DNA of 64,000 nt, taken from the UHGV virus genome UHGV-0039337; one strand, written 5' to 3'. How positions within the stretch are numbered: the first letter of the stretch is position 1; the number at the start of each line of letters is the position of its first letter. The position numbers were made by a program, and so were the translations under genes. The DNA comes from a virus. The notes under the pieces are model-generated. The model did no database searches. It had not been told where the DNA came from and saw only the letters and a program-made list of their open reading frames with translations. Below, piece by piece: positions 1 to 64,000 of this stretch.

Positions 1-89
1 ACGTAACTATAAATATGAATTATAGAACTACAAGTGGAGGCGGATACAGTAATAAAGATATAGAAAATATAATTAATAATTTCATGTAA
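1..89 (+). CDS. 3' end of an upstream gene (partial; only ~29 codons in window)
   Basis: Frame 3 is open from the window edge to TAA at 87-89 (..NYRTTSGGGYSNKDIENIINNFM*). A terminator follows immediately. Function cannot be assigned. Confidence 0.3.
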   Translation, partial: VTINMNYRTTSGGGYSNKDIENIINNFM

Positions 90-119
90 GGCTGATACAT
101 AAAAGTATCAGCCCTTTTT
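90..119 (+). terminator. rho-independent terminator
   Basis: Perfect 9-bp stem GGCTGATAC / GTATCAGCC with a 6-nt loop, followed by CTTTTT. Confidence 0.7.
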
Positions 120-140
120 GTAAAGGATGGTGAGATATGT

Positions 141-3100
141 TTGACTAATATAAATTATGATGAAATCGTTAAGAAGTATCAACAAATGGTTAAAAGTAGA
201 AAAGAAAGCGGAGATATAGATATAAATGACTATTTACCTAATATAAATGAAATGATTAAAGAAGATTGCGTATGGGATGTAGTAAAATCTATACAGAAAG
301 ATTTGGGAGATAAAAAAAGTAGTAAAGAAGATGCGGCTTATTATATAGAAAAACCTCCTATTACTAAACCTGGATATTATGAAGATAAACAATGCTTCGT
401 TCTTAAAGCTAGAAAATTTAAAGCTTCTAAAGGAGATTGGGATTTAGGAAATATAACAGGAGACACTTGGGCATTCAATATAGATGATTTAAGTGCAGGT
501 GGTTCCTTTACTGTAAATAATAAAACCTATAATTCTTTTAAAAATTATGCGATAGATAACCAAAAAATTAATTGTGCAAATCTTCAGGTAAGATCAGCTT
601 CTATTACTGCTAGTAAAATATGCCACTATACTGCTTGCGCGCTTCCTAACGATAAAGGCATAAAAACCGTTCAAGAAAAGTATGCAACAGCAGTATTAAA
701 ACGTTATAATGTTTTGCCACATAAGATAAATAAAAACAAATCAAAGGATCCTGATAAATGGACTATTACTAATTATAAAGATGACGATGTAATAAATTTC
801 TTAAATTATAACGGTACATATTGCCAAATAATAAAAGATTTGAACGCTAAAGATTATTTGCAAGATGAAACAAAAAAAAGTAACTACAGTTATTTTGTAA
901 TAGCTGCTTCTAATGATTGGGGTAGTGAAACTTTAAGGGACGGATATAAAGCACAATATAGAGTACGTAAATTAATAGAAAATAAAAACATAAAAGATAT
1001 AATAATAATCCTAGATAGGAATGCAGCAATAGGTAAAAAGATAGAGAAAACAAGTTTGTACTATAACTCGTTCTTCTTCAATCCTTCTCTTGTAGGACAA
1101 TTAATTAATGATGTTTTTAGTAGGGACATAATGGACTTCTCACTTGCTAGTGCTGATATACTTCCTTTTGGCTGTGATAGATACGGAGAAATGTTAGGAA
1201 ATGTATACGTTAAATTAAAAGCAGATACTGGTGATACATGGATAAACTTATCCAAATACGTTTTATCAGGTTCAGATTTTACAGAACCAGCGAATAAATT
1301 CTATGATGATTCATTAGATGAAATATATGGTGGAACAACTGATGCGTTTAGACAATGGAATACTGTAGGAAATAATTATAAATATGTTGATTCATTGACT
1401 GAAAGTGGCAAGAAATCATATAAAGATAGAATAAAACTACATAAGAGTTTAACTGGTATAGATTTTTCTGTAGCTCGAGATCATACAGTTCTATTAGGAG
1501 ATACTTTATTTATGATACCTCCTGAAGCTATTCACACATCTTCTAGCCTTGATTATGAAAAATTACCTATATTAAGAGGTAAAGGTTCTATGATGAAAAA
1601 TAGAGGAAATGTCGAAGAAGTCATAGAGCTAGAATTATATTTCAATGGAGAATATGGAATTAATGGTATACCATATGAAGTAAAGACTCCTAGCGGGCAA
1701 AAGCTTACTTATTTTATGAATGGGTTAAGGTCATTAATTGCACAATTTAGAGTTGCTCCATTTCTACCTATAGAAAATCATTATATAAATGACATATTAA
1801 ACATAGAAGCAGTGAGTCTAGTTAATATGAATGTATCAACACTCGATGGATTTCCTAGACTATTAAAAGTAGTTCTTACTCTTCGTGATTTTAATTATAG
1901 AGTATTTATGCCTGATTTACCATTACCTGAATACGATATAGAATCTACAGAGATATCGCAAACTCAACCTATATTTGCTCAACATTTTAATTGGGAATTA
2001 TTCAGATATTACTATCAACGTGGACTCATAAATGGGGACTTATTAGAACAATATAACTATAACTCTTATAAATATAGCGACTTTTTATATTCAAATAAAA
2101 ATGTATATAAATCTGCTGATTTAACAGATTCTAATTTTGAGTTATATATTCCTGATACGTCATGGCTAAAATATGCATTACAAGTTAAAAAGACTAGAGA
2201 TCAATATGGACAAATAGATACTAGCGATCTGGACAAAGACACTACCAATAAAAAAGATGAAAAAAAATCTATAAGTGATTTTACTGTCATACTTGGAGAC
2301 AAGCCATATTTTTCTAAAGGTGAATTAAAAGCAAATAATAAAGAACAGTATAGCGATCTAGATGAATTAGGAAGATGTGGAACTGCTTTTGCTATATTAA
2401 ATAAAAGCATGATGCCTAAAAGCAGTGAAAAAAGAGAAGACATAAGCAGTGTAACTCCTTCTGGTTGGAAGAACAAAACATATAGTTCGTTAAAAGATGA
2501 TTCTAATACTAGTGGTTCTTTATATAATCGCTGCCATTTAATAGGTTGGCAATTAACAGGACAAAATGCTAATAAAAAGAACTTAATAACAGGTACACGT
2601 TTGCTAAACGTTGGTATTAATGGAGATAATACACCTGAATATGGCGGTATGGTTTATTATGAAAATCTTGTAGCTAAATATTTAAAAAACAATCCTAAAA
2701 ATCATGTAGCTTACAGAGTTACTCCTAAATATAATGGAAGTAATTTAGTTGCTTCTGGTGTTCAGATGGAAGGTTATTCTATTGAAGATAATGGAAAAGG
2801 TGTATGCTTTAATGTTTATATAAGAAATATACAACCTGGAATATCTATAGATTATGCAACAGGTAATAGCAAACAATCTACACAAGAACAAAAAGAAGTA
2901 CTGTATAATTATTATGATTATAAAAATCCTAGAAATATGAAATTCGTACCATATTTACAATCTAAAACAGGTAAAAGTATTCCTATAGAATTAGACGCTA
3001 TTAGTTTTAATATGTCTAATTATTTTACGGAAACATATTTAAAAGCTGTAGATGGTTATGCTCCTCAATATATGGGCGGTAGTGATGTGAATATACAATT

Positions 3101-6100
3101 AAATATGACACTTACAGATGAATATCTAGTAAGTGCATTAAAGAATTTACCACATGTAATACTTGAAATGGTAAAAATTTATAGACGTGTAATGCCATGT
3201 TTCCCGCTTAAGATAAAAAATGAATATTTACAAATGATAGGTGTGAATGAAGTAGTATTTGATAACATAAGTGTATCTACTAAACCTGGACATCCTGGAA
3301 CATATGAAGTTACAGTTAAGCTTACTAGTATGGATCGTTCTATGAGACAAAGAGAAGCGTTAAAAAAAGCAGATTCTAAAGGAAATATGACAACTTCAGA
3401 TATTACTAATACTATAGGTAGTTATTTTAATTTACAAGATTCGTTAGCTGCAGCTGAATTATATCCTGATTTAGATTTGCCTACCATAGAAGAACTAAAT
3501 AAACTAGGTTGGAAATTTGCTAAATGGGCTAATGAAAAAAGAGTATATGTAGATCCTGATTTTTACATGTGCTATTCATTTCAATATGCTAGCAAATTAG
3601 TAAAAGAAGTTGTGAATAATGTATTATACAGAATATCTTACAATGCCGGTAATGATTCTATTAAAGCTGCAGCCAATGGCGAAAAAGAAAACGCTTCTAA
3701 ACAAAATAAGTCTAAAGAGATTAATTCATTACAAGTTATAGATGATAAAGGTATAGGGTTAAATGTATCTTCGGGTATAGAATGCGACGGAATTAATATG
3801 GATAAAAAATTAGGATTTGCTAACTTATATGAAAAAACAATGATTGATATACAAAATAAAGCAAACTCTGATGACACTAAAAAGAAAAAAGTAAAAAGTA
3901 ATTTGCCTACTAAAGAACAGCGTGAATCTACAATAAAAGCTATAGAATTTTTAACTGCTTCTGGTATAGAAAATGGATGGCAAATATGTCCTGGATGGTA
4001 TGCTCCATTATGTGATGATTATGTAAATAACTGTATAGAAAACTATGAGAAATCAGGAATAGAAAAGAAAAAAGATGGTGGAAGTAGTGAATACGATAAG
4101 TTTGCAGAAGAAATATATGACATCAGACATAGAGCTATTATGCTAATAAATAGAATATTAGATAAACCTTTAATTTCTGGTTCTGATAAATCAGATGATC
4201 CTTTAGTTTGTGTTCATGATGCTGTGTATAATCTATTAGCAAATAATGATGGTTCTAGATTAATAAATTTATTATGTCCTATGCAGGATGTTGCAAATAA
4301 TAGAGTAGAAACGCCTAATACTTCATATGTTGGAAGTGACAATATTCTAAAACTAGAATCAAAGTTTTTTGAAAAAGCTAATCCTCTTAAATGGATACAA
4401 GGGTTGTTATATTCATTAGCATGTTCTCGTTCAGGTGCAGAAACATACAGTGAATCTAAAAAAGACTGTAACTGGCAACCCGTACAATTTCGAACTACAA
4501 AAGATTCAAAGAAAATGCCTAACAATAAAATTAAACAAGGTAGAGGTATTAGTGGCGACGGTATGTTAGCAGAATCTGAAGAGTCATGGAAAAAAGATGG
4601 TATTAGTTTTGGTGCAGGACAAATAAGTGTATATAATAAATCAGAAATTAGAACTATGTTACAACCAGAAAGTAAGATTAAATACTTTGATTATAATTAT
4701 AAAACTGGAGCATCAGAATATTATAATAATATGTATTATAAAACTAAAAAAGCTAAGCGTAAAAGATTCTGCGAAACAGGTTTCATAGATCAATATTATA
4801 ACTATGTTGGTTATAATTCTAAAGAAGGGCAACAATTTATAGAACATATAAGTAATTCTCAAACAGCAAACTACGAAGCTTTATTACGTGAAGTGCTTAT
4901 GTATCTTAAATATCTTATAATGGAAGGTCTTATTTTTAATGAAGTAGATATTATAGCTGGAGATTGGACTAATGTATTAGATGATATAGTTAAATATGCT
5001 GGTGCTCTTCAAGATAATAGTAATCCACACGTTAATTATTTTGCATCACAAGGAAATATACACAATTCTATAGTAGATGCATCATCTCCTGATGACGAAG
5101 GAGATGGCGACGATACTGATGATAAAAAAGAAAACGATGAATTAGCCAGAATAGCAAATCATTTAAAGAAAGAAATACCTGATTCTTATAGTAAGTTATT
5201 TTGCTCTAGATTAGTTTATCCTTTTGCAATAGCTTCATGTAATAATCAAAAAGATATTCTTAACTTAATAAAGGATAGAGATTATGATACGCTTAGTGTG
5301 TACACTTTATCAGCTAATGTAGGTGGTTCTAATAATGATAAATTTGATAATTTTTTAAGTGCTATGTATGGTATAGGAATGATAGGTTCATGTAATACTA
5401 TGGATTCTGCAGAAACAACAAGTAATACTCAAAAGGCATTTAATACTTTAATGGCTGAAGCTTTTACTGCTATGTCTGATGATCCTAGATGTTACGCATT
5501 ACATAGTTATTATGACATGTGTGTAACAGATAAAAGAGGTAGATTATTAAGGGCTTTTCCTTGTTACTATATGTTATTTGTAGATGAAGGTAGAACTATA
5601 GGCTCATGGAAGTTATTTGATAATTTTTACAATATGTCAAGTATATCCAATTTGCAAGTAGTTAAGTCTAGAAAGATACCTGCAGATACTTGCACGTTTA
5701 CCATGTCTAATATGTTTATGTCATATGCTGATACGTATGATAATACAATATATCAACAATATGCAGATGTTTATGGATTTGGTGATGTATTTGCATCTAT
5801 ATTTTCACCTCATGCTTATGTATCAAAAGAAGATATGATAAGACAACGTAGACAATTAACAGATACTACAGCTATAGCTCCAGGTGTTCGTATACATGTA
5901 AGAATGGGATATGGTTCAGATGGTTCAAGATTACCTATAGTATTTAATGGTAAAGTTGCTGAAGTTAACTGTGGTGAAACAGTTGATATAGTTGCGCAAG
6001 GAGACGGACATGAATTAAATAATCCACTTAATGCATTAGGTGAATTAACAGCTATTAATTTAGACGAAAGTCAAGGATGGTTTACATTATTTAAAGATAT

Positions 6101-8561
6101 ACGTGGATCTCTTGCTCGTGGTGGCCAAACACCTAGAAATCTATTAGCTAAATTAAGTACGGCTCAATATGGAGGAGCTTTTAAAACTGCAGTTAGAGAA
6201 TATACAAAAGGTAGATTCTTTTATGATAATCCTTTTGGTATATATCATTTTGGAGATAAAAGATTTAAAGATATTTTTGAAGATAGTGAAATTGTACAAA
6301 ACATGTATGAAGTGTCTAACAAAACTATACTTAATGGTGTTAATGATCTATTAGATGATATGAGTACAGTTAATGTATCTCCAACTATTAACTGTAACAT
6401 ACAAGATAAGACATTATGGGATATAGGACATTTATGTGCTAACAGTGGCGATGATTATTATTTTGCAGTACGTGATTTTGGTATGAGAAGTACTATGTGT
6501 TTATGTAAAGCTAATCATTATTATGCTTATGAATATCAAGAAGTAGAAGCTAACGATACTATAGTAGAAAAACGTAAACCTTTTCAACAATTCCATTATT
6601 ATGACTCATACAATGATATTATTTATAATAGTTTAAAAGCTATTGAAACTAATATGAAAACTAATGCTGTTGGTACTTGGGAAGGTACAGATTGGTTATG
6701 GGGTACTGCTCAACAATCAGTTGGTCCTATATATCTTGATATGAATATATACCCTGAATATCAAAAATCTATGATGGTAGATACAGGGTTAATATCAGGT
6801 GGAGATGGTGGTATAGATATACCAGTATTAAATGCTCTATCAGAAAAATTTAATTATGATGAATATCAAGGTAGAGTTAATAAATCGTTAGCTGAAAAAG
6901 TAACTACTAATGTATTAAGACAATCTGTAAAAGATATGTATGATGGAGAAATATGTATATTGGGTGATTCTTCACTTAAACCATATGACAGAGTATCGTT
7001 GGTAGATTTGTATGAAGATGTTAGCGGAGACGTAGAAGTAGAAACAGTTATATATTCAATGAATATAGAAACAGGATTTACAACTACATTTATACCAGAT
7101 GTAATAGTAAGATCAAATCATACCAGTCAAGAGTTTGGAGTACAAACAACTTTAGGAAGTATGTTATTATGCTTGGGAGGAACTCTTGGACTTAAGTATG
7201 CTACAATGGCAAGTGCTGAAAAAGGAATGGCTGGATTATTTAAAATAGGATCTAAGAGTATAGTTAAAGAATTAGCTGGAAAAATAGTTACAGAATCTAC
7301 AACTAAAACTGCAATAAGCGCATTTCTTGAAGGTTTTAAAGATGCAGGAATAGGAAGCGTCCTTACCAATCCTGTAGCAATAGCTTCTACTGTGATAGCA
7401 GGAGCTAGTGTGTTTATGTTAACTCAAAACGTTATGGAAAGTTTTTATCGTTGGTGTCGTAATATACAAGCATTAACAGTTTTTCCTATTAGTAAAAATG
7501 GTAGATTATTAATAGCAGGTATGGCCGGACATAGAGGAACAGTATATGGATATAAATACGGAAAGGGAGCTATTGATAATTCTATTCAAGGTGTAGTAAT
7601 GAACTTTTTAGAGGGGACTACAGATACTGGAACTTCTGCTGATCCATTAATAAACGTTATAGGTCATGTGTTTAAGTTTATATTATGCGACGATAATTAT
7701 ACTAAAATAAGAAACAAATGGATTACTAGCTTAGGTCTTACTAATAGTGATGATATAGTTAATAAAGATGGTGCAAGTAAAAGCGTAAATCAAGAGGCAT
7801 TTTATCAATATATGAATAACTCAATATCAAAAGAATATACTTCTCGAGCAACTTATTTAGCGGCTATGAAAACTAAACCTAGAATTACAAGCTTTAGTAC
7901 TTCTACTAATGTAAACGGTAAATCAAAAGTGAGAACTAGTGAAATATATCTTAAATATCAAATAGGCGGAGTAAATGATTTATCTAATCCTGATAAAGAT
8001 CCTACCAGAGAAGCAGTAACAGTTAAACAATTAGCTACTAATGAAAGAGTAAAATCATTACTTCCTGTAGAAGATGATCCTGATATTAAATTAGCTATAG
8101 TTGGTTCTCACCCTGTAATTAAAAAGTTTAACTTTGCACATTCATCTTCTTATCTTACTTTTAATTTAAAAATGGAAAATGAGAATACTATTATTCGTTA
8201 TATGGCAGAAGGTACTGACCCTACAATATTCGATTTGCCTATGGTACAAGAAGATGCTTTACTGTTAATTAAACTTATAATAAATGCAGATAATCTTAAA
8301 GGTAAAACAGTTACTTTTATGAGTGGTACAAGAGTTAACAGCACTTCTTCATGGAAGAGCACAGGTTTCTGGTTTTCTTTATCTTGTGATGATATGACAG
8401 CTTTAGAAGCTGCTAGTGAAGAACTTAAAAAAGAATCTAGTTGGACAAAATCTAAATCTACATTTGCCTATAAACGTTCTCAAAATTCTATACAATATAC
8501 TGTTTATGCACCTATAGAAACAGTAGATAAAACTATTTATGAATCTGCAGGAGATGATTAA
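141..8561 (+). CDS. giant tail protein (2806 aa), probable tape-measure protein, with an embedded EndA/NucM-type DNA/RNA non-specific nuclease domain (about nt 2279-2866) and a C-terminal pair of hydrophobic/transmembrane-like segments (about nt 7140-7430)
   Basis: TTG start at 141 after GGATGGTGA. Uninterrupted 8.4 kb ORF in AT-rich DNA. Internal segment ..ISSVTPSGWKNKTY..SLYNRCHLIGWQLTGQNANKKNLITGTRLLN..MVYYENLVAKYL..VAYRVTPKYNGSNLVASGVQMEGYSIEDNGKGVCFNVYIRNIQPGISIDYATG matches the streptococcal EndA / Bacillus NucA DNA-entry-nuclease family pattern (PsGW .. dRGHLigyqL .. mvyyE .. yrVtPiY .. fNVyv.N.q .. IdYatG). Hydrophobic stretches LGSMLLCLGGTLGL and PVAIASTVIAGASVFML near the C-terminus, together with the position immediately upstream of baseplate genes, fit a tape measure. 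Confidence 0.55.
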   Translation: MTNINYDEIVKKYQQMVKSRKESGDIDINDYLPNINEMIKEDCVWDVVKSIQKDLGDKKSSKEDAAYYIEKPPITKPGYYEDKQCFVLKARKFKASKGDWDLGNITGDTWAFNIDDLSAGGSFTVNNKTYNSFKNYAIDNQKINCANLQVRSASITASKICHYTACALPNDKGIKTVQEKYATAVLKRYNVLPHKINKNKSKDPDKWTITNYKDDDVINFLNYNGTYCQIIKDLNAKDYLQDETKKSNYSYFVIAASNDWGSETLRDGYKAQYRVRKLIENKNIKDIIIILDRNAAIGKKIEKTSLYYNSFFFNPSLVGQLINDVFSRDIMDFSLASADILPFGCDRYGEMLGNVYVKLKADTGDTWINLSKYVLSGSDFTEPANKFYDDSLDEIYGGTTDAFRQWNTVGNNYKYVDSLTESGKKSYKDRIKLHKSLTGIDFSVARDHTVLLGDTLFMIPPEAIHTSSSLDYEKLPILRGKGSMMKNRGNVEEVIELELYFNGEYGINGIPYEVKTPSGQKLTYFMNGLRSLIAQFRVAPFLPIENHYINDILNIEAVSLVNMNVSTLDGFPRLLKVVLTLRDFNYRVFMPDLPLPEYDIESTEISQTQPIFAQHFNWELFRYYYQRGLINGDLLEQYNYNSYKYSDFLYSNKNVYKSADLTDSNFELYIPDTSWLKYALQVKKTRDQYGQIDTSDLDKDTTNKKDEKKSISDFTVILGDKPYFSKGELKANNKEQYSDLDELGRCGTAFAILNKSMMPKSSEKREDISSVTPSGWKNKTYSSLKDDSNTSGSLYNRCHLIGWQLTGQNANKKNLITGTRLLNVGINGDNTPEYGGMVYYENLVAKYLKNNPKNHVAYRVTPKYNGSNLVASGVQMEGYSIEDNGKGVCFNVYIRNIQPGISIDYATGNSKQSTQEQKEVLYNYYDYKNPRNMKFVPYLQSKTGKSIPIELDAISFNMSNYFTETYLKAVDGYAPQYMGGSDVNIQLNMTLTDEYLVSALKNLPHVILEMVKIYRRVMPCFPLKIKNEYLQMIGVNEVVFDNISVSTKPGHPGTYEVTVKLTSMDRSMRQREALKKADSKGNMTTSDITNTIGSYFNLQDSLAAAELYPDLDLPTIEELNKLGWKFAKWANEKRVYVDPDFYMCYSFQYASKLVKEVVNNVLYRISYNAGNDSIKAAANGEKENASKQNKSKEINSLQVIDDKGIGLNVSSGIECDGINMDKKLGFANLYEKTMIDIQNKANSDDTKKKKVKSNLPTKEQRESTIKAIEFLTASGIENGWQICPGWYAPLCDDYVNNCIENYEKSGIEKKKDGGSSEYDKFAEEIYDIRHRAIMLINRILDKPLISGSDKSDDPLVCVHDAVYNLLANNDGSRLINLLCPMQDVANNRVETPNTSYVGSDNILKLESKFFEKANPLKWIQGLLYSLACSRSGAETYSESKKDCNWQPVQFRTTKDSKKMPNNKIKQGRGISGDGMLAESEESWKKDGISFGAGQISVYNKSEIRTMLQPESKIKYFDYNYKTGASEYYNNMYYKTKKAKRKRFCETGFIDQYYNYVGYNSKEGQQFIEHISNSQTANYEALLREVLMYLKYLIMEGLIFNEVDIIAGDWTNVLDDIVKYAGALQDNSNPHVNYFASQGNIHNSIVDASSPDDEGDGDDTDDKKENDELARIANHLKKEIPDSYSKLFCSRLVYPFAIASCNNQKDILNLIKDRDYDTLSVYTLSANVGGSNNDKFDNFLSAMYGIGMIGSCNTMDSAETTSNTQKAFNTLMAEAFTAMSDDPRCYALHSYYDMCVTDKRGRLLRAFPCYYMLFVDEGRTIGSWKLFDNFYNMSSISNLQVVKSRKIPADTCTFTMSNMFMSYADTYDNTIYQQYADVYGFGDVFASIFSPHAYVSKEDMIRQRRQLTDTTAIAPGVRIHVRMGYGSDGSRLPIVFNGKVAEVNCGETVDIVAQGDGHELNNPLNALGELTAINLDESQGWFTLFKDIRGSLARGGQTPRNLLAKLSTAQYGGAFKTAVREYTKGRFFYDNPFGIYHFGDKRFKDIFEDSEIVQNMYEVSNKTILNGVNDLLDDMSTVNVSPTINCNIQDKTLWDIGHLCANSGDDYYFAVRDFGMRSTMCLCKANHYYAYEYQEVEANDTIVEKRKPFQQFHYYDSYNDIIYNSLKAIETNMKTNAVGTWEGTDWLWGTAQQSVGPIYLDMNIYPEYQKSMMVDTGLISGGDGGIDIPVLNALSEKFNYDEYQGRVNKSLAEKVTTNVLRQSVKDMYDGEICILGDSSLKPYDRVSLVDLYEDVSGDVEVETVIYSMNIETGFTTTFIPDVIVRSNHTSQEFGVQTTLGSMLLCLGGTLGLKYATMASAEKGMAGLFKIGSKSIVKELAGKIVTESTTKTAISAFLEGFKDAGIGSVLTNPVAIASTVIAGASVFMLTQNVMESFYRWCRNIQALTVFPISKNGRLLIAGMAGHRGTVYGYKYGKGAIDNSIQGVVMNFLEGTTDTGTSADPLINVIGHVFKFILCDDNYTKIRNKWITSLGLTNSDDIVNKDGASKSVNQEAFYQYMNNSISKEYTSRATYLAAMKTKPRITSFSTSTNVNGKSKVRTSEIYLKYQIGGVNDLSNPDKDPTREAVTVKQLATNERVKSLLPVEDDPDIKLAIVGSHPVIKKFNFAHSSSYLTFNLKMENENTIIRYMAEGTDPTIFDLPMVQEDALLLIKLIINADNLKGKTVTFMSGTRVNSTSSWKSTGFWFSLSCDDMTALEAASEELKKESSWTKSKSTFAYKRSQNSIQYTVYAPIETVDKTIYESAGDD

Positions 8562-8564
8562 TCA

Positions 8565-8921
8565 ATGGGTAATTTAAGTGACGCTATTAAAGGTAAAGTA
8601 ATAGCAGGGAATAATAAATATGTAAATCAACAAGAAAAAAGAGCGACAGTAATAGCAACAAATAAAACAAGTAACCGATGTGTTATTTCTACTATTAATA
8701 GAGACGGTATAGTACAGGTATATTACAACGTACCTGTATTATATACCGCAACTGATAAAACTAATGTATCATGGTTTCCTGAAAACGGTGAAGAGGTTAT
8801 GGTATCAGAAAAAAATAAAGGATATGTTATAACTGGACCTTTTTCTACTAGACCTCATGTATCAACTGAATTTGATTTTTATTCAATGGGAACAGATGAT
8901 GCTGATGGAAATTTACAATAG
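8565..8921 (+). CDS. small baseplate/tail-tip assembly protein (beta-rich; possibly a gpV/XkdR-like hub component)
   Basis: 118-aa ORF 4 nt after the giant gene. Position and size resemble the small proteins that follow the tape measure in PBSX-like and Clostridium myophage tail modules. Confidence 0.35.
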   Translation: MGNLSDAIKGKVIAGNNKYVNQQEKRATVIATNKTSNRCVISTINRDGIVQVYYNVPVLYTATDKTNVSWFPENGEEVMVSEKNKGYVITGPFSTRPHVSTEFDFYSMGTDDADGNLQ

Positions 8922-8932
8922 GTGGTGATTAA

Positions 8933-9475
8933 ATGGCAAGTAAAGAAACTTATATATCAGCTTCTGATTTATGGGAGTTAGTAAATAATAATACTATTCA
9001 AGCAGCTGCAGGTGTAGACAAAGGAATTATAGGAAGAAACGGAGCTTCTGACATTATTAAAGGTAGTAACGTTAAAGTAACATCTACTAGTATGTATGCA
9101 CAAAGAATAACCAATGGTGATGTAGGAAATATAATAGATGAATCTTTACAACATAATATCAAAACTGTTCGTGCCAATGTTTCATGTAGTGATTTAATAG
9201 TTAATAATCATAAGATGAATTCTTATTTATATGAAATAACGAACATGAAAAAACTAAAAGGAACAGCTATAGGAAATTTTACTGTATCTGGTACAGTATT
9301 AGTTAAGACATATGATCCTAATCTTGAAAAGTGGGTATTAATACGTAGACAGGTAAGAGTGCCTATGTTTAGTAATTTATTAGATCCTTATAATATAGAT
9401 GAAAGATTAGATATACCTGATGCAAGCGAAACTATTTATAAATATAAAATAAACAAAGATGACGGTAATAAATAA
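8933..9475 (+). CDS. baseplate protein, function unknown
   Basis: 180-aa ORF. Its stop TAA overlaps the next start (TAATG), implying translational coupling. Confidence 0.35.
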   Translation: MASKETYISASDLWELVNNNTIQAAAGVDKGIIGRNGASDIIKGSNVKVTSTSMYAQRITNGDVGNIIDESLQHNIKTVRANVSCSDLIVNNHKMNSYLYEITNMKKLKGTAIGNFTVSGTVLVKTYDPNLEKWVLIRRQVRVPMFSNLLDPYNIDERLDIPDASETIYKYKINKDDGNK

Positions 9476-10008
9476 TGTATTATGATTTTCAATTAAATGA
9501 AAAAGGAGATATTTTATTTAAACAGTCTAATTGTGAAAACCCATCTTTTCAATTTGATTTTTATGTTGCAAAATCAAAAGGTCTTATATTTGATTTCTAT
9601 GTAGATAATAATGAAAACAAACAAGAATACTTAGATAATTTATATCCTCAGTTTGTTTTTGAATTTTACATAGATTCTCCTAAAAACGATAAGAAAATAA
9701 TGTGTATAGATACGAAAGAAGATTATATATATCAGCAAATAAAATTAAGACTAAGTTCTGCATTAGGAACTATAAAAAATAATGAAAACATAGGTAGTAA
9801 TTTAGATATTTACAAACATATGTTATTAAATCCAGATAAAAAGAAAAATTATACTGAACTTATTGATTGTGTTAGAGAAGCTATAAAAGATATTTTACCT
9901 AACGCTAAAATAGAAATATATAATAAACCTAGTATATATACTGATTTTACTAATAGTATAATAATATCTATAATTCAAGATGATTATAACTATTACTATT
10001 ATCTATAA
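9475..10008 (+). CDS. baseplate wedge protein, gp25/GPW-like
   Basis: 177 aa. Segment DYIYQQIKLRLSSALGTIKNNENIGSNLDIY resembles the GPW/gp25 signature (q.i...L.T..GE....p.fG..L). Confidence 0.4.
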   Translation: MYYDFQLNEKGDILFKQSNCENPSFQFDFYVAKSKGLIFDFYVDNNENKQEYLDNLYPQFVFEFYIDSPKNDKKIMCIDTKEDYIYQQIKLRLSSALGTIKNNENIGSNLDIYKHMLLNPDKKKNYTELIDCVREAIKDILPNAKIEIYNKPSIYTDFTNSIIISIIQDDYNYYYYL

Positions 10009-10010
10009 AG

Positions 10011-10823
10011 GTGGTGATCATTATAAAAACGTTTAATGAAATATATGAAAGCTTAAAAAATAAGTTTTATAAAAAAACTGATTTAGATATACAAAAAGGT
10101 AGTGTTATTGATATGTTTATGTCTAGTATTGCAAATGAAATAGAAGAAGCTCATCAAGTTATAGAAGATAATAAAAAACCATATCTATTTACTACTCAAT
10201 CTGGAAATGAATTAGATAGTACGGGATTTTTCGTTTCGTGTCCTAGATACGATAATGAAAGTGATAGCAATTATTTTTCACGTATGATTGAATGGAATGC
10301 TAACAATGCAATGTGCAATTCTACTTCTATAAATAACGCATGTAAGAATCTTAAGTATTCTAAAGCCGCTAATTACGTGGCTTATACTAAAGGTGTAGGA
10401 ACTGCTACTATATATTTAATACCATTAACTTATAGTGAAAAAGATAAAGAGCTATGTTTAAAAGAGGCTCAACAACAGGTTAGTAAAGTAATTAATCCAT
10501 CTTCAAGGGTAGAATTTAAAATACCAGAGCCTCGATATATTAAGCTTGTAGCTTATATTGATATAATAGAAAATGCAGATACTGCTGTTGTAAAATCTAA
10601 TATAGTTAAAAATATTAAAGAATATATAAATGGAATAGCTCCTGGTGATAAAATGTATCTGGGGCAAATAAACAGAATAGGATTAAACTTTAAAGAAGTT
10701 GAATATTTTAACATTGTTCAAGTTTATATAAACGATAAAGAATCTACAGACTTTGAAATATTACAAACTGTAGAAGCTAAGTTTATATTTGACGAATTTA
10801 TATGGTGGAACGTGGAGGGATAG
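10011..10823 (+). CDS. baseplate protein (possibly J-like); start codon uncertain
   Basis: 270-aa ORF. The track start (GTG) lies inside the SD AAAGGTGGTGA, so the true start may be a nearby non-ATG codon. Confidence 0.35.
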   Translation: MVIIIKTFNEIYESLKNKFYKKTDLDIQKGSVIDMFMSSIANEIEEAHQVIEDNKKPYLFTTQSGNELDSTGFFVSCPRYDNESDSNYFSRMIEWNANNAMCNSTSINNACKNLKYSKAANYVAYTKGVGTATIYLIPLTYSEKDKELCLKEAQQQVSKVINPSSRVEFKIPEPRYIKLVAYIDIIENADTAVVKSNIVKNIKEYINGIAPGDKMYLGQINRIGLNFKEVEYFNIVQVYINDKESTDFEILQTVEAKFIFDEFIWWNVEG

Positions 10824-10824
10824 A

Positions 10825-13800
10825 ATGTTTGATTATAATAAAATGATTCAGCGTGCTGTTCAATTTTTTCCTACATGGTCTGATATTAGAAAGAGACATA
10901 AAACATCAACTGGTGGAAAATTAATAGGCTCTACTTTAGAAGAAATATGTGAATTGGAAGATGCTATTAAAGAATATACTAAATATTACTTCCTTGATAC
11001 ATATGAAGGTCATGAAGATGAAATTGTGGCCTTTTCTTATAAATTTGCTATAGGTATTATAGATGATTTAACTACAGTCAATGTAAAATATAAAAAAGAA
11101 AATATAATCATAACTGAAGATATTGATAAACTATTAGCTCATAATTTAATAGCTTATTACGAAGGTGGAAATATCTATATAAATGATAGTATAAATCCAT
11201 CTGATATAAGTATATTTATTAACAAAGATAAAATAGATGCAACTTATGATTTAGTAAGTGTTTGGAATATATTTGATGAATTTGCATGTTTCGTTGATGT
11301 TCAAAGACATCCCGGAGAAACTAATAGCCAGTTAGTTAAAAGAATATTATATAGAACTAGATATAAACCTAATGCATCTATTGAAGGATTACAAAATGCT
11401 ATAATGACTGAACTATTAACAGAGTTTCCTGATATAAACAGAGATGAAATACAAATAGAGCAAGTTAATGATAAGAATTTAAGACAGGCTTATAAAGATT
11501 TTGATACTTTACTTGACTTTTTAAATTCTATAAACTGTGATGTGTATAGATGGAAACGTTGGGATCTTAATGAATGGAAACATAATTTTAAAAGTATAAG
11601 TTATATTCCTACATTATGGAATGAATCTATAACTAATTTTAAAAATGGTATAGGTTATAATGATGACTGCAAAGTATCCATTGCTAGTAATATTCAAAAA
11701 ACAGATGCAACTATTACATTGTATAATAAATCAAAAGAAACAATGAATAAATATTTAGCAGATAAAAAACTAGAGAAAGATATTACGTTTCAATTTAAAA
11801 AATATAATGATATATTAAACTTCAATACTGTTAATTATACAATTCAGGCAGCAAAATTATCTAGGCTATATCCTGAAAAAATCAAGATGAATATGTATCA
11901 AAAAATTAATACGGTTTCAGAAGTTTCTGTGGGTTCAATATTTAAATTCGGTCATGGTATTACACCTAATAGATCAAATTGTATAATAGAAGATGCTTAT
12001 CCTTATAGATTTAAATTTGAACCAAAAAACAACAATAAAGATATAGAAATTAGTGAATGTACGGTTACATACGTTAATACTACTACTAATGAACCAGTAG
12101 AAGTCGTTAATCTATTAAAGAACAAAACAGGGTTTAAAATTAATGCATTCGGTTCATTAGTATCTAACTCTATAAGAAAAAGTATAACTAAAGTAGAAGA
12201 TTTTGATAGTAAGAATTATAATAACTTTAAGAATTTAGATAATAACAAAGGTATACAAATGACAGGTACAGTTGGTACTGGTGTAAAAACATTATATAAT
12301 TTAGGTGGACAAAAAGTATCTTACAATGCATCATGTGAGCCTTCTTTAATTACTAAAGAAATGGATTTAATTGAGCTAGATAGTGTATATGGAGTTTGGG
12401 ATAAAAATAATATAAACTTTTATCCCAATGACTTAAATAAAAAAGCAATAATAAAACTTAAAGCTAACCAATTTTCATTTGATGTTTTGTCTAATAATAC
12501 GGTAGACGTTATGGTCAGATATAACACTAAAGGTAATTACGATATAATAGAAAAAGCTGCATCTGGTACTACTTGGAAAACTAAAGAATTTGATATACCA
12601 CAATATATGGAAATAGTTATATCAAGCAAAGCAAAAGAAAATATTAAGATTGGTAACTTCAAATATTCTAATTACACTGTTAAATTTCAATATAAAACTG
12701 CTAATGACAGTACATATCGTGATTTATATAATAACATATTGCCTATTAATAACAATATAAGTTTTAAAGTTATTGTTTCAAGTTCTAGTGGAAGCAATCC
12801 TATTATTCATGGTATATACATAGGTTCTAATTTAAAAAATACAACATATGTTACAGATAGTTTTCCTCCAAAGAATAATACTTATCGTGAAATAGAAATA
12901 ACTACTAATGCTAAAGTTACTTTAGTTAAAAGAGATATCTTTGATTCTAAGGATGCATTATATACCGAAAACTATGATCCTATAGTATCTTATATAGCAA
13001 AAGATAATGATGCTTATATTCGTCTAGATCTTAGTGAATATTCTAACATAAACAATATTAACACTACTATTGGTCAAATACAAAAAACTGAAGAAAGTGG
13101 AGCAAGTTATTATAACTTACTATTAACTAAAGGACAAGAGATTAAACGTATAACTATAGATGGTATTAAAGATAAGGCTACTTATGAAGTTTCACTTCTT
13201 GATATTGTTAACAAAGAATTAAAAGAACCGTTCAATGTTACTAAAGACACGTTGTATTGTAGTTTGTTAACTAAAGGAGTAATAGTTGTAAAGAATAGTG
13301 ACGATGGGCAAGTACAATTACTTTCTCTTAATAGTTCATTGTTCTACGGTACTGAAGGAGTTAGATATGAGTTTGTTAATATACCAGATAACATAGGTGT
13401 AGTATGGGGCGTGGGAGATGGTTTGTATAGTGATAGTGTTACAGGATCTTTTGATTATGTTTCGTTTTACGAAGAAGGGTCCGTAATACATACTGCACAT
13501 AATTCATATAACTTATTTATTAATGAAATGAAAAACGTTTCTGTAGCTGAAAACTTTACATATCCAGATTTATATAATAATAAATTATTATACTTCTACA
13601 CAGTAACTACTAATACTGATAATACCGGTGTAAGATTTTATAACTATTTAGACGAAGGCAAAACATTTGATGATTTAGTAGATTGGAGCATCGGACTTAA
13701 AAATTTATATATAAAAAATACTAATGACTACAATAATGAATCTATATATAGCATAAGTGTATTAGATTATACTGATAAATGCGTACTTAATGAATATATA

Positions 13801-15993
13801 AACTTAAAAGAATCTTATGATATAACTAATAATAATACTATATATACAGAACAATATATAGTAGTACCGCCTAAAGGAATGACAGTAAGATATAAAACTT
13901 ATGATGGGACAACGCAAACAGAAAAACTATTAAAGACAGAAGTTATTGTTGCTGACGGTACTATGTTTAAAAAGTTACAGTATTCTAATATAGATAAAAT
14001 ATTAAGTATAAAAGCTAGATATAAAAATGACAATGTAGATGTTTATTATAATCTATTAAATGATGAAGGTATTATAGTTTGGAATAAGAAATTTGAAATA
14101 GGTACAGTGATAGAATTAAGTTACACAATAAAAAAACCAGTAGCTTTGGTGTTTGATTTAGATTTATTATATAAATTAACTGGATATACTGTAGAAACAT
14201 ATAAAAAACTTAATACGTATTATTTATCAGACATTGATAATGGTTCTACTTATGATTTACGTAACTTTGATGATTATGAAGATTCTGATTTAGCTTACAT
14301 ACAATGTAAAGAACCTACTTTTGAAAGTCAAATGCTTGATGAGTATATAGTAAAATTTAACAAGCATATGCAAGAAAAGAGTGTATTGGTAAAGACAGGT
14401 TATTATTATTTTAATGGAGTAGAATATTATTTATTTAGTGAAAAAGGAGAAAAACAACTAAAAAATAATCGTTATATAATTTACAACAATGTAGACGTTA
14501 ATGATGAATATTTACATACATATAAACGTAGCAATAACTATGTACGTAATAGCGAAATGTTGACACGTAACATAAATGATTTATATAGTTATGATTGTAA
14601 TATACCAATAGAATCTCCAAAATATAATAAATATACTGCATGTGATTCATATAATAACTGGAATACTTTTAATACAACTTTAACGCTAACAGAAGAATTA
14701 TATATAAAGAGACTGTTAAAAGAGGAAGACTATGAAGGCTTTAATAATGTGGCTTTAAAACTAACTGCTAATAAAACAAATGCAATAAATTACGCTTATA
14801 TAAATATAACAGAAAACATAAGTAATATCACTTATTTAACTCTTGCAGCTACATCAGATTTAACTATATATATTGCTGAGGAGTTTAAACTTGGAAAATT
14901 AGATCCTAAAACTGCTTTATCTATAGTTCCAATATATGAAGTTAAAGCTATACATAACTCATATATAAGAACTTGTAAGTTTAATACTAAACCTGATACT
15001 AGATATTATTTAATTGTAATTGGAGAAGGAGTAATTGACGATATAGTTATGTCAGATTCTTTAGCTAATACCGTTAATTATCATATTAAAAATATAGAAA
15101 AGTTAGGATTCTATTTTAATGAGTCCAAAGTTGAAGGAACTACTTATAAAATGCGTATAGATGACAATTTTAATAGCATAAATAGTGGAGCTAGCTTATG
15201 TAGTGATCATTATATAAGAACCGTAGGTAATATAACATGGAATGCTACTAAAGTTAAAACATATAACACTATGGAGGATTTTTTAAATCCTAATTGTTAT
15301 AAAGATGTAGAATTAATAATATCAGATTATATAAAATCTCCATCTACTACTAGTTGTAGATTTGTAACAGACTATATAGAAATAAATCCTAAAGTTATAA
15401 ATAGATTGTTTGTAAAAGTTAATGACGTATCAATTAATAACATGGACAATTTTAAGATTACATTGTTAGGAACATCTAATAAAAAAGTAAAAGATATAGA
15501 GATAACAACTGTTCATAATCATTTTGCTTTTGCTTATGGCAGTGACTTATTACGTTTTGTTAAAGCACAGATAGAAATACCTGAGAATTATGTGGTAGAT
15601 AAGATTGAGTTCTTAATAGAGTATAAAAGTGATAAAGATAATGCTCCTATTCTTACAGCACCATTAACAGGAAGTGTTATAAGTCCTGTATATGATAGTC
15701 AACAGGCTTTAATTTATAGCGTTAAAAATATAAACATTAACGATATCAGTAATATAAATGATGTAGATATTTATATAAGAGCCATGACTGAAGATAATAC
15801 TGCAGGAGTATGGAGTTTATGGAACAAATTAGAATTAATTAATATGGACGGCAAAGTAATATATGATTCAGTAAACACTAAGAAATTTTCATTTAATAGT
15901 ATGCCTGTAAGATATTTTCAATTTAAAATAGTATTAAAGTCAAGAAGCGCCTATATAAATCTCGACAGTATTGATATCGAGGTGGTGAATTAA
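10825..15993 (+). CDS. giant baseplate/tail structural protein (~1723 aa)
   Basis: Track start 10789. ATG at 10825 is preferred because GGAGGGA sits 5 nt upstream and this removes the apparent overlap with the previous gene. No recognisable catalytic motif. Confidence 0.5.
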   Translation: MFDYNKMIQRAVQFFPTWSDIRKRHKTSTGGKLIGSTLEEICELEDAIKEYTKYYFLDTYEGHEDEIVAFSYKFAIGIIDDLTTVNVKYKKENIIITEDIDKLLAHNLIAYYEGGNIYINDSINPSDISIFINKDKIDATYDLVSVWNIFDEFACFVDVQRHPGETNSQLVKRILYRTRYKPNASIEGLQNAIMTELLTEFPDINRDEIQIEQVNDKNLRQAYKDFDTLLDFLNSINCDVYRWKRWDLNEWKHNFKSISYIPTLWNESITNFKNGIGYNDDCKVSIASNIQKTDATITLYNKSKETMNKYLADKKLEKDITFQFKKYNDILNFNTVNYTIQAAKLSRLYPEKIKMNMYQKINTVSEVSVGSIFKFGHGITPNRSNCIIEDAYPYRFKFEPKNNNKDIEISECTVTYVNTTTNEPVEVVNLLKNKTGFKINAFGSLVSNSIRKSITKVEDFDSKNYNNFKNLDNNKGIQMTGTVGTGVKTLYNLGGQKVSYNASCEPSLITKEMDLIELDSVYGVWDKNNINFYPNDLNKKAIIKLKANQFSFDVLSNNTVDVMVRYNTKGNYDIIEKAASGTTWKTKEFDIPQYMEIVISSKAKENIKIGNFKYSNYTVKFQYKTANDSTYRDLYNNILPINNNISFKVIVSSSSGSNPIIHGIYIGSNLKNTTYVTDSFPPKNNTYREIEITTNAKVTLVKRDIFDSKDALYTENYDPIVSYIAKDNDAYIRLDLSEYSNINNINTTIGQIQKTEESGASYYNLLLTKGQEIKRITIDGIKDKATYEVSLLDIVNKELKEPFNVTKDTLYCSLLTKGVIVVKNSDDGQVQLLSLNSSLFYGTEGVRYEFVNIPDNIGVVWGVGDGLYSDSVTGSFDYVSFYEEGSVIHTAHNSYNLFINEMKNVSVAENFTYPDLYNNKLLYFYTVTTNTDNTGVRFYNYLDEGKTFDDLVDWSIGLKNLYIKNTNDYNNESIYSISVLDYTDKCVLNEYINLKESYDITNNNTIYTEQYIVVPPKGMTVRYKTYDGTTQTEKLLKTEVIVADGTMFKKLQYSNIDKILSIKARYKNDNVDVYYNLLNDEGIIVWNKKFEIGTVIELSYTIKKPVALVFDLDLLYKLTGYTVETYKKLNTYYLSDIDNGSTYDLRNFDDYEDSDLAYIQCKEPTFESQMLDEYIVKFNKHMQEKSVLVKTGYYYFNGVEYYLFSEKGEKQLKNNRYIIYNNVDVNDEYLHTYKRSNNYVRNSEMLTRNINDLYSYDCNIPIESPKYNKYTACDSYNNWNTFNTTLTLTEELYIKRLLKEEDYEGFNNVALKLTANKTNAINYAYINITENISNITYLTLAATSDLTIYIAEEFKLGKLDPKTALSIVPIYEVKAIHNSYIRTCKFNTKPDTRYYLIVIGEGVIDDIVMSDSLANTVNYHIKNIEKLGFYFNESKVEGTTYKMRIDDNFNSINSGASLCSDHYIRTVGNITWNATKVKTYNTMEDFLNPNCYKDVELIISDYIKSPSTTSCRFVTDYIEINPKVINRLFVKVNDVSINNMDNFKITLLGTSNKKVKDIEITTVHNHFAFAYGSDLLRFVKAQIEIPENYVVDKIEFLIEYKSDKDNAPILTAPLTGSVISPVYDSQQALIYSVKNININDISNINDVDIYIRAMTEDNTAGVWSLWNKLELINMDGKVIYDSVNTKKFSFNSMPVRYFQFKIVLKSRSAYINLDSIDIEVVN

Positions 15994-17853
15994 TTGATTC
16001 AGTATAATAGCAGAATAACGGTTAATAAAGGCATAAAATTTTATGAACAAGATATTATGTATGATGACTATTTATATTCTGATAATATAGACATAACCTT
16101 GAATTTGGAATATGCAAATCCAGGTTTTGGAATTGCTCTCATAAATAGTGGGGGCAATTCTATTATAAATAATAGTTTTATAATGTTTAAGCTAGGTAAT
16201 GGTATTTTTGAAATAATACAAAAAGATATAAATAATCATTTATCTGTTTTGTTTTCTACATCAGCTTCTTCAGCGAAACCATATACAAATGATTTACTCT
16301 TTAAAATCAGTAAGAGAAATAATAGCTATACCTTTACAATAGGTAACCTAGAATTAAAGAACATATCCTTGTCAACAGAAATTAACAATTATATAATAGG
16401 CTATTATTCTAATAAGGATAATGTTATTAAGTCAATTAATATAGCTTCTTCTATTCCTTATGATTGGAACGTAAATATGAGGAACACTGGTGGAGGATAC
16501 ATAAACTTTGTAAGAGATGGTTTTGAATTGAGTAACTGTAAATCAAAAGCAGAGATAGAACAGTTAAATATTTCTTTAGAAAGAGGAACTTATTATTTAA
16601 AATATATTGAGAGCAATAACTGTGATATACAATCTTATGTTTTTAGTTCTCAGGACGAAAGACTAACTGATGAAGAAAAAAACATATTAAATAAAAATAA
16701 CCAGTTCACATTACAACAGCCTACTAATGTCTCTCTTAAATTTACAGGAACTAAAGGTTCTATATCATATATATGCATAACAACAGAAAGTGATAATGAT
16801 TATATAAGAACGAATATAGAAAATGGACAGTATAAAGAAATACTAGGAAGTAGTATAAAGTTTTTATTATCTGATATAAAGTATTTTGAGTTTTTTGCTA
16901 CTATTAATAATGCACCGGGAAACGATCATTATCATCCAATGGAATATAGTATTATAGAAATAGGCGGACAAACATATGGGTTATATGATTTAATGATATC
17001 AGAAACTGTAGAATATAAATATGTCTATGATTCAGGTACTATTAACATATATGATCAAAATAATATAAAACATTGGATGCAAACAACAAATCTTAGCAAT
17101 TATATATCGATATTCAATAATGTAAGTGGATACATTCATGATATAAAAATAATAGATAATAACAACAATGAACATTATATAGGAGTACATAATGAAATTA
17201 CTAAATATGTTCCAGGTTTAATACAATCACCTATAATCGTATTAGATAAAGCTAGAGATGATGAGAACGCAATTCCTCTTGATTTGTCTTCAAGTTATAG
17301 AGTTATTGATAAAGCTAATGGACCATATTATTACTTTACAAATGTAGAAAGAGAATATTTTAAAGCTAAACATCATTTAACATTAGAGAAGCTGCCATTA
17401 CAAGAAAGAGGTAGTGTTAAAATATATCTAATAGATAAAGACGCTGTTTTCAATCTTGATAAATTACTTTGTATTCCCGATAAAGGAAAAAACGTTATAA
17501 TGGATACTATAGATATGTGTGTTGATGGACAATACTTAACAATAACTGAAGATGAATATAATAGCTTTGGTGTAGTACTATATAGAGAAACTGGAGAAAT
17601 AATTTTTAATGCTGATTTAAGTGAGTATAGTTATATTATTGTAGATTATATGAAAAACGATTCATACGCTATTAACTTTGACTATGAGCGCCAAGCATAT
17701 TCTGTTGATGTATCTACTATTAATAAAACAGTAAGTGTTATATATGATAACATAGAAACAACTATAGGATCATATGAGTATATCAATGAACAACAATTTG
17801 TTGATAGTAAAATAATTCCTTCTGAAAATTGTTATATAGTTATAGGTAGATAA
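15994..17853 (+). CDS. tail/baseplate structural protein (619 aa)
   Basis: TTG start preceded by GAGGTGGTGA; abuts the previous stop. Confidence 0.45.
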   Translation: MIQYNSRITVNKGIKFYEQDIMYDDYLYSDNIDITLNLEYANPGFGIALINSGGNSIINNSFIMFKLGNGIFEIIQKDINNHLSVLFSTSASSAKPYTNDLLFKISKRNNSYTFTIGNLELKNISLSTEINNYIIGYYSNKDNVIKSINIASSIPYDWNVNMRNTGGGYINFVRDGFELSNCKSKAEIEQLNISLERGTYYLKYIESNNCDIQSYVFSSQDERLTDEEKNILNKNNQFTLQQPTNVSLKFTGTKGSISYICITTESDNDYIRTNIENGQYKEILGSSIKFLLSDIKYFEFFATINNAPGNDHYHPMEYSIIEIGGQTYGLYDLMISETVEYKYVYDSGTINIYDQNNIKHWMQTTNLSNYISIFNNVSGYIHDIKIIDNNNNEHYIGVHNEITKYVPGLIQSPIIVLDKARDDENAIPLDLSSSYRVIDKANGPYYYFTNVEREYFKAKHHLTLEKLPLQERGSVKIYLIDKDAVFNLDKLLCIPDKGKNVIMDTIDMCVDGQYLTITEDEYNSFGVVLYRETGEIIFNADLSEYSYIIVDYMKNDSYAINFDYERQAYSVDVSTINKTVSVIYDNIETTIGSYEYINEQQFVDSKIIPSENCYIVIGR

Positions 17854-17864
17854 GGAGTGAATTT

Positions 17865-19724
17865 ATGAAAATATACCCTAGTAAACATAATATTAAATCA
17901 ATACCCACATCTAAAGTAGACACTGATTTAAATATACCGTTAGCATATATCAATGTAGATTATACAAAAAATAAAGTTTCTAAATTAGTTGATGCTAATT
18001 TTTCAGTAAATAAGAAAACCATATTATATCCTGAACAGATATTTAGTAATAAAGAATTTAAAATATTTAATAAACTAGAAGAAGAAATAACTAATAAAGA
18101 TAACTTATTTTATTATACGAATGAACAGTATATGTTTTATCCAAATAATACAGTAAAGTTTAATCCTAAAAAGTTTGTATGGAAAGCTACAGTAAAACGA
18201 AATTTCACATACAGTATTTCTAATACATATAATATAAACATAGGATGCAAATACAATGAAGATCTTAATAAAAGATTAATAAGTGCTTTTATGAATCCAT
18301 CAGAAAGGGATTTATTAGTGCATAGTAATATAAAAATCAATAACAATGAGACAAACTATTCTACATTCTCATCTTTAGAAGATAGTAATATAGATTTTAT
18401 GTTTATCAAAAGTCATAATTGTAAACATTACGATAGCAAACAAACATTAGAAGTAGAAACTGATAGCTTTCTTAAAAGTCATACAAATATATGGTTCGGT
18501 TGTGAAGATGCCGTAGCTTTAAATGAAAGTTATAAAATGCTATTAAGCACAACTCCTGTATCATTTAAAATAGCTAATCCTATCATAACAAAAGAATGTA
18601 CCATAGATTCTTCTTATTATTTTGATTTATCTACTATTAATACTCCTGTAGGTATTACAATTCATAACATATTTGATACTACACTCGTTCCAGCTTTAAT
18701 ATTAGAATATGAAGGTTTTGGTTTTGTAGTCATTACATCATATACTGTATTAAATGAACCATTAAAATATGAAAGTTTTATGTATGAAATTATGATGTAT
18801 ATATACACAAGAGCATATAAGTCTACAGAATATGTAAATGATTGGATAACATATAAATTACCTGACTACGAAGTAAATGACGGAATATATTCTATTAAAT
18901 CAGGGTTTGTATCTAAAAAGAGTATAGTATCTCTGTTAAATTTAACTGATGATTATAACTTAGTTAGTATGGATATAAAAGACGATGATACTATTCGTAC
19001 ATTATTATCTGAAGAAAATGCAGATTCTACTAATGGCACTATAGTATGTACTGGACAAAACAATGGTAGACCTATATTTGCCATTAATGGTATATTAACA
19101 GGTTATATAGAACCAGATAAACCTATTGGTTGGAAAAGTATTTACTGTAATGGTTATATCTATTATTTAGAGAAACTTTATTATTTAATAGAGGAAGATA
19201 TAACTAATAAGATTATAATAGCAGAAAAGGATGACAATTTAATAGTTAAGCTATATGGTTTTAAGTCTAGTAAGTTTAATATTAATAAACAGTCTGACAG
19301 TACACTGCAAATACCTTATATAAAAACAGATGGTGAATTAACACAACGTATTAAAGAAGCAGAATATACTGTATATTATAAAAAACCATATGATAAGATT
19401 GGTTTTTGTTATGCTGAAGATTACGTAGAAGATGAAAACAAATATAAGTTATTTAATGTAATAATAGAACAAACAGATGAGTCGATAGAAGTTTATGACA
19501 TGAGACAATTGGGTGGCGGATTATCAGAAGAAGAACCTGATGATTTTGAACTATTGGACATAGGACATATAAATGGTAGACCTTATAGAGTAGCAGGTGC
19601 GTTAGTTTTAACTATGCCTACTAAATATAAAGAATATGATAAATATATACAGAAAGCAATAAATAAATATAAAACAGCTGAAGATTATATAGCTGTATTT
19701 TATAAAGATAAGGAGGATGAATAA
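17865..19724 (+). CDS. tail/baseplate structural protein (619 aa)
   Basis: ATG after AAGGAGTGA. Confidence 0.45.
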   Translation: MKIYPSKHNIKSIPTSKVDTDLNIPLAYINVDYTKNKVSKLVDANFSVNKKTILYPEQIFSNKEFKIFNKLEEEITNKDNLFYYTNEQYMFYPNNTVKFNPKKFVWKATVKRNFTYSISNTYNINIGCKYNEDLNKRLISAFMNPSERDLLVHSNIKINNNETNYSTFSSLEDSNIDFMFIKSHNCKHYDSKQTLEVETDSFLKSHTNIWFGCEDAVALNESYKMLLSTTPVSFKIANPIITKECTIDSSYYFDLSTINTPVGITIHNIFDTTLVPALILEYEGFGFVVITSYTVLNEPLKYESFMYEIMMYIYTRAYKSTEYVNDWITYKLPDYEVNDGIYSIKSGFVSKKSIVSLLNLTDDYNLVSMDIKDDDTIRTLLSEENADSTNGTIVCTGQNNGRPIFAINGILTGYIEPDKPIGWKSIYCNGYIYYLEKLYYLIEEDITNKIIIAEKDDNLIVKLYGFKSSKFNINKQSDSTLQIPYIKTDGELTQRIKEAEYTVYYKKPYDKIGFCYAEDYVEDENKYKLFNVIIEQTDESIEVYDMRQLGGGLSEEEPDDFELLDIGHINGRPYRVAGALVLTMPTKYKEYDKYIQKAINKYKTAEDYIAVFYKDKEDE

Positions 19725-19729
19725 GGCTA

Positions 19730-22255
19730 ATGAGTATGCATATAATTAATTTTTCGGATGGCATTAGAAGTGAAGAGATTCAAGATAACTTTGAAATTCT
19801 TGACAATCAAATAAAAAGAACTCGATTATCTGTAGGAGGTTCAGGAATAGCGTCAGGGTTAAACGTCACTCCAATAGTAACTAATGAACAATTTGCCATA
19901 AAGTTATCTGCATCTTCTATTATAGATAAAAATGGTAATGAAACCTTTATTAATGAGCAGATAATAAATATAGAAAGACCTAGACTATCAAAACAATGTG
20001 AATATTTAAATGCTGACGTTAATAATCAAGTACAGTTAAAAGAAGTTCCTTATATGCTTGATAGAAAACAACCAGTACAATATGGAAACACTTTGTCTAG
20101 TTTATATACAGGAATTAAGATATCATATCAAAATTCTGCATCTACAGATGATTATATAAGAGTTAAATCTGTTAATGGTAAAGTATTAACTCTTACTGGA
20201 TTAACTAGACGTCAAGTAATAGTAAATTATTATAGTACAGCTAAACGTATAGATACAATATATTTAGATGAAAATAATAATGTGTGTGTAAAAGCATCTA
20301 GTATTACTTCTACTACTCCATCAGCAATATTGCCAGAAAAATATAACTATTTAATAGCCTATATATTAATAGACAATAATTATATAAATAATAGTAATGA
20401 TACTCCGCATGCTAATATTGTACTAAAAAAGGATTTACGTAAAACACGTAATATATATACTGATGAAAATGGAACATTATATTTAAATGGAGTTGCCTTT
20501 AATGACTTACATTTAATAACAACAGAAGAGCCTGCTGATCCTAAACCTAATCAATTATGGCTTAAAGGTAATACGCTTTATGTATGGCAAGCAATAGATA
20601 ATTATACTTATAAAAGAAATATAGAAATAACTAACTCATATGATTTTGTAGGATATCATGATATACAAACTAATATAGACTACTGCGTCAATAAAGATCA
20701 ACTTAAAGTTTATATAAATTCAGTTCAATTACAAGAAACAGAATATGATGAACTATTCGGAGGCATACCAACATCTATACAAGATATACCCGCTAATACA
20801 TATAGTAATAAGTTTAGAATATATAAAGATTTTGTGGTAGGAGATATCATTACATATACAATAACATTTAATGAATCCGGTTTTAAATGGGTACCAATTA
20901 ATAAAGAATCTTATGTAAGAACTAGAGAATACAAAGTATATGGAGTCGATGATAGCTGGCCTAACAATAATTATTGGACATCGAACCAAGCGTTATCTTT
21001 AGATAAAGATGAGAAAGGGTATCCTTATAAATATACTTATTTTATATTCGATGCTAACACTGATAGAAATATGTTATTTTCTCCGGCGAATAATGAAATT
21101 GATGTTATAATCAATCAAATGCCATTGCATAAAGATCAATATAGTGAAATAACATTAGATATACTTGATACATTACCTGAAAGTGTTAGAAACGCTATTA
21201 GAGACGTTTATGGTTGGAGTAATGATGTAATACATAGAATGAATGAATTATATGATGATATAGGTATCGGTATAATGTTAAATAATCCTCTGGATTCTAT
21301 ATATAATGAAGGATTATTTAATAGCAACAATATAATGATAAATGAACATGAATTATATGTTGAGATAATTGCTAATAGATCATGCTCTAGTGTTAATAAT
21401 AAACGCAAATTGCAGAGAGCTTCTACATTTATATTTGAAAACAGTTTTATTGTAGATAATACCTTTAATACAATTGTAGACCTTGGAGATAAATATTATA
21501 GATACAACGAAAATCAACTTGATGTATATATTAATGGAATTAGAATGACTAAAGATATTGATTATATCGAAGGAATTGATTTAGATAACGATTTAAATGA
21601 TGAAGCTGTCATGTTAAGAACTAGAGGAACCATAAGTAAACAATTTAAAATTAAACGCCCTCTTAATATTGGTGATGTAATTAGTTATAAAATAACTAGT
21701 AGCTTTTATTCATATGATCACATTAATAGTCTGATAGATAAATTAGAAACTGATCAGGAAGCATGCAATGCTAAAGTGGAAACATTGTATGATTCTACAA
21801 TGAAGCTACATGATAATACTAATGCAGTAATAAGCGATATGCAAAACCAATTAAATATATATATTGGTAATGCAAACGATTCATTAAATAGTTATTTAAC
21901 TCAAGATTCTATAATATCAGAAAGTCAATTATCACCTGATGTAGTTAATAAAATCCCTCAATCAATAGACCATATACATCATGTAATTACATTTGGAACT
22001 TACAATAACATAGGATACGACGTATCAAATTATTTAAGAGAAGAAGATTTTATATTAATTTGGTGGAGAGATATAGCTAATGGTAATATAGATAGAATGT
22101 TATTACCTGATGAAGATTATACATTAGAAACAGAAATGAATAATGCAGGAACTATAAACGTATACCTAAAATTATCTGACAATGTATTAAATAATATCAA
22201 AACAGATGATAAACTTATCATTAGAGGTATAAAATTTGGAAGGGACGGTAGATAA
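19730..22255 (+). CDS. baseplate-attached fibre / host-specificity-type protein (841 aa)
   Basis: AGGAGGATGA 9 nt upstream. Contains PNQLWLKGNTLYVWQ, the LW-x(n)-LYVW motif common in siphophage and myophage distal-tail fibre proteins. The same motif occurs in the 60209 gene. Confidence 0.45.
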   Translation: MSMHIINFSDGIRSEEIQDNFEILDNQIKRTRLSVGGSGIASGLNVTPIVTNEQFAIKLSASSIIDKNGNETFINEQIINIERPRLSKQCEYLNADVNNQVQLKEVPYMLDRKQPVQYGNTLSSLYTGIKISYQNSASTDDYIRVKSVNGKVLTLTGLTRRQVIVNYYSTAKRIDTIYLDENNNVCVKASSITSTTPSAILPEKYNYLIAYILIDNNYINNSNDTPHANIVLKKDLRKTRNIYTDENGTLYLNGVAFNDLHLITTEEPADPKPNQLWLKGNTLYVWQAIDNYTYKRNIEITNSYDFVGYHDIQTNIDYCVNKDQLKVYINSVQLQETEYDELFGGIPTSIQDIPANTYSNKFRIYKDFVVGDIITYTITFNESGFKWVPINKESYVRTREYKVYGVDDSWPNNNYWTSNQALSLDKDEKGYPYKYTYFIFDANTDRNMLFSPANNEIDVIINQMPLHKDQYSEITLDILDTLPESVRNAIRDVYGWSNDVIHRMNELYDDIGIGIMLNNPLDSIYNEGLFNSNNIMINEHELYVEIIANRSCSSVNNKRKLQRASTFIFENSFIVDNTFNTIVDLGDKYYRYNENQLDVYINGIRMTKDIDYIEGIDLDNDLNDEAVMLRTRGTISKQFKIKRPLNIGDVISYKITSSFYSYDHINSLIDKLETDQEACNAKVETLYDSTMKLHDNTNAVISDMQNQLNIYIGNANDSLNSYLTQDSIISESQLSPDVVNKIPQSIDHIHHVITFGTYNNIGYDVSNYLREEDFILIWWRDIANGNIDRMLLPDEDYTLETEMNNAGTINVYLKLSDNVLNNIKTDDKLIIRGIKFGRDGR

Positions 22256-22257
22256 AT

Positions 22258-22665
22258 ATGAGTGCTAAAATATCTTGGATGGTTTACGATGACGAAATAT
22301 TTTTACCGTACAATACTTATATGGCAGATGGAGTTTACACTACAGATGAAACTATAGTAAAAAGGATACAAGTGTGGAACAATTATCGTGGTTCTACTGA
22401 AGTTGATGATATTACAAACGCTAAATTAATATTATCTTTTAAACAATATGAGGATAATTTTTTATTAAATCTTTTGAAAGTTAAATCAATAGATGATAAT
22501 ACAATATTAACTCCTACAATTGATATTGATAGAGTAATATATAATCTTGGTAGTTTATACGGAAATGCTGGAGGAACTTATAAAGAAATAGAACTTAGTA
22601 TAGGTCCCTTACCTGCTAATTTAAAATCCGAACTAAAATCTTTAGTATTCTATTTAGAATATTAA
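22258..22665 (+). CDS. hypothetical tail protein (135 aa)
   Basis: ORF with GGAAGGGA upstream. Confidence 0.35.
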   Translation: MSAKISWMVYDDEIFLPYNTYMADGVYTTDETIVKRIQVWNNYRGSTEVDDITNAKLILSFKQYEDNFLLNLLKVKSIDDNTILTPTIDIDRVIYNLGSLYGNAGGTYKEIELSIGPLPANLKSELKSLVFYLEY

Positions 22666-22679
22666 AAGGCGGTGTTTAT

Positions 22680-24407
22680 ATGGCTATATCAAAGGAAATT
22701 AAAGATTATATAGATTGTTCCTTAAAGAACTTAAAAATCAAAAATTCTATAGCTAACGGTAGTCGTAAAGAAGGTAGCGAAATAGGAGAAAATAGTATTA
22801 TATCAGGAGTTAATAATATATCTGACGCTCCTTACTCTGCTGCTATAGGTTCTAACAATGAGGTTTATTTTGGTGCTAATAGCGCAATGGCTCTTGGTGA
22901 AGGAACTAAAGCGTATTCAAAATATCAATTAGTTCATGGTAAATACAACGATTTAGATGCTAATAATATTTACGCACATATTGTAGGCGGAGGAGAATAT
23001 GATAATCCTAAAAACATTTATACATTAGACTGGAAAGGTAATGCTGAATTTGCTGGATCAATTAAAACAAATTCTTTACCAGAAACTGATAACAGTTTGA
23101 TTAATCTTAAATTTTTTAATTCAAACATTCCTATTAAATTTTTTCCATATACTGAAATAGATGATAATATTATTAATATATACGTAAATGATCTTGATCC
23201 TTATACCATATATAAGGTAAAAATGGAAAAAATGTATTCTAAAATAAATTTTGTTACAAGAATTAACGGTATGGATGTAATATTTTTATCTTCTGATTCT
23301 AGTATAAATAAATATAATATGTTTGTTAGCTCTAAAAACAATACAAGTATGACATTTATCGTGAATTCTGTAATGTATAAAATAGATTTAACTACTGGAA
23401 AAGTTATTAAAAAGTATGATAAAGCTTTTGCTGGTCCTGGTACTGGAGTAGGAGAAGAAGGTATCACCTCTCTTATAGATGATACTGCTACTATTGATCC
23501 TAATAAAACATGGAGTACTTACAAATTAACAAATGAATTTAATCAATTAACTAATGCTTTAAATAAAGCTTTTAATAGAGTAGAAATAGAGGATAAATAT
23601 ATTGTATTTTATAATGATAATATCGAACTTGATAAAATAGAAATATCTAAATTATTAAGTTTATCAAAAGGTAATCCAGGACAAATACTTTCAATAGGAC
23701 CTGACGGAAAAACTATTTGGATAGATAATACAACTGGCACTGGAGGGGTAAATAGCTTATCTGATTTGTCATACAATAATTCATCTTACCCAAATATAAC
23801 TAATGCTCAACAAGCATTAGATGAATTATTGTATACACCTCCTTCTATTACTTCGTTCACTTCTAATCCTAAAGCTGGAAATTTTGAAATAGGTAGTACA
23901 ATAATTGCGCCTATTACATTTAATTGGACTATTAATAAAAGCATTGTAAATCAAATATTATCTGATGTAGGAAATATACCAATTGATACATTTACTGCTC
24001 AATGTGATAATAGTATAACAAACAATAAAATATTTACGCTAACTGTATCGGATGGTAAAAAATCAGCATCAAAATCTTTAGGATTTTATTTTAAACATCC
24101 TAAATACTGGGGGGCTTCTGTAATTCCGGATTCATATGATAATAATTTTATATTAAATTTATCTGGTTATGAGCTTTCAGATTCTAAAGCTAGCAAATTT
24201 ACAGTAAATGCTAGTATTAATCAATATATATTTTTTTGTATTCCTTCTTCTTGGGGGACTCCAATATTTAACGTTGGAGGATTTGATGGCGGTTTTTATA
24301 AAATTACTGAATTAAATTTTACTAATAACTCTGGATATGCAGAAACATATGCAATTTGGAGATCAGATAATCAAAATTTAGGTTCTCAAATTATTACTGT
24401 AAAGTAG
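22680..24407 (+). CDS. tail fibre protein (575 aa)
   Basis: AAGGCGGTG SD. N-terminal G/A/S-rich repeated segments (SAAIGSNNEVYFGANSAMALGEG) typical of fibre shafts. Confidence 0.5.
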   Translation: MAISKEIKDYIDCSLKNLKIKNSIANGSRKEGSEIGENSIISGVNNISDAPYSAAIGSNNEVYFGANSAMALGEGTKAYSKYQLVHGKYNDLDANNIYAHIVGGGEYDNPKNIYTLDWKGNAEFAGSIKTNSLPETDNSLINLKFFNSNIPIKFFPYTEIDDNIINIYVNDLDPYTIYKVKMEKMYSKINFVTRINGMDVIFLSSDSSINKYNMFVSSKNNTSMTFIVNSVMYKIDLTTGKVIKKYDKAFAGPGTGVGEEGITSLIDDTATIDPNKTWSTYKLTNEFNQLTNALNKAFNRVEIEDKYIVFYNDNIELDKIEISKLLSLSKGNPGQILSIGPDGKTIWIDNTTGTGGVNSLSDLSYNNSSYPNITNAQQALDELLYTPPSITSFTSNPKAGNFEIGSTIIAPITFNWTINKSIVNQILSDVGNIPIDTFTAQCDNSITNNKIFTLTVSDGKKSASKSLGFYFKHPKYWGASVIPDSYDNNFILNLSGYELSDSKASKFTVNASINQYIFFCIPSSWGTPIFNVGGFDGGFYKITELNFTNNSGYAETYAIWRSDNQNLGSQIITVK

Positions 24408-24416
24408 GTGATACTA

Positions 24417-24719
24417 ATGGCTTCAGGAATACCTTTAATAAGTAATATACAGCAGGCAAATAACGGTGAATTTTGGTTAGTAGATAGCAATGCTATATAT
24501 GGTGGCTTATATCATGTAAGCACACAAGATCAAATGAAAACCTTACCAGAGATTAGATTAAAACCAGGAATGTTATGCTATGTATCGAATGAAGATGCAT
24601 ATTACAAATATAAAGATAATGAATGGACTAAATGGAGTTTAGGTGAAAACGCTAATGATATTATTTCAGAAGAAGAGATTCAAAAAATGATTAATATATT
24701 TAAGTCTGACACGGTCTAA
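24417..24719 (+). CDS. short fibre-anchor-domain protein (about 100 aa), paralog of the N-termini of the downstream fibres
   Basis: ATG 24417 after AAAGTAGGTGATA (track start GTG 24408). KPGMLCYVSNEDAYYKY matches YPGMLVYVKDEDKTYRF (27034) and YPGMTVFVLDEQKEYRY (28854). Confidence 0.45.
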   Translation: MASGIPLISNIQQANNGEFWLVDSNAIYGGLYHVSTQDQMKTLPEIRLKPGMLCYVSNEDAYYKYKDNEWTKWSLGENANDIISEEEIQKMINIFKSDTV

Positions 24720-24733
24720 TACCGTGTCTTTTT
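24708..24733 (+). terminator. rho-independent terminator
   Basis: GACACGGT / ACCGTGTC stem (8 bp) with loop CTAAT containing the stop codon, then TTTTT. Confidence 0.65.
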
Positions 24734-24769
24734 ATGTGTAATATTTTAATAGTGAAGGTGGTGAGTCAA

Positions 24770-26002
24770 ATGAATAGTGATGAATTAAAGCGTATGAATA
24801 AAGGATTCATGAGAAAAGATGGAAAATTCTTTTTACCTGTTACTCATGAATCTTTAGTAGTTGACAATAACGGTGCTAACATTAAAGAAAAATATATGTT
24901 AAAAACTGATCTAAGTAATTATGCTACTGAAGATTTTGTTAAAGATTATGTTCTTCGAGCACAGCTAGGAGGATCAGAAGCCGTAGATTTAAGTCAATTT
25001 GCTAAAGCAGATCATAATCATGATGATAGATATTTAAAACTTGATGATGCAAAAGAAGCATTTGACAATAAGGTAAATAAGGAAGAAGGAAAATCTTTAG
25101 TATCAGATGAAGATATAGCTAAATTAGCTACATTAAAAAATTATGATGATACTGAAATTAGAGGATTACTTACAGATAAAGCTCCAGCTAATCATAATCA
25201 TGATGATAGATATGCAGCTAAAAACTTTGAACATACTCATGAAAATAAAGCTGTATTAGATGAAATCACATTGGTTAGAATGAATACTTGGGATAGTAAA
25301 TCTGATTTTAGTGGTTCATATAGAGACCTAACAGATAAACCAGAGATACCTTCTATTGAAGGATTAGCTACTCAAGAATTTGTTGAAACAAGAATAAAAG
25401 AAGCTGCTAAACCTAACTTTAATTTTAAGGTAAATCTAATAGCTTCAAATCAAGAAGCATATGTTACTACTACTGGTGAATATCCTGATTTAATTATAAC
25501 ATTTAATATACCTCAAGGCACAGGTAGTGGTGGTACAGATACTCCTACAAAACCAGATACAGGTACTCCTAGAATGTGGATAGGGTATATATATTGGGAC
25601 GAAACAGGCACTGCTGGAGTAAATACTGTTGAAGCTATGGCTAATAAAATAACAAAATCAGATATTGATAAAGCTAAAATTAGAGGTGGCTTGAAAGAAA
25701 TGGATCCTCAAACTCTTGATGACTATTCATGTGGAAATACTGAAAAATCAGATGATGGAGTTTATGTATGTTGTATATATCCTGAATCTAGCAATTTTGA
25801 TATAATGATAATGACTAGTGAATTATCAGGTAAATTTGATCATTTTAGCAATATAAATAGTGAAGATGGAAGTACAGGATACACGCTATGTCAACAAGCT
25901 TTAAAAATAGACGGACAAATAGATGGCGTTACTTATTGCCAATCAGGTGCTTTTGTAGCAGCTGATGGTTCAAAATATCGTCTAAGAGTACGACAACTTT
26001 AG
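24770..26002 (+). CDS. tail fibre paralog with HNHDDRY repeat motifs
   Basis: ATG 24770 after GAAGGTGGTGA (track start 24734). Two HNHDDRY motifs and SGSYRDLTDKPEIPSIEGLATQEFV, a Gram-positive phage fibre repeat. Confidence 0.55.
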   Translation: MNSDELKRMNKGFMRKDGKFFLPVTHESLVVDNNGANIKEKYMLKTDLSNYATEDFVKDYVLRAQLGGSEAVDLSQFAKADHNHDDRYLKLDDAKEAFDNKVNKEEGKSLVSDEDIAKLATLKNYDDTEIRGLLTDKAPANHNHDDRYAAKNFEHTHENKAVLDEITLVRMNTWDSKSDFSGSYRDLTDKPEIPSIEGLATQEFVETRIKEAAKPNFNFKVNLIASNQEAYVTTTGEYPDLIITFNIPQGTGSGGTDTPTKPDTGTPRMWIGYIYWDETGTAGVNTVEAMANKITKSDIDKAKIRGGLKEMDPQTLDDYSCGNTEKSDDGVYVCCIYPESSNFDIMIMTSELSGKFDHFSNINSEDGSTGYTLCQQALKIDGQIDGVTYCQSGAFVAADGSKYRLRVRQL

Positions 26003-26016
26003 TAGGAGGTGATTAA

Positions 26017-27018
26017 ATGTCTACAGATTTTACTACAGATGTTGAAAAAATAACGGGTGCATTATTACCTAGCGCTGCTGATATTCCTCTTGATATAAGA
26101 ACTAGGGTAGAAACAGAAGCAGATATAATGAACATACCTAAACCTTATATAGGTATGATAGTATATGTTAAAGATACTGGAAAACGTTATGAAATATTAA
26201 CTTTAAAAAATAAAAAACAAGGACCTACTATTATAAAAAATGCTGCAGTTGATACATACAAAGAATTTGGTAGCGAATATGCAACTAAAATAGAGTTAGC
26301 TTCAACAGACTCTGAATTAGATACTGCACAAGAAAATATAACTACTTTGGAAGAAACATTGAGTAAATTGCTTCATCCTTATAAAGCACCAGAAGTATCT
26401 TTATCAGTAGTTAGAGCTCCTATAAGTTTAGTACTTGAAAAAGGCGAAACAGTTAACGTTGCTAAATTAGAAACTAAAATAGTTAAAAATTCTGAAAATA
26501 TAACTAAAGTAGTTTTTTATCAAAATGATATTGCGTTAAAAACTATAACAGAAAATGTAACTGCAGGAGGAACTTTCGAATATTCTTTTGAAAATGCTGT
26601 ACAGTTACAAGATGATATTACTAAAGAATATTTTAGAGTAGAAGTTACTGATGCTAGTAATAATATAATAGGTGTAAATGCACAAGATATTAATTTTGTT
26701 TATCCATATTATTTTGGTATAATAGATGAAAATGAATTAATAGATGGTAATATTATCAAGAGCTTTAATAAAGTTATAGAAGTTAAAAAAGATCAATCTT
26801 ATACATACACATCTAATAACCAACATATGGTTTTTGCTTTCCCAAAAGCATATAAAAGCTTATCAAAAATAGTAGATGCTAACGGATTTATATTAACAGC
26901 TACATTTGAAGTTGAAGAAATCGATGTAGAATGTTTAGATGGCACAACTCAAATTTACTATGTATATAAAAACGGAGCGTCTACAATCTCAAATTATAAT
27001 ATAACTTTTAAATTTTAA
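26017..27018 (+). CDS. tail fibre paralog / receptor-binding protein
   Basis: AGGAGGTGA SD. C-terminal ~110 aa (FVYPYYFGIIDENE..MVFAFPKAY..LDGTTQIYYVYKNGAST) is homologous to the C-terminus of the 27034 protein. Confidence 0.55.
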   Translation: MSTDFTTDVEKITGALLPSAADIPLDIRTRVETEADIMNIPKPYIGMIVYVKDTGKRYEILTLKNKKQGPTIIKNAAVDTYKEFGSEYATKIELASTDSELDTAQENITTLEETLSKLLHPYKAPEVSLSVVRAPISLVLEKGETVNVAKLETKIVKNSENITKVVFYQNDIALKTITENVTAGGTFEYSFENAVQLQDDITKEYFRVEVTDASNNIIGVNAQDINFVYPYYFGIIDENELIDGNIIKSFNKVIEVKKDQSYTYTSNNQHMVFAFPKAYKSLSKIVDANGFILTATFEVEEIDVECLDGTTQIYYVYKNGASTISNYNITFKF

Positions 27019-27033
27019 TAAAGGAGTGATAAC

Positions 27034-28836
27034 ATGGCAGATAATAACTTATTTTATGGTAAAGGTATTACCGTAGCTTCTGGTTTTGACCTTGGAGCAA
27101 AATCACCTTTAGACCATCGTTTAGTTGTACAAACTGCTGAAGAACGTGATGCTCATATTACAGGAAACAGAGCTTATCCTGGTATGTTAGTATACGTTAA
27201 AGATGAGGATAAAACATACAGATTTAATGGTACAGTTTTTGTTGAATTTGGTGTAACTGATTTATCTGAATATGCTAAGACTGCTGATGTTGAAAAGAAA
27301 ATAGCAGATGCTGTAACTAGCGGAACTATAGACTTAACAGCATACGCAAAAACTGCTGATATGAATAAAGCATTAGAAGGTAAAGTAGATAAAGTAGAAG
27401 GTAAGTCATTAATAGCTGATACTGAAATAACTAGATTAGCTGAAGTTAAAAATTATGACGATACTGAAGTTAAAGGACTTATAGATGGTAAAGCTGATAA
27501 GATTCATAAACATAGTTATAATGATTTAGACAATAAACCTGAAATACCAAGTATAGAAGGCTTAGCTTCTAAAACATATGTAGATGGCAAAGTATCAGAT
27601 TTAGTTAATGGTGCTCCAGAAGCAATGGACACTTTACAAGAATTAGCTAAAGCTATAACTGATCATCAAACTGTTTATGACGCTTATGTTCAAACTGTGT
27701 CTAATAACTTAGCTAAAAAAGTTGACATAGTAGAAGGTAAATCTTTAGTTGCTGATACTGAAATAGCTAAGATACATGAACATGCAAACAAAGAAGAATT
27801 AGATAAAATAGAAGTTGGAGACAAAGCTAAATGGGATTCTAAAGCAGATGGCGATCACAACCATGATGGTATATATTTAAAAGAAGTACCAGCTGAATAC
27901 ATAACTGAAGAAGAACTAGCTGCTGAAGGATTCTTGAAAGAACATCAAAGTTTAGTAGATTATGCTAAAACAGCTGATGTTGATACTAAATTAGCTGGAA
28001 AAGCTCCACTTGAACATACTCATAGCTATAACGATTTAGAAGATAAACCAGTAATACCTGATGTATCTGGATTTGCTACTAAAAAAGATGAAGATGCTAG
28101 AGAAAAATTTGTTACAGATGTATTAACAGTAAATACATTAGGTGGTATAACTGCTGGTGCGGATTTAAATGGACTAACAGTAAAAGAAATATTAAATAAA
28201 TTATTATATCCATATGTAAAACCTATTGTATCTGCAAAAGGTAATCCTAATGGTGGTATATTTGAAAAAGGTAAAAATCAAGTAATTACTAATGTACAAG
28301 TAAGTGTTACTAAAAAATCTGAAAAGATAACTAAAATAGAAGTATTTGATGGGGCTAATTCTCTAGGAGTACAAGAAGGAGATGCTGTAGCTGGTGGAGG
28401 TACTTACAACTTCACAGTTAATATTCCAGTAGAATCTGTTAATAAAACTTTAACAGCTAAAGTTACTGATGCATCTAATACAGTAACTAGTGCAAATACA
28501 GCTTCATTTACTTTTGTATATCCATATTATACAGGTATAGCTGCTGAAGATGCTGAAATAAACGAAGAGTTTGTAAAAGGATTAACTAAGAAAGTAGAAG
28601 TTAAAGGTAATAAGACTGTAGCTTATACATGTAATAATGAAAAAATGGTATTTGCTTATCCAAAAGCTTATGGTGTTATAAAACAAATATTTGACCCTAA
28701 TAATTTTGATGTTACAGGAACATTTACAAGAACTGAAGTTTCAATTACAGGATTAGATGGAACTGCTCAAGCATATTATGTTTATACTAATGGTGCTTCA
28801 ACAGTAGATAACTTTAATATGAGATTTAACTATTAG
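27034..28836 (+). CDS. tail fibre paralog / receptor-binding protein (600 aa)
   Basis: AAAGGAGTGA SD. N-terminal anchor domain shared with 28854. Repeats HKHSYNDLDNKPEIPSIEG and HTHSYNDLEDKPVIPD. C-terminal domain shared with 26017. Confidence 0.6.
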   Translation: MADNNLFYGKGITVASGFDLGAKSPLDHRLVVQTAEERDAHITGNRAYPGMLVYVKDEDKTYRFNGTVFVEFGVTDLSEYAKTADVEKKIADAVTSGTIDLTAYAKTADMNKALEGKVDKVEGKSLIADTEITRLAEVKNYDDTEVKGLIDGKADKIHKHSYNDLDNKPEIPSIEGLASKTYVDGKVSDLVNGAPEAMDTLQELAKAITDHQTVYDAYVQTVSNNLAKKVDIVEGKSLVADTEIAKIHEHANKEELDKIEVGDKAKWDSKADGDHNHDGIYLKEVPAEYITEEELAAEGFLKEHQSLVDYAKTADVDTKLAGKAPLEHTHSYNDLEDKPVIPDVSGFATKKDEDAREKFVTDVLTVNTLGGITAGADLNGLTVKEILNKLLYPYVKPIVSAKGNPNGGIFEKGKNQVITNVQVSVTKKSEKITKIEVFDGANSLGVQEGDAVAGGGTYNFTVNIPVESVNKTLTAKVTDASNTVTSANTASFTFVYPYYTGIAAEDAEINEEFVKGLTKKVEVKGNKTVAYTCNNEKMVFAYPKAYGVIKQIFDPNNFDVTGTFTRTEVSITGLDGTAQAYYVYTNGASTVDNFNMRFNY

Positions 28837-28853
28837 AAAATAGGTGATTAATA

Positions 28854-29516
28854 ATGGCAAGCGAACCTATATATGGTAAAGGTATTGTTGTAGCATCTGG
28901 TTTTGATTTAAGTGCCAAATCACCTTTAGATAGTCGTTCTATTGTTAATACTATTGAAGAACGTGACGCTCACGTAAAAGGTAATCGTGCTTATCCTGGT
29001 ATGACAGTGTTCGTTCTTGATGAGCAAAAAGAATATAGATATACTGGTACGCAATGGATTGAAATATTAAATGATTTAAATGCTGTACATACACATAATA
29101 ATAAAGATGTACTTGATAACATAACAGCATTAGATATATCTACTTGGAATGCTAAAAGTGATTTTAGTGGATCATATAATGATTTAACAGATAAGCCAAC
29201 AATACCTACAAAAGTTTCAGAGTTAACGAATGATTTATCGTTAGCATCTGAATCTTTTGTTACAAATAAAATAGCTGAGGCTAAATTAGAACAAAGCAAA
29301 ATAGATTTGAGTGGTTTTGCTACTAAAGACGATTTACTTGATTATGTAAGTAATAATGACTTAGCTGCCACACTTGTTGATTATGTAACAGTAAACGATC
29401 TAAAGGCTGAAGGATATACTACGCAAACGTATGTAGATAATAAAATAGCCACTCATGAACATGTTATATTGACTTCTACTGAAGCTGAAACTATGTTTAA
29501 TGATTTATATAAATAA
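28854..29516 (+). CDS. short tail fibre paralog (220 aa)
   Basis: N-terminus MASEPIYGKGIVVASGFDLSAKSPLDSRSIVNTIEERDAHVKGNRAYPGM is nearly identical in pattern to that of the 27034 gene. SGSYNDLTDKPTIP repeat. Confidence 0.55.
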   Translation: MASEPIYGKGIVVASGFDLSAKSPLDSRSIVNTIEERDAHVKGNRAYPGMTVFVLDEQKEYRYTGTQWIEILNDLNAVHTHNNKDVLDNITALDISTWNAKSDFSGSYNDLTDKPTIPTKVSELTNDLSLASESFVTNKIAEAKLEQSKIDLSGFATKDDLLDYVSNNDLAATLVDYVTVNDLKAEGYTTQTYVDNKIATHEHVILTSTEAETMFNDLYK

Positions 29517-29545
29517 AATTTGCGTTGAAAGGAACTGATTGTATA

Positions 29546-31843
29546 ATGGCTGATAAAATAAAATATATTGATTCTGTCCAATTACAATATTTACTTGGTA
29601 AATTAAGAGATAAAAATGTAGAGTTGTTTTTAGGAAAACATGCTGTAGCTGATGAAGCTGCAAAAGTTTCTAAAAATTTAACTTTAACTGTAGGAGATTC
29701 AGATATAGTATTTGATGGTTCTACAGCACAATCTGCTGCCGTAGCTGCTAAATCACATATTCACACTCATGCTGACATATCTGACTTTGCAGGCGCAGTT
29801 AAAAAAGCTGCTTTTGGTAGCGAAGATGCATCTATGACTGCTCATACTCATGATAACTTAACTGTATTAGATAAATTATCAGATGATAAATTAGCTGCAT
29901 GGGATGCTAAAATAAGTGTAGATGACATAGAAAAAATAAAATATACTAATGCTGGTGTTGGTGGAGCTACTAACGTTAAAAATGCATTAGATATATTAGT
30001 TAAAAATGTTCAAATAAACTTAGCTGCATTAGGAGATGCTACCGCTAATGTTAATGGATTAGCTAGTAGAATAACTGCTGCTGAAAAAGATATAGATGCA
30101 GTTGAAGGTAGAGCTACTGCTTTAGAAGCTGCTGTTGGAGATGACAAAACTGGTTTAGTTAAAGACGTCGCTGACTTAAAAACTGCTACTGGTGAAGGTG
30201 GAGCAGTCACAGCTGCTATAGCAGATGCTAAAAAAGCTGGTACTGATGCTGCTGCTGCAGTTGGTGTTGAAGAAGGTAGAGCTACAAAAGCTGAAACTGG
30301 ATTAAGTACAAGAATAAAAGCTATTGAAGATAATTATCTAAAAGAAGCTGATAAAACTGAATTAGCAGGTCAAATATCAGCTGAGCAAACTAGAGCTGAA
30401 GGCAAAGAAGCTGAAATTAAAAAAGTTGCAGATGCTAATGCTGCCGCTATAGAAAAATTAAATGGAGCAGATACAGTTGTAGGCTCTGTTGCTAATGCTG
30501 TTTTAGTAGAAAAAAATAGAGCTTTGGCTGCTGAACAAAAAGCTCAACAACAAGCTGATGCTAATAAAGATGCTATAGCTATATTAAACGGTGATGGAGA
30601 AGGCTCTGTAGATAAAAAAATAGCAGATAAAATAGCTGAAGTAAATACTTCTACAGGAAATCTTACAAATAGAGTTAAAGCTAACGAAACTGCTATAGGT
30701 AAAGCTACTGATGCTAAAGCTGCTGATGGTTCTTTATATGCAAGAATAGCTCAAAACGTAGCTGATATAGATGCTATAGAAGCTGACTATTTAAAAGCTG
30801 CTGATAAAACAGCTTTACAAAATGCTATAGATACTGAAAAAGGAAGAATGGATACTTTCTTGGCTGCTGCTGATTTAAAAGATGGTGCTGTAGATACATT
30901 AAAAGAAATACAAGAATATATAACTACTCATGGTGCAGCTGCTGATGAAATGGTTAAAAACATAGCTGCTAATAAAACAGCTATAGATGCTATAAATAAT
31001 ACTGAAACTGGTATATTAAAAACTGCTAAAGATTATGCAGATACTCAAGATGGAGCTTTACATACTACTATAACTGGTGAAATATCTACTGCTAAATCTG
31101 AAGCTATAGCTGATGCTGCAAGTAAAGATAAAGCTTTACATACTGCTATATCTAAAGAAATAGATGGCGACGTTAAAGTTGTTAGTGATGCATTAGCAGA
31201 AGAAGTTAAAACTGCAAGAGCTGCTGAAAAAGAAAATAAAGATGCTATAACTAAATTAAATGGAAATGCTGAAACTGAAGGATCTGTAGATTATAAAATA
31301 GCTCAATATAATAAAACTGCAGAAGGTGTTACTAGTGCGTTAACTAATAGAGTAACTGCTGCTGAAGGTGATATAGATACATTACAAGCTACAGTTAATA
31401 AATTAGACGGTACTGCTGATACAGAAGGATCAATTAAAAAACAAATAGCTGATGCTAGAGCTGATTTAGTTGCTGCAGATGCTCAAGTATTAAAAGATGC
31501 TAAACAATACGCTTCAGATGAAGATGCTAAAATAAATGCAGTAATAGGTGTTAAAGCCGTAGGAGAACAAGCTGCTACTGGATTATGTAAAGATATTGCA
31601 GATAACGCTGCTGCTATAGCTGCTGAGAAAAAAAGAGCAATGGCTGCTGAAGAAGCTAATAAAACTGCAATAGAGTCTAATGATACAGATATAACTGATC
31701 TTCAAAATAGAATGGATACTGCAGAAAGTGATATAACTACTCATAGTAACAATATAAAAGCTTTACAAGAATATGTAAACAATCATGTTACTGCTACTCA
31801 AGCAGATATAGATGCTATATTAACTGCTGTATATGGTGCATAA
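29546..31843 (+). CDS. alanine-rich alpha-helical coiled-coil fibre protein (~765 aa)
   Basis: ATG 29546 (track start TTG 29525). N-terminal HIHTHADISDF / AHTHDNLTVLDKLS fibre motifs, then ~650 aa of Ala/Asp/Lys/Glu heptad-like repeats (AIxKLNGxAxTEGSVDxKIA recurs). Local composition is visibly more GC-rich (GCT-codon dominated) than its neighbours. Confidence 0.55.
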   Translation: MADKIKYIDSVQLQYLLGKLRDKNVELFLGKHAVADEAAKVSKNLTLTVGDSDIVFDGSTAQSAAVAAKSHIHTHADISDFAGAVKKAAFGSEDASMTAHTHDNLTVLDKLSDDKLAAWDAKISVDDIEKIKYTNAGVGGATNVKNALDILVKNVQINLAALGDATANVNGLASRITAAEKDIDAVEGRATALEAAVGDDKTGLVKDVADLKTATGEGGAVTAAIADAKKAGTDAAAAVGVEEGRATKAETGLSTRIKAIEDNYLKEADKTELAGQISAEQTRAEGKEAEIKKVADANAAAIEKLNGADTVVGSVANAVLVEKNRALAAEQKAQQQADANKDAIAILNGDGEGSVDKKIADKIAEVNTSTGNLTNRVKANETAIGKATDAKAADGSLYARIAQNVADIDAIEADYLKAADKTALQNAIDTEKGRMDTFLAAADLKDGAVDTLKEIQEYITTHGAAADEMVKNIAANKTAIDAINNTETGILKTAKDYADTQDGALHTTITGEISTAKSEAIADAASKDKALHTAISKEIDGDVKVVSDALAEEVKTARAAEKENKDAITKLNGNAETEGSVDYKIAQYNKTAEGVTSALTNRVTAAEGDIDTLQATVNKLDGTADTEGSIKKQIADARADLVAADAQVLKDAKQYASDEDAKINAVIGVKAVGEQAATGLCKDIADNAAAIAAEKKRAMAAEEANKTAIESNDTDITDLQNRMDTAESDITTHSNNIKALQEYVNNHVTATQADIDAILTAVYGA

Positions 31844-31862
31844 TTAATTTAATATAATACAC

Positions 31863-31890
31863 GGCCTTCGGTTTGTACCGGAGGCTATAT
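31863..31890 (+). terminator. putative terminator (GC-rich hairpin with weak U-tract)
   Basis: GCCTTCGG / CCGGAGGC stem with one G-U pair, followed by TATATTATAT. Confidence 0.4.
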
Positions 31891-31907
31891 TATATGAGGT
31901 GATAATA

Positions 31908-32135
31908 ATGAGTAATAAAAAAGTTACTGGAGACGCCTTAAATAGAATTCTCAAAGCTAATAAAGAATATATAGATAACAGAGATTTGGGATTTGAAGAA
32001 ATTGACGTAGATCCAAATACAGGTTATATAATATCTAAAACATCGTCTCAATCTTATGGTGGATTATATTCTAATGATGTAACAACTAATTTAAATAGAA
32101 CACATAAAACGTCTAATGATACAGATACAAAATAA
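31908..32135 (+). CDS. small hypothetical protein (75 aa)
   Basis: ATG 31908 after GAGGTGATAA (track GTG 31899). Confidence 0.35.
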   Translation: MSNKKVTGDALNRILKANKEYIDNRDLGFEEIDVDPNTGYIISKTSSQSYGGLYSNDVTTNLNRTHKTSNDTDTK

Positions 32136-32165
32136 TGGGTCAATAAATTATTGACCCATTTATTG
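32135..32165 (+). terminator. rho-independent terminator / perfect palindrome
   Basis: ATGGGTCAATAA-A-TTATTGACCCAT is a perfect 12-bp-arm palindrome followed by TTATTG. Confidence 0.6.
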
Positions 32166-32194
32166 TGTAATAATATTTTGAAGGTGGTGAGCTA

Positions 32195-32932
32195 ATGTTA
32201 CAAGGTATGAGAACAGGCTTTTTACTTTATCCAAATAGTGCAGATAGAATCTTGCCTATTACACATATTAATTTGGTATTGGATAATGATGGTAAATCTA
32301 TACAAAACAAATTTAATCATTGGAATGAAGTAATAGCTAATTTAGAGACTAGCATGAGCGATGGTAGAGTATTGAGCGTTGATACTCATGATCAATTATT
32401 GGCTTTAAAAATAGATAAATTAAAAAACGGTGCTATATGTTATGTAGGCGACGAAGACACATATTATAGTTTCACCTCTACTGGTGGTTGGAAAATACTT
32501 ACAACTGGAAGTACTGGTGAAGAAGATATATATTCTCATATTTGGGTAGGTCCAGATCCTCCAGAAGATGACACTATGTTTTGGTATGATACTAGTTCTG
32601 ATGGAATTGTAGATGAAGACGATGAAAAAGATTTAATGATTATAAATAATCTATTAAATAAAATGGTGGAAATGCAAAATACTATAATCTTATTAGAAAA
32701 AAGAGTTAAATACTTAGAGGATCACGGAGTAGTTAGTCCAGATAATCCACCAGTTGAAACTGAAAACAATATATTACTATTAGAAGATGGCTATACATTA
32801 TTACTAGAAGATGGCACAGAGCTTTTATTAGAAGTACAAAGTATACCTCAACCGGAAAATATAAAAACTTTATTATTTGAAGATGGTACTGAATTATTAT
32901 TAGAAAACGGTACTAATCTATTGTTAGAATAG
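32195..32932 (+). CDS. short fibre protein with C-terminal tandem peptide repeats
   Basis: GAAGGTGGTGA SD. ICYVGDEDTYYSF anchor-like motif and WVGPDPPEDDTMFWYD. C-terminus has five tandem copies of an 11-12-aa unit (LLLEDGYT / LLLEDGTE / LLFEDGTE / LLLENGTN / LLLE). Confidence 0.45.
   Translation: MLQGMRTGFLLYPNSADRILPITHINLVLDNDGKSIQNKFNHWNEVIANLETSMSDGRVLSVDTHDQLLALKIDKLKNGAICYVGDEDTYYSFTSTGGWKILTTGSTGEEDIYSHIWVGPDPPEDDTMFWYDTSSDGIVDEDDEKDLMIINNLLNKMVEMQNTIILLEKRVKYLEDHGVVSPDNPPVETENNILLLEDGYTLLLEDGTELLLEVQSIPQPENIKTLLFEDGTELLLENGTNLLLE
32771..32929 (+). repeat. tandem ~36-nt coding repeats (x4-5) at the 3' end of the 32195 gene
   Basis: Repeated ttattagaagatggNacNgaattattattagaa units visible in the nucleotide sequence. 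Confidence 0.6.
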
Positions 32933-32947
32933 GGAAGGAGAGACAAA

Positions 32948-35569
32948 ATGGCAGGCAAGAAAATAAGTGATTTAACTGAAGTACTTACAGTTGATACTGA
33001 AAATGATTACGTCGTTATAGCAAGAAGTGGCGACAATAAAAAATTAAAAGTAGCCAATATGATGGGTTCTACTAATGTTGGCGAAAATTACGTTGATTTA
33101 TTAGGAGAAGACGGTACTACAGAATATAGATTAATAATAGATCAAAATGGAAAGGCTCAAGTATTTCCTAAAGAATGCGTAACAGGACATAAATATGAAC
33201 CAGGAGACAATTTAAAAAAACCTTTAAAATCTGATAAAGTAGTAGTAGGAGCTGTAGGAGCAAAATCTGGAGACGGAGAAAAGAATGCTTCAGTAGTTGA
33301 TGTTCATGGTATAGTTATTAATCAAGCATTCGGTGGAGATGGATATTCTGCTACAGATATGAAACAAGGTACTGCATGTAGTCATAGTTTTGTTGAATTA
33401 TATAATTGTTCAAATAATCTAAATGTAAACTTATGTGGACTTTATTTACACTATAGAGGCTTCGGCTCTACAGGTACTTTAGATGCTACTTGGAAGACAT
33501 TGCCTTTAAGAGGGTTAGTGCCTCCTCGTACTTCATTTTTAATAAGAGGTAAACAACATGCGCCATTCTATAGTGATATGGTTAACTGTAAATTATATGA
33601 TTATGATCAAGAATGGATAGATGAAGCAACCAATGAACCATTAGCTTTTTCTAGTAAAGGATTCGCTTTTTATTTAAGTACTAATTCAGAACCTCCAACT
33701 ATCAATCCTGAAGCAGTTACTGTAATTAAAAATGATGCAGGTGTTGTTACTAGCACTACATATGATCAATACTATGTAGACTTATTAGGATGCGGAGGAG
33801 CTGGTGTAGATACTGCGCCACCTGCATATAATAAATTCTTTTGGAATTGTTTAAATAAAGATACAGGTGTTAGACGTATTAACTTTAGAAATAATAAAAA
33901 TAATAAATATGATACAGAACCTATAAATTATAGAACATGTGAAAAATTAGAAGATATCAAACCTAGAAGCTTACGTGATGGTTTATGGGAACAAATAGAA
34001 GATAAAATAAAGCCTAATCTTAATGCACCTAATTTAATAAATATAACTTTCGGTAAAGTTGCAACTACTAGATATTTTACTTGGCAATCAATAGTGACTA
34101 ATAGTGGATACATAAAATATAGAAAAATAAAAAATGAATCTAATGCAGTTGAAATAGGTGCATGGAAACAAGTAGAAAGTGAACGTGAAATAGTCAATAA
34201 TCATAATATTTTTATGACAATACATAGAGTTAAATTAACAGATTTAGAGCCAGGTTTATATGAATACAAATGCGGAGAAGAAGGATATTGGTCAGACATA
34301 GAACAAATGGAAATAAGAAAATATGATGATAATTCTACAATAAAAATATTATGGACTACAGATCAACAAGGTTATACAGAACAAGAATATAAAGCTTGGG
34401 ATAGTTGTGTTAAAGCGATAAGAGAACAAGATGGCGTGTATAATGATAAAGGATTACCTGTATTCGATTTTCATTTAAATACAGGAGATATATCACAAAA
34501 TGCAAGCAATTTATATGAATGGCTATATTATAGTAAATATGCAGGAGAATTCTGTAAAAACATACCTCATATGATAACTTGCGGTAATAATGATTTAGTT
34601 GAAAAGAACTATGGATTTGCATTTGAACATTATTCAACTTATGAAGATGTCCCTATGCTTAACAGTATAGCCGGTACTACTGTTTCTACTGTAGATTGTC
34701 CTATGGTATCAACTTATTCATTTGATATAGGAAATGTTCATTTTGTATCATTAAATTCAAATCAAGAATTAATGTATAATGATTATGGAATAAATGCTAC
34801 TATATTTTTAGACAAACAAGCTCGTTTTTTAGATAAAGATTTATGGGAAGTATGTCAAAGACAAACTAAACCTAAATGGATAATAGTGCTTGCTCATCTT
34901 TCTCCATTTACAGTTACTAGAGCTAAAAGATTACAGCATTGGATAGCTGTAGTAGAACATTATGAAATAGATTTATTTTTATGTGGTCATAATCATACTT
35001 ATTCAAGATCTATTCCAATTAAATGCGGATATGAAAAAACAAAATATGAAGATGCAATAAGTGAAAAAAATTATAATACATATGTAACTAAAGCTGCTAC
35101 ATATACTGAAGTAGCTGAAACTAAAAAAGATAACCAAACTGAAATAGACAGAACTGCTAATCCTACTCATGGTACTTATTATGTAATGTTCCAAGCGGGT
35201 GGTGCTAAACAAAGTGGTAAAGAAAAAGCTATAGATATAACACTGCCAGCATTTACTGGATTAGATTCTAAACATAAAAGTATTAACGCTCCTAATAGAC
35301 CATGGTGGTATGATTATAATGGAGCTTTACCTGTTCAACCATGTTATTCTACTATAGACATAACAAAAGATGCCATAACTATGAAAATGAATTATGTTAA
35401 AGATGTAGAATCAATAGCAAAAGATACTGGAATTATTTCAATAAGTAATTATAATTCAGCTAAAAATACAGTAGTTAATTTTGATAATTTAACTATTAAT
35501 CATGCTGATAGACAACCTGCTTATAGAACAGGTGGAGTTACTGCTCCTTATTATGATGAAAATAAATAA
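32948..35569 (+). CDS. virion-associated lamin-tail-domain (LTD) plus calcineurin-like metallophosphoesterase protein (873 aa)
   Basis: GGGAAGGAGA SD. SHSFVELYNCSNNLNVNLCGLYLHYRG..FLIRG matches the LTD signature (fvELyN....vdLsGw.L). Downstream are metallophosphatase motifs in canonical order: ILWTTDQQG, GDISQN, CGNND, and GHNHTYSR (the GHxH motif). Confidence 0.6.
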   Translation: MAGKKISDLTEVLTVDTENDYVVIARSGDNKKLKVANMMGSTNVGENYVDLLGEDGTTEYRLIIDQNGKAQVFPKECVTGHKYEPGDNLKKPLKSDKVVVGAVGAKSGDGEKNASVVDVHGIVINQAFGGDGYSATDMKQGTACSHSFVELYNCSNNLNVNLCGLYLHYRGFGSTGTLDATWKTLPLRGLVPPRTSFLIRGKQHAPFYSDMVNCKLYDYDQEWIDEATNEPLAFSSKGFAFYLSTNSEPPTINPEAVTVIKNDAGVVTSTTYDQYYVDLLGCGGAGVDTAPPAYNKFFWNCLNKDTGVRRINFRNNKNNKYDTEPINYRTCEKLEDIKPRSLRDGLWEQIEDKIKPNLNAPNLINITFGKVATTRYFTWQSIVTNSGYIKYRKIKNESNAVEIGAWKQVESEREIVNNHNIFMTIHRVKLTDLEPGLYEYKCGEEGYWSDIEQMEIRKYDDNSTIKILWTTDQQGYTEQEYKAWDSCVKAIREQDGVYNDKGLPVFDFHLNTGDISQNASNLYEWLYYSKYAGEFCKNIPHMITCGNNDLVEKNYGFAFEHYSTYEDVPMLNSIAGTTVSTVDCPMVSTYSFDIGNVHFVSLNSNQELMYNDYGINATIFLDKQARFLDKDLWEVCQRQTKPKWIIVLAHLSPFTVTRAKRLQHWIAVVEHYEIDLFLCGHNHTYSRSIPIKCGYEKTKYEDAISEKNYNTYVTKAATYTEVAETKKDNQTEIDRTANPTHGTYYVMFQAGGAKQSGKEKAIDITLPAFTGLDSKHKSINAPNRPWWYDYNGALPVQPCYSTIDITKDAITMKMNYVKDVESIAKDTGIISISNYNSAKNTVVNFDNLTINHADRQPAYRTGGVTAPYYDENK

Positions 35570-35590
35570 TATTAATTAGGAGTTGATTAA

Positions 35591-38500
35591 ATGCCAATTA
35601 AGAAAAAAATAAATGGTAGATGGGTCAATGTTACTGGTTCATCTACCAGTACTAATAATACTAAAGCAATCAATATTGGTATCACAGATTCATTAGGATT
35701 TTATGATACTGACAATGTGGAAGGCGCATTAGCAGAAATAGGTAATGATTTAAAAAATACTAATGCTAATATAGAAAAGGTAGCAGCAGAGCTCAAAGAC
35801 CATAAACAAAATCATCCAGGTGGAAGTGGCAGTAGTGGAGGAGCTACCTTACCTACAATAACTTCTGATTTTAAAACAACAACTTCAGATGGCAAATCGA
35901 ATATAGAAATTCCTATATTTTTTACTTCTCCTTCTTTAGGTGATGGTACTGCATATATTCTTGTTAAGAATGTAGAAATAGCTACACAACAAATACAACA
36001 AGGAAATAACACTATTATTGTGCCACCTATTGGAGCTGGTAAAAATATAAATATATCATTATATGTTAAAGATAGAGCAGGACTTATTTCTAATCAATTA
36101 ACGTGGTTAATTACTGCTGGCGGTATTGAGATGACAATAATTACTGATACAAAGGCAGATTACGATATAAATAACAGAATAGTTATATCTTATACTATAA
36201 GCTGTATTTCTAACGAAGATATATATGCTCACTTTGAAATAGATGGAAAAGATAATCAAGTTAAATCTATTAACGGATACAATAGCTATCAGTTAACTGG
36301 ATTAACTGTAGGTGTTCATAAGATTTCCTACTGGGCAGAATCTGGTGATTATAAAACCACTAGTAAATCTTTTAACTTAATAATTGTAAATGAAGATACA
36401 TTAATAGTATCTACTGAATTTGATTCAGATAAAGAATATGAAAGCGGTATACCTATTAGCATACCTTACAGAGTTTCTATAACTAAAGACGAAGACTTTA
36501 CTGTTAAAATGTATATAGACGGTAATTTAGATAAAACTATAGTTACTAGACCTACAAGTTTATATTGGTCTATAACTTCATTAGATATTGGCAATCATAC
36601 ATTGAAAATAGAAGCTATTAATGATTCGTTAAATCTTAGCAACTCTATAGAATTTGCATGTCATGTTATTGAAGGTGAATATACTAGAGTGCAGCCTGTA
36701 ATGGATGCTTCTTTACTGTGCTGGTTTGATGCCACAGACAAAACTAATAATGATAGCGATAGAGATGTATGGACAGATAAAATATTAGGTAATAAGGGTT
36801 ATTTACATAATTTTAACTATGGTTCTAACGGATGGATAACAAACGATTCTACTCATACTTCTGAACTAGTAATGGATGGTACATGTTATGTTGAAATAGA
36901 CATGACACCTTTTAAAGATAATTTTAAAAACGGTGGTACTATAGAATTGGTATTTAAAGTTAGAGATGTTGGAAATGTTGATGCAAGAGTTTTAGATATA
37001 ACAGATACAATTTCTCCTTATAAAGGCATTTATATAGACACACGTGATGCATATTTAGCAACTGAAGCAAGAACGACAACTGCCTCTATAGGTGAAGATG
37101 AGTATATACATGTTATGTATGAAATAGATAGAACTAATAAATATGCACATGTAATAGTAAATGGAGTAATTACTGGTTCATGTAAACTTAGTGATAGTGG
37201 TATAGGTACATCTGCTGTATTAGAATCTATAGCGCATACTCAAAAGATTTATCTTAATAGTCAAAAAGGCACAGATTTATTTGGTTCATGTGAAATTAAA
37301 CATTTTAGAATATATGATAGAGCATTAAGTTTTGATGAAATACTACAAAACTATTTATCTACTATTGAAGACATAAAAGTTCAAAAATCTAAAGTTGATT
37401 TTAATGATCCACTTAAGAATATAATGCCAATAATGAATATAACATGCGATCCTGAACTATTTTCTATAATGACAGATGTTAATCAAATAGAAGTTGCTAT
37501 GACTTATACATCTCCTAATGCAGATTTGTATGGACAAACATTGACAACAGCTACTAAGTGTTTAATGTATTGGCAAGGTACGTCTTCAAAAGGTTATAAT
37601 ATACATAACTATAATTTATATCTAAGAGATGACAATAGACAACCTATAGCTTATAGTCCATATCCTAATTGTATTCCTCAATCATTATTTTGCTTAAAAG
37701 CAAATTTAATGGAATCTACAAATGCTCATAACGTAGGTCTTGCAGGCTATGTTAGAAAATATTTATATACTCATAATAATCCGGCGCAAGATGCAGATCC
37801 ACGTGCATCTAGAGTTATTCAGGGATTTCCTTTCTTGTTATATATAAATGGTGAATTAGCTGGCGTATATGATTTTAATTTAGATAGATATTCGTACACA
37901 GCATTTGGCTATGATTTACCAGCTCATAAAAATAAATGCAAAGTATATGAAATATCTGCCAATACAAACAAAACTGCAGGAGCATTTATACCATGGAGTG
38001 CAGATACAGGAGTAGATGAATGGACATGGTATAAAAATGACTTTGGTGGTATATATCCAGAATCTATACAAAACTCTGTTAATGATGATTTTACTGAATT
38101 GAAAAACTTAATTAAGTTTGTACATGATTCAAATGATGAAAAATTTGTTACTGATTTTGAAACATATTTTGATAAAGAATCAGTTATCAGATATTACTTA
38201 TTTGTAATGGTTTTAGGCCTTGTTGACTCATTAGGTAAGAATGCTAAACTTGTTACTTATGATGGTGTCAAATGGTATTTTGAGTTTTATGATATGGATA
38301 CAGCCATGGGTCTAGATAATACTGGTGCAGTTAAATTTGATGTTGATATAGAAATGAGTATGGGCAAATTCAATACTGCAGAATCTACACTATGGGTAAG
38401 ATTAGATAGATTATTTCATGACGATATAGTTAATGAATATAACATGATGAGAAATCAAAACTTAACAGCTGAAAAAATATATGAGTGTATATTCACTGAC

Positions 38501-41500
38501 CAAATAGATAAAATACCTGAAAGTCAATATAATCTTAGTACTCAAAAGAAATATCTTGACACAGGTGAATATATTATGATGTCTAATGGTAACAGATATT
38601 ATGGACTTAAACGTTGGATAAAAGACAGAATTTTATATTGCGATACTTTATTTAATTACACGCCTTCTATTTCAGATTTTATTACAATACGTTCAGGTAT
38701 AACTGGAGAAGCTTATATTGATATCGAAACTTATTCTCCTATGTATTTGACTGTTAGATGGCGTAATGTAATTGACGGAACAGCTGACCAAAAACTTAAG
38801 ATAGGAAGAAATCAAAAAGTTAGATTCCAAGCTGAAGGTTTAAATATACCTTCAAACAAAGACCAAGAAATTATAATTTATGGAGCTAAACATATAAAAA
38901 GCTTTGGTCAATTAGACGGATTAATTCCTATGTATTTATATTTAAATAACGCTACAAAATTAACTAATGTAGAATGCCCGAATGATTCAGAATTATTAGT
39001 TGCTGAAATAGCTAATTGTAGTTATCTACAAAAGGTAGATTTTAGTGGCTGTAGTAGTTTAGGTACATTAGAAAAATATCAAGTTCTCGATGTTAGCGGA
39101 TGTAATAACTTAAGATATTTAAATGCATATGGTACGGTGTTAACGTCTATCAGCACTAATCAATCTGGTGGAAACTTAGTTGAAATGTATGTGCCTAAGA
39201 CATTACAAACATTATCATTGCAAAATCAATATAGTTTAAAAGTTATTGGTATACCTGGTGCGAGTACTTTAGAAAGCACTAAGCTATATGATTTAAAACA
39301 AAACGCTAGTAATATATCAAGCTTTACTCTTATCAATTGTCCTTTAGTTGAAAGATTAACTTATGCTTCAGATTTTACAGTAAACAGTAATTTCTTTGAT
39401 AATTTTACAAATGAACGTAGATCAGCAGAACTTAATTATTTAACTTATACTAAAAATGAGTGGAAACGTTTAATGTATTGGGGAAATGGTTTAGCTAACT
39501 GTTATAATATCAACATAGAAAACAGTTGTCATAATATACCTAGTATGAGCTTTAGAGGTATAAGTAATTTACAGAGTTTGAAACTTAGAGCAATGCCTGG
39601 ATTAAAAACTCTAATGCTTGGAGCTAACTGTTGTGGATACAGATATAATAATGATCCTACTTATGAATCTAATAAATATGATACAGTTGGAGAATTTGAT
39701 TGGGATACATTAAGTATAATAGATTGTCCTAATATAGAAGAATTTAGAATACATGAAATGTATCCATATAATTGGAATGAAGGTTCTAGTGGTAACTTAA
39801 CATATTTTACCTTTAAACCTGGAACAGAATCTATTAACTTAGCTGCTAAATTTCCTAACTTAAAAATATTTGAGTGTAATTGTGCTACACAAAATATACA
39901 TCAAATAATACTTCCTCAATCATTAAAAACTATTATGACTTGTGCATGGAATAATAGACATGATGAGGGTTTTCCTAATGAAGTTAAGATAGAACAATTT
40001 AATATAGATAGTATCTATTTTGAAGGAGAGCATGAAGAAAGCTATACTGGTATAGATTTAGGAAACCACGCGTTACAAAATGTATGTATAATTGCTCCTT
40101 ATGCTTCAGAGTTAATAGGAGTTAATATCACAAATACACATGTAAATCCTATATTTAATGATTTAAAAGAAGCAGATAATGAAAATAGACCATTTGTTAC
40201 TCCTAACGGTAGGATAGATGTATCTAAATTTAAATGGAAAAATATATCTGACTGGTTTGCGTATATAGATTTTACTAAGGGAAAATGTGAAGTTATAACT
40301 CCAACTAACTGGAAAACATTCTTGGTAGGTATACAAAAGGCTAGTAGAATGTTTTATCATTGTACAAATCCTGATTTTACTTGGGAATTTGCTATGGAAT
40401 TCTTTTCTAAGATAAATACCTATTCTGATTTAAGTTATATGTATCAATATGCACAATTAGCAGATCAAGCTGATTTTGATACTGCTGCTGTAGTAATGGA
40501 AAACAAATATAATATAGGCGGATATAACTATAATATAAAACCTTTTCTAGGAACTAATCTTAAATTCGTTAAATCATTTACTTTAACAGCATGTGATGGT
40601 GCATATGCTACATTTAGTGGATGCAGCAGTTTAATTAAAGTAGGAGATTGTAAATTTACAGGATCTAGATCTAGTACATGGGGAATAAGTTATTTATTTA
40701 ATAACTGTATTGCATTAGAAGAAGTAGGAAATATAACTTCTTATGCTAATAAAAATAGTAGTTCTACTATACCAATGGATAATACATTTGAAGGTTGTAA
40801 TAAGTTAAAGAAAATAGGCACATTAGATATATCAGTTAGCAGTATGAACTGTGCTTACTATGATTGTTCTGTATTGGAAGACAATGGATTAAGTTTACCT
40901 TATATGGGAAATTGTGTAGATGTAAGAAATGCATTCTTTGGATGTTATACTTTAACTGCTATTAATTTTGAAACACTTGAAAAGGTTATATATGCTGATG
41001 CATTCTTGCGTAATTGCTATGGATTGTTATCAATACATTTACCAAGCATCAATCGTGATCATCCATTACAAGAATTCTCTAGTGCATTTTCTGGATGTAC
41101 TGCATTAAAGACTATAACTATAGAAGGAGACACATTACCTATAGGATTAAGAAATATGAGCTATGCTTATTCTAATTGTCCATCATTAACTAACGTAATA
41201 CCAGTTCCTTCAGATTTTGTAAATGATGTAGACATGAGTGGATGTTGTAGTCGTTGTAGTTCATTAACAGATGATGCTATATATAAAGAAATACCATTTA
41301 GAGTTGTTAATACCAATTATATGTATGAACGTTGCAATAGTTTAATTTCTCCAACAGTTAATTTATTATGTGACAATGTAACTTCAAAACAAATGTTTAG
41401 ATATTGTGAAAATATGACTAGTTTAACAGTCAATTATAATGGACGTTTATTGCGTGATACTACTTTCTTTGCAGAATATTGCAACAGATTACAAACCGTT

Positions 41501-42040
41501 AATTTTAAATTCCCTAGCGCACTTGTAATGCATGAATACTATGGAACTGGAGTTACTTATTATAATATGTTCCAATATTGTGGTAGTTTATCTATAGTAA
41601 ATCTTAACATGTCTAAATTAGCAGATACTAATTCTAAAGCAGATTTTGGTAGCATGTTCTATGAAGATAAATATATTACAGAAATTCATGGATTAGATTT
41701 TGCTTATCTTAAAAAACCTATACGTAATTTTACTTCTAGTGGTCAAAGTCCTTACGATTGGCATGACACTTCTATTACATATGGTGGTACATATGAAAAC
41801 TTAACAACTTTAGATGTTACAGGTAAATTAACAACAAGCTATAACTTTAAAAATATTGCTACCATGGTTCATACTAAAGTTATTTTACGACACTTAGATA
41901 AAGTAACAAATGAAACATTAGGATTGACATATAATATAGTTGATGCCATAGATGATGAAAAAACAGAATCAGTAGATCAAGAATTAAAAGAATTAGCTAA
42001 TACAGCATTAAGCAATGGTTGGTCATTCATTATAGTATAA
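35591..42040 (+). CDS. giant multi-domain fibre/adhesin (2149 aa): Ig-like repeats, LamG/ConA-like jelly roll, CotH kinase-like domain, C-terminal BspA-type leucine-rich repeats
   Basis: TTAGGAGTTGA SD. LamG-like region about nt 36700-37350. CotH-like region about nt 37590-38650 (FLLYINGELAGVYDFNLDRYSYTAFG and WYFEFYDMDTAMGLDNTG fit the CotH pattern vNGey.GlY.l.E and D.D.tfG). From about nt 40540 to 41700 there are repeated units such as FEGCNKLKKIGTLDIS, AFFGCYTLTAINFETLEKVIYADAFLRNCYGLLSIHLP and FSSAFSGCTALKTITIEG, characteristic of BspA/TpLRR-type leucine-rich repeats. Confidence 0.6.
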   Translation: MPIKKKINGRWVNVTGSSTSTNNTKAINIGITDSLGFYDTDNVEGALAEIGNDLKNTNANIEKVAAELKDHKQNHPGGSGSSGGATLPTITSDFKTTTSDGKSNIEIPIFFTSPSLGDGTAYILVKNVEIATQQIQQGNNTIIVPPIGAGKNINISLYVKDRAGLISNQLTWLITAGGIEMTIITDTKADYDINNRIVISYTISCISNEDIYAHFEIDGKDNQVKSINGYNSYQLTGLTVGVHKISYWAESGDYKTTSKSFNLIIVNEDTLIVSTEFDSDKEYESGIPISIPYRVSITKDEDFTVKMYIDGNLDKTIVTRPTSLYWSITSLDIGNHTLKIEAINDSLNLSNSIEFACHVIEGEYTRVQPVMDASLLCWFDATDKTNNDSDRDVWTDKILGNKGYLHNFNYGSNGWITNDSTHTSELVMDGTCYVEIDMTPFKDNFKNGGTIELVFKVRDVGNVDARVLDITDTISPYKGIYIDTRDAYLATEARTTTASIGEDEYIHVMYEIDRTNKYAHVIVNGVITGSCKLSDSGIGTSAVLESIAHTQKIYLNSQKGTDLFGSCEIKHFRIYDRALSFDEILQNYLSTIEDIKVQKSKVDFNDPLKNIMPIMNITCDPELFSIMTDVNQIEVAMTYTSPNADLYGQTLTTATKCLMYWQGTSSKGYNIHNYNLYLRDDNRQPIAYSPYPNCIPQSLFCLKANLMESTNAHNVGLAGYVRKYLYTHNNPAQDADPRASRVIQGFPFLLYINGELAGVYDFNLDRYSYTAFGYDLPAHKNKCKVYEISANTNKTAGAFIPWSADTGVDEWTWYKNDFGGIYPESIQNSVNDDFTELKNLIKFVHDSNDEKFVTDFETYFDKESVIRYYLFVMVLGLVDSLGKNAKLVTYDGVKWYFEFYDMDTAMGLDNTGAVKFDVDIEMSMGKFNTAESTLWVRLDRLFHDDIVNEYNMMRNQNLTAEKIYECIFTDQIDKIPESQYNLSTQKKYLDTGEYIMMSNGNRYYGLKRWIKDRILYCDTLFNYTPSISDFITIRSGITGEAYIDIETYSPMYLTVRWRNVIDGTADQKLKIGRNQKVRFQAEGLNIPSNKDQEIIIYGAKHIKSFGQLDGLIPMYLYLNNATKLTNVECPNDSELLVAEIANCSYLQKVDFSGCSSLGTLEKYQVLDVSGCNNLRYLNAYGTVLTSISTNQSGGNLVEMYVPKTLQTLSLQNQYSLKVIGIPGASTLESTKLYDLKQNASNISSFTLINCPLVERLTYASDFTVNSNFFDNFTNERRSAELNYLTYTKNEWKRLMYWGNGLANCYNINIENSCHNIPSMSFRGISNLQSLKLRAMPGLKTLMLGANCCGYRYNNDPTYESNKYDTVGEFDWDTLSIIDCPNIEEFRIHEMYPYNWNEGSSGNLTYFTFKPGTESINLAAKFPNLKIFECNCATQNIHQIILPQSLKTIMTCAWNNRHDEGFPNEVKIEQFNIDSIYFEGEHEESYTGIDLGNHALQNVCIIAPYASELIGVNITNTHVNPIFNDLKEADNENRPFVTPNGRIDVSKFKWKNISDWFAYIDFTKGKCEVITPTNWKTFLVGIQKASRMFYHCTNPDFTWEFAMEFFSKINTYSDLSYMYQYAQLADQADFDTAAVVMENKYNIGGYNYNIKPFLGTNLKFVKSFTLTACDGAYATFSGCSSLIKVGDCKFTGSRSSTWGISYLFNNCIALEEVGNITSYANKNSSSTIPMDNTFEGCNKLKKIGTLDISVSSMNCAYYDCSVLEDNGLSLPYMGNCVDVRNAFFGCYTLTAINFETLEKVIYADAFLRNCYGLLSIHLPSINRDHPLQEFSSAFSGCTALKTITIEGDTLPIGLRNMSYAYSNCPSLTNVIPVPSDFVNDVDMSGCCSRCSSLTDDAIYKEIPFRVVNTNYMYERCNSLISPTVNLLCDNVTSKQMFRYCENMTSLTVNYNGRLLRDTTFFAEYCNRLQTVNFKFPSALVMHEYYGTGVTYYNMFQYCGSLSIVNLNMSKLADTNSKADFGSMFYEDKYITEIHGLDFAYLKKPIRNFTSSGQSPYDWHDTSITYGGTYENLTTLDVTGKLTTSYNFKNIATMVHTKVILRHLDKVTNETLGLTYNIVDAIDDEKTESVDQELKELANTALSNGWSFIIV

Positions 42041-42051
42041 GGAGTGATTAT

Positions 42052-42324
42052 ATGAGAGTATATAAAAACAGTTTAGGTATAACATGTATAGAACCAGCTG
42101 ATGGATATTTGCTAAGTAAGAACGGACAAACTTTTAAAAAAGCATGCTTAGGTAAAAATGATAGAGCTGAGTTATATACAGAAATAAAAAATGAAGATGT
42201 TGGACATGAAATTCAAAATACTACCTTTGATGTATCTGATAACATGATATTAATAAGTCCAAACGGAAAACGATTTAAATTAGTCGTCAATAACGATGGC
42301 TCATTAAGTACTAAAGAGATATAG
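42052..42324 (+). CDS. small hypothetical protein (90 aa)
   Basis: ATG 42052 after AAGGAGTGA (track start 42019 lies inside the previous gene). Confidence 0.4.
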   Translation: MRVYKNSLGITCIEPADGYLLSKNGQTFKKACLGKNDRAELYTEIKNEDVGHEIQNTTFDVSDNMILISPNGKRFKLVVNNDGSLSTKEI

Positions 42325-42330
42325 TATACA

Positions 42331-42355
42331 GGGCCGGATTAATTCCGGTCCTTTT
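42331..42355 (+). terminator. rho-independent terminator
   Basis: GGGCCGGA / TCCGGTCC stem (one G-U pair), loop TTAAT, then TTTT. Confidence 0.65.
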
Positions 42356-42409
42356 ATATGTATTTGTATTTTACGTAATTCTATTATAAATAATAATTTA
42401 AAGGAGGTC

Positions 42410-42535
42410 ATTACACCTACTAATAATTATAATCCAGCTACCAAGAAATATGTTGACGACAAATCAGTAATAATCGATACAGATTTAAATACTGCTATAG
42501 CTAATATATTTGGATCAGATTATTCTATCTTATAA
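42410..42535 (+). pseudogene. degenerate fibre-gene N-terminal fragment lacking a canonical start codon
   Basis: Perfect SD AAAGGAGGT at 42400-42408 but no ATG/GTG/TTG follows. The open frame reads ITPTNNYNPATKKYVDDKSVIIDTDLNTAIANIFGSDYSIL*. ATKKYVDD matches ATKKYVDN at the N-terminus of the 47228 fibre gene. Confidence 0.4.
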
Positions 42536-42545
42536 TAATATAAAT

Positions 42546-42572
42546 AGAGCCGTTTTATTCGGCTCTTTTTTA
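42546..42572 (+). terminator. rho-independent terminator
   Basis: AGAGCCG / CGGCTCT stem with 7-nt loop, then TTTTTT. Confidence 0.65.
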
Positions 42573-42573
42573 T

Positions 42574-42798
42574 GTAATTTTATTATAGAGATTAAAGTCT
42601 AAAGGAGGTCGTATGAAATTGCTGCTAATGACGACATAATAAAATCGTTATTAGATATTTTGGGATAAAAGAGATGCAAATATAATAGGTGCATCTATCG
42701 TTATTCAATTTACAGAAGTTACTATTTAAACTACAGATATTGAAGTAACTTCTATGTTAGATAAAATATTTACATAAATAATAAAAAGGAGTGCTAAA
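42574..42798 (+). other. non-coding stretch with a duplicated 5' leader/SD unit and frameshifted coding remnants
   Basis: GTAATTTTATTATAGAGATTAAAGTCTAAAGGAGGTC duplicates GTAATTCTATTATAAATAATAATTTAAAGGAGGTC (42374-42409). It is followed by a 9-codon micro-ORF (MKLLLMTT*) and short open stretches in three frames (..IAANDDIIKSLLDILG*, ..IGASIVIQFTEVTI*, ..TTDIEVTSMLDKIFT*). Confidence 0.4.
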
Positions 42799-44265
42799 AT
42801 GGCTAATACTAAATTAATAAATTGCGATCAACTTCAAATTTCATTACAGAAAGTTAAAGATTATGTAGATGGTAAGTTTGCAGTAGCTGATCATAATCAC
42901 AATAATGTTTATTATACGCAAACACAAATAAACAATAAAATAAATAATATTAATTCTGCAATAGGCGGTAAAGCTAATGCAACACATTCACATAAATCAA
43001 GTGATGTTACAACCATGGGAGGATATTCTAAACCAGATTCTACTGGTGCTATAGCTACTACTGATACTTTAAATGCTGCAATTGGTAAATTAGAAACAGC
43101 ATTAGATGGTAAATCTAGCTCTAGTCATAATCATAATGGGGTTTATTTACCTATAAATGGTACAGCAGCTAGCGCTACTAAATTAGCTACAGCTAGAACT
43201 ATAAATGGTATAGAATTTGACGGTACTAAAGCTATAACTATAACAGCTAACCCTAATGCTCATAATCAGGCTTCAAATACAATAAATGCAATGACAGGAT
43301 ATGCTATAGCTAAAGCTTCTGCAGCAATAGCTACTACAGATAGTTTAAATACTGCTATAGGAAAACTAGAATATGCAATAGGACAAAAACAAGCTAGTGG
43401 TTCTTATGCTTCAGCCAATCATAATCATGATAACAGATATTATACAGAAACAGAAATAAATACTAAAATATCTGATTTACAAACTGCTGATACAAATAAT
43501 TTAGCTAATGCTAAAGCATATACTGATGCTGCTATTGATAAAATAACCGGAGAAGGCGTATCGGAAGCTCTTGATACATTAAAAGAATTAGGAGATGCAT
43601 TAAATAACGATGCTAATTTTGCAAGTACTATGACTACTGCATTAGCTGGTAAAGCAGATTCAAACCATATCCATGATGTTGCTACAACTACTACTGATGG
43701 ATTTATGTCATCTGATATGGTAACTAAATTAAATGGCATAGCTAATAATGCTAACAATTATGTGCATCCAACTACTGTTGGTAATAAACATATTCCTGCT
43801 GGTGGAGCTACAGGACAATTTTTAGGTTATTCAGCTGCTGGCACTGCTCAATGGGTAGCTAATCCTAATACAGATAGCAAAGTAAATACTGCAGCAGATA
43901 CAACTAGTACTAAATTATATTTAACTGGTGCTACTGGAGCTACTACTGCTGGATTGAAATATAGTTCATCTATTTTCTTTAGTGCTAAAGATGGTACCAT
44001 AACTGCTTCAGGGTTTAATGGCAAAGCTACTAGTGCCGGTTCTGCCGATACTGCTTCTGCTTGTTCTGGTAATGCAGCATCTGCTAGTAAAGTAAATAGT
44101 TCATTAACTATACAATTTAATGGTGTTAATAATAAAACATTTAATGGTAGTTCAGCACAAACAGTTAATATAACTCCTGCTTCAATAGGAGCTGCTACAA
44201 CTGCCGATACTGCTAAAGCAACAGACAAAGAAGTAAGCGATATGCTAACTACTATTTTTGGATAA
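42799..44265 (+). CDS. tail fibre protein with Phage_fiber_2-type repeats (488 aa)
   Basis: AAAGGAGTGCTAAA SD. KLATARTINGIEFDGTKAITITA matches the tail-fibre repeat known from coliphage fibres (laTaRtinGvsFDGsaNit). Spaced HNHN / HSH / HNHNG / HNHD motifs. GEGVSEALDTLKELGDALNNDANFAS motif shared with the 47228 and 27034 genes. Confidence 0.6.
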   Translation: MANTKLINCDQLQISLQKVKDYVDGKFAVADHNHNNVYYTQTQINNKINNINSAIGGKANATHSHKSSDVTTMGGYSKPDSTGAIATTDTLNAAIGKLETALDGKSSSSHNHNGVYLPINGTAASATKLATARTINGIEFDGTKAITITANPNAHNQASNTINAMTGYAIAKASAAIATTDSLNTAIGKLEYAIGQKQASGSYASANHNHDNRYYTETEINTKISDLQTADTNNLANAKAYTDAAIDKITGEGVSEALDTLKELGDALNNDANFASTMTTALAGKADSNHIHDVATTTTDGFMSSDMVTKLNGIANNANNYVHPTTVGNKHIPAGGATGQFLGYSAAGTAQWVANPNTDSKVNTAADTTSTKLYLTGATGATTAGLKYSSSIFFSAKDGTITASGFNGKATSAGSADTASACSGNAASASKVNSSLTIQFNGVNNKTFNGSSAQTVNITPASIGAATTADTAKATDKEVSDMLTTIFG

Positions 44266-44320
44266 AATATTTTATTTATGAAGCGTATATTAAAATTATA
44301 AAAAAGAAAGGAGATATTAG

Positions 44321-46939
44321 ATGGCAAATAATAAAAATATTACATTTGATCAACTTCAAACTTCTCTTAAAAAAGTAAAATCAGCTATCGATGGTAAAGC
44401 AAATACCAGTCATGGAAACCATGTTCCTACTACTGGTACAACCGATAACGCTACATATTTAAGAAATGATAATTCATGGCATAAAATAGTGCCTTCAGAT
44501 ATAGGTGCAGCCCCTTCTGTTCATGGGACACATGTCACATATTCTACAACTGCTCCGTCAGCTCCTGGAACTGCTTCTGCAGGTACTGCTGATAATGTAT
44601 CAAGAGGAGATCACGTACATCCTCTTCAAACTACAATAAGCGGTAATGCCGGTAGTGCTACTAAACTTGCCAATGCTCGTAATTTAACTGTAGGAAATAC
44701 AAAAAAATCATTTAATGGTACAGCTGATGTATCATGGAGTTTAAATGAAATAGGAGCAGCTGCTTCTGGTCATACTCATAATTGTTTTGCAATTAAAGGC
44801 GAAAATACTATATCCGGTATTGCAAATGATACTACAGAAAAATGGAAAGATCATGGTAATTCTGTACACTGGTATACAAAAGCAAATCAAATAACAGGTC
44901 AGCCTTCTCCATATGGTTTCCTTACTAACTGGGCTTCAGGTGGAGACGTTCATCAATTATGGATGACACAAAGTTCTGGAAACATGTTTCATAGAGGTGG
45001 TAATAATGATGGATGGTATGGTACTTGGAGAACAATATTAGATGAAAATAATTTTACTGCTTATTCTCCTACGTTAAGTGGTGGAGGAGCAATGGGTATA
45101 TGGGCAATTAGCGTTACTGGTAACGCAGGTACAGCTACTAAACTTGAAGAATCAAAAACTATAAATGGAACTAGTTTTGATGGTTCTAGTAATATAACTA
45201 CTGCTAATTGGGGTACTGCTAGAACTATTACTATAGGAAATAAAAGCAAATCAGTTAACGGTTCTGCAAATGTATCATGGACATTAGATGAAATAGGTGC
45301 TTTTCCGTTAACTGGTGGTATGTTGAGTAGTGGAGTAGGTATTGTAAATACTTATGGCGAAGCATGGTTTGATATTGGAGCCAATGATACATATGTATAT
45401 AATAAAAATAGCAATAAATCATTACAATTAAAGCATACTGGTGAATTAGTTTATGACGAAACATTTATTTTAGCTAATGAAGACGAAGGCGGTAAAATAA
45501 CTATAAAATCTACTGCTAATAATAATAATACAACAAATTATGGTGTTGGCGGTAGTGATATATATATAGATAACGTTAAAACAGGTAAAGCTTTGCAATT
45601 AAAAAATGACGGAACATTAAGATATAATGATAATATAATTTTAGATTCTAGCAACTATTCTTCTTATACTACTAGAAGATGTTGCGTAGTAGGACAAACA
45701 GGAAACTCTACAAGTAAACCTTATTATCTATTTGCTTATATAATTGCAAATGGATCTAACATGGATAGAGAAATAACATTTAAAGTAAGCACAGGATATG
45801 ATAATATTAAAGCTTCTGGTATATTAAGAGCACATTTAAGAACTAATTCAAATAATTATGTACAGAATGCACAATTATATTGGGAATATGCTAATACTGG
45901 TATAGAAGAAAGTAATTTTATCTTAGCATATGGTACAGGAGTGAATCCTACAGTTGAATTATGGGTTAAATGTGATGTAGCTTGGATGATGTATCATTTT
46001 GAAGTAATACAAGAAATTGCAAGAGACGAACATTATTTAGATCCTAAATGGATGTTGCAAACTTGTTGTCAAGAAGGTTATGCTGATTCTCCTACTAGTG
46101 GATATACTCAAGTGCCTAGTACAATTTTACAATTAAAAAATAGTGCACAATATGCATCAGCACTAAATGATGTTCAATATGCATCAGCATTGGATAATGC
46201 TCAATATACATCAACATTAGATAATGATATACAAATAGAAATAAATCCTTCATCAGGTAATGATAATGTTGAATTAGCAGATGGTGCAGTATATAAAACA
46301 ATTGCAGGAGTACTAGATGCATTACCTAAATTTTTAAACGGTAAACGAGTAAATATCTGGATGCGTGCTGATATAACTGAAAATGCAGACTTTCAAAATT
46401 ATACTAGTGGACAAATAAAATTTTACCTAGATGGACACACATTATACGGATATATTAGAAACTATATGAGTAGTGTTAAAGTGACTGTATATGGTGGATG
46501 GCCAGGTACCGAAAAAGGACATGTTGGAATAATTCACCCACCTGTAGGATGCGCAGTTGCCGGAAGAACAGGTAGCTTTATTTCACAAGAAAACTCCTCA
46601 ATGGATGCTTATAGCGTAAAAATATATGGTAGTGATAATCTGAATTCTTCTGGAACTTCCAATACTGTTGGTGTTATAGGAGACTCGTTTGCTACAATCT
46701 ATACTGAAAATGTTCAGTTTGTAAATTGTGATATAGGATTTAGGGGAAGTACCGGTGCTAGAATACATGATGCGAATTCAAGCGGTGTATGTAGTCAATA
46801 TGGTTATCAAGTTACAAGCGGTGCTTTCATAACAATTGATAACGCTGCCCACTGCGGTGGCAAAACTGCAAATACTGACCAAACATTGCCAGGGCAAATA
46901 ATAGCACACGCTAGCGCTACATATGCAAGCGGTAATTAA
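44321..46939 (+). CDS. tail fibre protein (872 aa) with the same repeat family and a C-terminal distal domain
   Basis: AAAGGAGATATTAG SD. Repeats KLANARNLTVGNTKKSFNGTADVSWSLNEIGAA and KLEESKTINGTSFDGSSNITTANWGTARTITIGNKSKSVNGSANVSWTLDEIGA. Internal tandem QYASALNDV / QYASALDNA / QYTSTLDND repeats. Gly/Thr-rich C-terminal domain. Confidence 0.6.
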   Translation: MANNKNITFDQLQTSLKKVKSAIDGKANTSHGNHVPTTGTTDNATYLRNDNSWHKIVPSDIGAAPSVHGTHVTYSTTAPSAPGTASAGTADNVSRGDHVHPLQTTISGNAGSATKLANARNLTVGNTKKSFNGTADVSWSLNEIGAAASGHTHNCFAIKGENTISGIANDTTEKWKDHGNSVHWYTKANQITGQPSPYGFLTNWASGGDVHQLWMTQSSGNMFHRGGNNDGWYGTWRTILDENNFTAYSPTLSGGGAMGIWAISVTGNAGTATKLEESKTINGTSFDGSSNITTANWGTARTITIGNKSKSVNGSANVSWTLDEIGAFPLTGGMLSSGVGIVNTYGEAWFDIGANDTYVYNKNSNKSLQLKHTGELVYDETFILANEDEGGKITIKSTANNNNTTNYGVGGSDIYIDNVKTGKALQLKNDGTLRYNDNIILDSSNYSSYTTRRCCVVGQTGNSTSKPYYLFAYIIANGSNMDREITFKVSTGYDNIKASGILRAHLRTNSNNYVQNAQLYWEYANTGIEESNFILAYGTGVNPTVELWVKCDVAWMMYHFEVIQEIARDEHYLDPKWMLQTCCQEGYADSPTSGYTQVPSTILQLKNSAQYASALNDVQYASALDNAQYTSTLDNDIQIEINPSSGNDNVELADGAVYKTIAGVLDALPKFLNGKRVNIWMRADITENADFQNYTSGQIKFYLDGHTLYGYIRNYMSSVKVTVYGGWPGTEKGHVGIIHPPVGCAVAGRTGSFISQENSSMDAYSVKIYGSDNLNSSGTSNTVGVIGDSFATIYTENVQFVNCDIGFRGSTGARIHDANSSGVCSQYGYQVTSGAFITIDNAAHCGGKTANTDQTLPGQIIAHASATYASGN
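46145..46228 (+). repeat. three tandem ~30-nt coding repeats inside the 44321 gene
   Basis: caatatgcatcagcactaaatgatgtt / caatatgcatcagcattggataatgct / caatatacatcaacattagataatgat. Confidence 0.6.
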
Positions 46940-47227
46940 ACGACCGATAGTACTTCAGCCTAATACTTATTGCGACTAAGATTACTATAATTAAATCTAA
47001 TAATGGTATTATAAAAGGAGTTTTAATATTCAATCTACCTATATAATGCAGCAAACTATGCAGTATATTCTGGTAGCTTAACAATGAAAATTACTTACAC
47101 AGAATAATGTTTAGTTAAATTAACTAAGCAAAGTAATAATATATATGAATGCAGTAATAGGATTAGTCAAATATTAGCTAGTCCTATTATTATGTATATA
47201 TTATTTACAGAGAAAAGGAGAAATATA

Positions 47228-47767
47228 ATGGCAAATTTAACATTTCTAGAAGCATTAAATAAATCATTAATTGCTACTAAAAAATATGTTGATAACTCAG
47301 TAGCTGGAATAGTGGATTCAGCGCCAGAAACTTTAAATACTTTAAAAGAATTATCTACAGCTTTAGGAGATGATCCTAATTTTGCTACTACTGTTGCAAC
47401 TAATATAGGAAAAAAAGTAGATAAAATAGAAGGGAAAACATTAACAGCTAATGATTTAACAAATGAATTAAAAGCTAATTACGATGCTGCATATGCTCAT
47501 AGTCAAGTGGCACATGCTCCAGCTGATGCACAAAAAAATAGTGATATAACTAAAGATGAAATAGAAGCTAAATTAACTGGTGATATAAGTTCTCATACAC
47601 ATAGCCAGTATTTAACAGAACATCAAAATTTGGATGAATATGCTCCTAAGAAATATGTGGATGATAAAATGGCAAATTTAAGTATAGTAAAAATATCTAA
47701 AACTGATTTTGAAGCATTAACTACAAAAGATGCTAATACTTTATATTTAGTATTAGAAGATTCATAA
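47228..47767 (+). CDS. short tail fibre protein (179 aa)
   Basis: ATG 47228 after AAAAGGAGAAA (track start 47192). PETLNTLKELSTALGDDPNFATTVATNIGKK and a C-terminal TDFEALTTKDANTLYLVLED are typical short-fibre motifs. SSHTHSQY is an HxH motif. Confidence 0.5.
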   Translation: MANLTFLEALNKSLIATKKYVDNSVAGIVDSAPETLNTLKELSTALGDDPNFATTVATNIGKKVDKIEGKTLTANDLTNELKANYDAAYAHSQVAHAPADAQKNSDITKDEIEAKLTGDISSHTHSQYLTEHQNLDEYAPKKYVDDKMANLSIVKISKTDFEALTTKDANTLYLVLEDS

Positions 47768-47792
47768 AACCGAATTTAAAGGAGAGGTTTGA

Positions 47793-49295
47793 ATGGCAAC
47801 ATTAAAAATAAAACCGTCATCTTACACTACAAACAAATGGAAAAATATAGAAAAAATGTATGATAATGATACCAGTACATACGCATCATGCACTGTTAAC
47901 TTGACTACTAATGATCTATCATGTGATCTTCATATAACTAAACCTTCCCTACCCGATTATTACATTATTAATAACATAAAATTACATTTAGTAGCAAGAG
48001 GTAAAACAATGACAAATGATGGAGGTCATTGGCTTAGAATATATATAAATGAAACTAATCAAATATCAGATTTACATTTAGGATTTTGTGATGGTATTGA
48101 ATATGATATACCATTAACAATAGATCAATATAATCAAATGAATGAAAATAATAGTATGAAATTAACAGCACATAGGGCCAACTCTAGAACTAACATTAAT
48201 ATTTATATATTTGATTTTTATATTGAAATAGATTATACCGATTTAAGTCAAACTATGATAACTGATACAAACGACGATATTTGGATTTATAAAAATGGAA
48301 CAATTACTATAGATATTAATGCTTATCCTAAAACATTAATAAATTGGTCAGTTGATAATCCAAATATAATAGATTTACAACTTATATCCAATGGATTTTC
48401 ATGCAATATAACAGGTAAAGCTGTAGGAGAGTGTATTGTAACTGCAGTTCATTCAGAAAATAGTGAATGTAAAACTCAATTCAAGATTAATGTTAATAAA
48501 TTAATTGAAAATAATTATTGCTCTTTTATATTAAATAACGTTACTTTGAATCATATTATGATAGGGGAACAAAATGTTGCTTTTGTTTATCTTGGAAACA
48601 CTAAAGTATTTGAATATAAAACTCATATACCATACAGTGAGTTTAAATTTAACACTTTAACAAAAGACTTTACCATGCCTTTATACACTAGATTAACTTC
48701 TCAAACATATACAAAAGCATATATAGATCGTCTTGATGGACATATACGTAATTATGCTGCAGCTCCTCCTGGCGAACTTGAGGAAGACGATAGTTCAATA
48801 GCAACAGTAGATTATATACCAGTATATGATAATGAAGAAATAATATTTAATTATCCATCGACTGAATATGGTATAGGATTATGTAGCTATACTGGAATTC
48901 ATGAATATTATAAAACATGGTTTGGTCCTGATAAAGGTTGGGGTAATTACAATATGAGTGATTCTGGTGGAGACGTAACCGGTACTACAACGACATGTAT
49001 TATTCCTGAAGGAGCTAAATACATAAGATGGTGTGGCAACAATATGACTGGAGAACAAATATTTGCTAGACGATATAGCGTACAAAATATCGATTTAATA
49101 CCTTATCCTCCAAATAGTACATATACTTTTAATACAGAATATAAATCTAGCGATGAGTCTGTAGCTGTAATTGAAGGTTCAATGATACGTGCTAAATCTG
49201 CTGGTAATTGCATTATAACTGTTACGCATGGTCAAATTAGTACAAATATTAATTTAACTATAATAGATAATAGCAATGATTTCACAACATATTAA
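47793..49295 (+). CDS. tail protein with C-terminal Big_2 (bacterial Ig-like) domain (500 aa)
   Basis: AAAGGAGAGG SD. C-terminus SDESVAVIEGSMIRAKSAGNCIITVTHGQISTNINLTII fits Big_2. A second Ig-like segment lies around WSVDNPNIIDLQLISNGFSCNITGKAVGECIVTAV. Confidence 0.5.
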   Translation: MATLKIKPSSYTTNKWKNIEKMYDNDTSTYASCTVNLTTNDLSCDLHITKPSLPDYYIINNIKLHLVARGKTMTNDGGHWLRIYINETNQISDLHLGFCDGIEYDIPLTIDQYNQMNENNSMKLTAHRANSRTNINIYIFDFYIEIDYTDLSQTMITDTNDDIWIYKNGTITIDINAYPKTLINWSVDNPNIIDLQLISNGFSCNITGKAVGECIVTAVHSENSECKTQFKINVNKLIENNYCSFILNNVTLNHIMIGEQNVAFVYLGNTKVFEYKTHIPYSEFKFNTLTKDFTMPLYTRLTSQTYTKAYIDRLDGHIRNYAAAPPGELEEDDSSIATVDYIPVYDNEEIIFNYPSTEYGIGLCSYTGIHEYYKTWFGPDKGWGNYNMSDSGGDVTGTTTTCIIPEGAKYIRWCGNNMTGEQIFARRYSVQNIDLIPYPPNSTYTFNTEYKSSDESVAVIEGSMIRAKSAGNCIITVTHGQISTNINLTIIDNSNDFTTY

Positions 49296-49511
49296 TAAAA
49301 ATATAAAAATACAGTTATAAATAATATTTATTTGAAAATAATTAAAAGACAATGTTATGTCAGTTAAGTATTATATTTTAATACACCTTCTTATAATTTA
49401 ATAGGGGGGTGTATTTTATTATGATTTTTTACAATAATAATAAAGAAGAGGCAGAAAAAAATATGGAACAAGTTTATGAATTACTAGCAGAAATTTTAAT
49501 AGAAAGCGAGA

Positions 49512-50906
49512 GTGATAATAATGAAAAATCAATTACTTAATATAGCTTATTTGCGTTGTAGTACAGATGACCAAGATGTAGCACATCAATTATCAAGTAT
49601 AGAAAAATTCTGCGAAAGTCAAAATATAGTTATAGACAAAGTAATTAAAGACGAAGGCGTAAGTGCTTATAGTAAAAGTGCATATGAAAGAAAAGGCTTT
49701 AGTGAAGTAATACATTTAGTAGAAGAAAACAAGGTTAATAAACTTATATTATTCGAATCTTCTAGATTATCTAGAAATTTTCATGAAGGACAAAATTTAA
49801 TTAAATTCTTTAGTGACAAAAGAGTGGAGATATATAGTGTAGTAGATGGTGGTATAATTAATGCTACTGAAGTAGATGAATTATTAAATAGTATTAGGTA
49901 TTGGCTTAATCAAAAAGCCAGTAAAGAAACAAGTGATAGAATTAAAAGTCAAAAAAAGTTAGCTAAATCCAAAGGAGAATTTCTGGGACATCCTGTTCCA
50001 CTAGGATTTAAAATAGAAAACAAGCATGAAATTATAGACGAAGATAAGCGTAATTTTATTATTGAATTATTTAATACTTATATTAATCAAAGTTCTAGAG
50101 CATGTATAGATTTATTAAAAACTATAGGAATCAAAGCTAATCATCAAACGCTATTGCAAAGGATAAAAAATGATAAATATATACAAATAGTAGGAAAAGA
50201 TACTTTTAACAAAGCCCAAGAAACCATACAATCTAGAAGATGTAATAAAGGAAATAATACCAGAACTTTAAACAGGAGTAATATTTTATATGAGGGTTTA
50301 TTATACCATCTATGTGGTAGCAAACTTACAATAGATAAAAATAGAAAAGGTGAACCTGTTTTTAGATGTAGAAGATGCAAACATAATTTAGATATAAATA
50401 TTAAAAAATCTTTTATTGGTAATCCTTTAATGAACAATATTAACAAAGATATGTATGAAATAATCAATAATTTAGATAGGAATAAATTAGAAGAGAAGTA
50501 TAAAGAACGTAATAACAAACAACGCTCAATAATATCTTACAAAATACACGAACTAAAAGCATCTATTAAAAGCAAGAAAAAATCTTATGCTTTAGCTAAT
50601 AATAAATTAGAAAAAATATTAATATCTGATATGGATGATTCACTTATATCTACTGTGGCTAATACTGTTAACAATATAAAAAAAGAGATAGAAGAATTAG
50701 AAAAGGAATTAAATATTGAGCAAGAAAAAATAGATACTATAGACGAACAAGCGAAATTTAATGCTGGTTTAATTAATAAAATAATCAACTTAAAAGATGT
50801 GTATATAAACGGAAGTGACAAGAAAAAGAAGGCTATACTTAACTTTATGATAGATAAAGTAATAGTTTATGACATTGATAAGTTTGATATTTTTTTAAAA
50901 ATATGA
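49512..50906 (+). CDS. large serine recombinase (resolvase catalytic domain, recombinase domain, zinc ribbon, coiled-coil tail)
   Basis: N-terminus LNIAYLRCSTDDQDVAHQ carries the serine-recombinase catalytic motif (R-x-S-T-x-x-Q). A Cys-x2-Cys-x16-Cys-x2-Cys zinc ribbon (CGSKLTIDKNRKGEPVFRCRRCKHN) and a K/E-rich coiled-coil C-terminus follow. At 464 aa it falls in the large-serine-recombinase class (phiC31 Int / TnpX / SpoIVCA), not the small Gin/Hin invertases. The start may be ATG 49521 rather than GTG 49512. Confidence 0.8.
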   Translation: MIIMKNQLLNIAYLRCSTDDQDVAHQLSSIEKFCESQNIVIDKVIKDEGVSAYSKSAYERKGFSEVIHLVEENKVNKLILFESSRLSRNFHEGQNLIKFFSDKRVEIYSVVDGGIINATEVDELLNSIRYWLNQKASKETSDRIKSQKKLAKSKGEFLGHPVPLGFKIENKHEIIDEDKRNFIIELFNTYINQSSRACIDLLKTIGIKANHQTLLQRIKNDKYIQIVGKDTFNKAQETIQSRRCNKGNNTRTLNRSNILYEGLLYHLCGSKLTIDKNRKGEPVFRCRRCKHNLDINIKKSFIGNPLMNNINKDMYEIINNLDRNKLEEKYKERNNKQRSIISYKIHELKASIKSKKKSYALANNKLEKILISDMDDSLISTVANTVNNIKKEIEELEKELNIEQEKIDTIDEQAKFNAGLINKIINLKDVYINGSDKKKKAILNFMIDKVIVYDIDKFDIFLKI

Positions 50907-50984
50907 TGGTTGAGCATTATAATAGTTGTTGCATTTATTATACTTAACCACAAAGGTAATATTTTATAGAAAGGAGCTGATGCA

Positions 50985-52934
50985 ATGGCTAAAAAAGAGC
51001 AGTTTGATGCTTTACAAATAGTAAATGACAGTCTAAAACTTTATGTAAAAGAAAAAATAGCAGAAGCGAAAATATCAGGTGGAGATGTTGATCTTAGTAA
51101 TTATGTTACTAAAATTACAGGTAATGCTAGTCAAATTACTTTTAATGATGGTCAATCTTTTCAAGATAAATTAAATAATGGCACTTTAAAAGGTGATAAA
51201 GGAGACAAAGGTAATGATGGTGCAATTGGACCTCAAGGACCTGCTGGTGAAAAAGGTGACCAAGGTGAAGTAGGGCCTCAAGGACCTGCCGGAGAAAAAG
51301 GAGATACTGGCCCACAAGGACTAGCAGGTGTTGATGGTACACCTGGAGCTAAAGGTGATAAAGGTGAAATTGGAGAACAGGGACCAAAAGGAGATACTGG
51401 ACCTGCCGGTAAAGATGGAGCTGATGGATTAACTACAGCTGTATCTGTTAATGGTGTTACTTATAACCATATTAATGGAGTAATTACATTGCCTAACTAT
51501 CTTAGTCAAATATATAAAACTCCTAAATTTATTACAACAACTACTACTTCATACAAAGATTCGTCAGGTAATACAGGTTTTACAATAGATTTAGGTATTC
51601 CTACGACTTCTGTATTATCTATAGATAGTATAGTTGTTACTGCTAAATATCAAAATACTGATTTAAAAATAACTCATGTAAAATTAGAAAACAATTCAAC
51701 TAATTGGAATTTATTGGCAACAGTAGAGGGATATGATGCTAATCAAAAATATACTGTATCAGTAGCCATATTTAATTATGGAGAAGAATTAACTGTAGCG
51801 GAAGCATTAAATAAATTATTTGCTAAAGTTTATTTAGGTTCTATATCTCCCGCTGGCTCTGGTAGTGGAGAAACTACTACTGAAACATTAACTATAAGCA
51901 ATATAGCAAATATAACACAAAATATTAAAACATCATTCTATATAGAATATAGCACTAATATAGCGGTGACAAAACATGAAGTATCGTGGGATGGTGGAGA
52001 CACATTCTATGATAAAACTGGTGACGTTACTTCTATTGGTAATAATCATAAGTTTTTACATGACGATAAAGCAAATGCTGGAACATATAACATGGCTATA
52101 AGAGTTACAACTGCTAAAGGTACAACTAAGACAAGTAATATATTTACTGTTACTTTAGTAGATAATAGTGAAGATGAATATGCTATGTCTTGTACTTCTG
52201 AATATATTCTAGACAAGATGTATCCAATGCCACAAAACCATGAAGCAGTACCGAGTGGTGTTACTGATACATGGGCTACTCAATCTCGTTGGGAGAATCA
52301 ACAAAGACCTACTGCCGCAGCACATAACTGTGGTCAAGCGAATTGTCCAGGAGCAGTACAATTTAAAGCTTTAGGTGCTTGGGCTAATGTATATAGAGTA
52401 AAAGATTCAGGATTTAGTTCTAATACTGGAGTTGAAATGAGAAACATAAAAGTTTACGGATGGTATAATGGTCAATGGGAAAAAGTACAAGATATGGCTG
52501 TGCCTGATGGTAATTTTTACACTGAAAGTTTCTCTGGAGATAGTAATCAATACTTTAGTGACAGTATTAAAACTACAAGCACTAGTAAAACTATAATTTT
52601 AAGAGAAAAAAATAAGGTTAATGGTGAAAACTGCATGTACCACCCATTCTCAAAAATAAAGAATTTTGATGTAAAATATGAATATGTATATACTTGCATA
52701 GATTTACGTAAGGTCAAATGGGATGAAAGTGGAGTAGATGATAGAGATAGTTCTCATTACTGTGCAAGTTGTGGTGGTGACTGGTGGTTAGCTGAAGGGT
52801 TAACATTTGATAGTAGTTGGCAACATAACAAAGGTGTAGCCCAACCTAAGATAATAGAAATTACAAATAAGTGGAGAAGATTCTCTATGACTACTGTTCC
52901 ACAAGACTGGACAAGTGGGTTTCCCACCAAATAG
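50985..52934 (+). CDS. collagen-like fibre protein (649 aa)
   Basis: GAAAGGAGCTGA SD. About 80 residues of uninterrupted G-X-Y triplets ([79 protein letters not shown]). Contains a module ([22 protein letters not shown]...TVTLVDN) paralogous to a segment of the 53692 gene. Confidence 0.6.
51192..51428 (+). repeat. collagen G-X-Y triplet repeat coding region
   Basis: Tandem ggNNNNNNN triplet codon periodicity visible in the sequence. Confidence 0.7.
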
Positions 52935-53685
52935 TGATAGTGAAAATGAAACTGTAACAGTTGATGCTCTAGAAATATTGCCTTCATTTACTTATGCTGA
53001 TATTCCAGAAGAAGGAACTAAAAATTTATATGTAAAATTATCTAGTAAACCAGATTCAGATATTATAGTAAATACTACTTCATCATCACAATATTTATCT
53101 TGTTCACCTTCTTCATTGACTTTTACAAATACAAATTGGAGCGTATCACAAAAAATAGCTATAAGCTCATTAAAAGATAATAATGAATCTGATGATACAT
53201 ATAATATAACATTGTCATCAAATGATTTATCTTCTAAAGTTTCAATAGAAGTTACTGATGCTTCTAATAGCAATTATGAAATGTTATATGATAATGGTGT
53301 ATTATCTCATGGTACTTTGACTTTAAACAATGCTACAAATTATGGAAGCTATATTACAATAACTCAAAACGAAAATTCTTCTGTTATGATAAGTGGTTAC
53401 CCTATATCATTAAATAAAAATGATAAGGTTTATTTACAGTTAGGATTAGACACATCAGACCCAGCTTCTACATATTCTATAAAAATAGGTCAACTTGGAG
53501 ACTCATCAGCTAATGACATAAGTAATAGTAATATGCTTACAGAGCAACAAATATCAAACGCATTAGATGGTGATAAAATATTAACATATTGGACTGTAGC
53601 AAATGCAGTATCAAATATTGATTTAACCATTACATCATATTATGCTAGAGTTAAAATTTATAAGATATATATTGAAAGGGGGTAG
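52915..53685 (+). CDS. fibre C-terminal module ORF; possibly expressed as a +1 frameshift extension of the collagen-like gene
   Basis: GTG start overlaps the last 20 nt of the previous gene in the +1 frame. There is no SD upstream. The +1 frame is open from 52891. The product ([39 protein letters not shown]...[13 protein letters not shown]) is paralogous to an internal module of the 53692 gene. Confidence 0.4.
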
Positions 53686-53691
53686 TAATTT

Positions 53692-56600
53692 ATGGCTAAT
53701 CAAATAATAAATTCAAAAAATTTAACTTCAAAAGAAATTCCAGAATTATATATAAGATATTTTAATTCAAAGGTAAAAATAAATACAGATATAACTATTC
53801 CTTATTATGTATCAGATAATACTCAAGCTGAATATCTAAATAATAGTAATGCTAAAAGTTTTACAACTATAGTTACATTTAATTCAAAAGTATTTTCCAG
53901 CACTACTACTGCTGGAGAATTTACTATTAATATAGGGTCTGTATCTACTGTAGGAGAAACTTATTTTAGTATTTATACTATAGATAACAATGGTGTTGCT
54001 AGCGCGGAACAATTTTTTGATATACTAATTATAGATGATACATATCCAATAACTCAAAGTCAAACTTACACTATGACTTCAGCAGATTTATCTACTTACA
54101 ATATAAAAGCTGGAGAGTCTGTATCTATAAGTGATGCTAAATTAAACGGAGCATCTTTAATAAGTTTATTTAAAGGAGTTAAAGATAAAGGTTATAGAAA
54201 AATTATAATGCTTAATAATATCTATATGCTAGATTACCATGGAAATAAAGTTATTCTTCCAGACCAATTTACTGTGGATATGAATGGGGCAACTTTTAAA
54301 GCTACACAATGTAATGATATAAATGTAGCTAATTTAGTAGATTTAAGAGATTGCTTTGATTCTCATGTAATAAACGGAAAACTAATTGGTAATTATGATG
54401 GATTTGATTTTGCGGCAACAAAAACTAATACTAATTATAACATACCTGGAGAAGGATTGGCTGTTGCTGAAATTAATGGTGCTAGATATTCTTCATTTGA
54501 AAATATGGATATGTCTTACTCAGTAGGGTATAACTTAGGAGTTTTCGGTGGAAAAAAATCAGGGTATGTTGGAACTCCAGGAAAATTAGCTTTTAAGAAT
54601 CAATACTATATTGATGCCAATGGAAATCAAGTAAATAGTTCAGATATGTGTACAACTGATATTATAGATATTTCTACTTTATTAGACAGAGGAGAGTTAC
54701 AATGTAGTGTATATTTAGGATATGGAGGATTATCATTAGATAAAGCAGAATTATTTATACATTTTTACGATAGCTCTCAAAAATATCTAAAAACTATAAA
54801 AACTAGACAATATCAAATAGTAAAGATTCCTGCAGGAGCAAATTATGTAAGAATAACTGGGTTTACTTCTGTAACTGAATCTTCTGGTTTAACTATATGT
54901 TGTACAGGACAAGCGACTAATTGTGAATTAATAAATATAAAATCTCATAATACCAGAACTTGTGCTATGCATCCAGGAATTTATAATCATCTGCTTATAA
55001 AAGATTGTACATTCAACAAAGTTGCAGATGAGAATGAATATAAAGTAACTAAATTAGCTTTAGACTTTGAAGATGGATATGAAAACGGAAGAAATTTATT
55101 CTTTATAAATAATGAAGTATATGATGGGACTTCAGCACTAACAGTTCAGAGATGTTTTAATTGTAATGTTATTAAGTGTAGAAATTTTGGATTAGACTTA
55201 AGAGGACATATAAAAGGAGCTTTAATTAAAAATAATTTCTTTAATGAAGGAAGCATATATACAACTAATTTTGATTCCCAATCTCATATGAAATTAGATA
55301 ATAATACATTCTTCAGATCTTTGAAATTTTTAAAATGGGATGATAAAGGAAATTACCCTACAGTAGGATTGACTAATTTAGACTGTAAACAAAATTATCA
55401 AAATAATTCTAATACTAATGTAGTAATAGATAATGCTGTTAATGGAAGTGGTAGTGGAGGAGCTCCATCTCAAACATATTATAATATTATAAATAATATA
55501 TCAAATTGTACTACTGATAATAGTGATAATTTAGTATTGAAAGATTCTTCATATAAAGCTACGATAACTCCAAAGAGTGGATATGATATAACTTCAATAA
55601 CTGTAACTATGGGTGGAGTTGATATAACTTCTACTGCATTATCTGGACATACGATAAATATAGAAAAAGTTACTGGAAATGTTAATATAAATGTAACTAC
55701 TAAAGAAATAGAAAGTTATAGAATAACAAATAATTTAACTAATTGTACAAATTCAAACACTACAAGTAGCATATTAAAGAATAAAAGTTATAGTGGTACT
55801 ATAGTATCTAATGAAGGATATGATTTATATAGTATAACAGTAACAATGGATGGAACCGATATAACTTCATCTTCTGTAAGTGGAAATTCTATAAATGTAT
55901 CTAGTGTAACCGGAGATATTATTATAACAGCTGTATGTACTACAGAAGTGACTGAGGTTATATATGACAACGGTACTCTAAATAAAGGTACATTTAAATT
56001 GAAGAATGCTACTGCTGAGAGTACTTATATCAGAATAAATCAAAATCAAGATTCTTCTGTTACTATAAATGATTATAAATTAACTTTGAATAAAAATGAT
56101 AAAGTTTATATGGATATAGGATTAGATACTGATAGTCCATCAAATGGATATTCTATAAGAATGCTTCAATTAGGAGATTCTTCAGTAAACAATTTTACAA
56201 ATACAAATATGATAAATGAATCTCAAATATCTACTGCTTTAAATGGTAAAGATAAAGTTACTATATATTGGACTATAGCAAACACAGTATCTAATATTGA
56301 TTTAACATTAACATCATATTTTGCTAGAGTTAAAATATTTAAAATTTGGATAGATAAAAATTCTACCGAATCTGGAGGTGGAGGAACCACTCCAGAAACA
56401 TTAACTATTAGTAATATATCCAACATGACACAACCTGCTCAAACAGAATTTTATATAGAATATACTACAAATATAGCTGTAGTAAAACATGAAGTGTCAT
56501 GGGACGGCGGTAACATGTTCTATGATAAAACTAGCGATGTAACTTCTAATGGAACATCATATAAATTTAAACATGATAATGCAGGAACTGCTGGAACATA

Positions 56601-58026
56601 CAAAATGGCTATAAGGGTTACTACTTCAAGTGGAGAAACTGTAACAAGTAATATATTCACAGTTACTTTAATGAATGATAATGGATTAGTTTTCACGCAG
56701 TATAAAAAATTAGATGATGGTGTAGTTACAGATACTACGGATACGAAATACCATAGTACTATTAATAAAATATCAGTAACTCCATCAGCAAAATATACAC
56801 TTGATCTAAAACCTGTAAGTTATGTTTGTATATGTTTCTATGATAATAATGACACTTATTTAGGTAATAATTCAGGGGGATACATAGAAAACCATACATC
56901 AGATTGGTCAGTTGGTTCATTATCAACAACTTTTACTGTGCCAGCTAGTGCTTCATATATTAGAGTATGTGGTACAACTGATGATACACAAGTAACAGGA
57001 ACACTAACTAAATCTTCTTCTGGTACAGGTACAAGTACAAGTGAATTATTAGATAGTGATGGCGCTTACGTTATAGATGATTTCTCAAGTAACACAATAG
57101 ATTCTAATAAATGGTCATATGAATTGGGTTACGTAAGAAATAATGAAACTCAAAGATATACAAATACAAACGCTGAAGTCAACGACGGTATATTAGCTTT
57201 AAGAGGTTTAAAGGCCAGTGATGGTTCATGGACATCTGCATCTATTATTTCAAAAGGTCACTTCGCCTTCATGTATGGTAAAATAGTTGCCAGAGTTAGG
57301 GCTTGTAACTTAAATGGAGCATTTGGAGCATTTTGGACTTTAGGTGATTCATTTGAATTTGGATATAAAGAAAATGGTAGTCCTGATACATTAGGTGAGT
57401 GGTGGGCATACTGTGGTGAGTTTGACGTTATGGAATTTTACAATGGAAAATTGACTTGTGGCACTTTCTTCAATCAAAAGGAAGAAAGTGGACGTGTATG
57501 GTACAACAATTATCCAACTGGTGATTGGCATGAATTCGCAATGGAATGGAAAACTGACGGTACATTAATTTTTACTATTGATGGTAATGAGTTAAGTAGA
57601 ACAAACGCAACAGATAATAGAGCATTCCATATACCACACTTTATACTACTTAATCAAGCAATTGGTGCTAGTGGTGGTACTCCTGATAGTAATACTACAG
57701 AAATCACTCAATACGTTGACTGGGTTAAATATTATCCACTAAGTACCGATAACGTAGTATTAAATTCTAGTGACTTTACACTAGCTGCTATGGATGCTAA
57801 TGATAGTTCACATAACTGTATGGTAAGACCTACTTTTAATGACAACTGTATTAATAAATCATTAACATGGAGTTCTAGTAATGATAGTCTTGTATGGGTT
57901 CATAGTGGATTATGTAGTACTTATGCAGGAGCTAATGGTGAAGTAATAATAACTGCCACTTCACACTCAGGTGTATCAAAACAAATTACATTAACAGTAG
58001 CAGACGGAATACTACGTGCTAAATAA
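53692..58026 (+). CDS. fibre/tailspike with right-handed beta-helix region, duplicated modules, GH16 (laminarinase-type) glycoside hydrolase domain and C-terminal Big_2 domain (1444 aa)
   Basis: GAAAGGGGGTAG SD. Beta-helix-like region NCELINIKSHNTRTCAMHPGIYNHLLIKDCTFNKV..CFNCNVIKCRNFGLDLRG. GH16-like region about nt 57070-57745 carries the E-x-D-x-x-E catalytic motif within GEFDVMEF, flanked by WTSASIISKG and WHEFAMEW. C-terminal Big_2 segment (SLTWSSSNDSLVWVHSGLCSTYAGANGEVIITATSHSGVSKQITLTV). Confidence 0.6.
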   Translation: MANQIINSKNLTSKEIPELYIRYFNSKVKINTDITIPYYVSDNTQAEYLNNSNAKSFTTIVTFNSKVFSSTTTAGEFTINIGSVSTVGETYFSIYTIDNNGVASAEQFFDILIIDDTYPITQSQTYTMTSADLSTYNIKAGESVSISDAKLNGASLISLFKGVKDKGYRKIIMLNNIYMLDYHGNKVILPDQFTVDMNGATFKATQCNDINVANLVDLRDCFDSHVINGKLIGNYDGFDFAATKTNTNYNIPGEGLAVAEINGARYSSFENMDMSYSVGYNLGVFGGKKSGYVGTPGKLAFKNQYYIDANGNQVNSSDMCTTDIIDISTLLDRGELQCSVYLGYGGLSLDKAELFIHFYDSSQKYLKTIKTRQYQIVKIPAGANYVRITGFTSVTESSGLTICCTGQATNCELINIKSHNTRTCAMHPGIYNHLLIKDCTFNKVADENEYKVTKLALDFEDGYENGRNLFFINNEVYDGTSALTVQRCFNCNVIKCRNFGLDLRGHIKGALIKNNFFNEGSIYTTNFDSQSHMKLDNNTFFRSLKFLKWDDKGNYPTVGLTNLDCKQNYQNNSNTNVVIDNAVNGSGSGGAPSQTYYNIINNISNCTTDNSDNLVLKDSSYKATITPKSGYDITSITVTMGGVDITSTALSGHTINIEKVTGNVNINVTTKEIESYRITNNLTNCTNSNTTSSILKNKSYSGTIVSNEGYDLYSITVTMDGTDITSSSVSGNSINVSSVTGDIIITAVCTTEVTEVIYDNGTLNKGTFKLKNATAESTYIRINQNQDSSVTINDYKLTLNKNDKVYMDIGLDTDSPSNGYSIRMLQLGDSSVNNFTNTNMINESQISTALNGKDKVTIYWTIANTVSNIDLTLTSYFARVKIFKIWIDKNSTESGGGGTTPETLTISNISNMTQPAQTEFYIEYTTNIAVVKHEVSWDGGNMFYDKTSDVTSNGTSYKFKHDNAGTAGTYKMAIRVTTSSGETVTSNIFTVTLMNDNGLVFTQYKKLDDGVVTDTTDTKYHSTINKISVTPSAKYTLDLKPVSYVCICFYDNNDTYLGNNSGGYIENHTSDWSVGSLSTTFTVPASASYIRVCGTTDDTQVTGTLTKSSSGTGTSTSELLDSDGAYVIDDFSSNTIDSNKWSYELGYVRNNETQRYTNTNAEVNDGILALRGLKASDGSWTSASIISKGHFAFMYGKIVARVRACNLNGAFGAFWTLGDSFEFGYKENGSPDTLGEWWAYCGEFDVMEFYNGKLTCGTFFNQKEESGRVWYNNYPTGDWHEFAMEWKTDGTLIFTIDGNELSRTNATDNRAFHIPHFILLNQAIGASGGTPDSNTTEITQYVDWVKYYPLSTDNVVLNSSDFTLAAMDANDSSHNCMVRPTFNDNCINKSLTWSSSNDSLVWVHSGLCSTYAGANGEVIITATSHSGVSKQITLTVADGILRAK

Positions 58027-58121
58027 TAGATGATATCGGCAGTAATAATGAGAAGTAAAATAAAGAAATATTTTATTATATATAGCGTTAATATCATATT
58101 TATAAAATGTTTAATATAACG

Positions 58122-58148
58122 AGAGGTCTTTTACAGACCTCTTTTATT
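58122..58148 (+). terminator. rho-independent terminator
   Basis: AGAGGTCT / AGACCTCT stem (8 bp), loop TTTAC, then TTTATT. Confidence 0.65.
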
Positions 58149-58200
58149 ATTTATTCACTTACCGGTAATATTTCAATGAATGAAAGGAGTGATAATTCAT

Positions 58201-58713
58201 ATGTCAGATAATTTAATACATCCTTATTACAATCATGGTTATGCCCGTTATGATATAGATATTAATGATGTAATAGCTGGTCTTAAAAAAGCCGGATATA
58301 TATTAGATGATTCAGATAACGATACGGATGATAATTTTGATAATTTAGACTCTAGCTTAAGGCTTGAAGTGTTAAGCACTCGTGGCACACGTTGTAATAG
58401 TACAGGATTTAATACAATATTATACCCTAGATTATATAAAAATAATATAGATATAACAGATGAAGTACCTGTTAGTAATTTTAAATGGAGAAGAGTTAGT
58501 GGCAATAGTGAAGTAGCTCGTCTTGAGGATGCCGAATGGAATTTACGTTATGCTAATGGTTCTAAAGAATGTTACGTTACAAAAGATGATATAAAACGTA
58601 ACAGTACATTTACATGTTTATATGTAGAATATGAATATCAAGATGTAGCTTATGTTAATACAGCGTATAAAGCTTATATAAATAATGCAAATTTAAATGG
58701 TGGTGATAATTAA
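58201..58713 (+). CDS. hypothetical tail protein (170 aa)
   Basis: ATG 58201 after GAAAGGAGTGA (track start 58180 lies inside the SD). Stop overlaps the next start (TAATG). Confidence 0.4.
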   Translation: MSDNLIHPYYNHGYARYDIDINDVIAGLKKAGYILDDSDNDTDDNFDNLDSSLRLEVLSTRGTRCNSTGFNTILYPRLYKNNIDITDEVPVSNFKWRRVSGNSEVARLEDAEWNLRYANGSKECYVTKDDIKRNSTFTCLYVEYEYQDVAYVNTAYKAYINNANLNGGDN

Positions 58714-60197
58714 TGGCTTATGAAAAGGTAAAAGCCACTGCTTCAGTTACAATAGTAGATGAAACTGATGCTTCGATACTTACTGGTAATATGCTTGTAG
58801 TTAAAGGTAGTAAGAATCAGATATATATAACAGGTCAAGGTAATCCTTATTCTCCTGACTGGACTAAAAACAATCTTGTTATTCGTCCTTTCTTACAGGC
58901 TAGTAATATTACTAAAGAAGATTCAACTAATGTTGAATACAATCCTGATTTATTTGATCCTAAAGAATATCCTAATTCTATATCTACTTATGGATATATA
59001 CGTGATATACATTGGTTTATTCGTGATAATGCGGGAGTAGAAAAAGAGTTACTTGATTCTAGTGATTGTTCTTTCTCTTATTCTTACAATATAGATGGTA
59101 TTGCTACTATGTGTACTGATGGAAGACAATTAGTAATTAGGGCTAACATGCTATCTAAAAATACTACTGCAGATATAGTATGTAAATTTAGTTTTTATGA
59201 TCCATTTGCTAATATGTATATTAGTCAGCAACTTGAAACTACTATAATTAATATTGCGAGTGGTCAATCTAACAGTAAACTATTAACATCTTGTGTTAAC
59301 GGTAGCGCAATAACCAATACAGGAAATTCATATATAGATATTATAGCTAAATTTTATGATGATACTGGAGAAATAAATATAGATGAATTAATAAGTAATG
59401 GTGATGCTAACGTATCATGTTTATGGTATATAAGACGTTATGATGGATGGATACTATTAGATCCAACAGAAGCTGGTCAAAGCTCAGCTAATATAGATAC
59501 TATGATGTATAAAATAATGAGAGTTAACTCATATAATGATGTTAGCGGTACATATGAATTAGTCGATTCTAATAATGCAAAAGGTAATGCAGCACTTCGT
59601 ATTTATCCTGCATTTATATCAGGATCTGAAATAATTAAATGTGTATTTACCGATCCTACTGGAGCTAAATATAATTCATTACAAGTAATATATGATGCAA
59701 CTGATCCTACTAGTGTTGAATTATATTGTAGTAACGGTAAAAGACTTAAAAAAGGTAGTATAGAAAATACTACTGTTAAAGCTATCGTTACTTATAAAGG
59801 TAGTCTATTGGAAGATGATAGCCCATTATACAATACAGAATTTGATTATTATTGGTATAAATATACTATAACAGATGATGTATATGTTAATGTATATAAT
59901 GATGCCAACAATAATCTTATAGAGAACGCTGATTTAAACAATCCTATAAAAGGTAAAAGAACTTTATTTATTAATACAGATGCTATTACATCTGATGAAA
60001 AGGAAGCGCGTTTTAGTCTTGATTTAGTTGAATATGGTGCTTTATCTGCTGAAAGTGCACAGGCTAATTATTTAGCCAATGCTGTATCAGAAGAAGATTT
60101 AGCTACTGCTATGGCTGTTAATAATAATATTGGTATGAATGAAAATGATGTGCAAGCTGCTATTGTTACAGCACAAGAATTAAATACTTTAGAGTAG
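58713..60197 (+). CDS. distal tail protein (494 aa), N-terminal paralog of the 60209 gene
   Basis: GGTGGTGA SD. N-terminus MAYEKVKATASVTIVDETD parallels MAYTALAKASVTIELFENE of the next gene. Confidence 0.45.
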   Translation: MAYEKVKATASVTIVDETDASILTGNMLVVKGSKNQIYITGQGNPYSPDWTKNNLVIRPFLQASNITKEDSTNVEYNPDLFDPKEYPNSISTYGYIRDIHWFIRDNAGVEKELLDSSDCSFSYSYNIDGIATMCTDGRQLVIRANMLSKNTTADIVCKFSFYDPFANMYISQQLETTIINIASGQSNSKLLTSCVNGSAITNTGNSYIDIIAKFYDDTGEINIDELISNGDANVSCLWYIRRYDGWILLDPTEAGQSSANIDTMMYKIMRVNSYNDVSGTYELVDSNNAKGNAALRIYPAFISGSEIIKCVFTDPTGAKYNSLQVIYDATDPTSVELYCSNGKRLKKGSIENTTVKAIVTYKGSLLEDDSPLYNTEFDYYWYKYTITDDVYVNVYNDANNNLIENADLNNPIKGKRTLFINTDAITSDEKEARFSLDLVEYGALSAESAQANYLANAVSEEDLATAMAVNNNIGMNENDVQAAIVTAQELNTLE

Positions 60198-60208
60198 GAG
60201 GTGTAATT

Positions 60209-63175
60209 ATGGCCTATACTGCTTTAGCTAAAGCTAGCGTTACAATAGAACTATTTGAAAATGAAGATAAATATGAAGCTATAGTAGTTTCTACTAATGG
60301 TGTTATATTACAACCATATGATACATCTACTACTCTTATAGGTACTGTATTAAAAAATAATATAGATGTGACTAAAAACATTAGTAATTTAAAATGGACC
60401 AAATGGAATCCTACTACTGATAATCTTGAAGAATGTGAAGACTGGAATAAATCTCATATTGGCTCTTCAAGTATAGTTATAACTAAAGATGATGTTAATA
60501 GTAAAAGTATATTTAGTTTTGAGGCCTACAATAATAAAAATGAATTATTGTGTTCTACTACTATATCTATAATAGATATAAATGATTTACTAACTTCAAC
60601 TACGAAACCTAGTAATCCTTATATTGGTCAGTTATGGATAGATGATACTACAGATCCTGCTAATCTATATGTATGGAATGGTTATAAATGGATAATATCT
60701 GGAGCTATAGGTGTTGTAGTAAAAAATCTTTTACGCAATACAGGTTTTATATATAATTGTGATAAATGGGATATAGTAGGAGATACAAAATTAATGTATA
60801 CCCCTGTACCGCATTCATATCTTGAACATAGATTTCTTAAATTAAATAGTGATGTACTAACAGATAGTATTCGTGGTATAACACAAACAACAATAGATAC
60901 TATAGTTCCTAAAAGTGATTATAGTCTTCAGATGTTGTTTTATTCTAAAGAAAATAGTCAGTCATATTCAAATAACATATCAGTTAATGTATATTCTGTT
61001 GATTCATCTAATAATGAAATTATAGTATATAGTAATATTATAACTGCAGAAGAAAAACTTAAGAGGATATGTGCCCGTTTTAAAAGTCTAAACAATACAA
61101 AAGCTTTTAGAGTACAAATTACGGGAGAAAATAAATATAGATTTGATTTTAATATAGCAGAATTATGTTTATACAATACTAGCAATGAATATCCATGGAC
61201 TGTTAATCCTTCAGACAATAATGAAAATCTTACTCAAGAAAACTTATGGAATATATTGTCCAATAATAATACTGTTAAAGGTATTTTTTCTATAAAGAAT
61301 TCTGAAACTGGGCAACTTGATTATTATATTAATGCCGATGCTATTATTGCTGGGCAAATAAAAGCACAATACATGAATTTGTACGGATTAAGCATAACAC
61401 GTAAAGATGATCCTAGTATTAAGACATTTGAGGTTACAGAAGATGGTTATATAAACATTGCAGTTAATGAATTAAAGATAGGCGCATCTAATAAAACTTT
61501 AGAAGATTATATAAATACAGAAATTAATATTGACGGAGATAGTATAAAAGCAGAATTACGTAATGAGTTTAATGAAAAGTATACTAAAATAGGAGCAACT
61601 ATAGACGGAATAAACACAGAGGTATCTGATTTAAAAGGCGACGCTAAAACTTTATTTGATATTACTAATAAAGGTATATATATAAAAACTAATGCAGATG
61701 GTTCTAATACATTAGTAGATATTAATAATAAAAGTTTTAGTGTTAGTTCGGAAAATATAAAGTTAGAAGGTTATACTACTATTAATGGAGGCTTTAGCGT
61801 AGATCTTGATGGTAATATGACAGCTAATAATGGTAAGTTTACTGGTACTATTATATCTTCTACTATAAAATCTGATGATACTGACGATCCACAATTTAGT
61901 CTTACTCCTGACGGTACATTAAGAGCTAATAATGTACATGTTAAAGGCGAAATAAGTGGTAAAATACCTGATTTAGAAAAGCTTGTTAGTGGAAGTGGTA
62001 AATTTACTGTAAATGAAAATGGAGTATTGGAAGCCGAAGAAGCTATTATACATGGAGATATAACTTCGGGTTCTACAATAACAGGCTCTACTATTCGTAA
62101 TGTTACTGGAACATTTAAAATAGATAAAAACGGTAATATAAAAGGTGGTTCTTTTGATATAAATGATAAGTTTAAAGTTGATTCATCAGGGAACATGACA
62201 TCTACATCAGCTAATATAGTAGGTAATATAAATGCAGGATCTAAAATTAATGGTGCTACTATATATATACCTGGTAAAGATGAAGGTTATTCAGAAAACA
62301 TATATGATATAACAATAGAAAATGGACATATGACTATGAGTAATAGACTGTATCCTGATGATCAATATTTAAATATAAAATCTAATTCTTTAAATAATCA
62401 GGCTATTAAAGATATAACTGATTCCGAAAATAAGTATGCATATAGTATATACGATGAAATGTTTTTATCAGAAGGTACGTTGGCTTTTAATAAAAGAAAA
62501 TATGATAAGTACTATGGAAATCCTTATAATAAATATGATTCTTATACATTTACAATGTGGAGCACTGATCATTTTGAAATTAACGATGGATGGATGCGTG
62601 GAAACGATTTAGTATGTATTAATAATATACGACATCAGCCAGCAGCAAAATATCAAGACTCTAACGAAGGTGATATCATATATAAAGGAGAAAGCAATAC
62701 ATTTGTAGCTGATCATTTCGATAAAGGTTTTAATACTATTGGCGATTTTAGTGGCTCAGGAATCAATAAAGGAAATGGCGTACTTACACTAGGCGATTGT
62801 GTGTTATTATATGGCTCAGCTGATTTTACCAATTTAGAAGCAGATACTCCAAATAGTAAGGCTATAAACTTTGATGATATATATGAATATGTATATAGTT
62901 CAAATCCTTTATCAGATGCTCCATATGTTACTTTATCTATTAATAGCTATACTCCTTCTATGTTTTCATGTAGTGTCGCTGATATAACAAGAAACGGATT
63001 CAATATTTACTGCAATAGTAAACTTGGTTCAGCAGTAACTGTACATTGGATGGCAATAGGTATAAGTAAGACAAGAACATTTGCTTATAAGATATACGAA
63101 AACTTTGCTACTCTTGACAATGTTCAATTAATGAGCGGTGCATATGATAAAGAAAAAGCTAAATTATTCTATTAA
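60209..63175 (+). CDS. tail fibre / host-specificity-type protein (988 aa)
   Basis: GTAGGAGGTG SD. PSNPYIGQLWIDDTTDPANLYVWNGYKWI is the LW..LYVWNG.W motif recurrent in phage distal-tail and fibre proteins. Confidence 0.5.
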   Translation: MAYTALAKASVTIELFENEDKYEAIVVSTNGVILQPYDTSTTLIGTVLKNNIDVTKNISNLKWTKWNPTTDNLEECEDWNKSHIGSSSIVITKDDVNSKSIFSFEAYNNKNELLCSTTISIIDINDLLTSTTKPSNPYIGQLWIDDTTDPANLYVWNGYKWIISGAIGVVVKNLLRNTGFIYNCDKWDIVGDTKLMYTPVPHSYLEHRFLKLNSDVLTDSIRGITQTTIDTIVPKSDYSLQMLFYSKENSQSYSNNISVNVYSVDSSNNEIIVYSNIITAEEKLKRICARFKSLNNTKAFRVQITGENKYRFDFNIAELCLYNTSNEYPWTVNPSDNNENLTQENLWNILSNNNTVKGIFSIKNSETGQLDYYINADAIIAGQIKAQYMNLYGLSITRKDDPSIKTFEVTEDGYINIAVNELKIGASNKTLEDYINTEINIDGDSIKAELRNEFNEKYTKIGATIDGINTEVSDLKGDAKTLFDITNKGIYIKTNADGSNTLVDINNKSFSVSSENIKLEGYTTINGGFSVDLDGNMTANNGKFTGTIISSTIKSDDTDDPQFSLTPDGTLRANNVHVKGEISGKIPDLEKLVSGSGKFTVNENGVLEAEEAIIHGDITSGSTITGSTIRNVTGTFKIDKNGNIKGGSFDINDKFKVDSSGNMTSTSANIVGNINAGSKINGATIYIPGKDEGYSENIYDITIENGHMTMSNRLYPDDQYLNIKSNSLNNQAIKDITDSENKYAYSIYDEMFLSEGTLAFNKRKYDKYYGNPYNKYDSYTFTMWSTDHFEINDGWMRGNDLVCINNIRHQPAAKYQDSNEGDIIYKGESNTFVADHFDKGFNTIGDFSGSGINKGNGVLTLGDCVLLYGSADFTNLEADTPNSKAINFDDIYEYVYSSNPLSDAPYVTLSINSYTPSMFSCSVADITRNGFNIYCNSKLGSAVTVHWMAIGISKTRTFAYKIYENFATLDNVQLMSGAYDKEKAKLFY

Positions 63176-63194
63176 TAGAAAGGTGGTAATATAT

Positions 63195-63881
63195 ATGCCT
63201 ATTTTAGGGAAATTAGATGAAAATGGAAATATTACTTATGCTCCTTCTATATATCGTTCAGAATATAATGTAATACCTAACTTTGATAAAAACTATCAAC
63301 TTATGATTGATATGGGATATAAACCAGTAGTAGAAGATAGTACGGATTTTGCAGGATATATAACTACTAAATATGTAGAAGAAATTAATAATACTATATT
63401 TATACGTTATAAAATAGATAACTCTGAAAAAGTAGTTAATCAATTAAAAGCAGAAAAGATAGCTCAAACTAAAGTTAATCTGGCTAACTATCTTGAACAA
63501 AATCCGTTAACATCTACTATTAAATATGGAATAGAAAAACAGTATAGTGTTACACTTGATAAACAAAGCCAGTTAACATCAACTATTCTTGATTATATGA
63601 GTAAAGCTTTATTTATTTTTATAACTAAACCAATAGGTATACATCAAAACATAATACAATATCTGGATGGTTTAAATTTTCCTCTTACATGGAATAGCAA
63701 AGGAGATACATGCACTAACTGGAAGTATTCAGAATTGTGTCAATTAAAGAACGAAATTAATGAATATGTAGCTCCAATAGTTGAATATCAACGTAAGTTA
63801 GAAAAACAAATAACTGAATGTACTACTCAGGAAGAGCTTAAATTAATAGATATAAACTTTATAAAAGAACGAATAAAATAA
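63195..63881 (+). CDS. hypothetical protein (possible fibre-associated or assembly protein)
   Basis: ATG 63195 after AAAGGTGGTAA (track start 63138 overlaps the previous gene). Confidence 0.35.
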   Translation: MPILGKLDENGNITYAPSIYRSEYNVIPNFDKNYQLMIDMGYKPVVEDSTDFAGYITTKYVEEINNTIFIRYKIDNSEKVVNQLKAEKIAQTKVNLANYLEQNPLTSTIKYGIEKQYSVTLDKQSQLTSTILDYMSKALFIFITKPIGIHQNIIQYLDGLNFPLTWNSKGDTCTNWKYSELCQLKNEINEYVAPIVEYQRKLEKQITECTTQEELKLIDINFIKERIK

Positions 63882-63905
63882 ATATATAATTAGAGAGGTG
63901 ATTAG

Positions 63906-64000
63906 ATGAGCTCACTTAGTCTATCATTTATAACTTCACAAAATACGGTATTTACAGACCCACCTATAATATATTTTGTAATAAGTGCTGAAGATTCAGG
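63906..64000 (+). CDS. 5' end of a downstream gene (partial)
   Basis: AGAGGTGATTAG then ATG. Reads MSSLSLSFITSQNTVFTDPPIIYFVISAEDS... Too short to call; the hydrophobic start could fit a holin-type membrane protein. Confidence 0.2.
   Translation, partial: MSSLSLSFITSQNTVFTDPPIIYFVISAEDS

Follow-up and report, generated by a model that had tools for sequence, protein, structure and literature searches.

The gene at positions 141 to 8561 of the window (the whole 64,000-nucleotide stretch of virus genome UHGV-0039337 that was analyzed) is, on sequence comparison, an ortholog of gp147 of Bacillus phage 0305phi8-36, a 'hyperplastic' gp27-like baseplate hub, and not a tape measure gene. Its 2806-aa product (hereafter the window hub) contains an internal non-specific nuclease of the EndA/Spd1 type at aa 733-911 (hereafter the cassette). 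The gene was identified by orthology and synteny, and the nuclease by its fold and catalytic residues. An earlier sequence-only reading had proposed a nuclease domain of the EndA/NucA type inside a giant tail protein, and the catalytic residues were indeed found intact. The same reading had called the protein a tape measure; this identity was not upheld, since the protein is orthologous to hub gp147 and a separate 3025-aa gene holds the tape-measure position. The carrier is an uncultured jumbo myophage (about 220-270 kb) of the human or animal gut, and its host is probably a low-GC member of the Bacillota. The features of the locus are as follows:

1..88, + strand: 3' terminus of the giant gene that lies upstream, whose product has 3025 aa in L003 (a relative with 98 % identity), in tape-measure position and equivalent to gp146 (L003 gene table, alignment)
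90..119, + strand: putative terminator-like hairpin (9-bp stem with 5 GC pairs, then a T-run) that separates the tape-measure-position gene from the hub gene, conserved in L003
141..8561, + strand: gene of the giant baseplate hub (tail-tip) protein of 2806 aa, orthologous to 0305phi8-36 gp147 (homology; synteny kept in L003, L008, L009 and L010)
8565..10823, + strand: four small baseplate genes (118, 180, 177 and 270 aa), equivalents by position of gp148 (P2 gpV-like), gp149, gp150 and gp151 (gpJ-like) (sizes, order)

The open reading frame of the hub gene was confirmed as real, with a TTG start codon 7 nt 3' of a ribosome-binding site (AGGAtGGTGA). When the window hub was compared using tblastn, its best phage matches were hub, baseplate or virion proteins, and the gp147-family proteins annotated as baseplate hub gave E-values between 8e-53 (0305phi8-36 gp147) and 7e-80. 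The match to phrog_20474 had an E-value of 3.9e-159 (best stretch aa 1779-2327). Three collinear BLAST blocks were shared with gp147; these blocks (A, B and a 680-aa core) are homologous in gp147 and its BtI1 and BwK1 counterparts at 26-34 % identity, and the window hub is about 900 aa longer than gp147. At the nucleotide level, a megablast of the gene against 50,697 phage genomes gave no match. Hardies 2007 (PMC2147016) described gp147 as a hub of the gp27/gpD kind whose enzymatic domains are exchangeable, and the window hub is built on the same principle of a conserved assembly scaffold that carries such domains.

Gene order agrees with this assignment. In 0305phi8-36, gp145 and gp146 (tape measure) are followed by gp147 (hub), and the window hub gene likewise stands between a gene in tape-measure position and the equivalents of the gpV-like and gpJ-like genes, in the canonical order of tape measure, hub, spike (gpV-like) and wedge (gpJ-like). 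In four relatives (L003, L008, L009 and L010), a separate gene of 3020-3154 aa lies directly upstream of the hub gene and takes the place expected of a tape measure, between the tail chaperone/tube genes and the hub, and nt 1-200 of the window are 98 % identical to L003 9861-10060. The upstream 3025-aa gene is called a tape measure on position and size because its BLAST match to gp146 was marginal (E-value 0.019) and no PHROG match was found. The long tail that had been expected from a 2806-aa ruler is therefore now expected from this upstream gene instead. On the other side, the 270-aa product of 10011..10823 matches phrog_6 (baseplate wedge, E-value 4e-11), so the placement directly 5' of baseplate genes, noted earlier, holds. 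The small downstream proteins gave no significant pairwise BLAST match to gp148 and gp151, being too diverged, and NCBIfam returned nothing for the window hub or its five neighbours. The hairpin at 90..119 is the sole terminator-like site within nt 1-9000. No tRNAs were found in the window, and a search for an invertible fibre segment around the serine recombinase gave weak AT-rich inverted repeats only.

The window hub itself was divided into the following regions:

141..1160, + strand: N-terminal region (aa 1-340), conserved within the gut-phage family only (mean identity 0.52)
1161..2210, + strand: conserved block A (aa 341-690), common to gp147 (aa 264-431) and Moorella phage MTATph1; upstream slot border (BLAST map; dN/dS 0.16)
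2211..2336, + strand: linker 1 (aa 691-732), charged, low-complexity and predicted disordered (pLDDT <30; mean identity 0.30)
2337..2873, + strand: cassette (aa 733-911), EndA/Spd1/Sda1-type beta-beta-alpha-metal (His-Me) non-specific nuclease (PF13930, phmmer, AF2, Foldseek)
2874..2915, + strand: linker 2 (aa 912-925), predicted disordered (pLDDT about 26; mean identity 0.41)
2916..3740, + strand: conserved block B (aa 926-1200), downstream slot border (BLAST to gp147 aa 497-765)
3741..5360, + strand: variable middle region (aa 1201-1740), no recognisable domain (mean identity 0.51; dN/dS 0.24)
5361..7130, + strand: 'hub core' (aa 1741-2330), most conserved, common to gp147 aa 838-1568 (mean identity 0.83; dN/dS 0.058)
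7131..7490, + strand: hydrophobic region rich in Gly and Ala (aa 2331-2450) that includes a single transmembrane-like segment (aa 2407-2429, nt 7359-7427; hydropathy)
7491..8558, + strand: C-terminal region (aa 2451-2806), no recognisable domain (Pfam)

Mean identity was 0.63 for the whole window hub, 0.66 for the cassette and 0.30-0.41 for the linkers, and the length of linker 1 varies among relatives (alignment A2). No Pfam, PHROG or NCBIfam match was found for aa 1-340. A block-A HMM matched 53 of 54 hub ORFs, and in block B a weak DUF6046 match was observed (aa 954-1065, E-value 3e-4) that passes in relatives and in 5 of 17 diverse hubs. The hydrophobic C-terminal segments that had been described were confirmed in part only, as one strongly hydrophobic 19-residue segment (aa 2407-2429) and a Gly/Ala-rich stretch from near aa 2334; in more distant relatives about 210 extra helical residues are inserted in the aa 2331-2450 region (A4 rows). 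No signal peptide was found at the N-terminus of the window hub, and the cassette is internal. The C-terminus of gp147 carries NlpC/P60 and M23 wall hydrolases and no nuclease, whereas no peptidoglycan hydrolase domain was detected in the window hub or in 17 diverse gut-phage hubs; such domains were found in gp147 and in the distant members P0199, P0200 and P0202.

The hub core is presumed to be the assembly domain. Direct similarity of this core to gp27, gpD or Mu gp44 was not detected by hhalign, Pfam or PDB profile searches. When it was compared with T4 gp27, P2 gpD and a gpD family profile (a narrow one, as the database search gave only sequences at least 77 % identical to P2 gpD), the hhalign probability was 3 % or lower everywhere in six sub-alignments. 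Pfam searches of 13 hub core segments at E-values up to 10 returned no hub family, and PDB profile searches with the backbone alignments A3 and A5 gave no match. The AF2 model of aa 1740-2500 was unusable (mean pLDDT 36.6, from a 13-sequence alignment). We also considered the blocks flanking the slot as gp27 domains 1 and 3, with the nuclease at the 'domain 2' position; the hhalign comparison with gp27 gave no support for this (probability 3 % or lower).

In the case of the cassette, the Pfam match that had been predicted for residues of about 700-920 was confirmed, and the search found PF13930 (Endonuclea_NS_2) at aa 733-878 with an E-value of 1.4e-21 and 77.5 bits against a gathering cutoff of 27 bits. 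The EndA/NucA motifs that had been read by eye are all present and in the order given: SSVTPSGW (aa 769-776, nt 2445-2468), NRCHLIGWQL (aa 796-805, nt 2526-2555), MVYYE (aa 837-841, nt 2649-2663), YRVTPKYNG (aa 858-866), FNVYIRN (aa 890-896) and IDYATG (aa 903-908, nt 2847-2864). Against the PDB, phmmer matched Sda1 (4e-20) and Spd1 (1e-17), and EndA was also matched by sequence. The AF2 model has a core with pLDDT of 85-98 flanked by disordered linkers, and it predicts a beta-beta-alpha-metal finger within a larger beta-sheet. In Foldseek this model matched NucA (9e-16) and EndA (4e-14), as well as Sda1 and Spd1, with a TM of about 0.7 (4qh0, 3owv, 5fgw and 2xgr; E-values 1e-11 to 9e-16, target-normalised TM 0.66-0.72).

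The residues R765 (nt 2433-2435), H799 (2535-2537), N823 (2607-2609) and E841 (2661-2663) align with R90, H121, N145 and E164 of Spd1, which are essential by mutagenesis (PMC3258162), with His as general base, Asn as metal ligand, Glu as water-positioning residue and an Arg90-type Arg. All four are invariant in the 23 cassette-bearing relatives (23/23), down to 42 % overall identity. It had also been feared that the N in place of D in the DRGH motif would compromise activity. This concern is moot because active Spd1 likewise carries N-R-G-H and its N118A and R119A mutants stay active (PMC3258162). Next to the catalytic His lies a conserved Cys746/Cys798 pair. The cassette is under purifying selection, with a dN/dS of 0.31 (linkers 0.33-0.38), twice that of the flanking blocks. 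Taken by its residues, the cassette is probably catalytically active.

Alignments of relatives show that the nuclease, which sits on predicted disordered linkers in an exchangeable slot, behaves as a cassette. In nuclease-less relatives, the alignments to the window hub stop at aa 685-700 and restart at aa 905-920, and sister phages have an unrelated module in the slot where the window hub has its nuclease. Six relatives (P0024, P0025, L010, L022, L023 and L032), an intermediate lineage, have the nuclease and this ancestral module together. In L014, the ancestral module is followed by an unrelated PF13930 nuclease of the EsaD type whose H and N motifs are intact; apart from this nuclease, no Pfam domain was found in the slot of seven relatives. 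Among the best 150 of 4124 cassette homologues, the only giant carriers belong to the gp147-type hub family, and the cassette matches in BFVD were small proteins only. Over 10 kb to each side, the nuclease-bearing L003, L008 and L010 and the nuclease-less L009 have the same set of genes, and no immunity or inhibitor gene linked to the cassette was found within that distance.

It had been thought that such an arrangement was not described. This stands only in part, as a staphylococcal-nuclease-type domain was already noted on the BtI1 homologue of the same hub (Hardies, Thomas & Serwer 2007, PMC2147016), with a different fold and no functional follow-up. The BtI1 domain lies at the N-terminus, whereas the window hub has a His-Me (PF13930) domain in an internal slot. 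A nuclease on this hub therefore has a precedent (BtI1) and recurs (L014).

The closest relatives of the cassette, and its likely donor pool, are stand-alone nucleases of gut 'Heliusvirales' phages (for example Blautia phage NatCom_2932 XTK82083.1; phrog_36807 and phrog_5170). The closest stand-alone homologues share 47-54 % identity, the same NRCH motif and the conserved Cys pair, and have a lipoprotein signal peptide or N-terminal membrane segments. The 'Heliusvirales' nucleases are encoded by 330-440-aa genes located among replication genes and have export signals and a C-terminal Cys-rich tail, which the hub cassette lacks. Streptococcal Spd1, Sda1, EndA and GBS NucA have the same fold (Foldseek E-values 1e-11 to 1e-15), the catalytic His/Asn/Glu and the product-binding Arg, and Spd1 and Sda1 are phage-encoded, as is the cassette. 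However, these DNases are small proteins (about 250 aa) with signal peptides, secreted or anchored and used by the bacterium (NET evasion, DNA uptake), unlike the cassette, which has no signal peptide and is embedded in a predicted virion protein of 2806 aa.

As a tentative explanation, in which our confidence is a little short of even, we propose that an EndA-type nuclease was captured by the hub as a cassette and acts at the tail tip on cell contact, most probably outside the cytoplasm. The slot between block A (aa 341-690) and block B (aa 926-1200) holds a complete non-specific DNA/RNA endonuclease on two predicted disordered linkers. Its donor would have been secreted or lipoprotein DNases, which occur as stand-alone genes in phages of gut Clostridia, and the cassette may first have been placed beside the original slot module, which it later replaced in the clade of the window. 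By homology to gp147, whose GenBank note lists no mass-spectrometry detection, the window hub is probably part of the virion, and therefore the tail tip would carry a few nuclease copies, presumably three if it resembles gp27-type hubs in this; the trimeric tail-tip location is likewise suggested by analogy. The enzyme would act when the tail engages the cell, most probably in the extracytoplasmic space, where it may cut extracellular or surface-bound DNA that entangles or blocks the very long tail and baseplate, in parallel to relatives that clear the wall with hub-borne peptidoglycan hydrolases. Both substrate and compartment are inferences, and cytoplasmic delivery of the nuclease as an effector is possible.

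An extracytoplasmic site is supported by the export signals of the stand-alone homologues and by the accessory domains of related hubs, which are wall hydrolases acting from outside; in addition, EndA, Spd1, Sda1 and NucA are all extracellular enzymes. The 'ectolysins' Deep-Blue Gp189 and Vp4 Gp110 (PMC11406892) and the T4 gp5 lysozyme similarly place an enzyme on the central hub or spike, which meets the envelope first. These proteins cut peptidoglycan with shown activity (the Deep-Blue and Vp4 hubs are lytic in vitro; PMC11406892), while the enzyme of the window is a predicted nuclease. Several observations count against the tail-tip proposal. The hub lies at the centre of the baseplate, a poor site for matrix clearing compared with fibres or spikes. 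The window hub is made in the cytoplasm without a signal peptide, and therefore an active nuclease should threaten replicating phage DNA; over 10 kb to each side, loci with and without the nuclease do not differ by any candidate inhibitor gene. At 0.31, the dN/dS of the cassette does not fall below that of the linkers. A 2022 review that knows of no report of eDNA degradation by phages also counts against the proposal, as does the negative outcome of the searches for similarity between the core and gp27, gpD or Mu gp44. Finally, the L014 cassette falls in the EsaD branch, where the one member that has been characterised is a toxin with its site of action within target cells, and this favours delivery of the nuclease into the cell.

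According to such an account, tail contraction drives the hub and its nuclease through the envelope into the cytoplasm, as T6SS and eCIS do with a nuclease on a gp27/VgrG-like tip, and host DNA or RNA is cut to shut the host off at once or to scavenge nucleotides, or competitor DNA, whether resident or incoming, is destroyed. We consider both the injection and these uses rather unlikely. In favour of it, the carrier corresponds in phages to VgrG/gp27, PF13930 domains often serve as the warhead of polymorphic toxins (Rhs, FhaB and T7SS systems), and nuclease effectors (evolved VgrG and PAAR/Rhs of T6SS, EsaD/EssD of T7SS) place a nuclease of the same superfamily on a gp27/VgrG-like carrier, with the toxin nuclease in the slot of sister lineage L014 being directly EsaD-like. 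The transmembrane-like segment (aa 2407-2429) fits membrane insertion at the tail tip, and phages are well known to inject virion enzymes together with their DNA (polyvalent proteins). However, the cassette of the window belongs to the secreted EndA/Spd1 branch and its nearest relatives are lipoproteins, and in the myophages that have been studied, entry of hub proteins into the cytoplasm is not known. A non-specific nuclease just ahead of the genome would also endanger the phage's own DNA. T6SS and T7SS toxin domains are C-terminal with an adjacent immunity gene, whereas about 1900 residues separate the internal cassette from the C-terminus, and no immunity or inhibitor gene is seen linked to it; moreover, the phage machine must also deliver its own genome. 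In a broader form, which we regard as possible though on balance doubtful, this gut jumbo phage lineage has repeatedly armed its hub with nucleases (EndA/Spd1, EsaD in L014, staphylococcal in BtI1), and the virion is a nuclease-delivering contractile injector whose DNA cutting takes place at or inside the target cell at infection. The targets, to which we attach the same doubt, would be the host chromosome, competing mobile elements or surface eDNA, and the conserved Cys746/Cys798 pair would possibly keep the enzyme harmless in the producing cell.

It is improbable that the nuclease has a late role, within the infected cell or during lysis and not at entry, with its presence in the virion being incidental. 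Excess hub protein would then degrade host DNA for nucleotide recycling or, equally improbably, lower lysate viscosity for the dispersal of progeny with very long tails. Stand-alone homologues do lie beside replication genes in gut phages (temperate or virulent), induction switches on prophage DNases such as Spd1 (PMC3258162), and the 2022 review offers released phage DNases as a possible route of eDNA degradation. Yet a stand-alone gene would suffice for this, and a cytoplasmic non-specific nuclease is costly during replication and packaging. The fusion into a stoichiometric structural protein is kept in 23 divergent relatives and was repeated in the slot with a second nuclease type, and therefore tethering to the hub itself appears to be selected.

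Still less probable is a cassette domesticated for DNA binding or structure, for example to hold the genome end at the tail tip or to decorate the baseplate. Such a role would remove the problem of cytoplasmic toxicity and would fit both the sister clades without any nuclease in the slot and a dN/dS that is above that of the neighbouring blocks and similar to the linkers, but the four Spd1-essential residues are invariant, the fold model is confident and complete, and the independent capture of a second nuclease (L014) and the staphylococcal nuclease of BtI1 are hard to explain without catalysis. The earlier reading, that of a tape measure whose nuclease leaves through the tube before the genome does, is very unlikely to be right: although enzymatic domains occur on tape measures of some phages, the tape-measure families phrog_10030 and phrog_23188 share M23 similarity with gp147, and the giant size, the downstream baseplate genes and the hydrophobic segment near the C-terminus would fit, the protein is orthologous to a hub and not to gp146, has the larger 3025-aa gene directly upstream in tape-measure position, matches no tape-measure family in Pfam, PHROG or NCBIfam, and has a most conserved 590-aa core predicted as mixed strand and helix with no long helix (low-confidence model).

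Polysaccharide and peptidoglycan are known substrates of virion-associated enzymes. A DNase on the virion has so far been discussed as a hypothesis only (according to the 2022 review, there was no report of phages degrading eDNA). At least 23 divergent gut jumbo phages keep the fusion intact, and a sister lineage independently took up a different nuclease at this slot; such repetition suggests that a nuclease on the tail tip brings a recurring advantage. Should the enzyme prove active, it would represent a new class of phage enzyme associated with entry, connect phage tails in function with the nuclease delivery of T6SS and eCIS, raise the question of how a non-specific nuclease stays silent during assembly, and offer possible eDNA-degrading phage parts for use on biofilms. 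The assignment also corrects a likely annotation error, as giant hubs of the gp147 family are easily taken for tape measures, and the label 'endolysin' of PHROG 20474 is another mislabelling of these proteins.

The window is AT-rich (GC 26-34%) and all of its genes lie on the + strand. The largest tail gene is a real ORF with a TTG start 7 nt past a ribosome-binding site (AGGAtGGTGA):

141..8561, + strand, putative baseplate hub protein of 2806 aa with an internal nuclease domain

The sequence-only reading had recognized an EndA-type nuclease in this protein from six motifs, all of which were found, in the same order, at aa 769-908. When the region was searched against Pfam, PF13930 (Endonuclea_NS_2) matched aa 733-878 as predicted (E 1.4e-21, 77.5 bits; cut-off 27 bits). 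Against PDB sequences, aa 701-920 matched Sda1 (E 4e-20), Spd1 (1e-17), GBS NucA (1e-8) and EndA (5e-8). For aa 680-925, AlphaFold2 gave a model with a core pLDDT of 85-98 from a 17-sequence family alignment. Its top structural matches were NucA, EndA, Sda1 and Spd1 (E 1e-11 to 9e-16; target-normalised TM ~0.7), and the T7SS toxin EsaD and Serratia nuclease were remoter matches. The flanks of this cassette (aa 691-732 and 912-925) are low-complexity, variable in length and modelled with pLDDT <30.

The PDB sequence alignment, counted along the Spd1 chain, pairs hub residues H799, N823, E841 and R765 with His121, Asn145, Glu164 and Arg90 of Spd1, respectively. The Asn145 position is fixed independently by PDB 2xh3, an N145A mutant. 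Changing each of these four Spd1 residues led to loss of activity, while the Asn118Ala and Arg119Ala mutants keep activity (PMC3258162). It had been feared that an N for D at the catalytic His (N-R-C-H) might compromise the enzyme. This concern falls away, since Spd1 itself reads N-R-G-H, with Asn118Ala still active, and Sda1 reads D-R-S-H. All 23 cassettes share H799, N823, E841, R797 and the loop Arg. Judged from the alignments, the active-site set is complete in this hub-family protein and conserved across the clade. We infer that the cassette enzyme is catalytically active; a non-catalytic domesticated module is a lesser alternative. Separately, Cys746 (nt 2376-2378) is present in 22 and Cys798 (nt 2532-2534) in 20 of the 23 cassettes. 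Cys798 is the C of N-R-C-H and adjoins H799; both cysteines are also found in secreted stand-alone homologues, and Sda1 has Ser at both positions. Speculatively, they are a candidate disulfide or redox switch on the active site.

The nuclease had been placed in a giant tape measure, and this part of the claim did not hold. When the whole protein was compared with 50,697 phage genomes by tblastn, its backbone was found in five jumbo phages (Moorella phage MTATph1 and Bacillus phages KLEB27-3, Edson, WH1 and 0305phi8-36; E 8e-53 to 7e-80). ORF147 of 0305phi8-36 is annotated as 'baseplate hub protein', and the PHROG built around gp147 matches the window protein with an E-value of 3.9e-159. Hardies, Thomas and Serwer assigned gp147 in 2007 as a 'hyperplastic homologue of the T4 gp27 hub', with a conserved assembly scaffold and fused exchangeable enzymatic domains (PMC2147016). 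The gene order in 0305phi8-36 is gp145 (1930 aa), gp146 (tape measure, 2537 aa), gp147 (hub), gp148 (P2 gpV-like), two small ORFs and gp151 (gpJ-like). From the hub onward the window has the same series, with downstream products of 118, 180, 177 and 270 aa, the last of which matches a baseplate-wedge PHROG. The hub gene lies near the cut end of the window, and L003, a 98% identical metagenomic contig of 233 kb, extends upstream. There, a 2089-aa gene and a 3025-aa gene precede the hub gene, an arrangement repeated in three further relatives; window nt 1-88 are the 3' end of the 3025-aa gene. With hub orthology, this gene order and a separate upstream giant gene, the tape-measure reading is a lesser one.

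No similarity to gp27, gpD or gp44 was found by hhalign, Pfam or PDB profile searches, and the AF2 model of aa 1740-2500 (pLDDT 36.6) was too low in confidence for comparison with them. Hub membership is therefore predicted from orthology, from synteny and from the 2007 assignment, and the protein would be part of the virion, at the tail tip. Two further observations were made in this block. A strong hairpin at nt 90-119 (GGCTGATAC...GTATCAGCC) with a T-run lies between the gene in tape-measure position and the hub gene, and L003 has kept it; one would not expect an intrinsic terminator or attenuator midway through a late operon. For the 1734-aa ORF at 10789-15993 (+ strand), the TTG start as listed falls within the gene before it, giving a 35-nt overlap. 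Translation probably begins near nt 10825, because in relatives the called gene starts directly after the stop codon of its upstream neighbour (1722 aa in L003).

Members of the giant-hub family in the protein database are 2796-3022 aa long and are found on contigs of up to 273 kb. PF13930 is present in proteins P0001-P0021, P0024 and P0025 and absent from remoter members. In nuclease-less members, the BLAST alignment ends at aa 685-700 and restarts at aa 905-920; the gap is filled by a different module of ~200 aa (the ancestral module). P0024 and P0025 carry the nuclease followed by the ancestral module, which looks like an intermediate state. Bacterial-genome bins and IMG/VR supplied 54 hub ORFs for a survey of the slot.

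Slot content of the 54 surveyed hub ORFs (L numbers are relatives' loci)
Cassette without ancestral module: window clade (L003, L008, L011)
Cassette plus ancestral module: L010, L022, L023, L032
Nuclease-free slot of 150-297 aa: all remaining ORFs except L014
Ancestral module, then a different PF13930 nuclease: L014 (hub L014:4133-13192, 3019 aa; slot L014:6302-7552; 238-kb contig, faecal Bacilli MAG bin)

The L014 nuclease (32.6 bits; motif DEGHVIADSLGG...NITPQN) has the T7SS toxin EssD/EsaD (8guo, E 8e-4) as its best PDB relative, and similarity to the window cassette was not detectable (E 0.35). The different subtype and module order indicate an independent capture. A staphylococcal-nuclease domain was noted in 2007 in the BtI1 homologue of this hub (PMC2147016). 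Counting BtI1, there are at least three nuclease acquisitions by the hub lineage, and the nuclease is a predicted mobile cassette in a defined slot. Among 1.84 billion representative proteins, 4124 cassette homologues were found, and the best 150 of these included no giant carriers outside the hub family. Viral homologues in BFVD are small stand-alone proteins only. In L016 (hub slot ~6767-7633) and L029, in-frame stop codons break the hub ORFs; behind these could be an assembly error, a pseudogene or recoded stop codons, as some large gut phages are known to have.

Exchangeable enzymatic domains on hubs are not new, and the one earlier mention of a nuclease in this hub family dates from 2007 (PMC2147016). 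The BtI1 nuclease differs from the window cassette in fold and position and was left unexplained. We believe that, as far as our searches reach, the internal EndA/Spd1-type cassette on a hub, its conserved presence in a clade of gut jumbo phages, its defined slot and a second, EsaD-type capture in that slot are new. According to a 2022 review, eDNA degradation by phages is not reported.

Mean identity to the window was computed across 22 cassette-bearing relatives, and dN/dS (Nei-Gojobori) for the window and L008 (81% aa identity).

Conservation of hub regions (mean identity; dN/dS)
Nuclease core: 0.66; 0.31
Flanking blocks: 0.67-0.72; 0.16
Hub core: 0.83; 0.058
Linkers: 0.30-0.41; 0.33-0.38
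Whole protein: 0.63 (identity)

The cassette is under purifying selection, weaker than that on the scaffold.

In the phage-genome tblastn, the closest cassette relatives (47-54% identity, N-R-C-H shared) were stand-alone genes of gut 'Heliusvirales' phages of Blautia, Faecalimonas, Clostridium and Oscillospirales, sitting among replication genes. The Blautia phage homologue starts with a lipoprotein signal (…LMLSGC…) and the Oscillospirales phage homologue has membrane segments at its N-terminus; therefore, the likely donor family is extracytoplasmic, as are EndA, Spd1, Sda1 and NucA. Relatives of the window come from human gut metagenomes, including one Hadza sample, and others are contigs that fell into MAG bins of Clostridium, Clostridia, Bacilli, Bacillota and 'Gemella'. 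Binning is weak evidence, but a low-GC Bacillota host would agree with it.

We tentatively favour action of the cassette outside the cytoplasm, during adsorption or penetration, where the hub nuclease would cut DNA around the target cell, whether extracellular or bound to the surface. Three points speak for this: the donor enzymes work outside the cell, related hubs carry accessory domains that degrade the envelope (NlpC/P60 and M23 on gp147; M23 or NlpC/P60 on the P0199, P0200 and P0202 hubs), and the Deep-Blue and Vp4 hubs are lytic (PMC11406892). Whereas the Bacillus-phage relatives carry NlpC/P60 and M23, neither the window hub nor any of 17 diverse hubs of the gut-phage branch (alignment A5) had a detectable peptidoglycan hydrolase, and no tail lysin was identified among 38 window ORFs scanned. 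The main rival, delivery of the nuclease into the cell as an effector like T6SS, eCIS or T7SS nucleases, seems to us somewhat less likely; the EsaD-type cassette of L014 and a transmembrane-like segment at aa 2407-2429 speak for it. Under every reading, a non-specific nuclease produced in the cytoplasm would have to be kept off the phage DNA. No inhibitor gene linked to the cassette was seen within 10 kb on either side when the nuclease-bearing loci L003, L008 and L010 were compared with the nuclease-less L009; the Cys746/Cys798 pair is a speculative candidate for such control. A late intracellular or lysis-time role is a lesser alternative to the extracytoplasmic action favoured here.

Three other window genes stood out:

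49512-50906, + strand, serine recombinase of 464 aa (PF00239 Resolvase, E 1.6e-22) within the tail-fibre block
32948-35569, + strand, 873-aa protein of the structural block with purple-acid-phosphatase N-terminal and calcineurin-like metallophosphoesterase domains
35591-42040, + strand, 2149-aa protein of the structural block with a CotH kinase domain (aa 750-967, E 3e-14)

The recombinase has a Phage_tail_C tip-domain protein (47192-47767) on one side and a collagen-repeat fibre protein (50985-52934) on the other. The search for flanking inverted repeats turned up nothing convincing, so there is no evidence of a Gin/Cin-type invertible fibre segment, and the recombinase could be an integrase or a mobile insertion. 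The 873-aa protein is another candidate virion-borne phosphoesterase, whose substrate might be teichoic acid or nucleic acid. The 2149-aa protein also has weak BspA-type LRR and laminin-G/ConA-like matches.

Follow-up and report, generated by a model that had tools for sequence, protein, structure and literature searches.

Enzymes carried on phage tails decide which bacteria a phage reaches. Those characterised to date are mostly glycosidases, lyases and esterases, together with a few GDPD phosphodiesterases, and the locus described here raises the question of what a metallophosphoesterase joined to a lamin-tail domain (LTD) and encoded among fibre genes might do. The window, meaning the whole 64,000-nucleotide stretch of virus genome UHGV-0039337 that was analysed, belongs to a gut phage of ~280 kb whose host is probably a low-GC Bacillota. 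At least 13 of 31 ORFs have a Shine-Dalgarno site in front of them, where the background rate is 9.6%. Close relatives have been assigned to MAGs of Clostridium and Bacilli, such binning of phage contigs being weak host evidence. A megablast search with 24 kb of the window as query gave no match among phage genomes, indicating that there is no close sequenced relative.

The gene of interest starts with ATG, is preceded by a strong Shine-Dalgarno site (AAGGAGAG), and has the boundaries at which it was first noted (Table 1). A preliminary description had read its product as an LTD followed by a calcineurin-like metallophosphoesterase, and this architecture is real. Pfam matches the purple acid phosphatase (PAP) N-terminal domain Pur_ac_phosph_N (PF16656; E 9e-9, 36.2 bits against a cut-off of 30) and, at aa 466-685, Metallophos (PF00149; E 1.2e-7, 32.8 bits against a cut-off of 21.5), both far past chance, and PF00149 is matched by all 26 aligned homologs. 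The expected LTD profile PF00932 gave no match at E<=1; here membership follows from homology to proteins that do match LTD and from an Ig-like LTD fold. Every string on which the description drew can be located: aa 145-167 read SHSFVELYN...NLCGLYL, aa 513-518 GDISQN, aa 545-549 CGNND and aa 680-687 GHNHTYSR. PDB sequence matches of the catalytic domain are plant PAPs, and the best Foldseek matches are lupin PPD1 and the sweet potato, kidney bean and wheat PAPs, followed by PhoD, with Plasmodium GAP50 also among the fold matches. At E<=1 Pfam returned only PF16656 and PF00149 and no PhoD or PhoD_N profile, and searches of PHROGs and NCBIfam assigned the protein to no family. Its first 45 residues are the most conserved region in close homologs (81% mean pairwise identity) and share alignment columns with the Mtd_N-type segment of distant homologs; inspection of the N-terminus revealed no hydrophobic signal peptide.

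Table 1. Features of the phosphoesterase locus (positions in the window)
Feature	Position	Strand	Evidence or remark
Terminator-like hairpin 5' of the unit	32134..32160	+	another at 31863-31886
Upstream ORF, 245 aa, probably adaptor or anchor partner	32195..32932	+	BLASTP
Target gene, LTD / PAP-like metallophosphoesterase, 873 aa	32948..35569	+	Pfam, alignment, Foldseek
N-terminal conserved segment, aa 1-45 (KKISDLTE..DYVVI..NKKLKV)	32948..33082	+	putative virion-attachment module
Lamin-tail domain, aa 118-345, Ig-like beta-sandwich with extra strands	33299..33982	+	
PAP N-terminal (Fn3-like) domain, aa 361-453	34028..34306	+	Pfam PF16656
PAP-like binuclear metallophosphoesterase domain, aa 466-873	34343..35566	+	PF00149, PDB sequence matches, Foldseek
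Motif I, TTDQQG; D472 ligand, Q474 invariant	34355..34372	+	alignment
Motif II, GDISQN; D514 bridging ligand, Q517 at PAP tyrosine position	34484..34501	+	alignment
Motif III, GNND; N547 ligand, N548 in place of canonical histidine	34583..34594	+	alignment
Motif IV, AHLSP; H650 ligand	34892..34906	+	alignment
Motif V, GHNH; H681 and H683 ligands	34985..34996	+	alignment
Giant partner, 2149 aa: fibre-like N-terminal region, LamG, CotH kinase-like, BspA-type LRRs	35591..42040	+	
Laminin_G_3 (concanavalin-like lectin) domain of giant, aa 472-584	37004..37342	+	Pfam
CotH kinase-like core of giant, aa 750-967	37838..38491	+	Pfam, alignment
BspA-type leucine-rich repeats of giant, one of two LRR_5 stretches, aa 1714-1819	40730..41047	+	Pfam
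Small ORF 3' of giant, 101 aa as listed	42019..42324	+	likely start M12 at 42052
Terminator-like hairpin just 3' of the unit	42330..42352	+	another at 42546-42566

The six metal ligands (D472, D514, N547, H650, H681 and H683) are invariant in the homolog alignment down to ~30% identity, and motifs III-V align to PAP ligands. The preliminary description spoke of a full motif set, and for the ligands this is accurate: none is lost in the alignment, so the proposal survives the refuting test on ligand loss that it had set itself. At two other positions it fails. The histidine of the canonical GNH[DE] motif is replaced by Asn548, with GNND in 96 of the 96 homologs that have the domain, whereas cellular relatives retain GNHE. 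Gln517 occupies the position of the PAP-defining tyrosine (GDxxY), a mapping anchored by the adjacent EWxYY/RWDxW alignment to wheat PAP, and is invariant or near-invariant among homologs. The phage homologs have a family-specific active site: DQQG / GDxSQN (GDxxQN) / GNND / H / GHxH. In most metallophosphoesterases the histidine acts as general acid (His76 of lambda phosphatase is an example) or as transition-state stabiliser, and the PAP tyrosine, counted among seven invariant ligands, is the source of the Fe(III)-tyrosinate chromophore. Since asparagine takes the place of the histidine in every member of the phage family, one cannot assume that diesters with poor leaving groups are cleaved robustly, and with both replacements turnover could be weak or absent.

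Directly downstream lies a giant gene whose product matches CotH (PF08757; E 3e-14, 53.5 bits against a cut-off of 23.8), Laminin_G_3 and LRR_5 in Pfam, and phrog_9915 (E 1.5e-116). It is colinear with gp353 of phage G (E 7e-148), in which Laminin_G_3 is also present, and aligns with crAss002 gp20. Within the CotH core, D879-x3-K883-N884 and Y900-D901-x-D903 are invariant in all six aligned sequences; by the family consensus, these motifs may correspond to D228 and D251 of Bacillus subtilis CotH. The core reached no solved CotH structure, either as a single sequence or as a six-sequence profile, so this catalytic-residue mapping is provisional. CotH domains in phages have been described as unstudied (PMC8008677). 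At 16 of 16 testable loci the phosphoesterase gene is followed by such a giant (~2,000-2,650 aa, LamG/CotH-kinase/LRR) or by split pieces of one. The same gene pair is seen in DAC22, judged by gene size, and in IAS virus, judged by annotation, a 'phosphatase' precedes internalin-like and transferase genes. The linkage spans phage G, gut jumbo phages, and both crAss-like and Bacteroides phages. We infer that the two genes form an obligate module whose products are physically or functionally coupled and, as the order holds in every related phage checked, probably cooperate at the host surface. The pairing had been missed in the preliminary description, and models of function must account for it.

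Both genes are interrupted in related phages by insertions that lie at the catalytic motifs. The phosphoesterase gene of loci L031 and L032 is broken up at G|D (motif II), G|NND and G|HNH; in L031 the first two insertions (after G513 and after G546) are group I introns by Rfam, and another follows G680 in motif V. The giant carries an insertion after D903 in L006, L031 and L032. Intron homing to such positions singles out the motifs as the phosphoesterase gene's most constrained DNA. Homologs of ~500 aa (P0046-48), considered as natural enzyme-less versions, proved to be exon-1 products of intron-split genes. The partner in L006 is divided into 907, 305 and 1242 aa, for which an insertion at the YDMD motif is likelier than gene fission; Rfam at the gathering threshold detected no intron at that site.

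Is the protein part of the virion? Its placement at a fibre locus, as previously proposed, agrees with the surroundings. Tape-measure-like genes, together with fibre and baseplate genes, flank it, with fibre-like PHROG matches at 27034-28836, 42799-44265, 44321-46939, 47192-47767 and 50985-52934 and a baseplate wedge at 10011-10823. Homologs bear phage-tail N-terminal anchors (Mtd_N in phage G gp352, BppU_N/Mtd_N in P0077-P0095), and in many metagenomic relatives the cassette of LTD and metallophosphoesterase is joined to N-terminal extensions that are variable and 200-1,100 aa long, the modular pattern typical of fibres and spikes. No hypervariable segment of the kind found in a receptor-binding tip was detected among close homologs. 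In crAss002 and IAS virus the homolog also lies within the structural block; in phage G and locus L003 the pair sits among non-structural genes (thioredoxin reductase, GGDEF, NrdD, DnaB). For phage G gp352/353 and crAss002 gp19/20 a literature search returned neither proteomic nor structural data, and it returned no experimental data on these proteins or on tail-borne PAP-like enzymes.

The ORF immediately upstream matches P0076 (aa 69-195, E 8e-8) and P0081 and P0083 (about 3e-4) by BLASTP, its sequence occurs fused to the N-terminus of longer phosphoesterase homologs, and it has short segments in common with the fibre-like ORFs 24408-24719 and 24734-26002. Terminator-like hairpins bracket 32195-42324, so the ORFs between them look like one transcription unit. 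The upstream ORF and the small ORF 3' of the giant were considered as conserved parts of the module and rejected: they recur only in the close relative L006, where the upstream homolog (46% identity) also lies 5' of the phosphoesterase, and homologs are absent from phage G, crAss002, L003 and L004. Elsewhere in the window, the neighbouring fibre ORF 58180-58713 has a non-catalytic segment in common with a PHROG annotated as a glycerophosphodiesterase tail protein. A serine recombinase at 49512-50906 was considered as defining an invertible fibre segment, and this was rejected because there are no convincing inverted repeats and the genes are all co-oriented.

The reading that we favour, with a probability of roughly 40%, is that the two products are a pair of enzymes on a virion appendage that work on phosphate linkages in the host envelope. 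The N-terminal segment, probably with the 245-aa adaptor-like protein, would attach the phosphoesterase to the tail or baseplate, and the LTD beta-sandwich and Fn3-like domain would position the binuclear metallophosphoesterase as one half of a two-gene module, of which the giant with its LamG, CotH and LRR domains would be the other. At adsorption, the lectin, LRR and LTD parts may bind the envelope, after which the metallo-enzyme, if catalytically competent, would cleave a phosphate ester or phosphoanhydride linkage in a surface polymer or lipid-linked glycan, and the receptor would thereby be exposed or processed. With the general-acid histidine missing, a linkage that has a good leaving group is the likelier target. 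Extracellular chemistry is supported by the nearest cellular relatives, which are SLH-anchored PAP-like enzymes of the cell surface. Among the structural neighbours found by Foldseek, PPD1 is a nucleotide pyrophosphatase/phosphodiesterase and PhoD a phosphodiesterase.

The strict linkage of the two genes from crAss-like, Bacteroides and gut jumbo phages to phage G would also suit a kinase and a phosphatase working on one phosphoprotein, the CotH domain phosphorylating a Ser/Thr-rich protein and the PAP-like enzyme removing the phosphates. The substrate might be a virion or fibre component at assembly or a host envelope or coat protein, and the pair would be a write/erase system, not a depolymerase. 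CotB and CotG, serine-rich coat proteins of B. subtilis, are polyphosphorylated by CotH in a reaction that requires its D228 and D251 (PMC7821199). The invariant CotH motifs in six of six sequences, the insertion that targets the YDMD site, and the classical role of PAPs as phosphomonoesterases, which fits a protein phosphatase, all agree with this arrangement. We nevertheless judge it rather unlikely: the mapping of the phage motifs to D228/D251 is provisional and the profile search reached no solved CotH, the supply of extracellular ATP is doubtful, no candidate Ser-rich substrate was identified, and opposed activities held together waste energy unless separated in time or space. A bolder form, to which we give a low probability, is a virion-borne phosphoryl 'write/erase' machine editing phosphates on host envelope polymers or proteins at adsorption. 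The active site itself invites a further reading, in which efficient catalysis has been lost and the PAP-like domain is a metal-dependent, phosphate-recognising module that grips phosphorylated envelope polymers, by analogy with inactive enzyme folds reused as adhesins. The asparagine and glutamine replacements throughout a phage family whose cellular relatives keep GNHE, the structural use of the PAP fold in GAP50 and the adhesin-like partner with LamG and LRR domains point this way, but binding alone is distinctly unlikely. Pseudo-enzymes usually lose ligands, whereas all six, and the replacement residues, are invariant over deep divergence; intron homing argues that the motifs are essential; and active metallophosphoesterases exist with other residues at the histidine position (GNCD in YfcE and MJ0936, GNRD in LpxH).

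In phage G and L003 the pair has metabolic and replication genes for neighbours, with a GGDEF cyclase close by. This would fit late-made proteins that act within the host during infection or once it has lysed, where they might break down nucleotides, second messengers, polyphosphate or extracellular DNA or RNA, or alter the envelope of the infected cell so as to exclude superinfection. In bacteria, extracellular nucleases and phosphoesterases of the ExeM/NucH type are the usual fusion partners of LTDs, and the best fold match, PPD1, acts on nucleotides. ExeM/NucH-type LTD proteins have been named among cell-surface proteins (PMC12021427). Such a non-virion role is improbable given the absence of a signal peptide for export, the tail-type anchors Mtd_N and BppU_N of homologs, the fibre block here and the structural block in crAss002 and IAS virus, and the fibre-like pattern of variable N-terminal extensions. 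The preliminary description had named, among other phosphodiester-linked surface polymers, wall or lipoteichoic acid as the possible substrate of a tail-borne depolymerase. The data neither support nor exclude teichoic acid; no finding identifies it or any other substrate. A host that probably uses Shine-Dalgarno sites and belongs to the low-GC Bacillota, the structural neighbour PhoD, and the segment common to ORF 58180-58713 and a glycerophosphodiesterase tail-protein PHROG are consistent with it, but we consider it very unlikely. The identical active-site signature is found in Bacteroides phages (crAss002, DAC phages) and Bacteroides is not known to have teichoic acids, so they cannot be the substrate for the family as a whole; the lack of the general-acid histidine speaks against cleavage of alkyl phosphodiesters; there is no PhoD match in Pfam; and MAG binning is weak evidence for the host. 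Nor is the enzyme, as had been supposed, of a new type in the sense of one not seen before: homologs are already annotated 'phosphatase' or 'metallophosphoesterase', and a review of Crassvirales counts phosphatase domains among tail-spike annotations (PMC10136315).

With this family, the known tail-borne enzymes would be joined by a binuclear metallophosphoesterase whose active site is unusual and which always comes with a CotH kinase-like adhesin. The crAss-like phages are among the most abundant human gut viruses and their receptor-binding machinery is still unidentified (PMC8042965). The module is also found in the cultivable phage G and in DAC phages, making the question directly testable in the laboratory. 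If the write/erase machine were real, it would be ancient, common to crAss-like, Bacteroides and gut jumbo phages as well as to megaphage G, and no receptor-modifying apparatus of its kind is known to have been described for any virus.

Among known systems, the closest are other phage gene pairs, whose names are annotation only. Phage G gp352 ('metallophosphoesterase') is a true homolog (29% identity over 97% of the protein, E 5e-79) and is followed by gp353. The crAss-like 'phosphatases' (crAss002 gp19, IAS virus gp084, cr7_1, cr52_1 and others) have ~25% identity over 72-80% and precede 'transferase/internalin-like' giants, just as a giant follows the target; Bacteroides phage DAC22_88/89 comprises a homolog of the target and the downstream giant. 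All share the order LTD, (PAP_N), Metallophos and the DQQG / GDxxQN / GNND / GHxH signature, and the target has the full-length homology, the signature and the CotH/LRR giant directly 3' that define the phage G and crAss002 pairs. The N-terminal anchor differs, being Mtd_N in gp352, extensions of 300-700 aa in crAss-like and DAC homologs, and an anchor-like segment in a separate upstream ORF here. The plant PAPs (lupin PPD1, 3zk4; kidney bean PAP, 1kbp) have the Fn3-like N-domain and metallophosphoesterase fold in common with the target (Foldseek E 1e-20 to 1e-17) at 12-14% identity, but the target is phage-borne, with Gln517, Asn548, an LTD and a fibre-type N-terminus. B. subtilis PhoD (2yeq), a secreted, Tat-exported enzyme with an Fe/Ca metal site, is an extracellular phosphodiesterase (endo-hydrolase) of phosphodiester polymers including teichoic acid. 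It has the same PAP-like two-domain fold (E 1.6e-12), a fold-level likeness only at 10% identity, and unlike the target it lacks an LTD and a CotH partner; the target, in turn, lacks a PhoD Pfam match. The nearest cellular relatives of the catalytic half, SLH-anchored PAP-like proteins of Clostridia (Oscillibacter L023:7869-9692 and Dethiobacter L021:4974-9200; 25-27% identity), are extracellular and have canonical GNHE, without an LTD in the same arrangement or a CotH giant 3'. Baseplate GDPD glycerophosphodiesterases of phages of Gram-positive bacteria, such as Lactobacillus phage Ld17, have been tested biochemically and embody the same concept of a virion-borne phosphodiesterase acting on a phosphate-linked envelope polymer, if the target is indeed in the virion, but they are TIM barrels unrelated to the binuclear metallophosphoesterase sandwich and have no CotH partner. 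The cellulosome of Clostridium thermocellum includes the extracellular LTD-LTD-Fn3-CotH protein Cthe_0239 and CseP (PMC6083626). Together with B. subtilis CotH, these show LTD, Fn3-like and CotH modules combined in an extracellular or coat setting; in C. thermocellum the modules lie in one polypeptide with no phosphoesterase, whereas here the LTD and Fn3-like domains are on the phosphoesterase and CotH is on the neighbouring gene.

The gene lies where the preliminary description had placed it, behind a Shine-Dalgarno site (AAGGAGAG), and no signal peptide was detected in its product. The metallophosphoesterase domain read from its motifs is matched by Pfam, as is a purple acid phosphatase (PAP) N-domain. 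The lamin-tail domain (LTD) reading was also right, although the target itself gives no match to the PF00932 profile even at E≤1, because 19 of 26 aligned homologs do match it (best E 3e-8) and signature residues H146, F148, E150, N153, L162 and G164 are invariant in the homolog alignment. A full-length structure model (mean pLDDT 80.5) places these regions in distinct units. Its nearest solved structures are plant PAPs, led by lupin PPD1, a diphosphonucleotide phosphatase/phosphodiesterase (E 1e-20), and followed by the sweet-potato, kidney-bean and wheat enzymes and then Bacillus subtilis PhoD (E 1.6e-12). Conservation among close homologs is highest in the first 45 residues (81% identity) and in the catalytic core (73%).

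All six metal ligands, D472, D514, N547, H650, H681 and H683, are invariant in an alignment reaching down to ~32% identity. Loss of metal-ligand residues, which would have refuted the preliminary description, is thus not seen. The full metallophosphatase motif set proposed earlier is therefore retained in its ligands, but not in two other positions: Asn548 replaces the motif III histidine, and Gln517 sits where PAPs have their defining tyrosine. Motif I reads DQQG. In alignment with the wheat and kidney-bean enzymes, PAP GNHE corresponds to GNND in the target, GHVH to GHNH and GDLSY to GDISQ, the register of the last being set by the neighboring RWDxW/EWxYY block. GNND is present in 96/96 retrieved homologs with the domain, including phage G gp352 and crAss002 gp19, whereas GNHE is retained in the closest cellular homologs, which are SLH-anchored surface proteins from Oscillibacter and Dethiobacter. 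Both replacements are apparently fixed in the phage family. The target has a PAP-like fold and is a member of the metallophosphoesterase superfamily, but these replacements mean that it is not a bona fide PAP and that its predicted catalytic competence should not be assumed.

The protein is not an orphan. Searches of phage genomes with tblastn found gp352 of the Bacillus/Lysinibacillus phage G (29% identity over 97% of the target, E 5e-79), crAss-like "phosphatase" genes (IAS virus, crAss002, cr52_1 and others) and homologs in the ~170-180-kb DAC/SJC phages of Bacteroides thetaiotaomicron. An indexed search returned 104 metagenomic relatives. When 1.84 billion cluster representatives were scanned exhaustively, 78 passed E≤1e-30, 344 passed E≤1e-10 and 1041 passed E≤1e-3. 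Contigs bearing close relatives reach 279 kb, and these relatives therefore come from jumbo phages. In many relatives the LTD-PAP cassette is preceded by variable N-terminal extensions (200-1,100 aa), some containing BppU_N or Mtd_N tail anchors, which is modularity of the kind usual in fibre and spike proteins. Upstream of the target, ORF 32195-32932 encodes such an anchor-like piece as a separate gene, and three retrieved homologs (P0076, P0081 and P0083) carry this sequence fused at their N-terminal end.

The preliminary description overlooked the pairing of the target gene with the downstream CotH giant. A systematic tblastn survey found the giant immediately downstream of the target homolog in 16/16 loci where the family member is full-length and at least some sequence follows it, and in none of 10 loci beside cellular relatives of the phosphoesterase domain alone. 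In phage G, gp352 is followed by gp353, which is colinear with the window giant over 1,283 aa (E 7e-148) and has the same Pfam domains; in crAss002, gp19 is followed by gp20 ("transferase/internalin"), which aligns through the CotH core. The pair also recurs on very distant jumbo-phage contigs. In DAC22 a 1177-aa target homolog precedes a 2657-aa gene, assigned as the giant by size only, and in IAS virus the "phosphatase" is followed by two internalin-like genes and then a "transferase", assigned by annotation only. Judged from gene order, the giant would be an obligate partner of the phosphoesterase across phages. The motifs D879-x3-K883-N884 and Y900-D901-x-D903 are shared by all six CotH cores aligned and look like a putative CotH catalytic loop and metal-binding DxD. 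In B. subtilis CotH, D228 and D251 are essential (PMC7821199); CotH domains in phages have been described as "currently unstudied" (PMC8008677). Extracellular LTD-LTD-Fn3-CotH fusions occur in the Clostridium thermocellum cellulosome (PMC6083626), and therefore the LTD/Fn3/CotH association has a cellular precedent.

In two related-phage loci, L031 and L032, the target homolog is split after G513 and G546, and in L031 also after G680, interrupting GD, GNND and GHNH of motifs II, III and V. Rfam assigns group I introns to the first two of these junctions in L031. The larger insertions contain ORFs that resemble homing endonucleases and have CapR and treble-clef zinc-finger domains. What look like short homologs of ~505 aa (P0046-48) are products of exon 1 of such split genes and not a natural enzyme-free form of the protein. 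In L006 (a third such locus), L031 and L032, the CotH giant is interrupted directly after the invariant FYDMD by an insertion carrying a 302-305-aa ORF, and again near aa 1058; no intron was found at the CotH-giant insertion at the Rfam gathering threshold. Because self-splicing introns usually home into those positions of important genes that are under the strongest constraint, the insertions give indirect support to the view that both active sites are important. In the window itself the target copy is uninterrupted, and no Rfam family, tRNA included, reaches the gathering threshold in the 64 kb.

Placement in a fibre locus held up. All real-looking ORFs of at least 100 aa are on the plus strand, and the window reads as a tail module, with a tape-measure-like giant, a baseplate-wedge-like gene and numerous fibre-like genes that flank the pair on either side. 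ORFs 32195-42324 look like one transcription unit, since terminator-like hairpins flank them and none convincing was found between 32134 and 42330. At least 13 of 31 window ORFs have a Shine-Dalgarno site, against a 9.6% background, GC content is 26-34%, and close relatives were binned with Clostridium, Bacilli and Mollicutes MAGs. The frequent Shine-Dalgarno sites and the binning weakly point to a low-GC Bacillota host.

Several other features of the window are listed in the table. The tape-measure-like giant is a candidate for an ejected fusion protein with nuclease or lysin. ORF 24408-24719 and the adaptor-like ORF 32195-32932 have a 37-aa segment in common. A Gin/Cin-type invertible fibre segment at the serine recombinase is unsupported, as no convincing inverted repeats were found around it and all genes are co-oriented. 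The match of ORF 58180-58713 to phrog_2204 ("glycerophosphoryl diester phosphodiesterase") and to tail-fibre PHROGs falls in their non-catalytic C-terminal part; it is to a shared fibre module and not to an enzyme domain.

Positions of features in the window, the target protein (aa) and loci of related phages (L-prefixed)
Feature	Position	Details
Tape-measure-like giant	141-8561 (+)	2806 aa; Endonuclea_NS_2 at aa 733-878 (E 1.4e-21); aa 1779-2327 match PHROG labelled endolysin (E 4e-159)
Paralogous fibre-like genes	24408-29516 (+)	24734-26002, 26017-27018, 27034-28836, 28854-29516; share shuffled segments, 34-53% identity
Terminator-like hairpins, upstream of pair	31863; 32134	
Phosphoesterase (target) gene	32948-35569 (+)	ATG start; 873 aa
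Small beta-rich N-terminal region	aa 1-117	Predicted model
LTD sandwich	aa 118-345	Predicted model
PAP N-domain, Fn3-like	aa 361-453	Pfam E 9e-9, exceeds curated cut-off
Calcineurin-like metallophosphoesterase domain	aa 466-685	Pfam E 1.2e-7, exceeds curated cut-off
CotH giant	35591-42040	2149 aa, next gene after target; Pfam: Laminin_G_3 (lectin-like), CotH kinase (E 3e-14), BspA-type LRRs
Terminator-like hairpins, downstream of pair	42330; 42546	
Serine recombinase	49512-50906 (+)	Resolvase N-domain; phrog_95 and phrog_125; between fibre-like genes
Duplicated fibre-gene segments beside recombinase	50985-58026 (+)	54-59% identity; ORF 50985-52934 (collagen repeats) aa 236-394 match ORF 53692-58026 aa 833-996; ORF 52915-53685 aa 122-255 match ORF 53692-58026 aa 755-889
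Fibre-like ORF	58180-58713 (+)	177 aa; phrog_2204 positions 648-749 of 764
Split phosphoesterase loci	L031:9001-13628; L032:9001-13213	Window equivalents of splits 34484, 34583, 34985
Group I introns	L031:10499-10819; L031:10965-11236	69.5 and 106.3 bits
Insertions after FYDMD	L006:15341-16934; L031:16339-17562; L032:15930-17150	Window ~38299, giant aa 903/904
Pair, then four consecutive small genes with Collar domains (PF07484)	L004:16321-18615	Distant 227-kb phage contig

Architecture, fold, ligand conservation, gene pairing and locus context are all directly visible in these data, and the literature yielded no experimental data on any family member. We tentatively favor, at a probability of about 40%, a virion-appendage enzyme pair of phosphoesterase and CotH giant, a reading in which incorporation, catalysis, coupling and substrate are all inferred. 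Both proteins would be attached to the tail by N-terminal anchors, with the LTD, LamG and LRR modules binding the host envelope and the binuclear phosphoesterase cleaving a surface polymer at a phosphate ester or anhydride.

The two proteins could instead write and erase phosphate on one phosphoprotein as a kinase/phosphatase pair, which we think unlikely. Somewhat less probable still is a catalytically attenuated module that binds phosphate as a receptor, and we give similarly little credence to a role outside the virion, a reading suggested by the non-structural neighbors of the pair in phage G and in L003, another related-phage locus. The teichoic-acid substrate first suggested is conceivable for this phage, but it is not general, since phages of Bacteroides have the identical active-site signature, and a teichoic-acid depolymerase is the most doubtful of these readings. 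Decisive experiments are feasible, because phage G and the DAC phages can be cultivated.

A tail-borne phosphodiesterase is already known as a concept from GDPD-fold baseplate enzymes, and the idea proposed for the target is the same. A Crassvirales review also names "phosphatase domains" among tail-spike annotations (PMC10136315). What is new here is the family signature as now defined (Tyr to Gln plus GNH to GNN), the strict linkage with a CotH giant in crAss-like, Bacteroides and gut jumbo phages and in phage G, and the targeting of both active sites by introns.

Follow-up and report, generated by a model that had tools for sequence, protein, structure and literature searches.

A giant tail-fibre-type phage protein with a conserved CotH kinase active site and a co-inherited upstream phosphoesterase

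The window analysed here, a stretch of 64,000 nt from the virus genome UHGV-0039337, contains a gene whose product was described in an earlier note as a tail protein fusing LamG-like, CotH kinase-like and BspA-type leucine-rich-repeat (LRR) domains. The gene is a single ORF of 2149 aa, reading from ATG to stop at 35591..42040 on the + strand (as all features below) according to ORF scan and translation, and both motif strings that had been quoted from it, GFPFLLYINGELAGVYDFNLDRYSY and EFYDMDTAMGLDN, were found in the translation. The whole ORF was classified as a giant CotH/LRR tail-fibre-type protein, based on its match to phrog_9915 (E 1.5e-116) and on a 97% identical orthologue encoded on a 111.7-kb contig.

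The earlier view that the three modules are rarely seen together did not hold. Searches with the LamG and CotH block yielded 2806 relatives at E<=1e-3 and, at E<=1e-30, 360 cluster representatives, most of which are 2000-3000 aa long and share the layout of the 2149-aa protein. CotH plus PF03382/PF13306 LRRs occurred in 234 word-sharing relatives. Two relatives are annotated by JGI as 'surface protein', and some are located on contigs binned with bacterial genomes. Phage proteins of >2000 aa in which CotH motifs adjoin carbohydrate-binding motifs and LRRs are also mentioned in three papers, mostly as targets of diversity-generating retroelements (DGRs), and have been termed 'currently unstudied' (PMC8008677). 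The protein is a new member of a large family that was previously noticed.

Domain architecture outside the kinase

The N-terminal segment (aa 1-85, 35591..35845) carries a conserved NVEGAL motif and a Gly/Ser linker and is a candidate virion-attachment region. It is kept in Bacillus phage G gp353 from residue 26 on. No paralogue of this N-terminus was found among the other window proteins, and an Mtd_N tropism-determinant domain was present in a single relative and, below threshold, in phage G gp352. The segment is followed by beta-rich spacer modules (aa 86-362, ~280 aa, 35846..36676), in which aa 179-268 and 269-362 form a tandem duplicate (local alignment z 5.9, reached by 0/300 shuffles).

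The LamG/concanavalin-A-like jelly-roll domain spans aa ~363-598 (36677..37384). In the single sequence, Laminin_G_3 (PF13385) scored 23.8 bits at aa 472-584, below the cut-off of 27.6. The assignment was confirmed by the relatives, with PF13385 matches in 6/19 and PF02973 matches in 4/19, and by the jelly-roll fold of the model, which matched neurotoxin Hc lectin-like domains in the PDB (Foldseek E 1e-10) as well as dozens of viral LamG/ConA-like proteins. Behind the kinase domain, a small beta-sandwich (aa ~1031-1105, 38681..38905) is formed by strands at model residues 671-746 and is kept across the family. This sandwich, the N-terminal ~85 aa and the ~280-aa beta-rich modules had been omitted from the earlier description.

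The LRR part had been put at ~400 aa; instead, it extends over roughly 1000 aa (aa ~1106-2000), where a classical, Cys-containing block precedes the BspA-type block. The first portion, a classical LRR solenoid and a middle LRR region (aa ~1106-1640, 38906..40510), showed weak family-profile matches to plant NLR and F-box LRRs, and relatives match LRR_EndoS, LRR_8 and LRR_4. The BspA/TpLRR-type region (aa ~1641-2000, 40511..41590) is Cys-rich (5.6%) with F..C..L repeats. Here, LRR_5 (PF13306) scored 25.7 bits at aa 1714-1819, again below its cut-off (27.7), and 4gt6 was matched by sequence alone at E 3.5e-6. A profile of 50 family sequences matched the BspA-type LRR structures 4fs7 (E about 2e-12) and 4gt6 (about 2e-11), and the best Pfam LRR matches of orthologues reached 5e-43 (PF13306) and 4e-121 (PF03382). 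A fold search with the AlphaFold model of aa 1100-2149 (pLDDT 91.9) yielded LRR solenoids only, including 4gt6 and 4h09. These results confirm the BspA-type assignment. The confidently modelled, variable C-terminal cap (aa 2001-2149, 41591..42037) ends in a conserved ...A..KGW motif in the family consensus.

Identity to distant relatives was 0.41 for LamG and CotH, 0.13 for the BspA-type LRRs and 0.11 for the C-terminus, and alignment coverage drops toward the C-terminus. LamG and CotH are the best-conserved domains. Distal BspA-type LRRs, which had been called unusual, are typical of the CotH/LRR family; the distal LRR is merely its most variable region, and also the least conserved of the domains.

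The CotH domain and its active site

The CotH-type atypical kinase domain spans aa ~599-1030 (37385..38680). PF08757 scored 53.5 bits at aa 750-967, above the cut-off of 23.8, and CotH is the only one of the three Pfam domains that clears its curated threshold on the single sequence. The domain was also matched by 19/19 relatives. For the AlphaFold model of aa 360-1110 (pLDDT 90.7), the top PDB matches were 5JDA/5JD9, the B. cereus CotH kinase (Foldseek E 2e-12, probability 1.00, TM 0.70 target-normalised), followed by lectin-like jelly rolls. The CotH assignment is well founded on both grounds.

The catalytic core (38225..38299) consists of the loop D879-S-L-G-K-N884 and the metal-binding motif Y900-D901-M-D903. 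The residues D879, N884, D901 and D903, together with the N-lobe lysine K703, are invariant in 50 aligned relatives of 30-82% identity. The stretch from D879 to D903 aligns with FDGFVHN...WDYD of B. cereus CotH, corresponding to D228/N233/D251/D253 of B. subtilis CotH, a numbering that relies on PMC7821199 and on a B. subtilis sequence whose match to 5JD9 has an E of 9e-143. The B. subtilis variants D228Q and D251A are inactive (PMC7821199); the check for catalytic residues proposed earlier found the equivalents D879 and D901 in place in all 50 relatives. The residue alignment to the solved CotH is weak by itself (hhalign E 0.12; hmmsearch E 6e-4 in an 8-sequence database), and 5JD9 was not reached by plain sequence searches. 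The mapping of active-site residues therefore leans on the fold match and on motif agreement.

The motif D-x4-N...[YW]-D-x-D is common to phage G gp353, Hankyphage p00, NatCom_3357, crAss002 gp20 and the CotH protein of a Klebsiella P2-like prophage. Among distant phage lineages, the sequence around it falls to about 22% identity while the motif stays. Pseudoenzymes usually lose their catalytic residues. As the catalytic and metal-binding residues are invariant, an apparently active enzyme with predicted phosphotransfer activity is favoured over a mere binding module. The proposal of CotH as a receptor-binding module is disfavoured by this invariance, which persists at an overall identity of ~30% and between phage lineages that are unrelated.

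Partner gene, tail context and possible function

The gene directly upstream (32948..35569) ends 21 nt before the CotH gene and encodes a protein of 873 aa with an LTD-like domain, a purple-acid-phosphatase N domain and a metallophosphoesterase domain. PF16656 and PF00149 are each above the Pfam cut-off, and the metallophosphoesterase motifs I-V are conserved. The protein is 30% identical to phage G gp352 (E 2e-93) and 26% identical to crAss002 gp19 (E 2e-40). A homologous phosphoesterase of ~870 aa immediately precedes the CotH gene in phage G, crAss002 and a Clostridium siphophage as well as in the window; beyond the window, phage G and crAss002, this order was found in nine loci. The two genes are co-inherited across very different phages. 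Hankyphage, NatCom_3357, the Klebsiella prophage and several loci of Lachnospiraceae type lack the partner gene, so CotH is not strictly dependent on the phosphoesterase. This conserved partner had not been mentioned in the earlier note.

The description as a tail protein was borne out by the gene neighbourhood. Tail-fibre PHROG matches were found for window ORFs on both flanks, and the CotH gene is embedded in a same-strand run of tail-fibre genes. In the Clostridium sp. CAG:221 prophage, the gene pair is flanked by tape measure/Dit on one side and by the XhlA/amidase lysis genes on the other. The Hankyphage homologue, a DGR target, follows tape measure, hub and minor tail genes; that of NatCom_3357 is preceded by tape measure, Dit and a large protein located where the tail-tip protein Tal would be. 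Similarly, the homologue of the P2-like (Klebsiella) prophage occupies the fibre slot. In phage G, the pair is surrounded by non-structural genes, at a great distance from the main tail module. Neither the CotH protein nor its partner showed a signal peptide, transmembrane segment or LPXTG anchor in a sequence scan, and release by lysis or as part of the virion is therefore expected. A literature search gave no proteomic or imaging evidence of family members in virions, including gp352/gp353 and crAss002 gp19/gp20; gp353 is unannotated, and no discussion of it was found in the accessible phage G literature. Assignment to the DGR variable proteins of the CotH class was rejected for the protein of the window, as its C-terminus is LRR, not C-type-lectin, and no reverse transcriptase was matched among the scanned window ORFs of at least 300 aa.

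Gene position and the gradient from conserved proximal to variable distal domains fit a putative receptor-binding fibre. Our explanation of the locus as a whole, to which we give about an even chance, is that a virion tail-fibre or adhesion protein and a phosphoesterase form a two-gene surface-editing module. The phage, of low GC content (29%), would be a large gut phage whose probable hosts are Clostridium-like Firmicutes. Its tail-fibre or host-adhesion protein, presumably incorporated into the virion, would present from N- to C-terminus a short attachment segment, beta-rich spacers, the LamG lectin-like domain, the CotH phosphotransferase and the ~1000-aa LRR solenoid, with specific host-surface binding most likely conferred by the variable BspA-type distal part of the solenoid. 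Working together, the CotH protein and its partner may bind and chemically edit a phosphate-bearing component of the host envelope, CotH phosphorylating it in an ATP-dependent manner and the phosphoesterase cleaving a phosphoester. A teichoic acid, the capsule or a surface protein could be the substrate. CotH may act as a kinase at the cell surface, as was also suggested earlier. Since ATP is scarce outside cells, this is a real difficulty for a surface-acting kinase; the ATP might come from cytoplasm or lysate at burst, or from extracellular ATP. We know of no tail-fibre kinase demonstrated so far.

An active CotH kinase might instead work inside the infected cell, phosphorylating virion or host proteins late, with the fibre-like remainder as scaffold or for targeting and the phosphoesterase serving separately, e.g., as a depolymerase. 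Conservation of the active site is equally expected in this case, the protein, which has no signal peptide, would be cytoplasmic until lysis, where ATP is abundant, and the phage G pair is indeed found among non-structural genes. Furthermore, Ser-rich structural proteins are the substrates of the characterised CotH in the mother cell, while the spore coat is assembled (PMC7821199), and Roux et al. suggested that DGR-linked CotH proteins manipulate host signalling. We nevertheless judge an intracellular role to be the less probable one. It leaves unexplained the fusion to a lectin and a ~1000-aa LRR region with a hypervariable or DGR-diversified distal end, a hallmark of extracellular receptor recognition, and the receptor-binding-protein slot in small phages, and a phosphoesterase co-expressed in the same compartment would counteract the kinase.

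Returning to the virion-borne pair, a bolder variant is that the two genes move horizontally as a two-enzyme virion module, common to Crassvirales, megaphages and temperate siphophages, which performs ATP-dependent 'phospho-editing' on polymers or receptors of the host surface. Such editing could, for instance, mask or destroy receptors on debris and on cells undergoing lysis, a setting with plenty of ATP. We regard this variant as unlikely; if true, it would be the first kinase acting from a virus particle on the cell exterior.

Somewhat more unlikely still is a purely adhesive protein in which the CotH fold binds but does not catalyse, as has been suggested for CotH3, the Mucorales invasin that binds GRP78. 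CotH family members are surface ligands in Mucorales (PMC9973265, for family context), extracellular CotH domains of cellulosomes have no defined activity, and the shortage of extracellular ATP would be of no concern, but the catalytic and metal-binding Asp, loop Asn and N-lobe Lys residues invariant in 50 relatives are kept in six distant phage lineages. Finally, it is very improbable that the protein is absent from the virion and is instead a bacterial adhesin, surface-bound or secreted, that the phage carries (lysogenic conversion): repeats of the BspA and DUF285 types are characteristic of surface proteins of bacteria, and the 'surface protein' names and bacteria-binned contigs of relatives would agree, but the protein has no signal peptide, transmembrane segment or sortase motif, its gene lies within a tail-fibre gene run (between tail and lysis genes in the Clostridium prophage), and homologues occur in the strictly lytic-type phages G and crAss002.

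CotH-bearing giants hold the receptor-binding position in abundant gut phages, including Hankyphage and crAss-like phages, and are even targets of retroelement hypermutation. What the present comparison adds is a strictly conserved predicted kinase active site, a domain that always travels with binding modules of the lectin and LRR kinds, and its co-inheritance, across many lineages, with a putative phosphoesterase that likewise retains its active-site motifs. In combination, these points make a specific, testable question out of what had been a vague annotation, and the gene pair is present in two culturable phages, phage G (gp352/gp353) and crAss002 (gp19/gp20). To our knowledge, enzyme activities of tail fibres have so far been those of depolymerases, esterases and lysins; catalysis at the host surface, if true, would add phosphotransfer as a new class.

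Comparison with known systems

The closest known system is Bacillus phage G. Its gp353 is 29% identical over aa 26-1282 (E 7e-148), was the best viral fold match (E 7e-60, TMq 0.79), shows its N-terminal motif, beta modules, LamG, CotH and LRR in an unchanged order with a BspA-like C-terminal match, and is preceded by the metallophosphoesterase gp352. However, gp353 has a different distal LRR region of its own, and the gene pair is outside the main tail module. The identical two-gene order occurs in crAss002, where gp19 ('phosphatase') is followed by gp20 ('transferase/internalin-J, leucine rich repeat') with the CotH catalytic motif and then LRRs. Unlike the phage studied here, crAss002, a Bacteroides phage, is a Crassvirales podophage of a Gram-negative host; identity is ~22%, and the CotH domain of gp20 is under Pfam detection.

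The giant CotH proteins of Bacteroides Hankyphage type, which correspond to PC_00012 of Roux et al. and to 'domain group 3' of a 2024 Bacteroides DGR preprint, likewise exceed 2000 aa, combine carbohydrate-binding, CotH-kinase and LRR modules and take the receptor-binding-protein slot. The Hankyphage homologue is 23% identical over aa 375-1254 and keeps the catalytic motif. In contrast to the BspA-type LRRs of the 2149-aa protein, these proteins terminate in a variable region of the C-type-lectin kind, into which a neighbouring retroelement introduces mutations, and Hankyphage is without the phosphoesterase partner.

BspA/TpLRR surface proteins of gut bacteria (4fs7, 4gt6, 4h09, 6mlx) share the repeat type of aa ~1641-2000; they are secreted or anchored, whereas the 2149-aa protein lacks signals for export or anchoring, and its gene belongs to a phage tail module. 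The Bacillus CotH spore-coat kinase (5JD9/5JDA) has the fold (E 2e-12, TM 0.70) and the catalytic-loop and metal-binding motifs in common with the phage domain. It is a stand-alone mother-cell enzyme of ~360 aa that acts on the Ser-rich coat proteins CotB and CotG, whereas the phage domain, at 12% identity, is located inside a 2149-aa fibre together with lectin and LRR modules.

Domain composition of the CotH/LRR protein

The window has a GC content of 26–34%, and nearly all of its long open reading frames (ORFs) lie on the + strand. The ORF at 35591..42040 (+) runs uninterrupted from ATG to stop and encodes 2149 amino acids; both peptide strings quoted in the earlier note were found in its translation. 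In Pfam searches with this single sequence, CotH (PF08757) scored 53.5 bits over aa 750–967 (cut-off 23.8), LRR_5 (PF13306) 25.7 bits (cut-off 27.7) and Laminin_G_3 (PF13385) 23.8 bits (cut-off 27.6). Judged by these curated thresholds, to which the earlier note had tied its reading of a LamG, CotH kinase-like and BspA-type leucine-rich-repeat (LRR) fusion, CotH therefore holds for this one sequence and the other two fall narrowly short. NCBIfam matched neither this protein nor its upstream neighbor described below.

Family-level sequence evidence and structure models showed all three domain calls to be correct. Of 234 relatives returned by a word-indexed search, the 120 listed have precomputed matches to CotH, PF03382 (DUF285) and PF13306 LRRs, and most of them are 2000–3500 aa long. 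A 50-sequence family profile matched the BspA-type LRR crystal structures 4fs7 (E 2e-12) and 4gt6 (E 2e-11), with weak classical-LRR matches at profile positions ~1100–1320. When 19 diverse family members were scanned one by one for Pfam domains, CotH was present in every one, DUF285 in eight (best E 4e-121), and LRR_5 (best E 5e-43), LRR_EndoS and Laminin_G_3 in six each. Additionally, four carried a Sialidase N-terminal lectin domain and one (relative P0103) Mtd_N.

Two AlphaFold2 models were built from these family alignments. For aa 360–1110 (pLDDT 90.7, pTM 0.90), the best PDB fold match was the B. cereus CotH kinase 5JDA/5JD9 (E 2e-12, TM 0.70 on target), with clostridial neurotoxin Hc fragments next, through their lectin-like jelly-roll. 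The model of aa 1100–2149 (pLDDT 91.9) matched LRR solenoids only, namely Toll-like receptors, plant receptor kinases, internalin A and the BspA-like 4gt6 and 4h09. The LRR part thus extends over about 1000 aa rather than the ~400 aa assumed earlier. Ahead of the LamG domain, aa 179–268 and 269–362 (window 36125–36676) form a tandem duplication of ~90-aa beta-rich modules (local alignment z 5.9, reached by 0 of 300 shuffles); the module ahead of it, aa 86–178, showed no detectable kinship to the duplicated pair.

Tail genes and the upstream phosphoesterase gene

ORFs with tail-fibre PHROG matches lie on both sides of the CotH gene in the window. Tail-fibre or tail-protein matches were found, all on the + strand, for 27034–28836, 42799–44265, 44321–46939, 47192–47767, 50985–52934, 58180–58713, 58713–60197 and 60209–63175. 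With at least eight separate ORFs of this kind, the phage is unusually rich in fibre genes. Among the very large neighbors, several (1734 and 1444 aa) had no family match at all. No N-terminal anchor shared between the CotH protein and the other fibre genes of the window was found. Midway in the run sits a 464-aa serine recombinase (49512–50906, +; Pfam Resolvase 80.6 bits; phrog_95 'integrase' E 3.5e-47). Tail-fibre switching by this enzyme was considered and rejected, as no convincing inverted repeats were found and all genes lie on one strand; the recombinase may instead be an integrase or a remnant. A 2806-aa protein at 141–8561 (+) combines a DNA/RNA non-specific endonuclease domain (PF13930, aa 733–878, 77.5 bits) with a long match to phrog_20474 'endolysin' (aa 1779–2327, E 4e-159), and may be a tape-measure or ejection protein with nuclease and lysin modules.

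Related CotH genes were located in several other phages. In the Clostridium sp. CAG:221 prophage, the order is tape measure, SPP1-type Dit, several tail genes, metallophosphoesterase, CotH protein, XhlA and amidase. Hankyphage has tape measure, hub and minor tail genes and then the CotH protein p00, with a diversity-generating retroelement (DGR) variable repeat at its C-terminus. In NatCom_3357, the CotH gene comes after those for the tape measure, Dit and a large protein that takes the tail-tip (Tal) position, and before holin and endolysin. In a Klebsiella P2-like prophage, the gene for a 649-aa CotH protein has baseplate genes on one side and a tail-collar fibre gene on the other. Compared with distant relatives, LamG and CotH show an identity of 0.41, and the BspA-LRR and C-terminus one of 0.11–0.13. 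Such a conserved-to-variable gradient is usual for receptor-binding proteins.

Twenty-one nucleotides upstream of the CotH gene, at 32948–35569 (+), lies a gene for an 873-aa LTD-like protein with purple-acid-phosphatase N and calcineurin-like metallophosphoesterase domains, both over Pfam cut-offs. In phage G, the 'metallophosphoesterase' gp352 precedes the CotH protein gp353 and is 30% identical to this partner over its full length (E 2e-93). The same arrangement was found on a 263-kb contig and in the CAG:221 prophage. The 'phosphatase' gp19 of crAss002, which precedes the CotH protein gp20, carries LTD and Metallophos domains and is 26% identical to the partner over 730 aa (E 2e-40). Metallophosphoesterase motifs I–V are kept in five lineages, motif III in an unusual, family-specific GNND form.

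In a tblastn survey of 25 related loci, the partner was found directly upstream on the same strand in phage G (L001), the closest relative (L002), L003, one prophage represented three times (L006/L007/L015), crAss002 (L008/L010), L011, L012, L013, L016, L017 and L018. It was absent from Hankyphage (L004), NatCom_3357 (L005), the Klebsiella prophage (L009), L020, L021, L023, L024 and L025; upstream sequence was too short for scoring at L014, L019 and L022. In partner-bearing loci (L001–L003, L006, L011–L013, L016–L018), the CotH-protein match starts near residue 1–29, and in partner-less loci only at about residue 85 or later. Because partner presence tracks this early start, the N-terminal segment of the CotH protein might have a connection with the partner, such as providing it with a docking site. 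Furthermore, gp352 (L001 9338–11938) has a sub-threshold Mtd_N match (25.1 bits, cut-off 26.3); taken with the Mtd_N match in P0103, it suggests that the N-terminal domains of both partners may be of fibre type. A 90-aa ORF directly after the CotH gene (42052–42324, +) was considered as a third member of the module and rejected. It is 93% identical in the closest relative and kept only there, with no homologue detectable downstream of the CotH genes in phage G, crAss002, the CAG:221 prophage, NatCom_3357 or Hankyphage.

The best-supported reading, to which as a whole we give about an even chance, makes the CotH protein a tail-fibre or adhesion protein. Its LamG domain and long LRR solenoid would bind the host surface, and its CotH domain would be an active phosphotransferase; an envelope component bearing phosphate would be the joint target of this protein and the co-inherited phosphoesterase. 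The main rival reading, possible but clearly less probable, places the kinase in the cytoplasm before lysis, acting on virion or host proteins. Compatible with it, the phage G CotH gene is found at a distance from the main tail module; the tail-module positions in the other phages fit a fibre better. The literature on phage G and crAss002, proteomics included, yielded no direct virion evidence for gp352/gp353 or gp19/gp20.

Active site of the CotH domain

The solved CotH structure was not reached by sequence with a single sequence, the full-length family profile or a CotH-only profile; it was reached by fold search only. Catalytic residues were mapped onto 5JD9 through a B. subtilis CotH sequence; its match to 5JD9 at E 9e-143 validates it and yields the deposited B. 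cereus sequence. This has two aspartates 23 positions apart, within ...NFDGFVHN... and ...PWDYD.... In B. subtilis CotH, the variants D228Q and D251A are catalytically inactive (Freitas et al., PMC7821199).

A profile of the phage CotH region aligned with 5JD9 weakly by hhalign (213 columns, E 0.12) and, by hmmsearch, at E 6e-4, the searched database comprising just 8 sequences. Both alignments place D879-S-L-G-K-N884 on D-G-F-V-H-N and Y900-D901-M-D903 on W-D-Y-D. D879, N884, D901 and D903, along with the N-lobe lysine K703, are invariant in 50 of 50 aligned relatives, and D-x4-N...[YW]-D-x-D recurs in phage G gp353, the CAG:221 prophage protein, NatCom_3357, Hankyphage p00, the Klebsiella prophage CotH and crAss002 gp20. 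LamG and CotH are the best-conserved domains of the protein. Such conservation is in keeping with purifying selection on an enzyme, probably a catalytically active one, and not with a fold recruited for binding only. A CotH pseudoenzyme serving as a binding module is accordingly improbable. A non-virion adhesin, whether secreted or anchored on a bacterium, is hardly credible despite the BspA-type repeats, as signal peptide, transmembrane segment and LPXTG motif are absent from both the CotH protein and its partner.

Source phage, family and known systems

No near-identical DNA was found among GenBank phages. The closest protein (97% identity) comes from a gut-metagenome contig of 111.7 kb; contigs bearing relatives reach 276 kb. 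In GTDB, a relative with 72% identity is on a 104-kb contig binned as Clostridium sp., and others are on contigs binned as Bacilli, Clostridia, Lachnospiraceae and Ruminococcus. The source is most likely a large phage of gut Firmicutes.

Searched exhaustively by phmmer, 1.84 billion cluster representatives gave 2806 matches to aa 360–1110 at E≤1e-3; of these, 1856 reached E≤1e-10 and 360 reached E≤1e-30. The best are mostly 2000–3000 aa long, with the block at about residues 350–1100. Names found among the BFVD fold matches include 'Spore coat protein H kinase fold', 'Internalin-like protein' (crAss-like phage), 'CotH kinase protein' and 'Leucine-rich repeat protein'. The earlier observation thus holds and its annotation is right, but the protein belongs to a family that is large and had been noticed before. 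What makes it worth attention is how strictly the active site is conserved, together with the pairing with a phosphoesterase, which is newly noted here. No description of this pairing was found in the literature searched, a Crassvirales review giving only 'phosphatase domains' among tail-spike annotations; as it occurs in two culturable phages, it is directly testable.

The architecture class itself is known. Phage CotH-family kinase domains fused to hypervariable C-type lectins have been reported as 'currently unstudied' (Benler et al. 2021, PMC8008677), the viral DGR-target cluster PC_00012 has a CotH-like kinase within a 2284-aa protein (Roux et al.), and Bacteroides variable proteins of >2000 aa, in which CotH active-site motifs stand beside carbohydrate-binding motifs and LRRs, are described in a 2024 preprint. 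The modules are therefore not "rarely seen together", as had been proposed. In contrast to the DGR class, the present protein has BspA-type LRRs at its C-terminus, and the scanned window ORFs of 300 aa or more yielded no reverse transcriptase; a role as DGR target was rejected for this locus.

Follow-up and report, generated by a model that had tools for sequence, protein, structure and literature searches.

The spacer described here comprises 474 bases (42325-42798) of a 64,000-nucleotide stretch of viral DNA, the whole of which is referred to as the window. The source is a low-GC jumbo phage that is uncultivated and about 270 kb in size, and the ~270-kb contigs that include the window derive from human-gut and wastewater metagenomes. 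Upstream the spacer is bounded by a gene for a 90-aa protein (42052-42324) and downstream by an intact gene for a 488-aa fibre (42799-44265), the product of which matches PHROG tail-fibre families, as do the neighbouring 872- and 179-aa proteins. A serine recombinase gene (461-464 aa, 49512-50906) lies within the same fibre locus, and its product is a large, integrase-type enzyme (PHROG integrase, E 3.5e-47). Relatives of the locus come from ENA and Logan assemblies only. No blastn match to 41800-43300 was found among GenBank phages; IMG/VR held no match for the 90-aa protein and, when queried with the 488-aa fibre, only 43-aa local matches, all in unrelated contigs. An exact 36-mer of leader B (see below) was absent from IMG/VR, JGI metagenomes and GTDB genomes. 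The 90-, 47- and 68-aa proteins discussed below matched no Pfam or PHROGs family, the spacer reached no Rfam family (best 22.7-23.6 bits against gathering scores of 38-70), and a tRNA scan of it found none. The window allele was read in four copies, which do not differ from one another.

From 5' to 3', and all on the + strand, the spacer holds terminator 1, leader A with its Shine-Dalgarno sequence (SD), a relic of a gene termed fibre A, and terminator 2; these are followed by leader B with its SD, a mini-gene relic, a fibre B relic and the SD (AAAAAGGAGTG) and spacing of the 488-aa fibre gene (42783-42798). Both terminators are of the predicted Rho-independent type, with a GC-rich hairpin and a T tract located after a stop codon. 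Terminator 1 (42330-42356; hairpin GGGCCGGATTAATTCCGGTCC) stands 3' of the 90-aa gene, and its hairpin (42330-42352) has a 9 bp stem with 6 GC pairs and folds at -16.4 kcal/mol (z-score -3.8). It is kept in the sister genomes shown and occurs in similar form in the more distant relatives L037, L040 and L042. Terminator 2 (42546-42572; hairpin AGAGCCGTTTTATTCGGCTCT), the predicted terminator of the fibre A unit, has a 7 bp stem (42546-42566) folding at -12.7 kcal/mol (z-score -4.6), and it lies unchanged right behind the fibre A stop codon in every one of the six sister genomes with which the window was aligned, a set in which the 870-, 645-, 620-, 179- and 47-aa alleles of fibre A are all represented. 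The two terminators named in the initial annotation of this spacer are thus both present and both fold stably.

The two leaders form a direct repeat 199-201 nt apart. Leader A (42367-42409), the putative promoter and leader of fibre A, has the core GTAATTCTATTATA and the SD AAAGGAGG at 42400-42407, while leader B (42566-42610) has the core GTAATTTTATTATAGAGAT and the same SD, AAAGGAGG. The initial annotation had described these copies as near-identical; the duplication itself is real, but the identity is about 80% (82% in a stretch of 28 nt, 76% in one of 25 nt, plus an indel of 2 nt). The sequences TTTTAYGTAATTYTATTATA and TAAAGGAGGTC occur twice each in the 64 kb, in every case within this spacer. 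Matches of the leaders to sigma-70-like promoters are weak and no more frequent than in shuffled sequences. The leader repeat was also considered as a genome-wide promoter motif and rejected as such, its core not being clearly enriched elsewhere in the window.

The same initial annotation had counted the leader copies among the contents of a fragment graveyard, but their distribution does not support a reading as debris. Leader A also precedes the intact fibre A alleles of sister genomes, in which the ATG lies 7 nt past GGAGG. Of the five more distant relative types examined, four (L037, L038, L040 and L042) have the core GTAATTxTATTATAGA ahead of whichever gene comes next after the 90-aa gene, and in L044 it is weak. 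The 90-aa proteins of the four core-bearing types are 57-70% identical to that of the window, and that of L044 is 49% identical. Leader B aligns with the lone terminator and leader located behind the 90-aa gene in L040. The terminator and leader copies are the putative transcription signals of two former gene units, leader B being the leader of a one-time unit of mini-gene and fibre B. At present leader B probably serves the 488-aa fibre transcript, and would thereby drive the 488- and 872-aa fibre genes.

Directly adjoining the SD of leader A is an open frame (42410-42532, stop at 42533-42535) that translates as ITPTNNYNPATKKYVDDKSVIIDTDLNTAIANIFGSDYSIL and is without a usable ATG, GTG or TTG. 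The initial annotation had correctly noted this frame with an SD and no start codon, and had assigned it to a fibre N-terminus. It is instead a C-terminus, since the frame corresponds to the last 41 codons of fibre A: along its length it matches the 40 residues at the C-terminus of the 645-aa allele of that gene (82.5% identity over 40 aa). This match scores 73.9 bits against a maximum of 24.6 in 300 shuffles; the tblastn E value of 4e-21 was computed against two spacer sequences only. An exhaustive search by phmmer, with the 41-aa peptide as query, yielded 436 hits, mostly long proteins with 2-10 matched linker stretches, and two full-length hits were to the extreme C-terminus of the 645- and 620-aa proteins (76-78% identity). 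Resemblance to the fibre encoded from 47228, which had suggested the N-terminal assignment, is real (best HSP 23.1 bits, shuffle maximum 19.2) but is limited to a shared 8-residue linker motif, ATKKYVDD versus ATKKYVDN.

More specifically, the relic consists of 17 residues of a module end, including the PATKKYVDD linker, followed by a 24-aa tail, KSVIIDTDLNTAIANIFGSDYSIL, that is 95.8% identical to the tail of the 47-aa fibre A allele. The window allele thus lacks the head, the ATG and every module of fibre A. Its site is that of intact fibre A in L047, L048 and L049-L058, and the relic and the intact alleles share leader, SD and downstream terminator 2. Colinear homology, shared position and the loss of the start codon and N-terminal part identify 42410-42535 as a fibre A pseudogene. 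Because the deletion removed the start codon, the relic is almost certainly not translated. The approximate left breakpoint of this deletion was read from a multiple alignment and the raw sequence, since a global alignment with the full-length L047 allele put the 5' part in the wrong place. No donor allele with ..TPTNNYNPATKKYVDD was found among the loci fetched, and the 45 nt specific to the window (..ACACCTACTAATAATTATAATCCAGCTACC..) are absent from the rest of the window and from the other fetched loci, except L029-L031, which carry the window's own allele.

The site differs among sister genomes, whose flanks are 94.6-99.2% identical to the window. Fibre A alleles at the site encode 870, 645, 620, 179 or 47 aa, and one genome (L032) has no copy; its one leader is leader A in the 5' part and leader B in the 3' part, with GTAATT as the point of joining. 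The cluster comprises roughly 150 contigs, among which further putative fibre A alleles with lengths of 188, 365, 527/528 and 660 occur. Genomes L047 and L048, for example, encode the 645- and 620-aa proteins exactly between the 90-aa and 488-aa genes, with flanks of 94.6-95.0% nucleotide identity to the window, and across near-identical genomes the region varies in length from 269 to 3192 nt. All intact alleles have the same 23-aa head, MTKYIDDKGLQQALEKTK[T/A]Y[I/V]DD, and the same 24-aa tail, KSVI[V/I]DTDLN..IFGSDYSIL. Between these stands a variable number of modules of 125-341 aa, each ending in ..TPTxxYxPATKKYVDD; in the 47-aa allele the head is joined straight to the tail with no module. 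When the alleles are cut at K.Y[VI]D[DI], every module boundary falls at such a K-x-Y-V/I-D-D linker, and the alleles differ by whole modules (A/B/C/D in the 870-aa allele, E/C/D in the 620-aa, E/F/G in the 645-aa and G in the 179-aa). Modules C, D, E and G are shared between alleles at 91.7-100% identity; modules C and D of the 620-aa allele are 99.7% and 100% identical to those of the 870-aa allele, and module G of the 179-aa allele is 91.7% identical. Both the boundaries and the sharing mark fibre A as a predicted motif-bounded, modular (mosaic) receptor-binding protein. The initial annotation had seen in the spacer the remnants left at a recombination hotspot, and intact genes of five lengths, or nothing, do occupy exactly this place. 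It had also looked to related genomes keeping the same spacer without any intact gene as evidence against remnants; relatives do not keep the same spacer gene-less, so the remnant idea survives that test.

Downstream of leader B the remains are shorter. The mini-gene relic (42618-42668) consists of 16 codons, IAANDDIIKSLLDILG, with a stop, and has ATT in place of the former ATG; L047 retains the ATG, and with it a micro-ORF of these 16 codons (MTTSDDIINSSLDILG and stop), and in L048 and L049 the stop is lost. At the corresponding position the relatives L037-L046 have genes of 45-68 aa, and the C-terminal 13 aa of the relic are 61.5% identical to the 68-aa mini-gene product of L038. This match covers 13 residues only and is marginal (21.2 bits against a shuffle maximum of 20.4), so that descent of 42618-42668 from a 45-68-aa mini-gene is marginally supported by homology; the position of the relic and the surrounding signals agree with synteny in relatives. 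Out of frame with it is a new 8-codon ORF, MKLLLMTT and stop (42613-42639), the ATG of which was made by an A-to-G change 4 nt after GGAGG (site GTATGAAATT in the window, GTATAAAATG in L047, L048 and L049).

The mini-gene relic is followed by what is left of an intergenic SD region, formerly located ahead of fibre B (AAGAGATGCAAATAT, 42669-42683) and recognized by alignment with L047 and L049; the junction between the 68- and 500-aa genes of L040, for comparison, reads aggagagatagatataatATG. A 110-nt deletion junction lies at 42683/42684, with AATAG repeats on both sides. Beyond it, the fibre B relic (42684-42777) is made up of two pieces, ..IGASIVIQFTEVTI ending at an in-frame TAA (42727-42729) and TTDIEVTSMLDKIFT with its stop (42730-42777). 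It matches the C-terminus of the 500-aa fibre of L040 with 50% identity over 30 aa (31.6 bits, shuffle maximum 21.6) and 68% nucleotide identity over 123 nt, the alignment ending at the stop codons. This 500-aa fibre B is intact in more distant relatives, the gene order in L040 being 90-aa, 68-aa, 500-aa and 489-aa, and L049 retains part of the fibre B N-terminus, KFISLD*LNMAMIKIKTY. Fibre A and the 488-aa gene are separated by 495 nt in part of the genomes, by 373 nt in others, and by 263 nt in the window. Homology, synteny and the disrupted frame together argue that the 42684-42777 segment is a fibre B 3'-end pseudogene. The short out-of-frame coding remnants of the initial annotation can accordingly be recognized in the new 8-codon ORF, the 16-codon mini-gene relic and the two fibre B pieces.

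The spacer thus very probably consists of three successive genes of the tail-fibre locus in a state of decay; part of the expression signals of each is kept, and the intact genes are found at the corresponding place in related phages. Given the observed homology, synteny, allele series, module boundaries and deletion junctions, a history can be proposed. Recombination at the repeated coding sequences of the K-x-Y-V/I-D-D linkers would add, swap and remove whole modules, and could proceed as far as the 47-aa head-to-tail gene. The lineage of the window would have undergone a separate deletion, probably illegitimate, from about the end of the SD to 17 codons before the tail. By a third route, homologous crossover between the leader copies (~40 nt, ~80% identical) may have removed the whole unit in L032. 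Decay of the mini-gene and fibre B may have involved loss of a start codon, a nonsense mutation and stepwise deletions. Loss rather than gain is suggested as the direction of change on grounds of parsimony, as the window and L032 nest among genomes that carry fibre A and resemble the window at 99.2% nucleotide identity in the CotH/90-aa flank and ~97% in the 488-aa gene. On this history the spacer would give no functional translation product, and the kind of event is one already known, ordinary gene decay in a fast-changing host-recognition locus. Weak translation of a relic may nevertheless occur, or the cassette of leader A and terminator 2 may have been kept in a regulatory role.

Alternatively, the small proteins of this locus may be more than decay products. 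In the 47-aa allele and in the conserved 45-68-aa mini-genes of more distant relatives, the docking motif of a fibre N-terminus is joined to a motif of a fibre C-terminus, and such proteins might be stubs that occupy or bridge fibre-docking sites; that they are functional parts of the virion or its assembly, rather than deletion debris, we regard as unlikely. If this were true, the K-x-Y-V-D-D linker would be a widespread, undescribed recombination joint, by means of which gut phages could adjust how many modules a fibre has, even to none. By extension, the window relic may still be made from an ATT codon. The initial annotation had allowed for such a non-canonical start, and a perfect SD is kept ahead of both frames, the 41-codon frame is open, the ATT of the 16-codon frame (42618) lies at a workable 9 nt past GGAGG, and the window allele is unchanged in several samples. 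However, the first ATT of the start-less frame is only 2 nt past GGAGG, compared with 7 nt for the ATG of intact alleles, and no near-cognate codon stands in frame at 5-10 nt. The relic also lacks the 23-aa head of every intact allele, one sister genome dispenses with the whole fibre A unit, and the second relic varies freely, having lost its stop in L048 and L049 and gained an out-of-frame ATG in the window. Continued translation of either frame, or both, into a small functional tail-only peptide is therefore highly improbable.

The presence of two terminators and two leaders, all well formed, together with the conservation of the leader core in distant relatives and the probable present-day use of leader B by the 488-aa gene, might suggest that the spacer is mainly regulatory. 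Tandem terminator-promoter units and leader micro-ORFs would then tune the 488- and 872-aa fibre genes, the coding-like fragments being incidental. This is distinctly unlikely, because intact genes at the same site have ends to which the fragments are significantly and colinearly homologous, the region differs more than tenfold in size among near-identical genomes, unit A is dispensable in L032, and the micro-ORFs do not conserve their status as ORFs among sisters. Hardly credible at all is a role of the fragments as silent cassettes or serine recombinase targets for programmed switching of fibre ends, comparable to that of shufflons, Gin/Cin or pilS. While a serine recombinase gene is located in the locus and fibre ends recur in the spacer, every fragment is oriented like the fibre genes, and no long inverted repeats flank the fragments, only AT-rich arms of at most 24 nt with 70-100% complementarity. 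The fragments carry the conserved tail and not the variable receptor-binding parts, their stops and deletions differ between genomes, and the recombinase belongs to the large integrase type. Invertible fibre switching of the Gin/Cin/Min or shufflon kind was likewise rejected, as the fragments occupy the + strand only and lack substantial inverted repeats.

Gene decay being the preferred reading, neither a gene nor a regulatory RNA should be annotated in the odd-looking spacer. A second stranded gene end was observed in the next spacer (47042-47107). The locus offers a clean natural allelic series at a single site of a common human-gut jumbo phage, in which receptor-binding modules appear to be gained, swapped and lost whole at a short linker (..PATKKYVDD). 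Hundreds of metagenomic fibre proteins contain this linker, with 2-10 occurrences each, and it would provide a practical rule for splitting fibres into modules, of use in host-range prediction and engineering, while the locus itself could serve as a strain-level marker for these phages. A literature search on the motif KKYVDD found no paper. The Pfam profile PF24243 (Phage_tail_C, 'phage tail tip domain') begins at a KKYVDD-type motif, as is seen here, and matches residues 151-175 of the neighbouring 179-aa protein (E 3.6e-8); the fibre A tail (KSVIIDTDLNTAIANIFGSDYSIL) and the 47-aa allele matched neither this profile nor any other Pfam or PHROG family.

A close parallel is found in the mosaic genes for distal tail fibres and adhesins of T-even phages (gp37/gp38), where recombination between short conserved motifs is described as swapping or duplicating specificity segments (Tetart et al. 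1996, 1998; cited in PMC3157838). The motifs of gp38 are glycine-rich (PMC3157838), and here the corresponding motif is K-x-Y-V/I-D-D, usually within ..TPTxxYxPATKKYVDD. In both systems short motifs bound variable segments, and alleles of a host-recognition locus differ by whole motif-bounded segments. Unlike the T-even adhesin loops, the units of fibre A are entire domains, 125-341 aa long and belonging to a single fibre, and the series extends down to a 47-aa module-less gene, a start-less relic and complete loss. The present phage is moreover an uncultivated jumbo phage of ~270 kb with a Gram-positive-type SD, and recombination is here proposed from sequence comparison.

Replacement of receptor-binding protein genes in phages leaves pseudogene remnants and stranded 3' ends. 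The fragments described here resemble such remnants of phage mosaicism, being stranded gene ends that lie between intact fibre genes and show missing start codons, stop codons in frame and deletions that proceeded in steps. They differ from the usual remnants in that metagenomes supply an almost complete series of alleles, and each fragment can thus be assigned to its parent gene.

The spacer at 42325-42798, between a 90-aa gene (42052-42324, + strand) and a 488-aa fibre gene (42799-44265, + strand), appears to be a graveyard of gene remnants at a recombination-prone fibre site, and the interpretation of the initial annotation is borne out in outline. All of the elements listed there for the spacer are present. 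Hairpins with T tracts lie at 42330-42352 (terminator 1, z-score -3.8) and 42546-42566 (terminator 2, z-score -4.6), and a leader with its SD forms a direct repeat of about 80% identity with a 2-nt indel (leader A, 42367-42409; leader B, 42566-42610), two diagnostic strings of which have no further occurrence in the 64 kb. An open frame of 41 codons without a start codon stands immediately 3' of the first SD, and several short coding fragments are found in other frames. Upstream of the 90-aa gene is that of a 2149-aa CotH/LRR protein, and genes of 872, 179 and 500 aa come after the 488-aa gene, all large genes of the window being on the + strand; PHROG tail-fibre families are matched by the 488-, 872- and 179-aa proteins, the last of which also matches Pfam Phage_tail_C. 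The uncultivated phage has a G+C content of about 29% and is represented by contigs of 268-272 kb from human-gut metagenomes (Hadza, Nepal and other cohorts) and wastewater metagenomes.

The homologs of the start-less frame (42410-42535) point to its identity. When 1.84 billion representative proteins were searched exhaustively with the 41-residue peptide by phmmer, 436 matched at E 0.001 or better. Most of these are long proteins in which peptide residues 2-20 (TPTNNYNPATKKYVDDKSV) align to 2-10 separate stretches each, so that this segment is an internal linker that recurs and does not mark an N-terminus. Full-length matches at the extreme C-terminus were obtained with two proteins, P0049 (645 aa; residues 606-645, 76% identity) and P0051 (620 aa; residues 581-620, 78% identity), which have a common start (MTKYIDDKGLQQALEKTKTYIDDK) and a common end (..TPTxxYHPATKKYVDDKSVIVDTDLNAAVTSIFGSDYSIL); the 47-aa P0097 is 91% identical to the peptide's last 32 residues. 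The P0049 and P0051 genes sit between the 90-aa gene and the 488-aa fibre gene in sister genomes L047 and L048, the flanks of which (CotH/90-aa and 488-aa) show 94.6-95.0% nucleotide identity to the window. Because these C-terminal matches are encoded at the same site, the frame is the 3' end of a modular fibre gene, fibre A, and the earlier reading of it as a fibre N-terminus was mistaken. By tblastn, the frame is 82.5% identical to fibre A over 40 aa (73.9 bits, against a best score of 24.6 bits in 300 dinucleotide shuffles). The likeness to the 179-aa fibre at 47228 holds for a shared linker (ATKKYVDD vs ATKKYVDN) and for nothing beyond it, the best HSP scoring 23.1 bits vs a shuffle maximum of 19.2.

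Contigs carrying the 90-aa gene or near-identical variants reveal an allelic series of fibre A at this one site. The gene encodes 870 aa in L049, L051-L053 and L056-L058, 645 aa in L048, 620 aa in L047 and L055, 179 aa in L050 and L054, and 47 aa in L033-L035; it is a start-less relic in the window and L029-L031 and is absent from L032. Further lengths of 188, 365, 527/528 and 660 aa appear in cluster listings, as lengths only. Common to all intact alleles are a 23-aa head and a 24-aa tail, and cutting at K.Y[VI]D[DI] resolves the 870-aa allele into modules A(140), B(235), C(318) and D(130). The 620-aa allele consists of E(125), C and D (identity to the 870-aa counterparts 99.7% for C and 100% for D), the 645-aa allele of E (96% identity), F(341) and G(132), and the 179-aa allele of G (91.7% identity), while in the 47-aa allele the head is fused in frame to the tail with zero modules. 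Since modules are shared between alleles and every module boundary falls at a linker, the alleles differ by whole modules. Near-identical genomes differ in the length of the site, which is between 269 and 3192 nt.

The window relic comprises 17 residues of a module end plus the tail, for which the identity to the 47-aa allele's tail is 95.8%; the 47-aa-allele genome is 99.2% identical to the window in the CotH/90-aa flank and 96.9% in the 488-aa gene. The string ..TPTNNYNPA is present in the window relic and absent from the 47-aa allele, so that most simply the two would be products of independent deletions of a longer ancestor. The 47-aa allele may have formed by linker-by-linker recombination in frame, and the window allele by a deletion from directly after the SD (GGAGGT/CATTACACC) into the last module, with loss of the ATG. 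The parental module of the window relic was not found among the loci fetched, and the left junction is placed only approximately. In L032 the site is 199 nt shorter than in the window, and terminator 1 is followed by CTTTTATATGTATTTATATTTTACGTAATT (leader A type) and then TTATTATAGAGATTAAAGTC (leader B type), a junction that appears to reflect a crossover within the leader repeat. By parsimony, the missing unit A (leader A, relic and terminator 2) would be a secondary loss, because L032, the window and L034 have in common highly similar flanks (99.2% identity upstream, ~97% within the 488-aa gene) and, downstream, the spacer in its most decayed form.

Behind leader B, L047 carries GGAGG, 9 nt and an ATG micro-ORF (MTTSDDIINSSLDILG*), the stop of which is missing in L048 and L049; in the window and its nearest relatives this ATG is ATT, and an out-of-frame ATG 5 nt upstream of the ATT gives MKLLLMTT*. 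More distant relatives, whose 90-aa proteins are 49-70% identical to the window's, possess a conserved, intact mini-gene of 45-68 aa with a larger fibre gene 13-18 nt downstream. It immediately follows the 90-aa gene in L038 (3420-3626), L040 (4088-4294), L042 (8774-8977) and L044 (778-915), and in L037 (2633-2803) a 194-aa fibre A homologue intervenes. The mini-proteins consist of an N-terminal motif (..L.A....K.Y[VI]D) and a C-terminal motif (A[TS].EEV...L..[IV][FL]), both of fibre type, and nothing else, and have no Pfam or PHROG match. A window fragment (..AANDDIIKSLLDI) is 61.5% identical over 13 aa to the C-terminus of the L038 mini-protein, a value marginal against shuffles; its assignment as a mini-gene relic, marginal on its own, is supported by position.

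The segment at 42684-42777 is 50% identical over 30 aa (31.6 bits vs a shuffle maximum of 21.6) to the C-terminus of the 500-aa fibre, fibre B, that follows the mini-gene in L040; the nucleotide alignment (68% over 123 nt) spans both stop codons, and the fragment contains an in-frame TAA at 42727-42729. Sister genomes appear to preserve earlier stages of this decay. Between fibre A and the 488-aa gene, L049 has 495 nt and keeps an N-terminal part of fibre B (KFISLD*LNMAMIKIKTY; L040 counterpart MAKLINLDQLNMAMTKIKTY), L047 has 373 nt, the 122 nt carrying that part being gone, and the window has 263 nt, an additional 110 nt being gone at 42683/42684, between AATAG repeats.

A second small graveyard lies in the next spacer (46940-47227, between the 872-aa and 179-aa genes), where an orphan SD (AAAAGGAG, ~47014) precedes a relic at 47042-47107 (YNAANYAVYSGSLTMKITYTE*) that is 90% identical to the last 21 codons of a 1050-aa fibre. 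That fibre stands in L047 where the window has the 872-aa gene (44321-46939), to which its residues 1-890 are 86% identical. Complete forms of the 44321-46939 gene in sister genomes have 871, 872, 881, 885 and 1050 aa, and partial calls of at least 1061 aa (L048) and at least 727 aa (L050) run to the contig or fetched-locus end. Many fibres of the phage group, including some in L037, L040 and L044, end in a motif of the ATDxEVxxMLxxIFG type, which might serve them all as a C-terminal element for assembly or docking; the 488-aa protein is an example (ATDKEVSDMLTTIFG*, 44221-44265), and the 772-aa protein ending at 31843 has a similar C-terminus (..ADIDAILTAVYGA*, 31800-31843). At 31909-32136, a 75-codon gene (MSNKKVTGDALNRILKANKEYIDNRD...) with an N-terminal motif like that of a fibre head is flanked by a terminator-like hairpin and another hairpin; gene calls of sister genomes include it, at 75 aa. 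The 2149-aa virion-locus protein encoded directly upstream of the 90-aa gene (35591-42040), for which precomputed Pfam matches show LRR_5 repeats and a CotH kinase-like domain, is uncommon cargo beside fibre genes. A large serine recombinase of 461-464 aa (49512-50906; Pfam Resolvase, E 1.6e-22; PHROG integrase, E 3.5e-47), preceded by a called 39-aa ORF, lies mid fibre locus, and a collagen-repeat protein (50985-52934) has 649 aa in the window and differs in sister genomes, L032 encoding 664 aa and L047 a form of 1376 aa that includes a Glyco_hydro_16 domain.

The leader core GTAATTxTATTATAGA is found ~20-25 nt before the SD in four of the five distant relative types (L037, L038, L040 and L042), each with one T-rich stretch and one leader after the 90-aa gene, and a GC hairpin is recognisable 5' of the leader in L037, L040 and L042; L044 has no more than a loose likeness to the core, and the stretch read there shows no terminator. 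This retention suggests that the leaders are conserved expression signals and probably promoters, although sigma-70-type matches are not commoner than in shuffles and the core shows no clear enrichment elsewhere in the window. The degenerate core has just one more perfect match, GTAATTGCATTATAA (49204-49218), which lies near the 500-aa gene end and ~300 nt upstream of the recombinase gene and may be due to chance. Unit A in the window is probably a dead transcription unit, and leader B probably now serves the 488- and 872-aa fibre genes.

Translation of the start-less frame from an ATT, as the initial annotation had allowed, is unlikely. Optimal SD spacing in Gram-positive bacteria is ~7-9 nt, and the first ATT begins 2 nt past GGAGG, whereas intact alleles space the ATG at 7 nt. 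Neither structured RNA nor tRNA was found in the spacer. A purely regulatory spacer would leave unexplained both the colinear homology to gene ends and the range of site length, and there is no support for an inversion or silent-cassette system, as the fragments are all on the + strand, no real inverted repeats occur at the spacer and the fragments carry conserved, not variable, sequence.

Decay and exchange of fibre genes at this site belong to the mosaicism well known from phage receptor-binding genes. Among described systems the T-even distal fibre/adhesin locus comes closest; there, short conserved motifs recombine, so that specificity segments are swapped or duplicated (PMC3157838; Tetart et al. 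1996, 1998 cited therein). Specific to the present case are the linker, ..TPTxxYxPATKKYVDD, which is widespread in metagenomic fibres and was in no paper of the literature searched by string, and an allelic series that is complete down to a relic.
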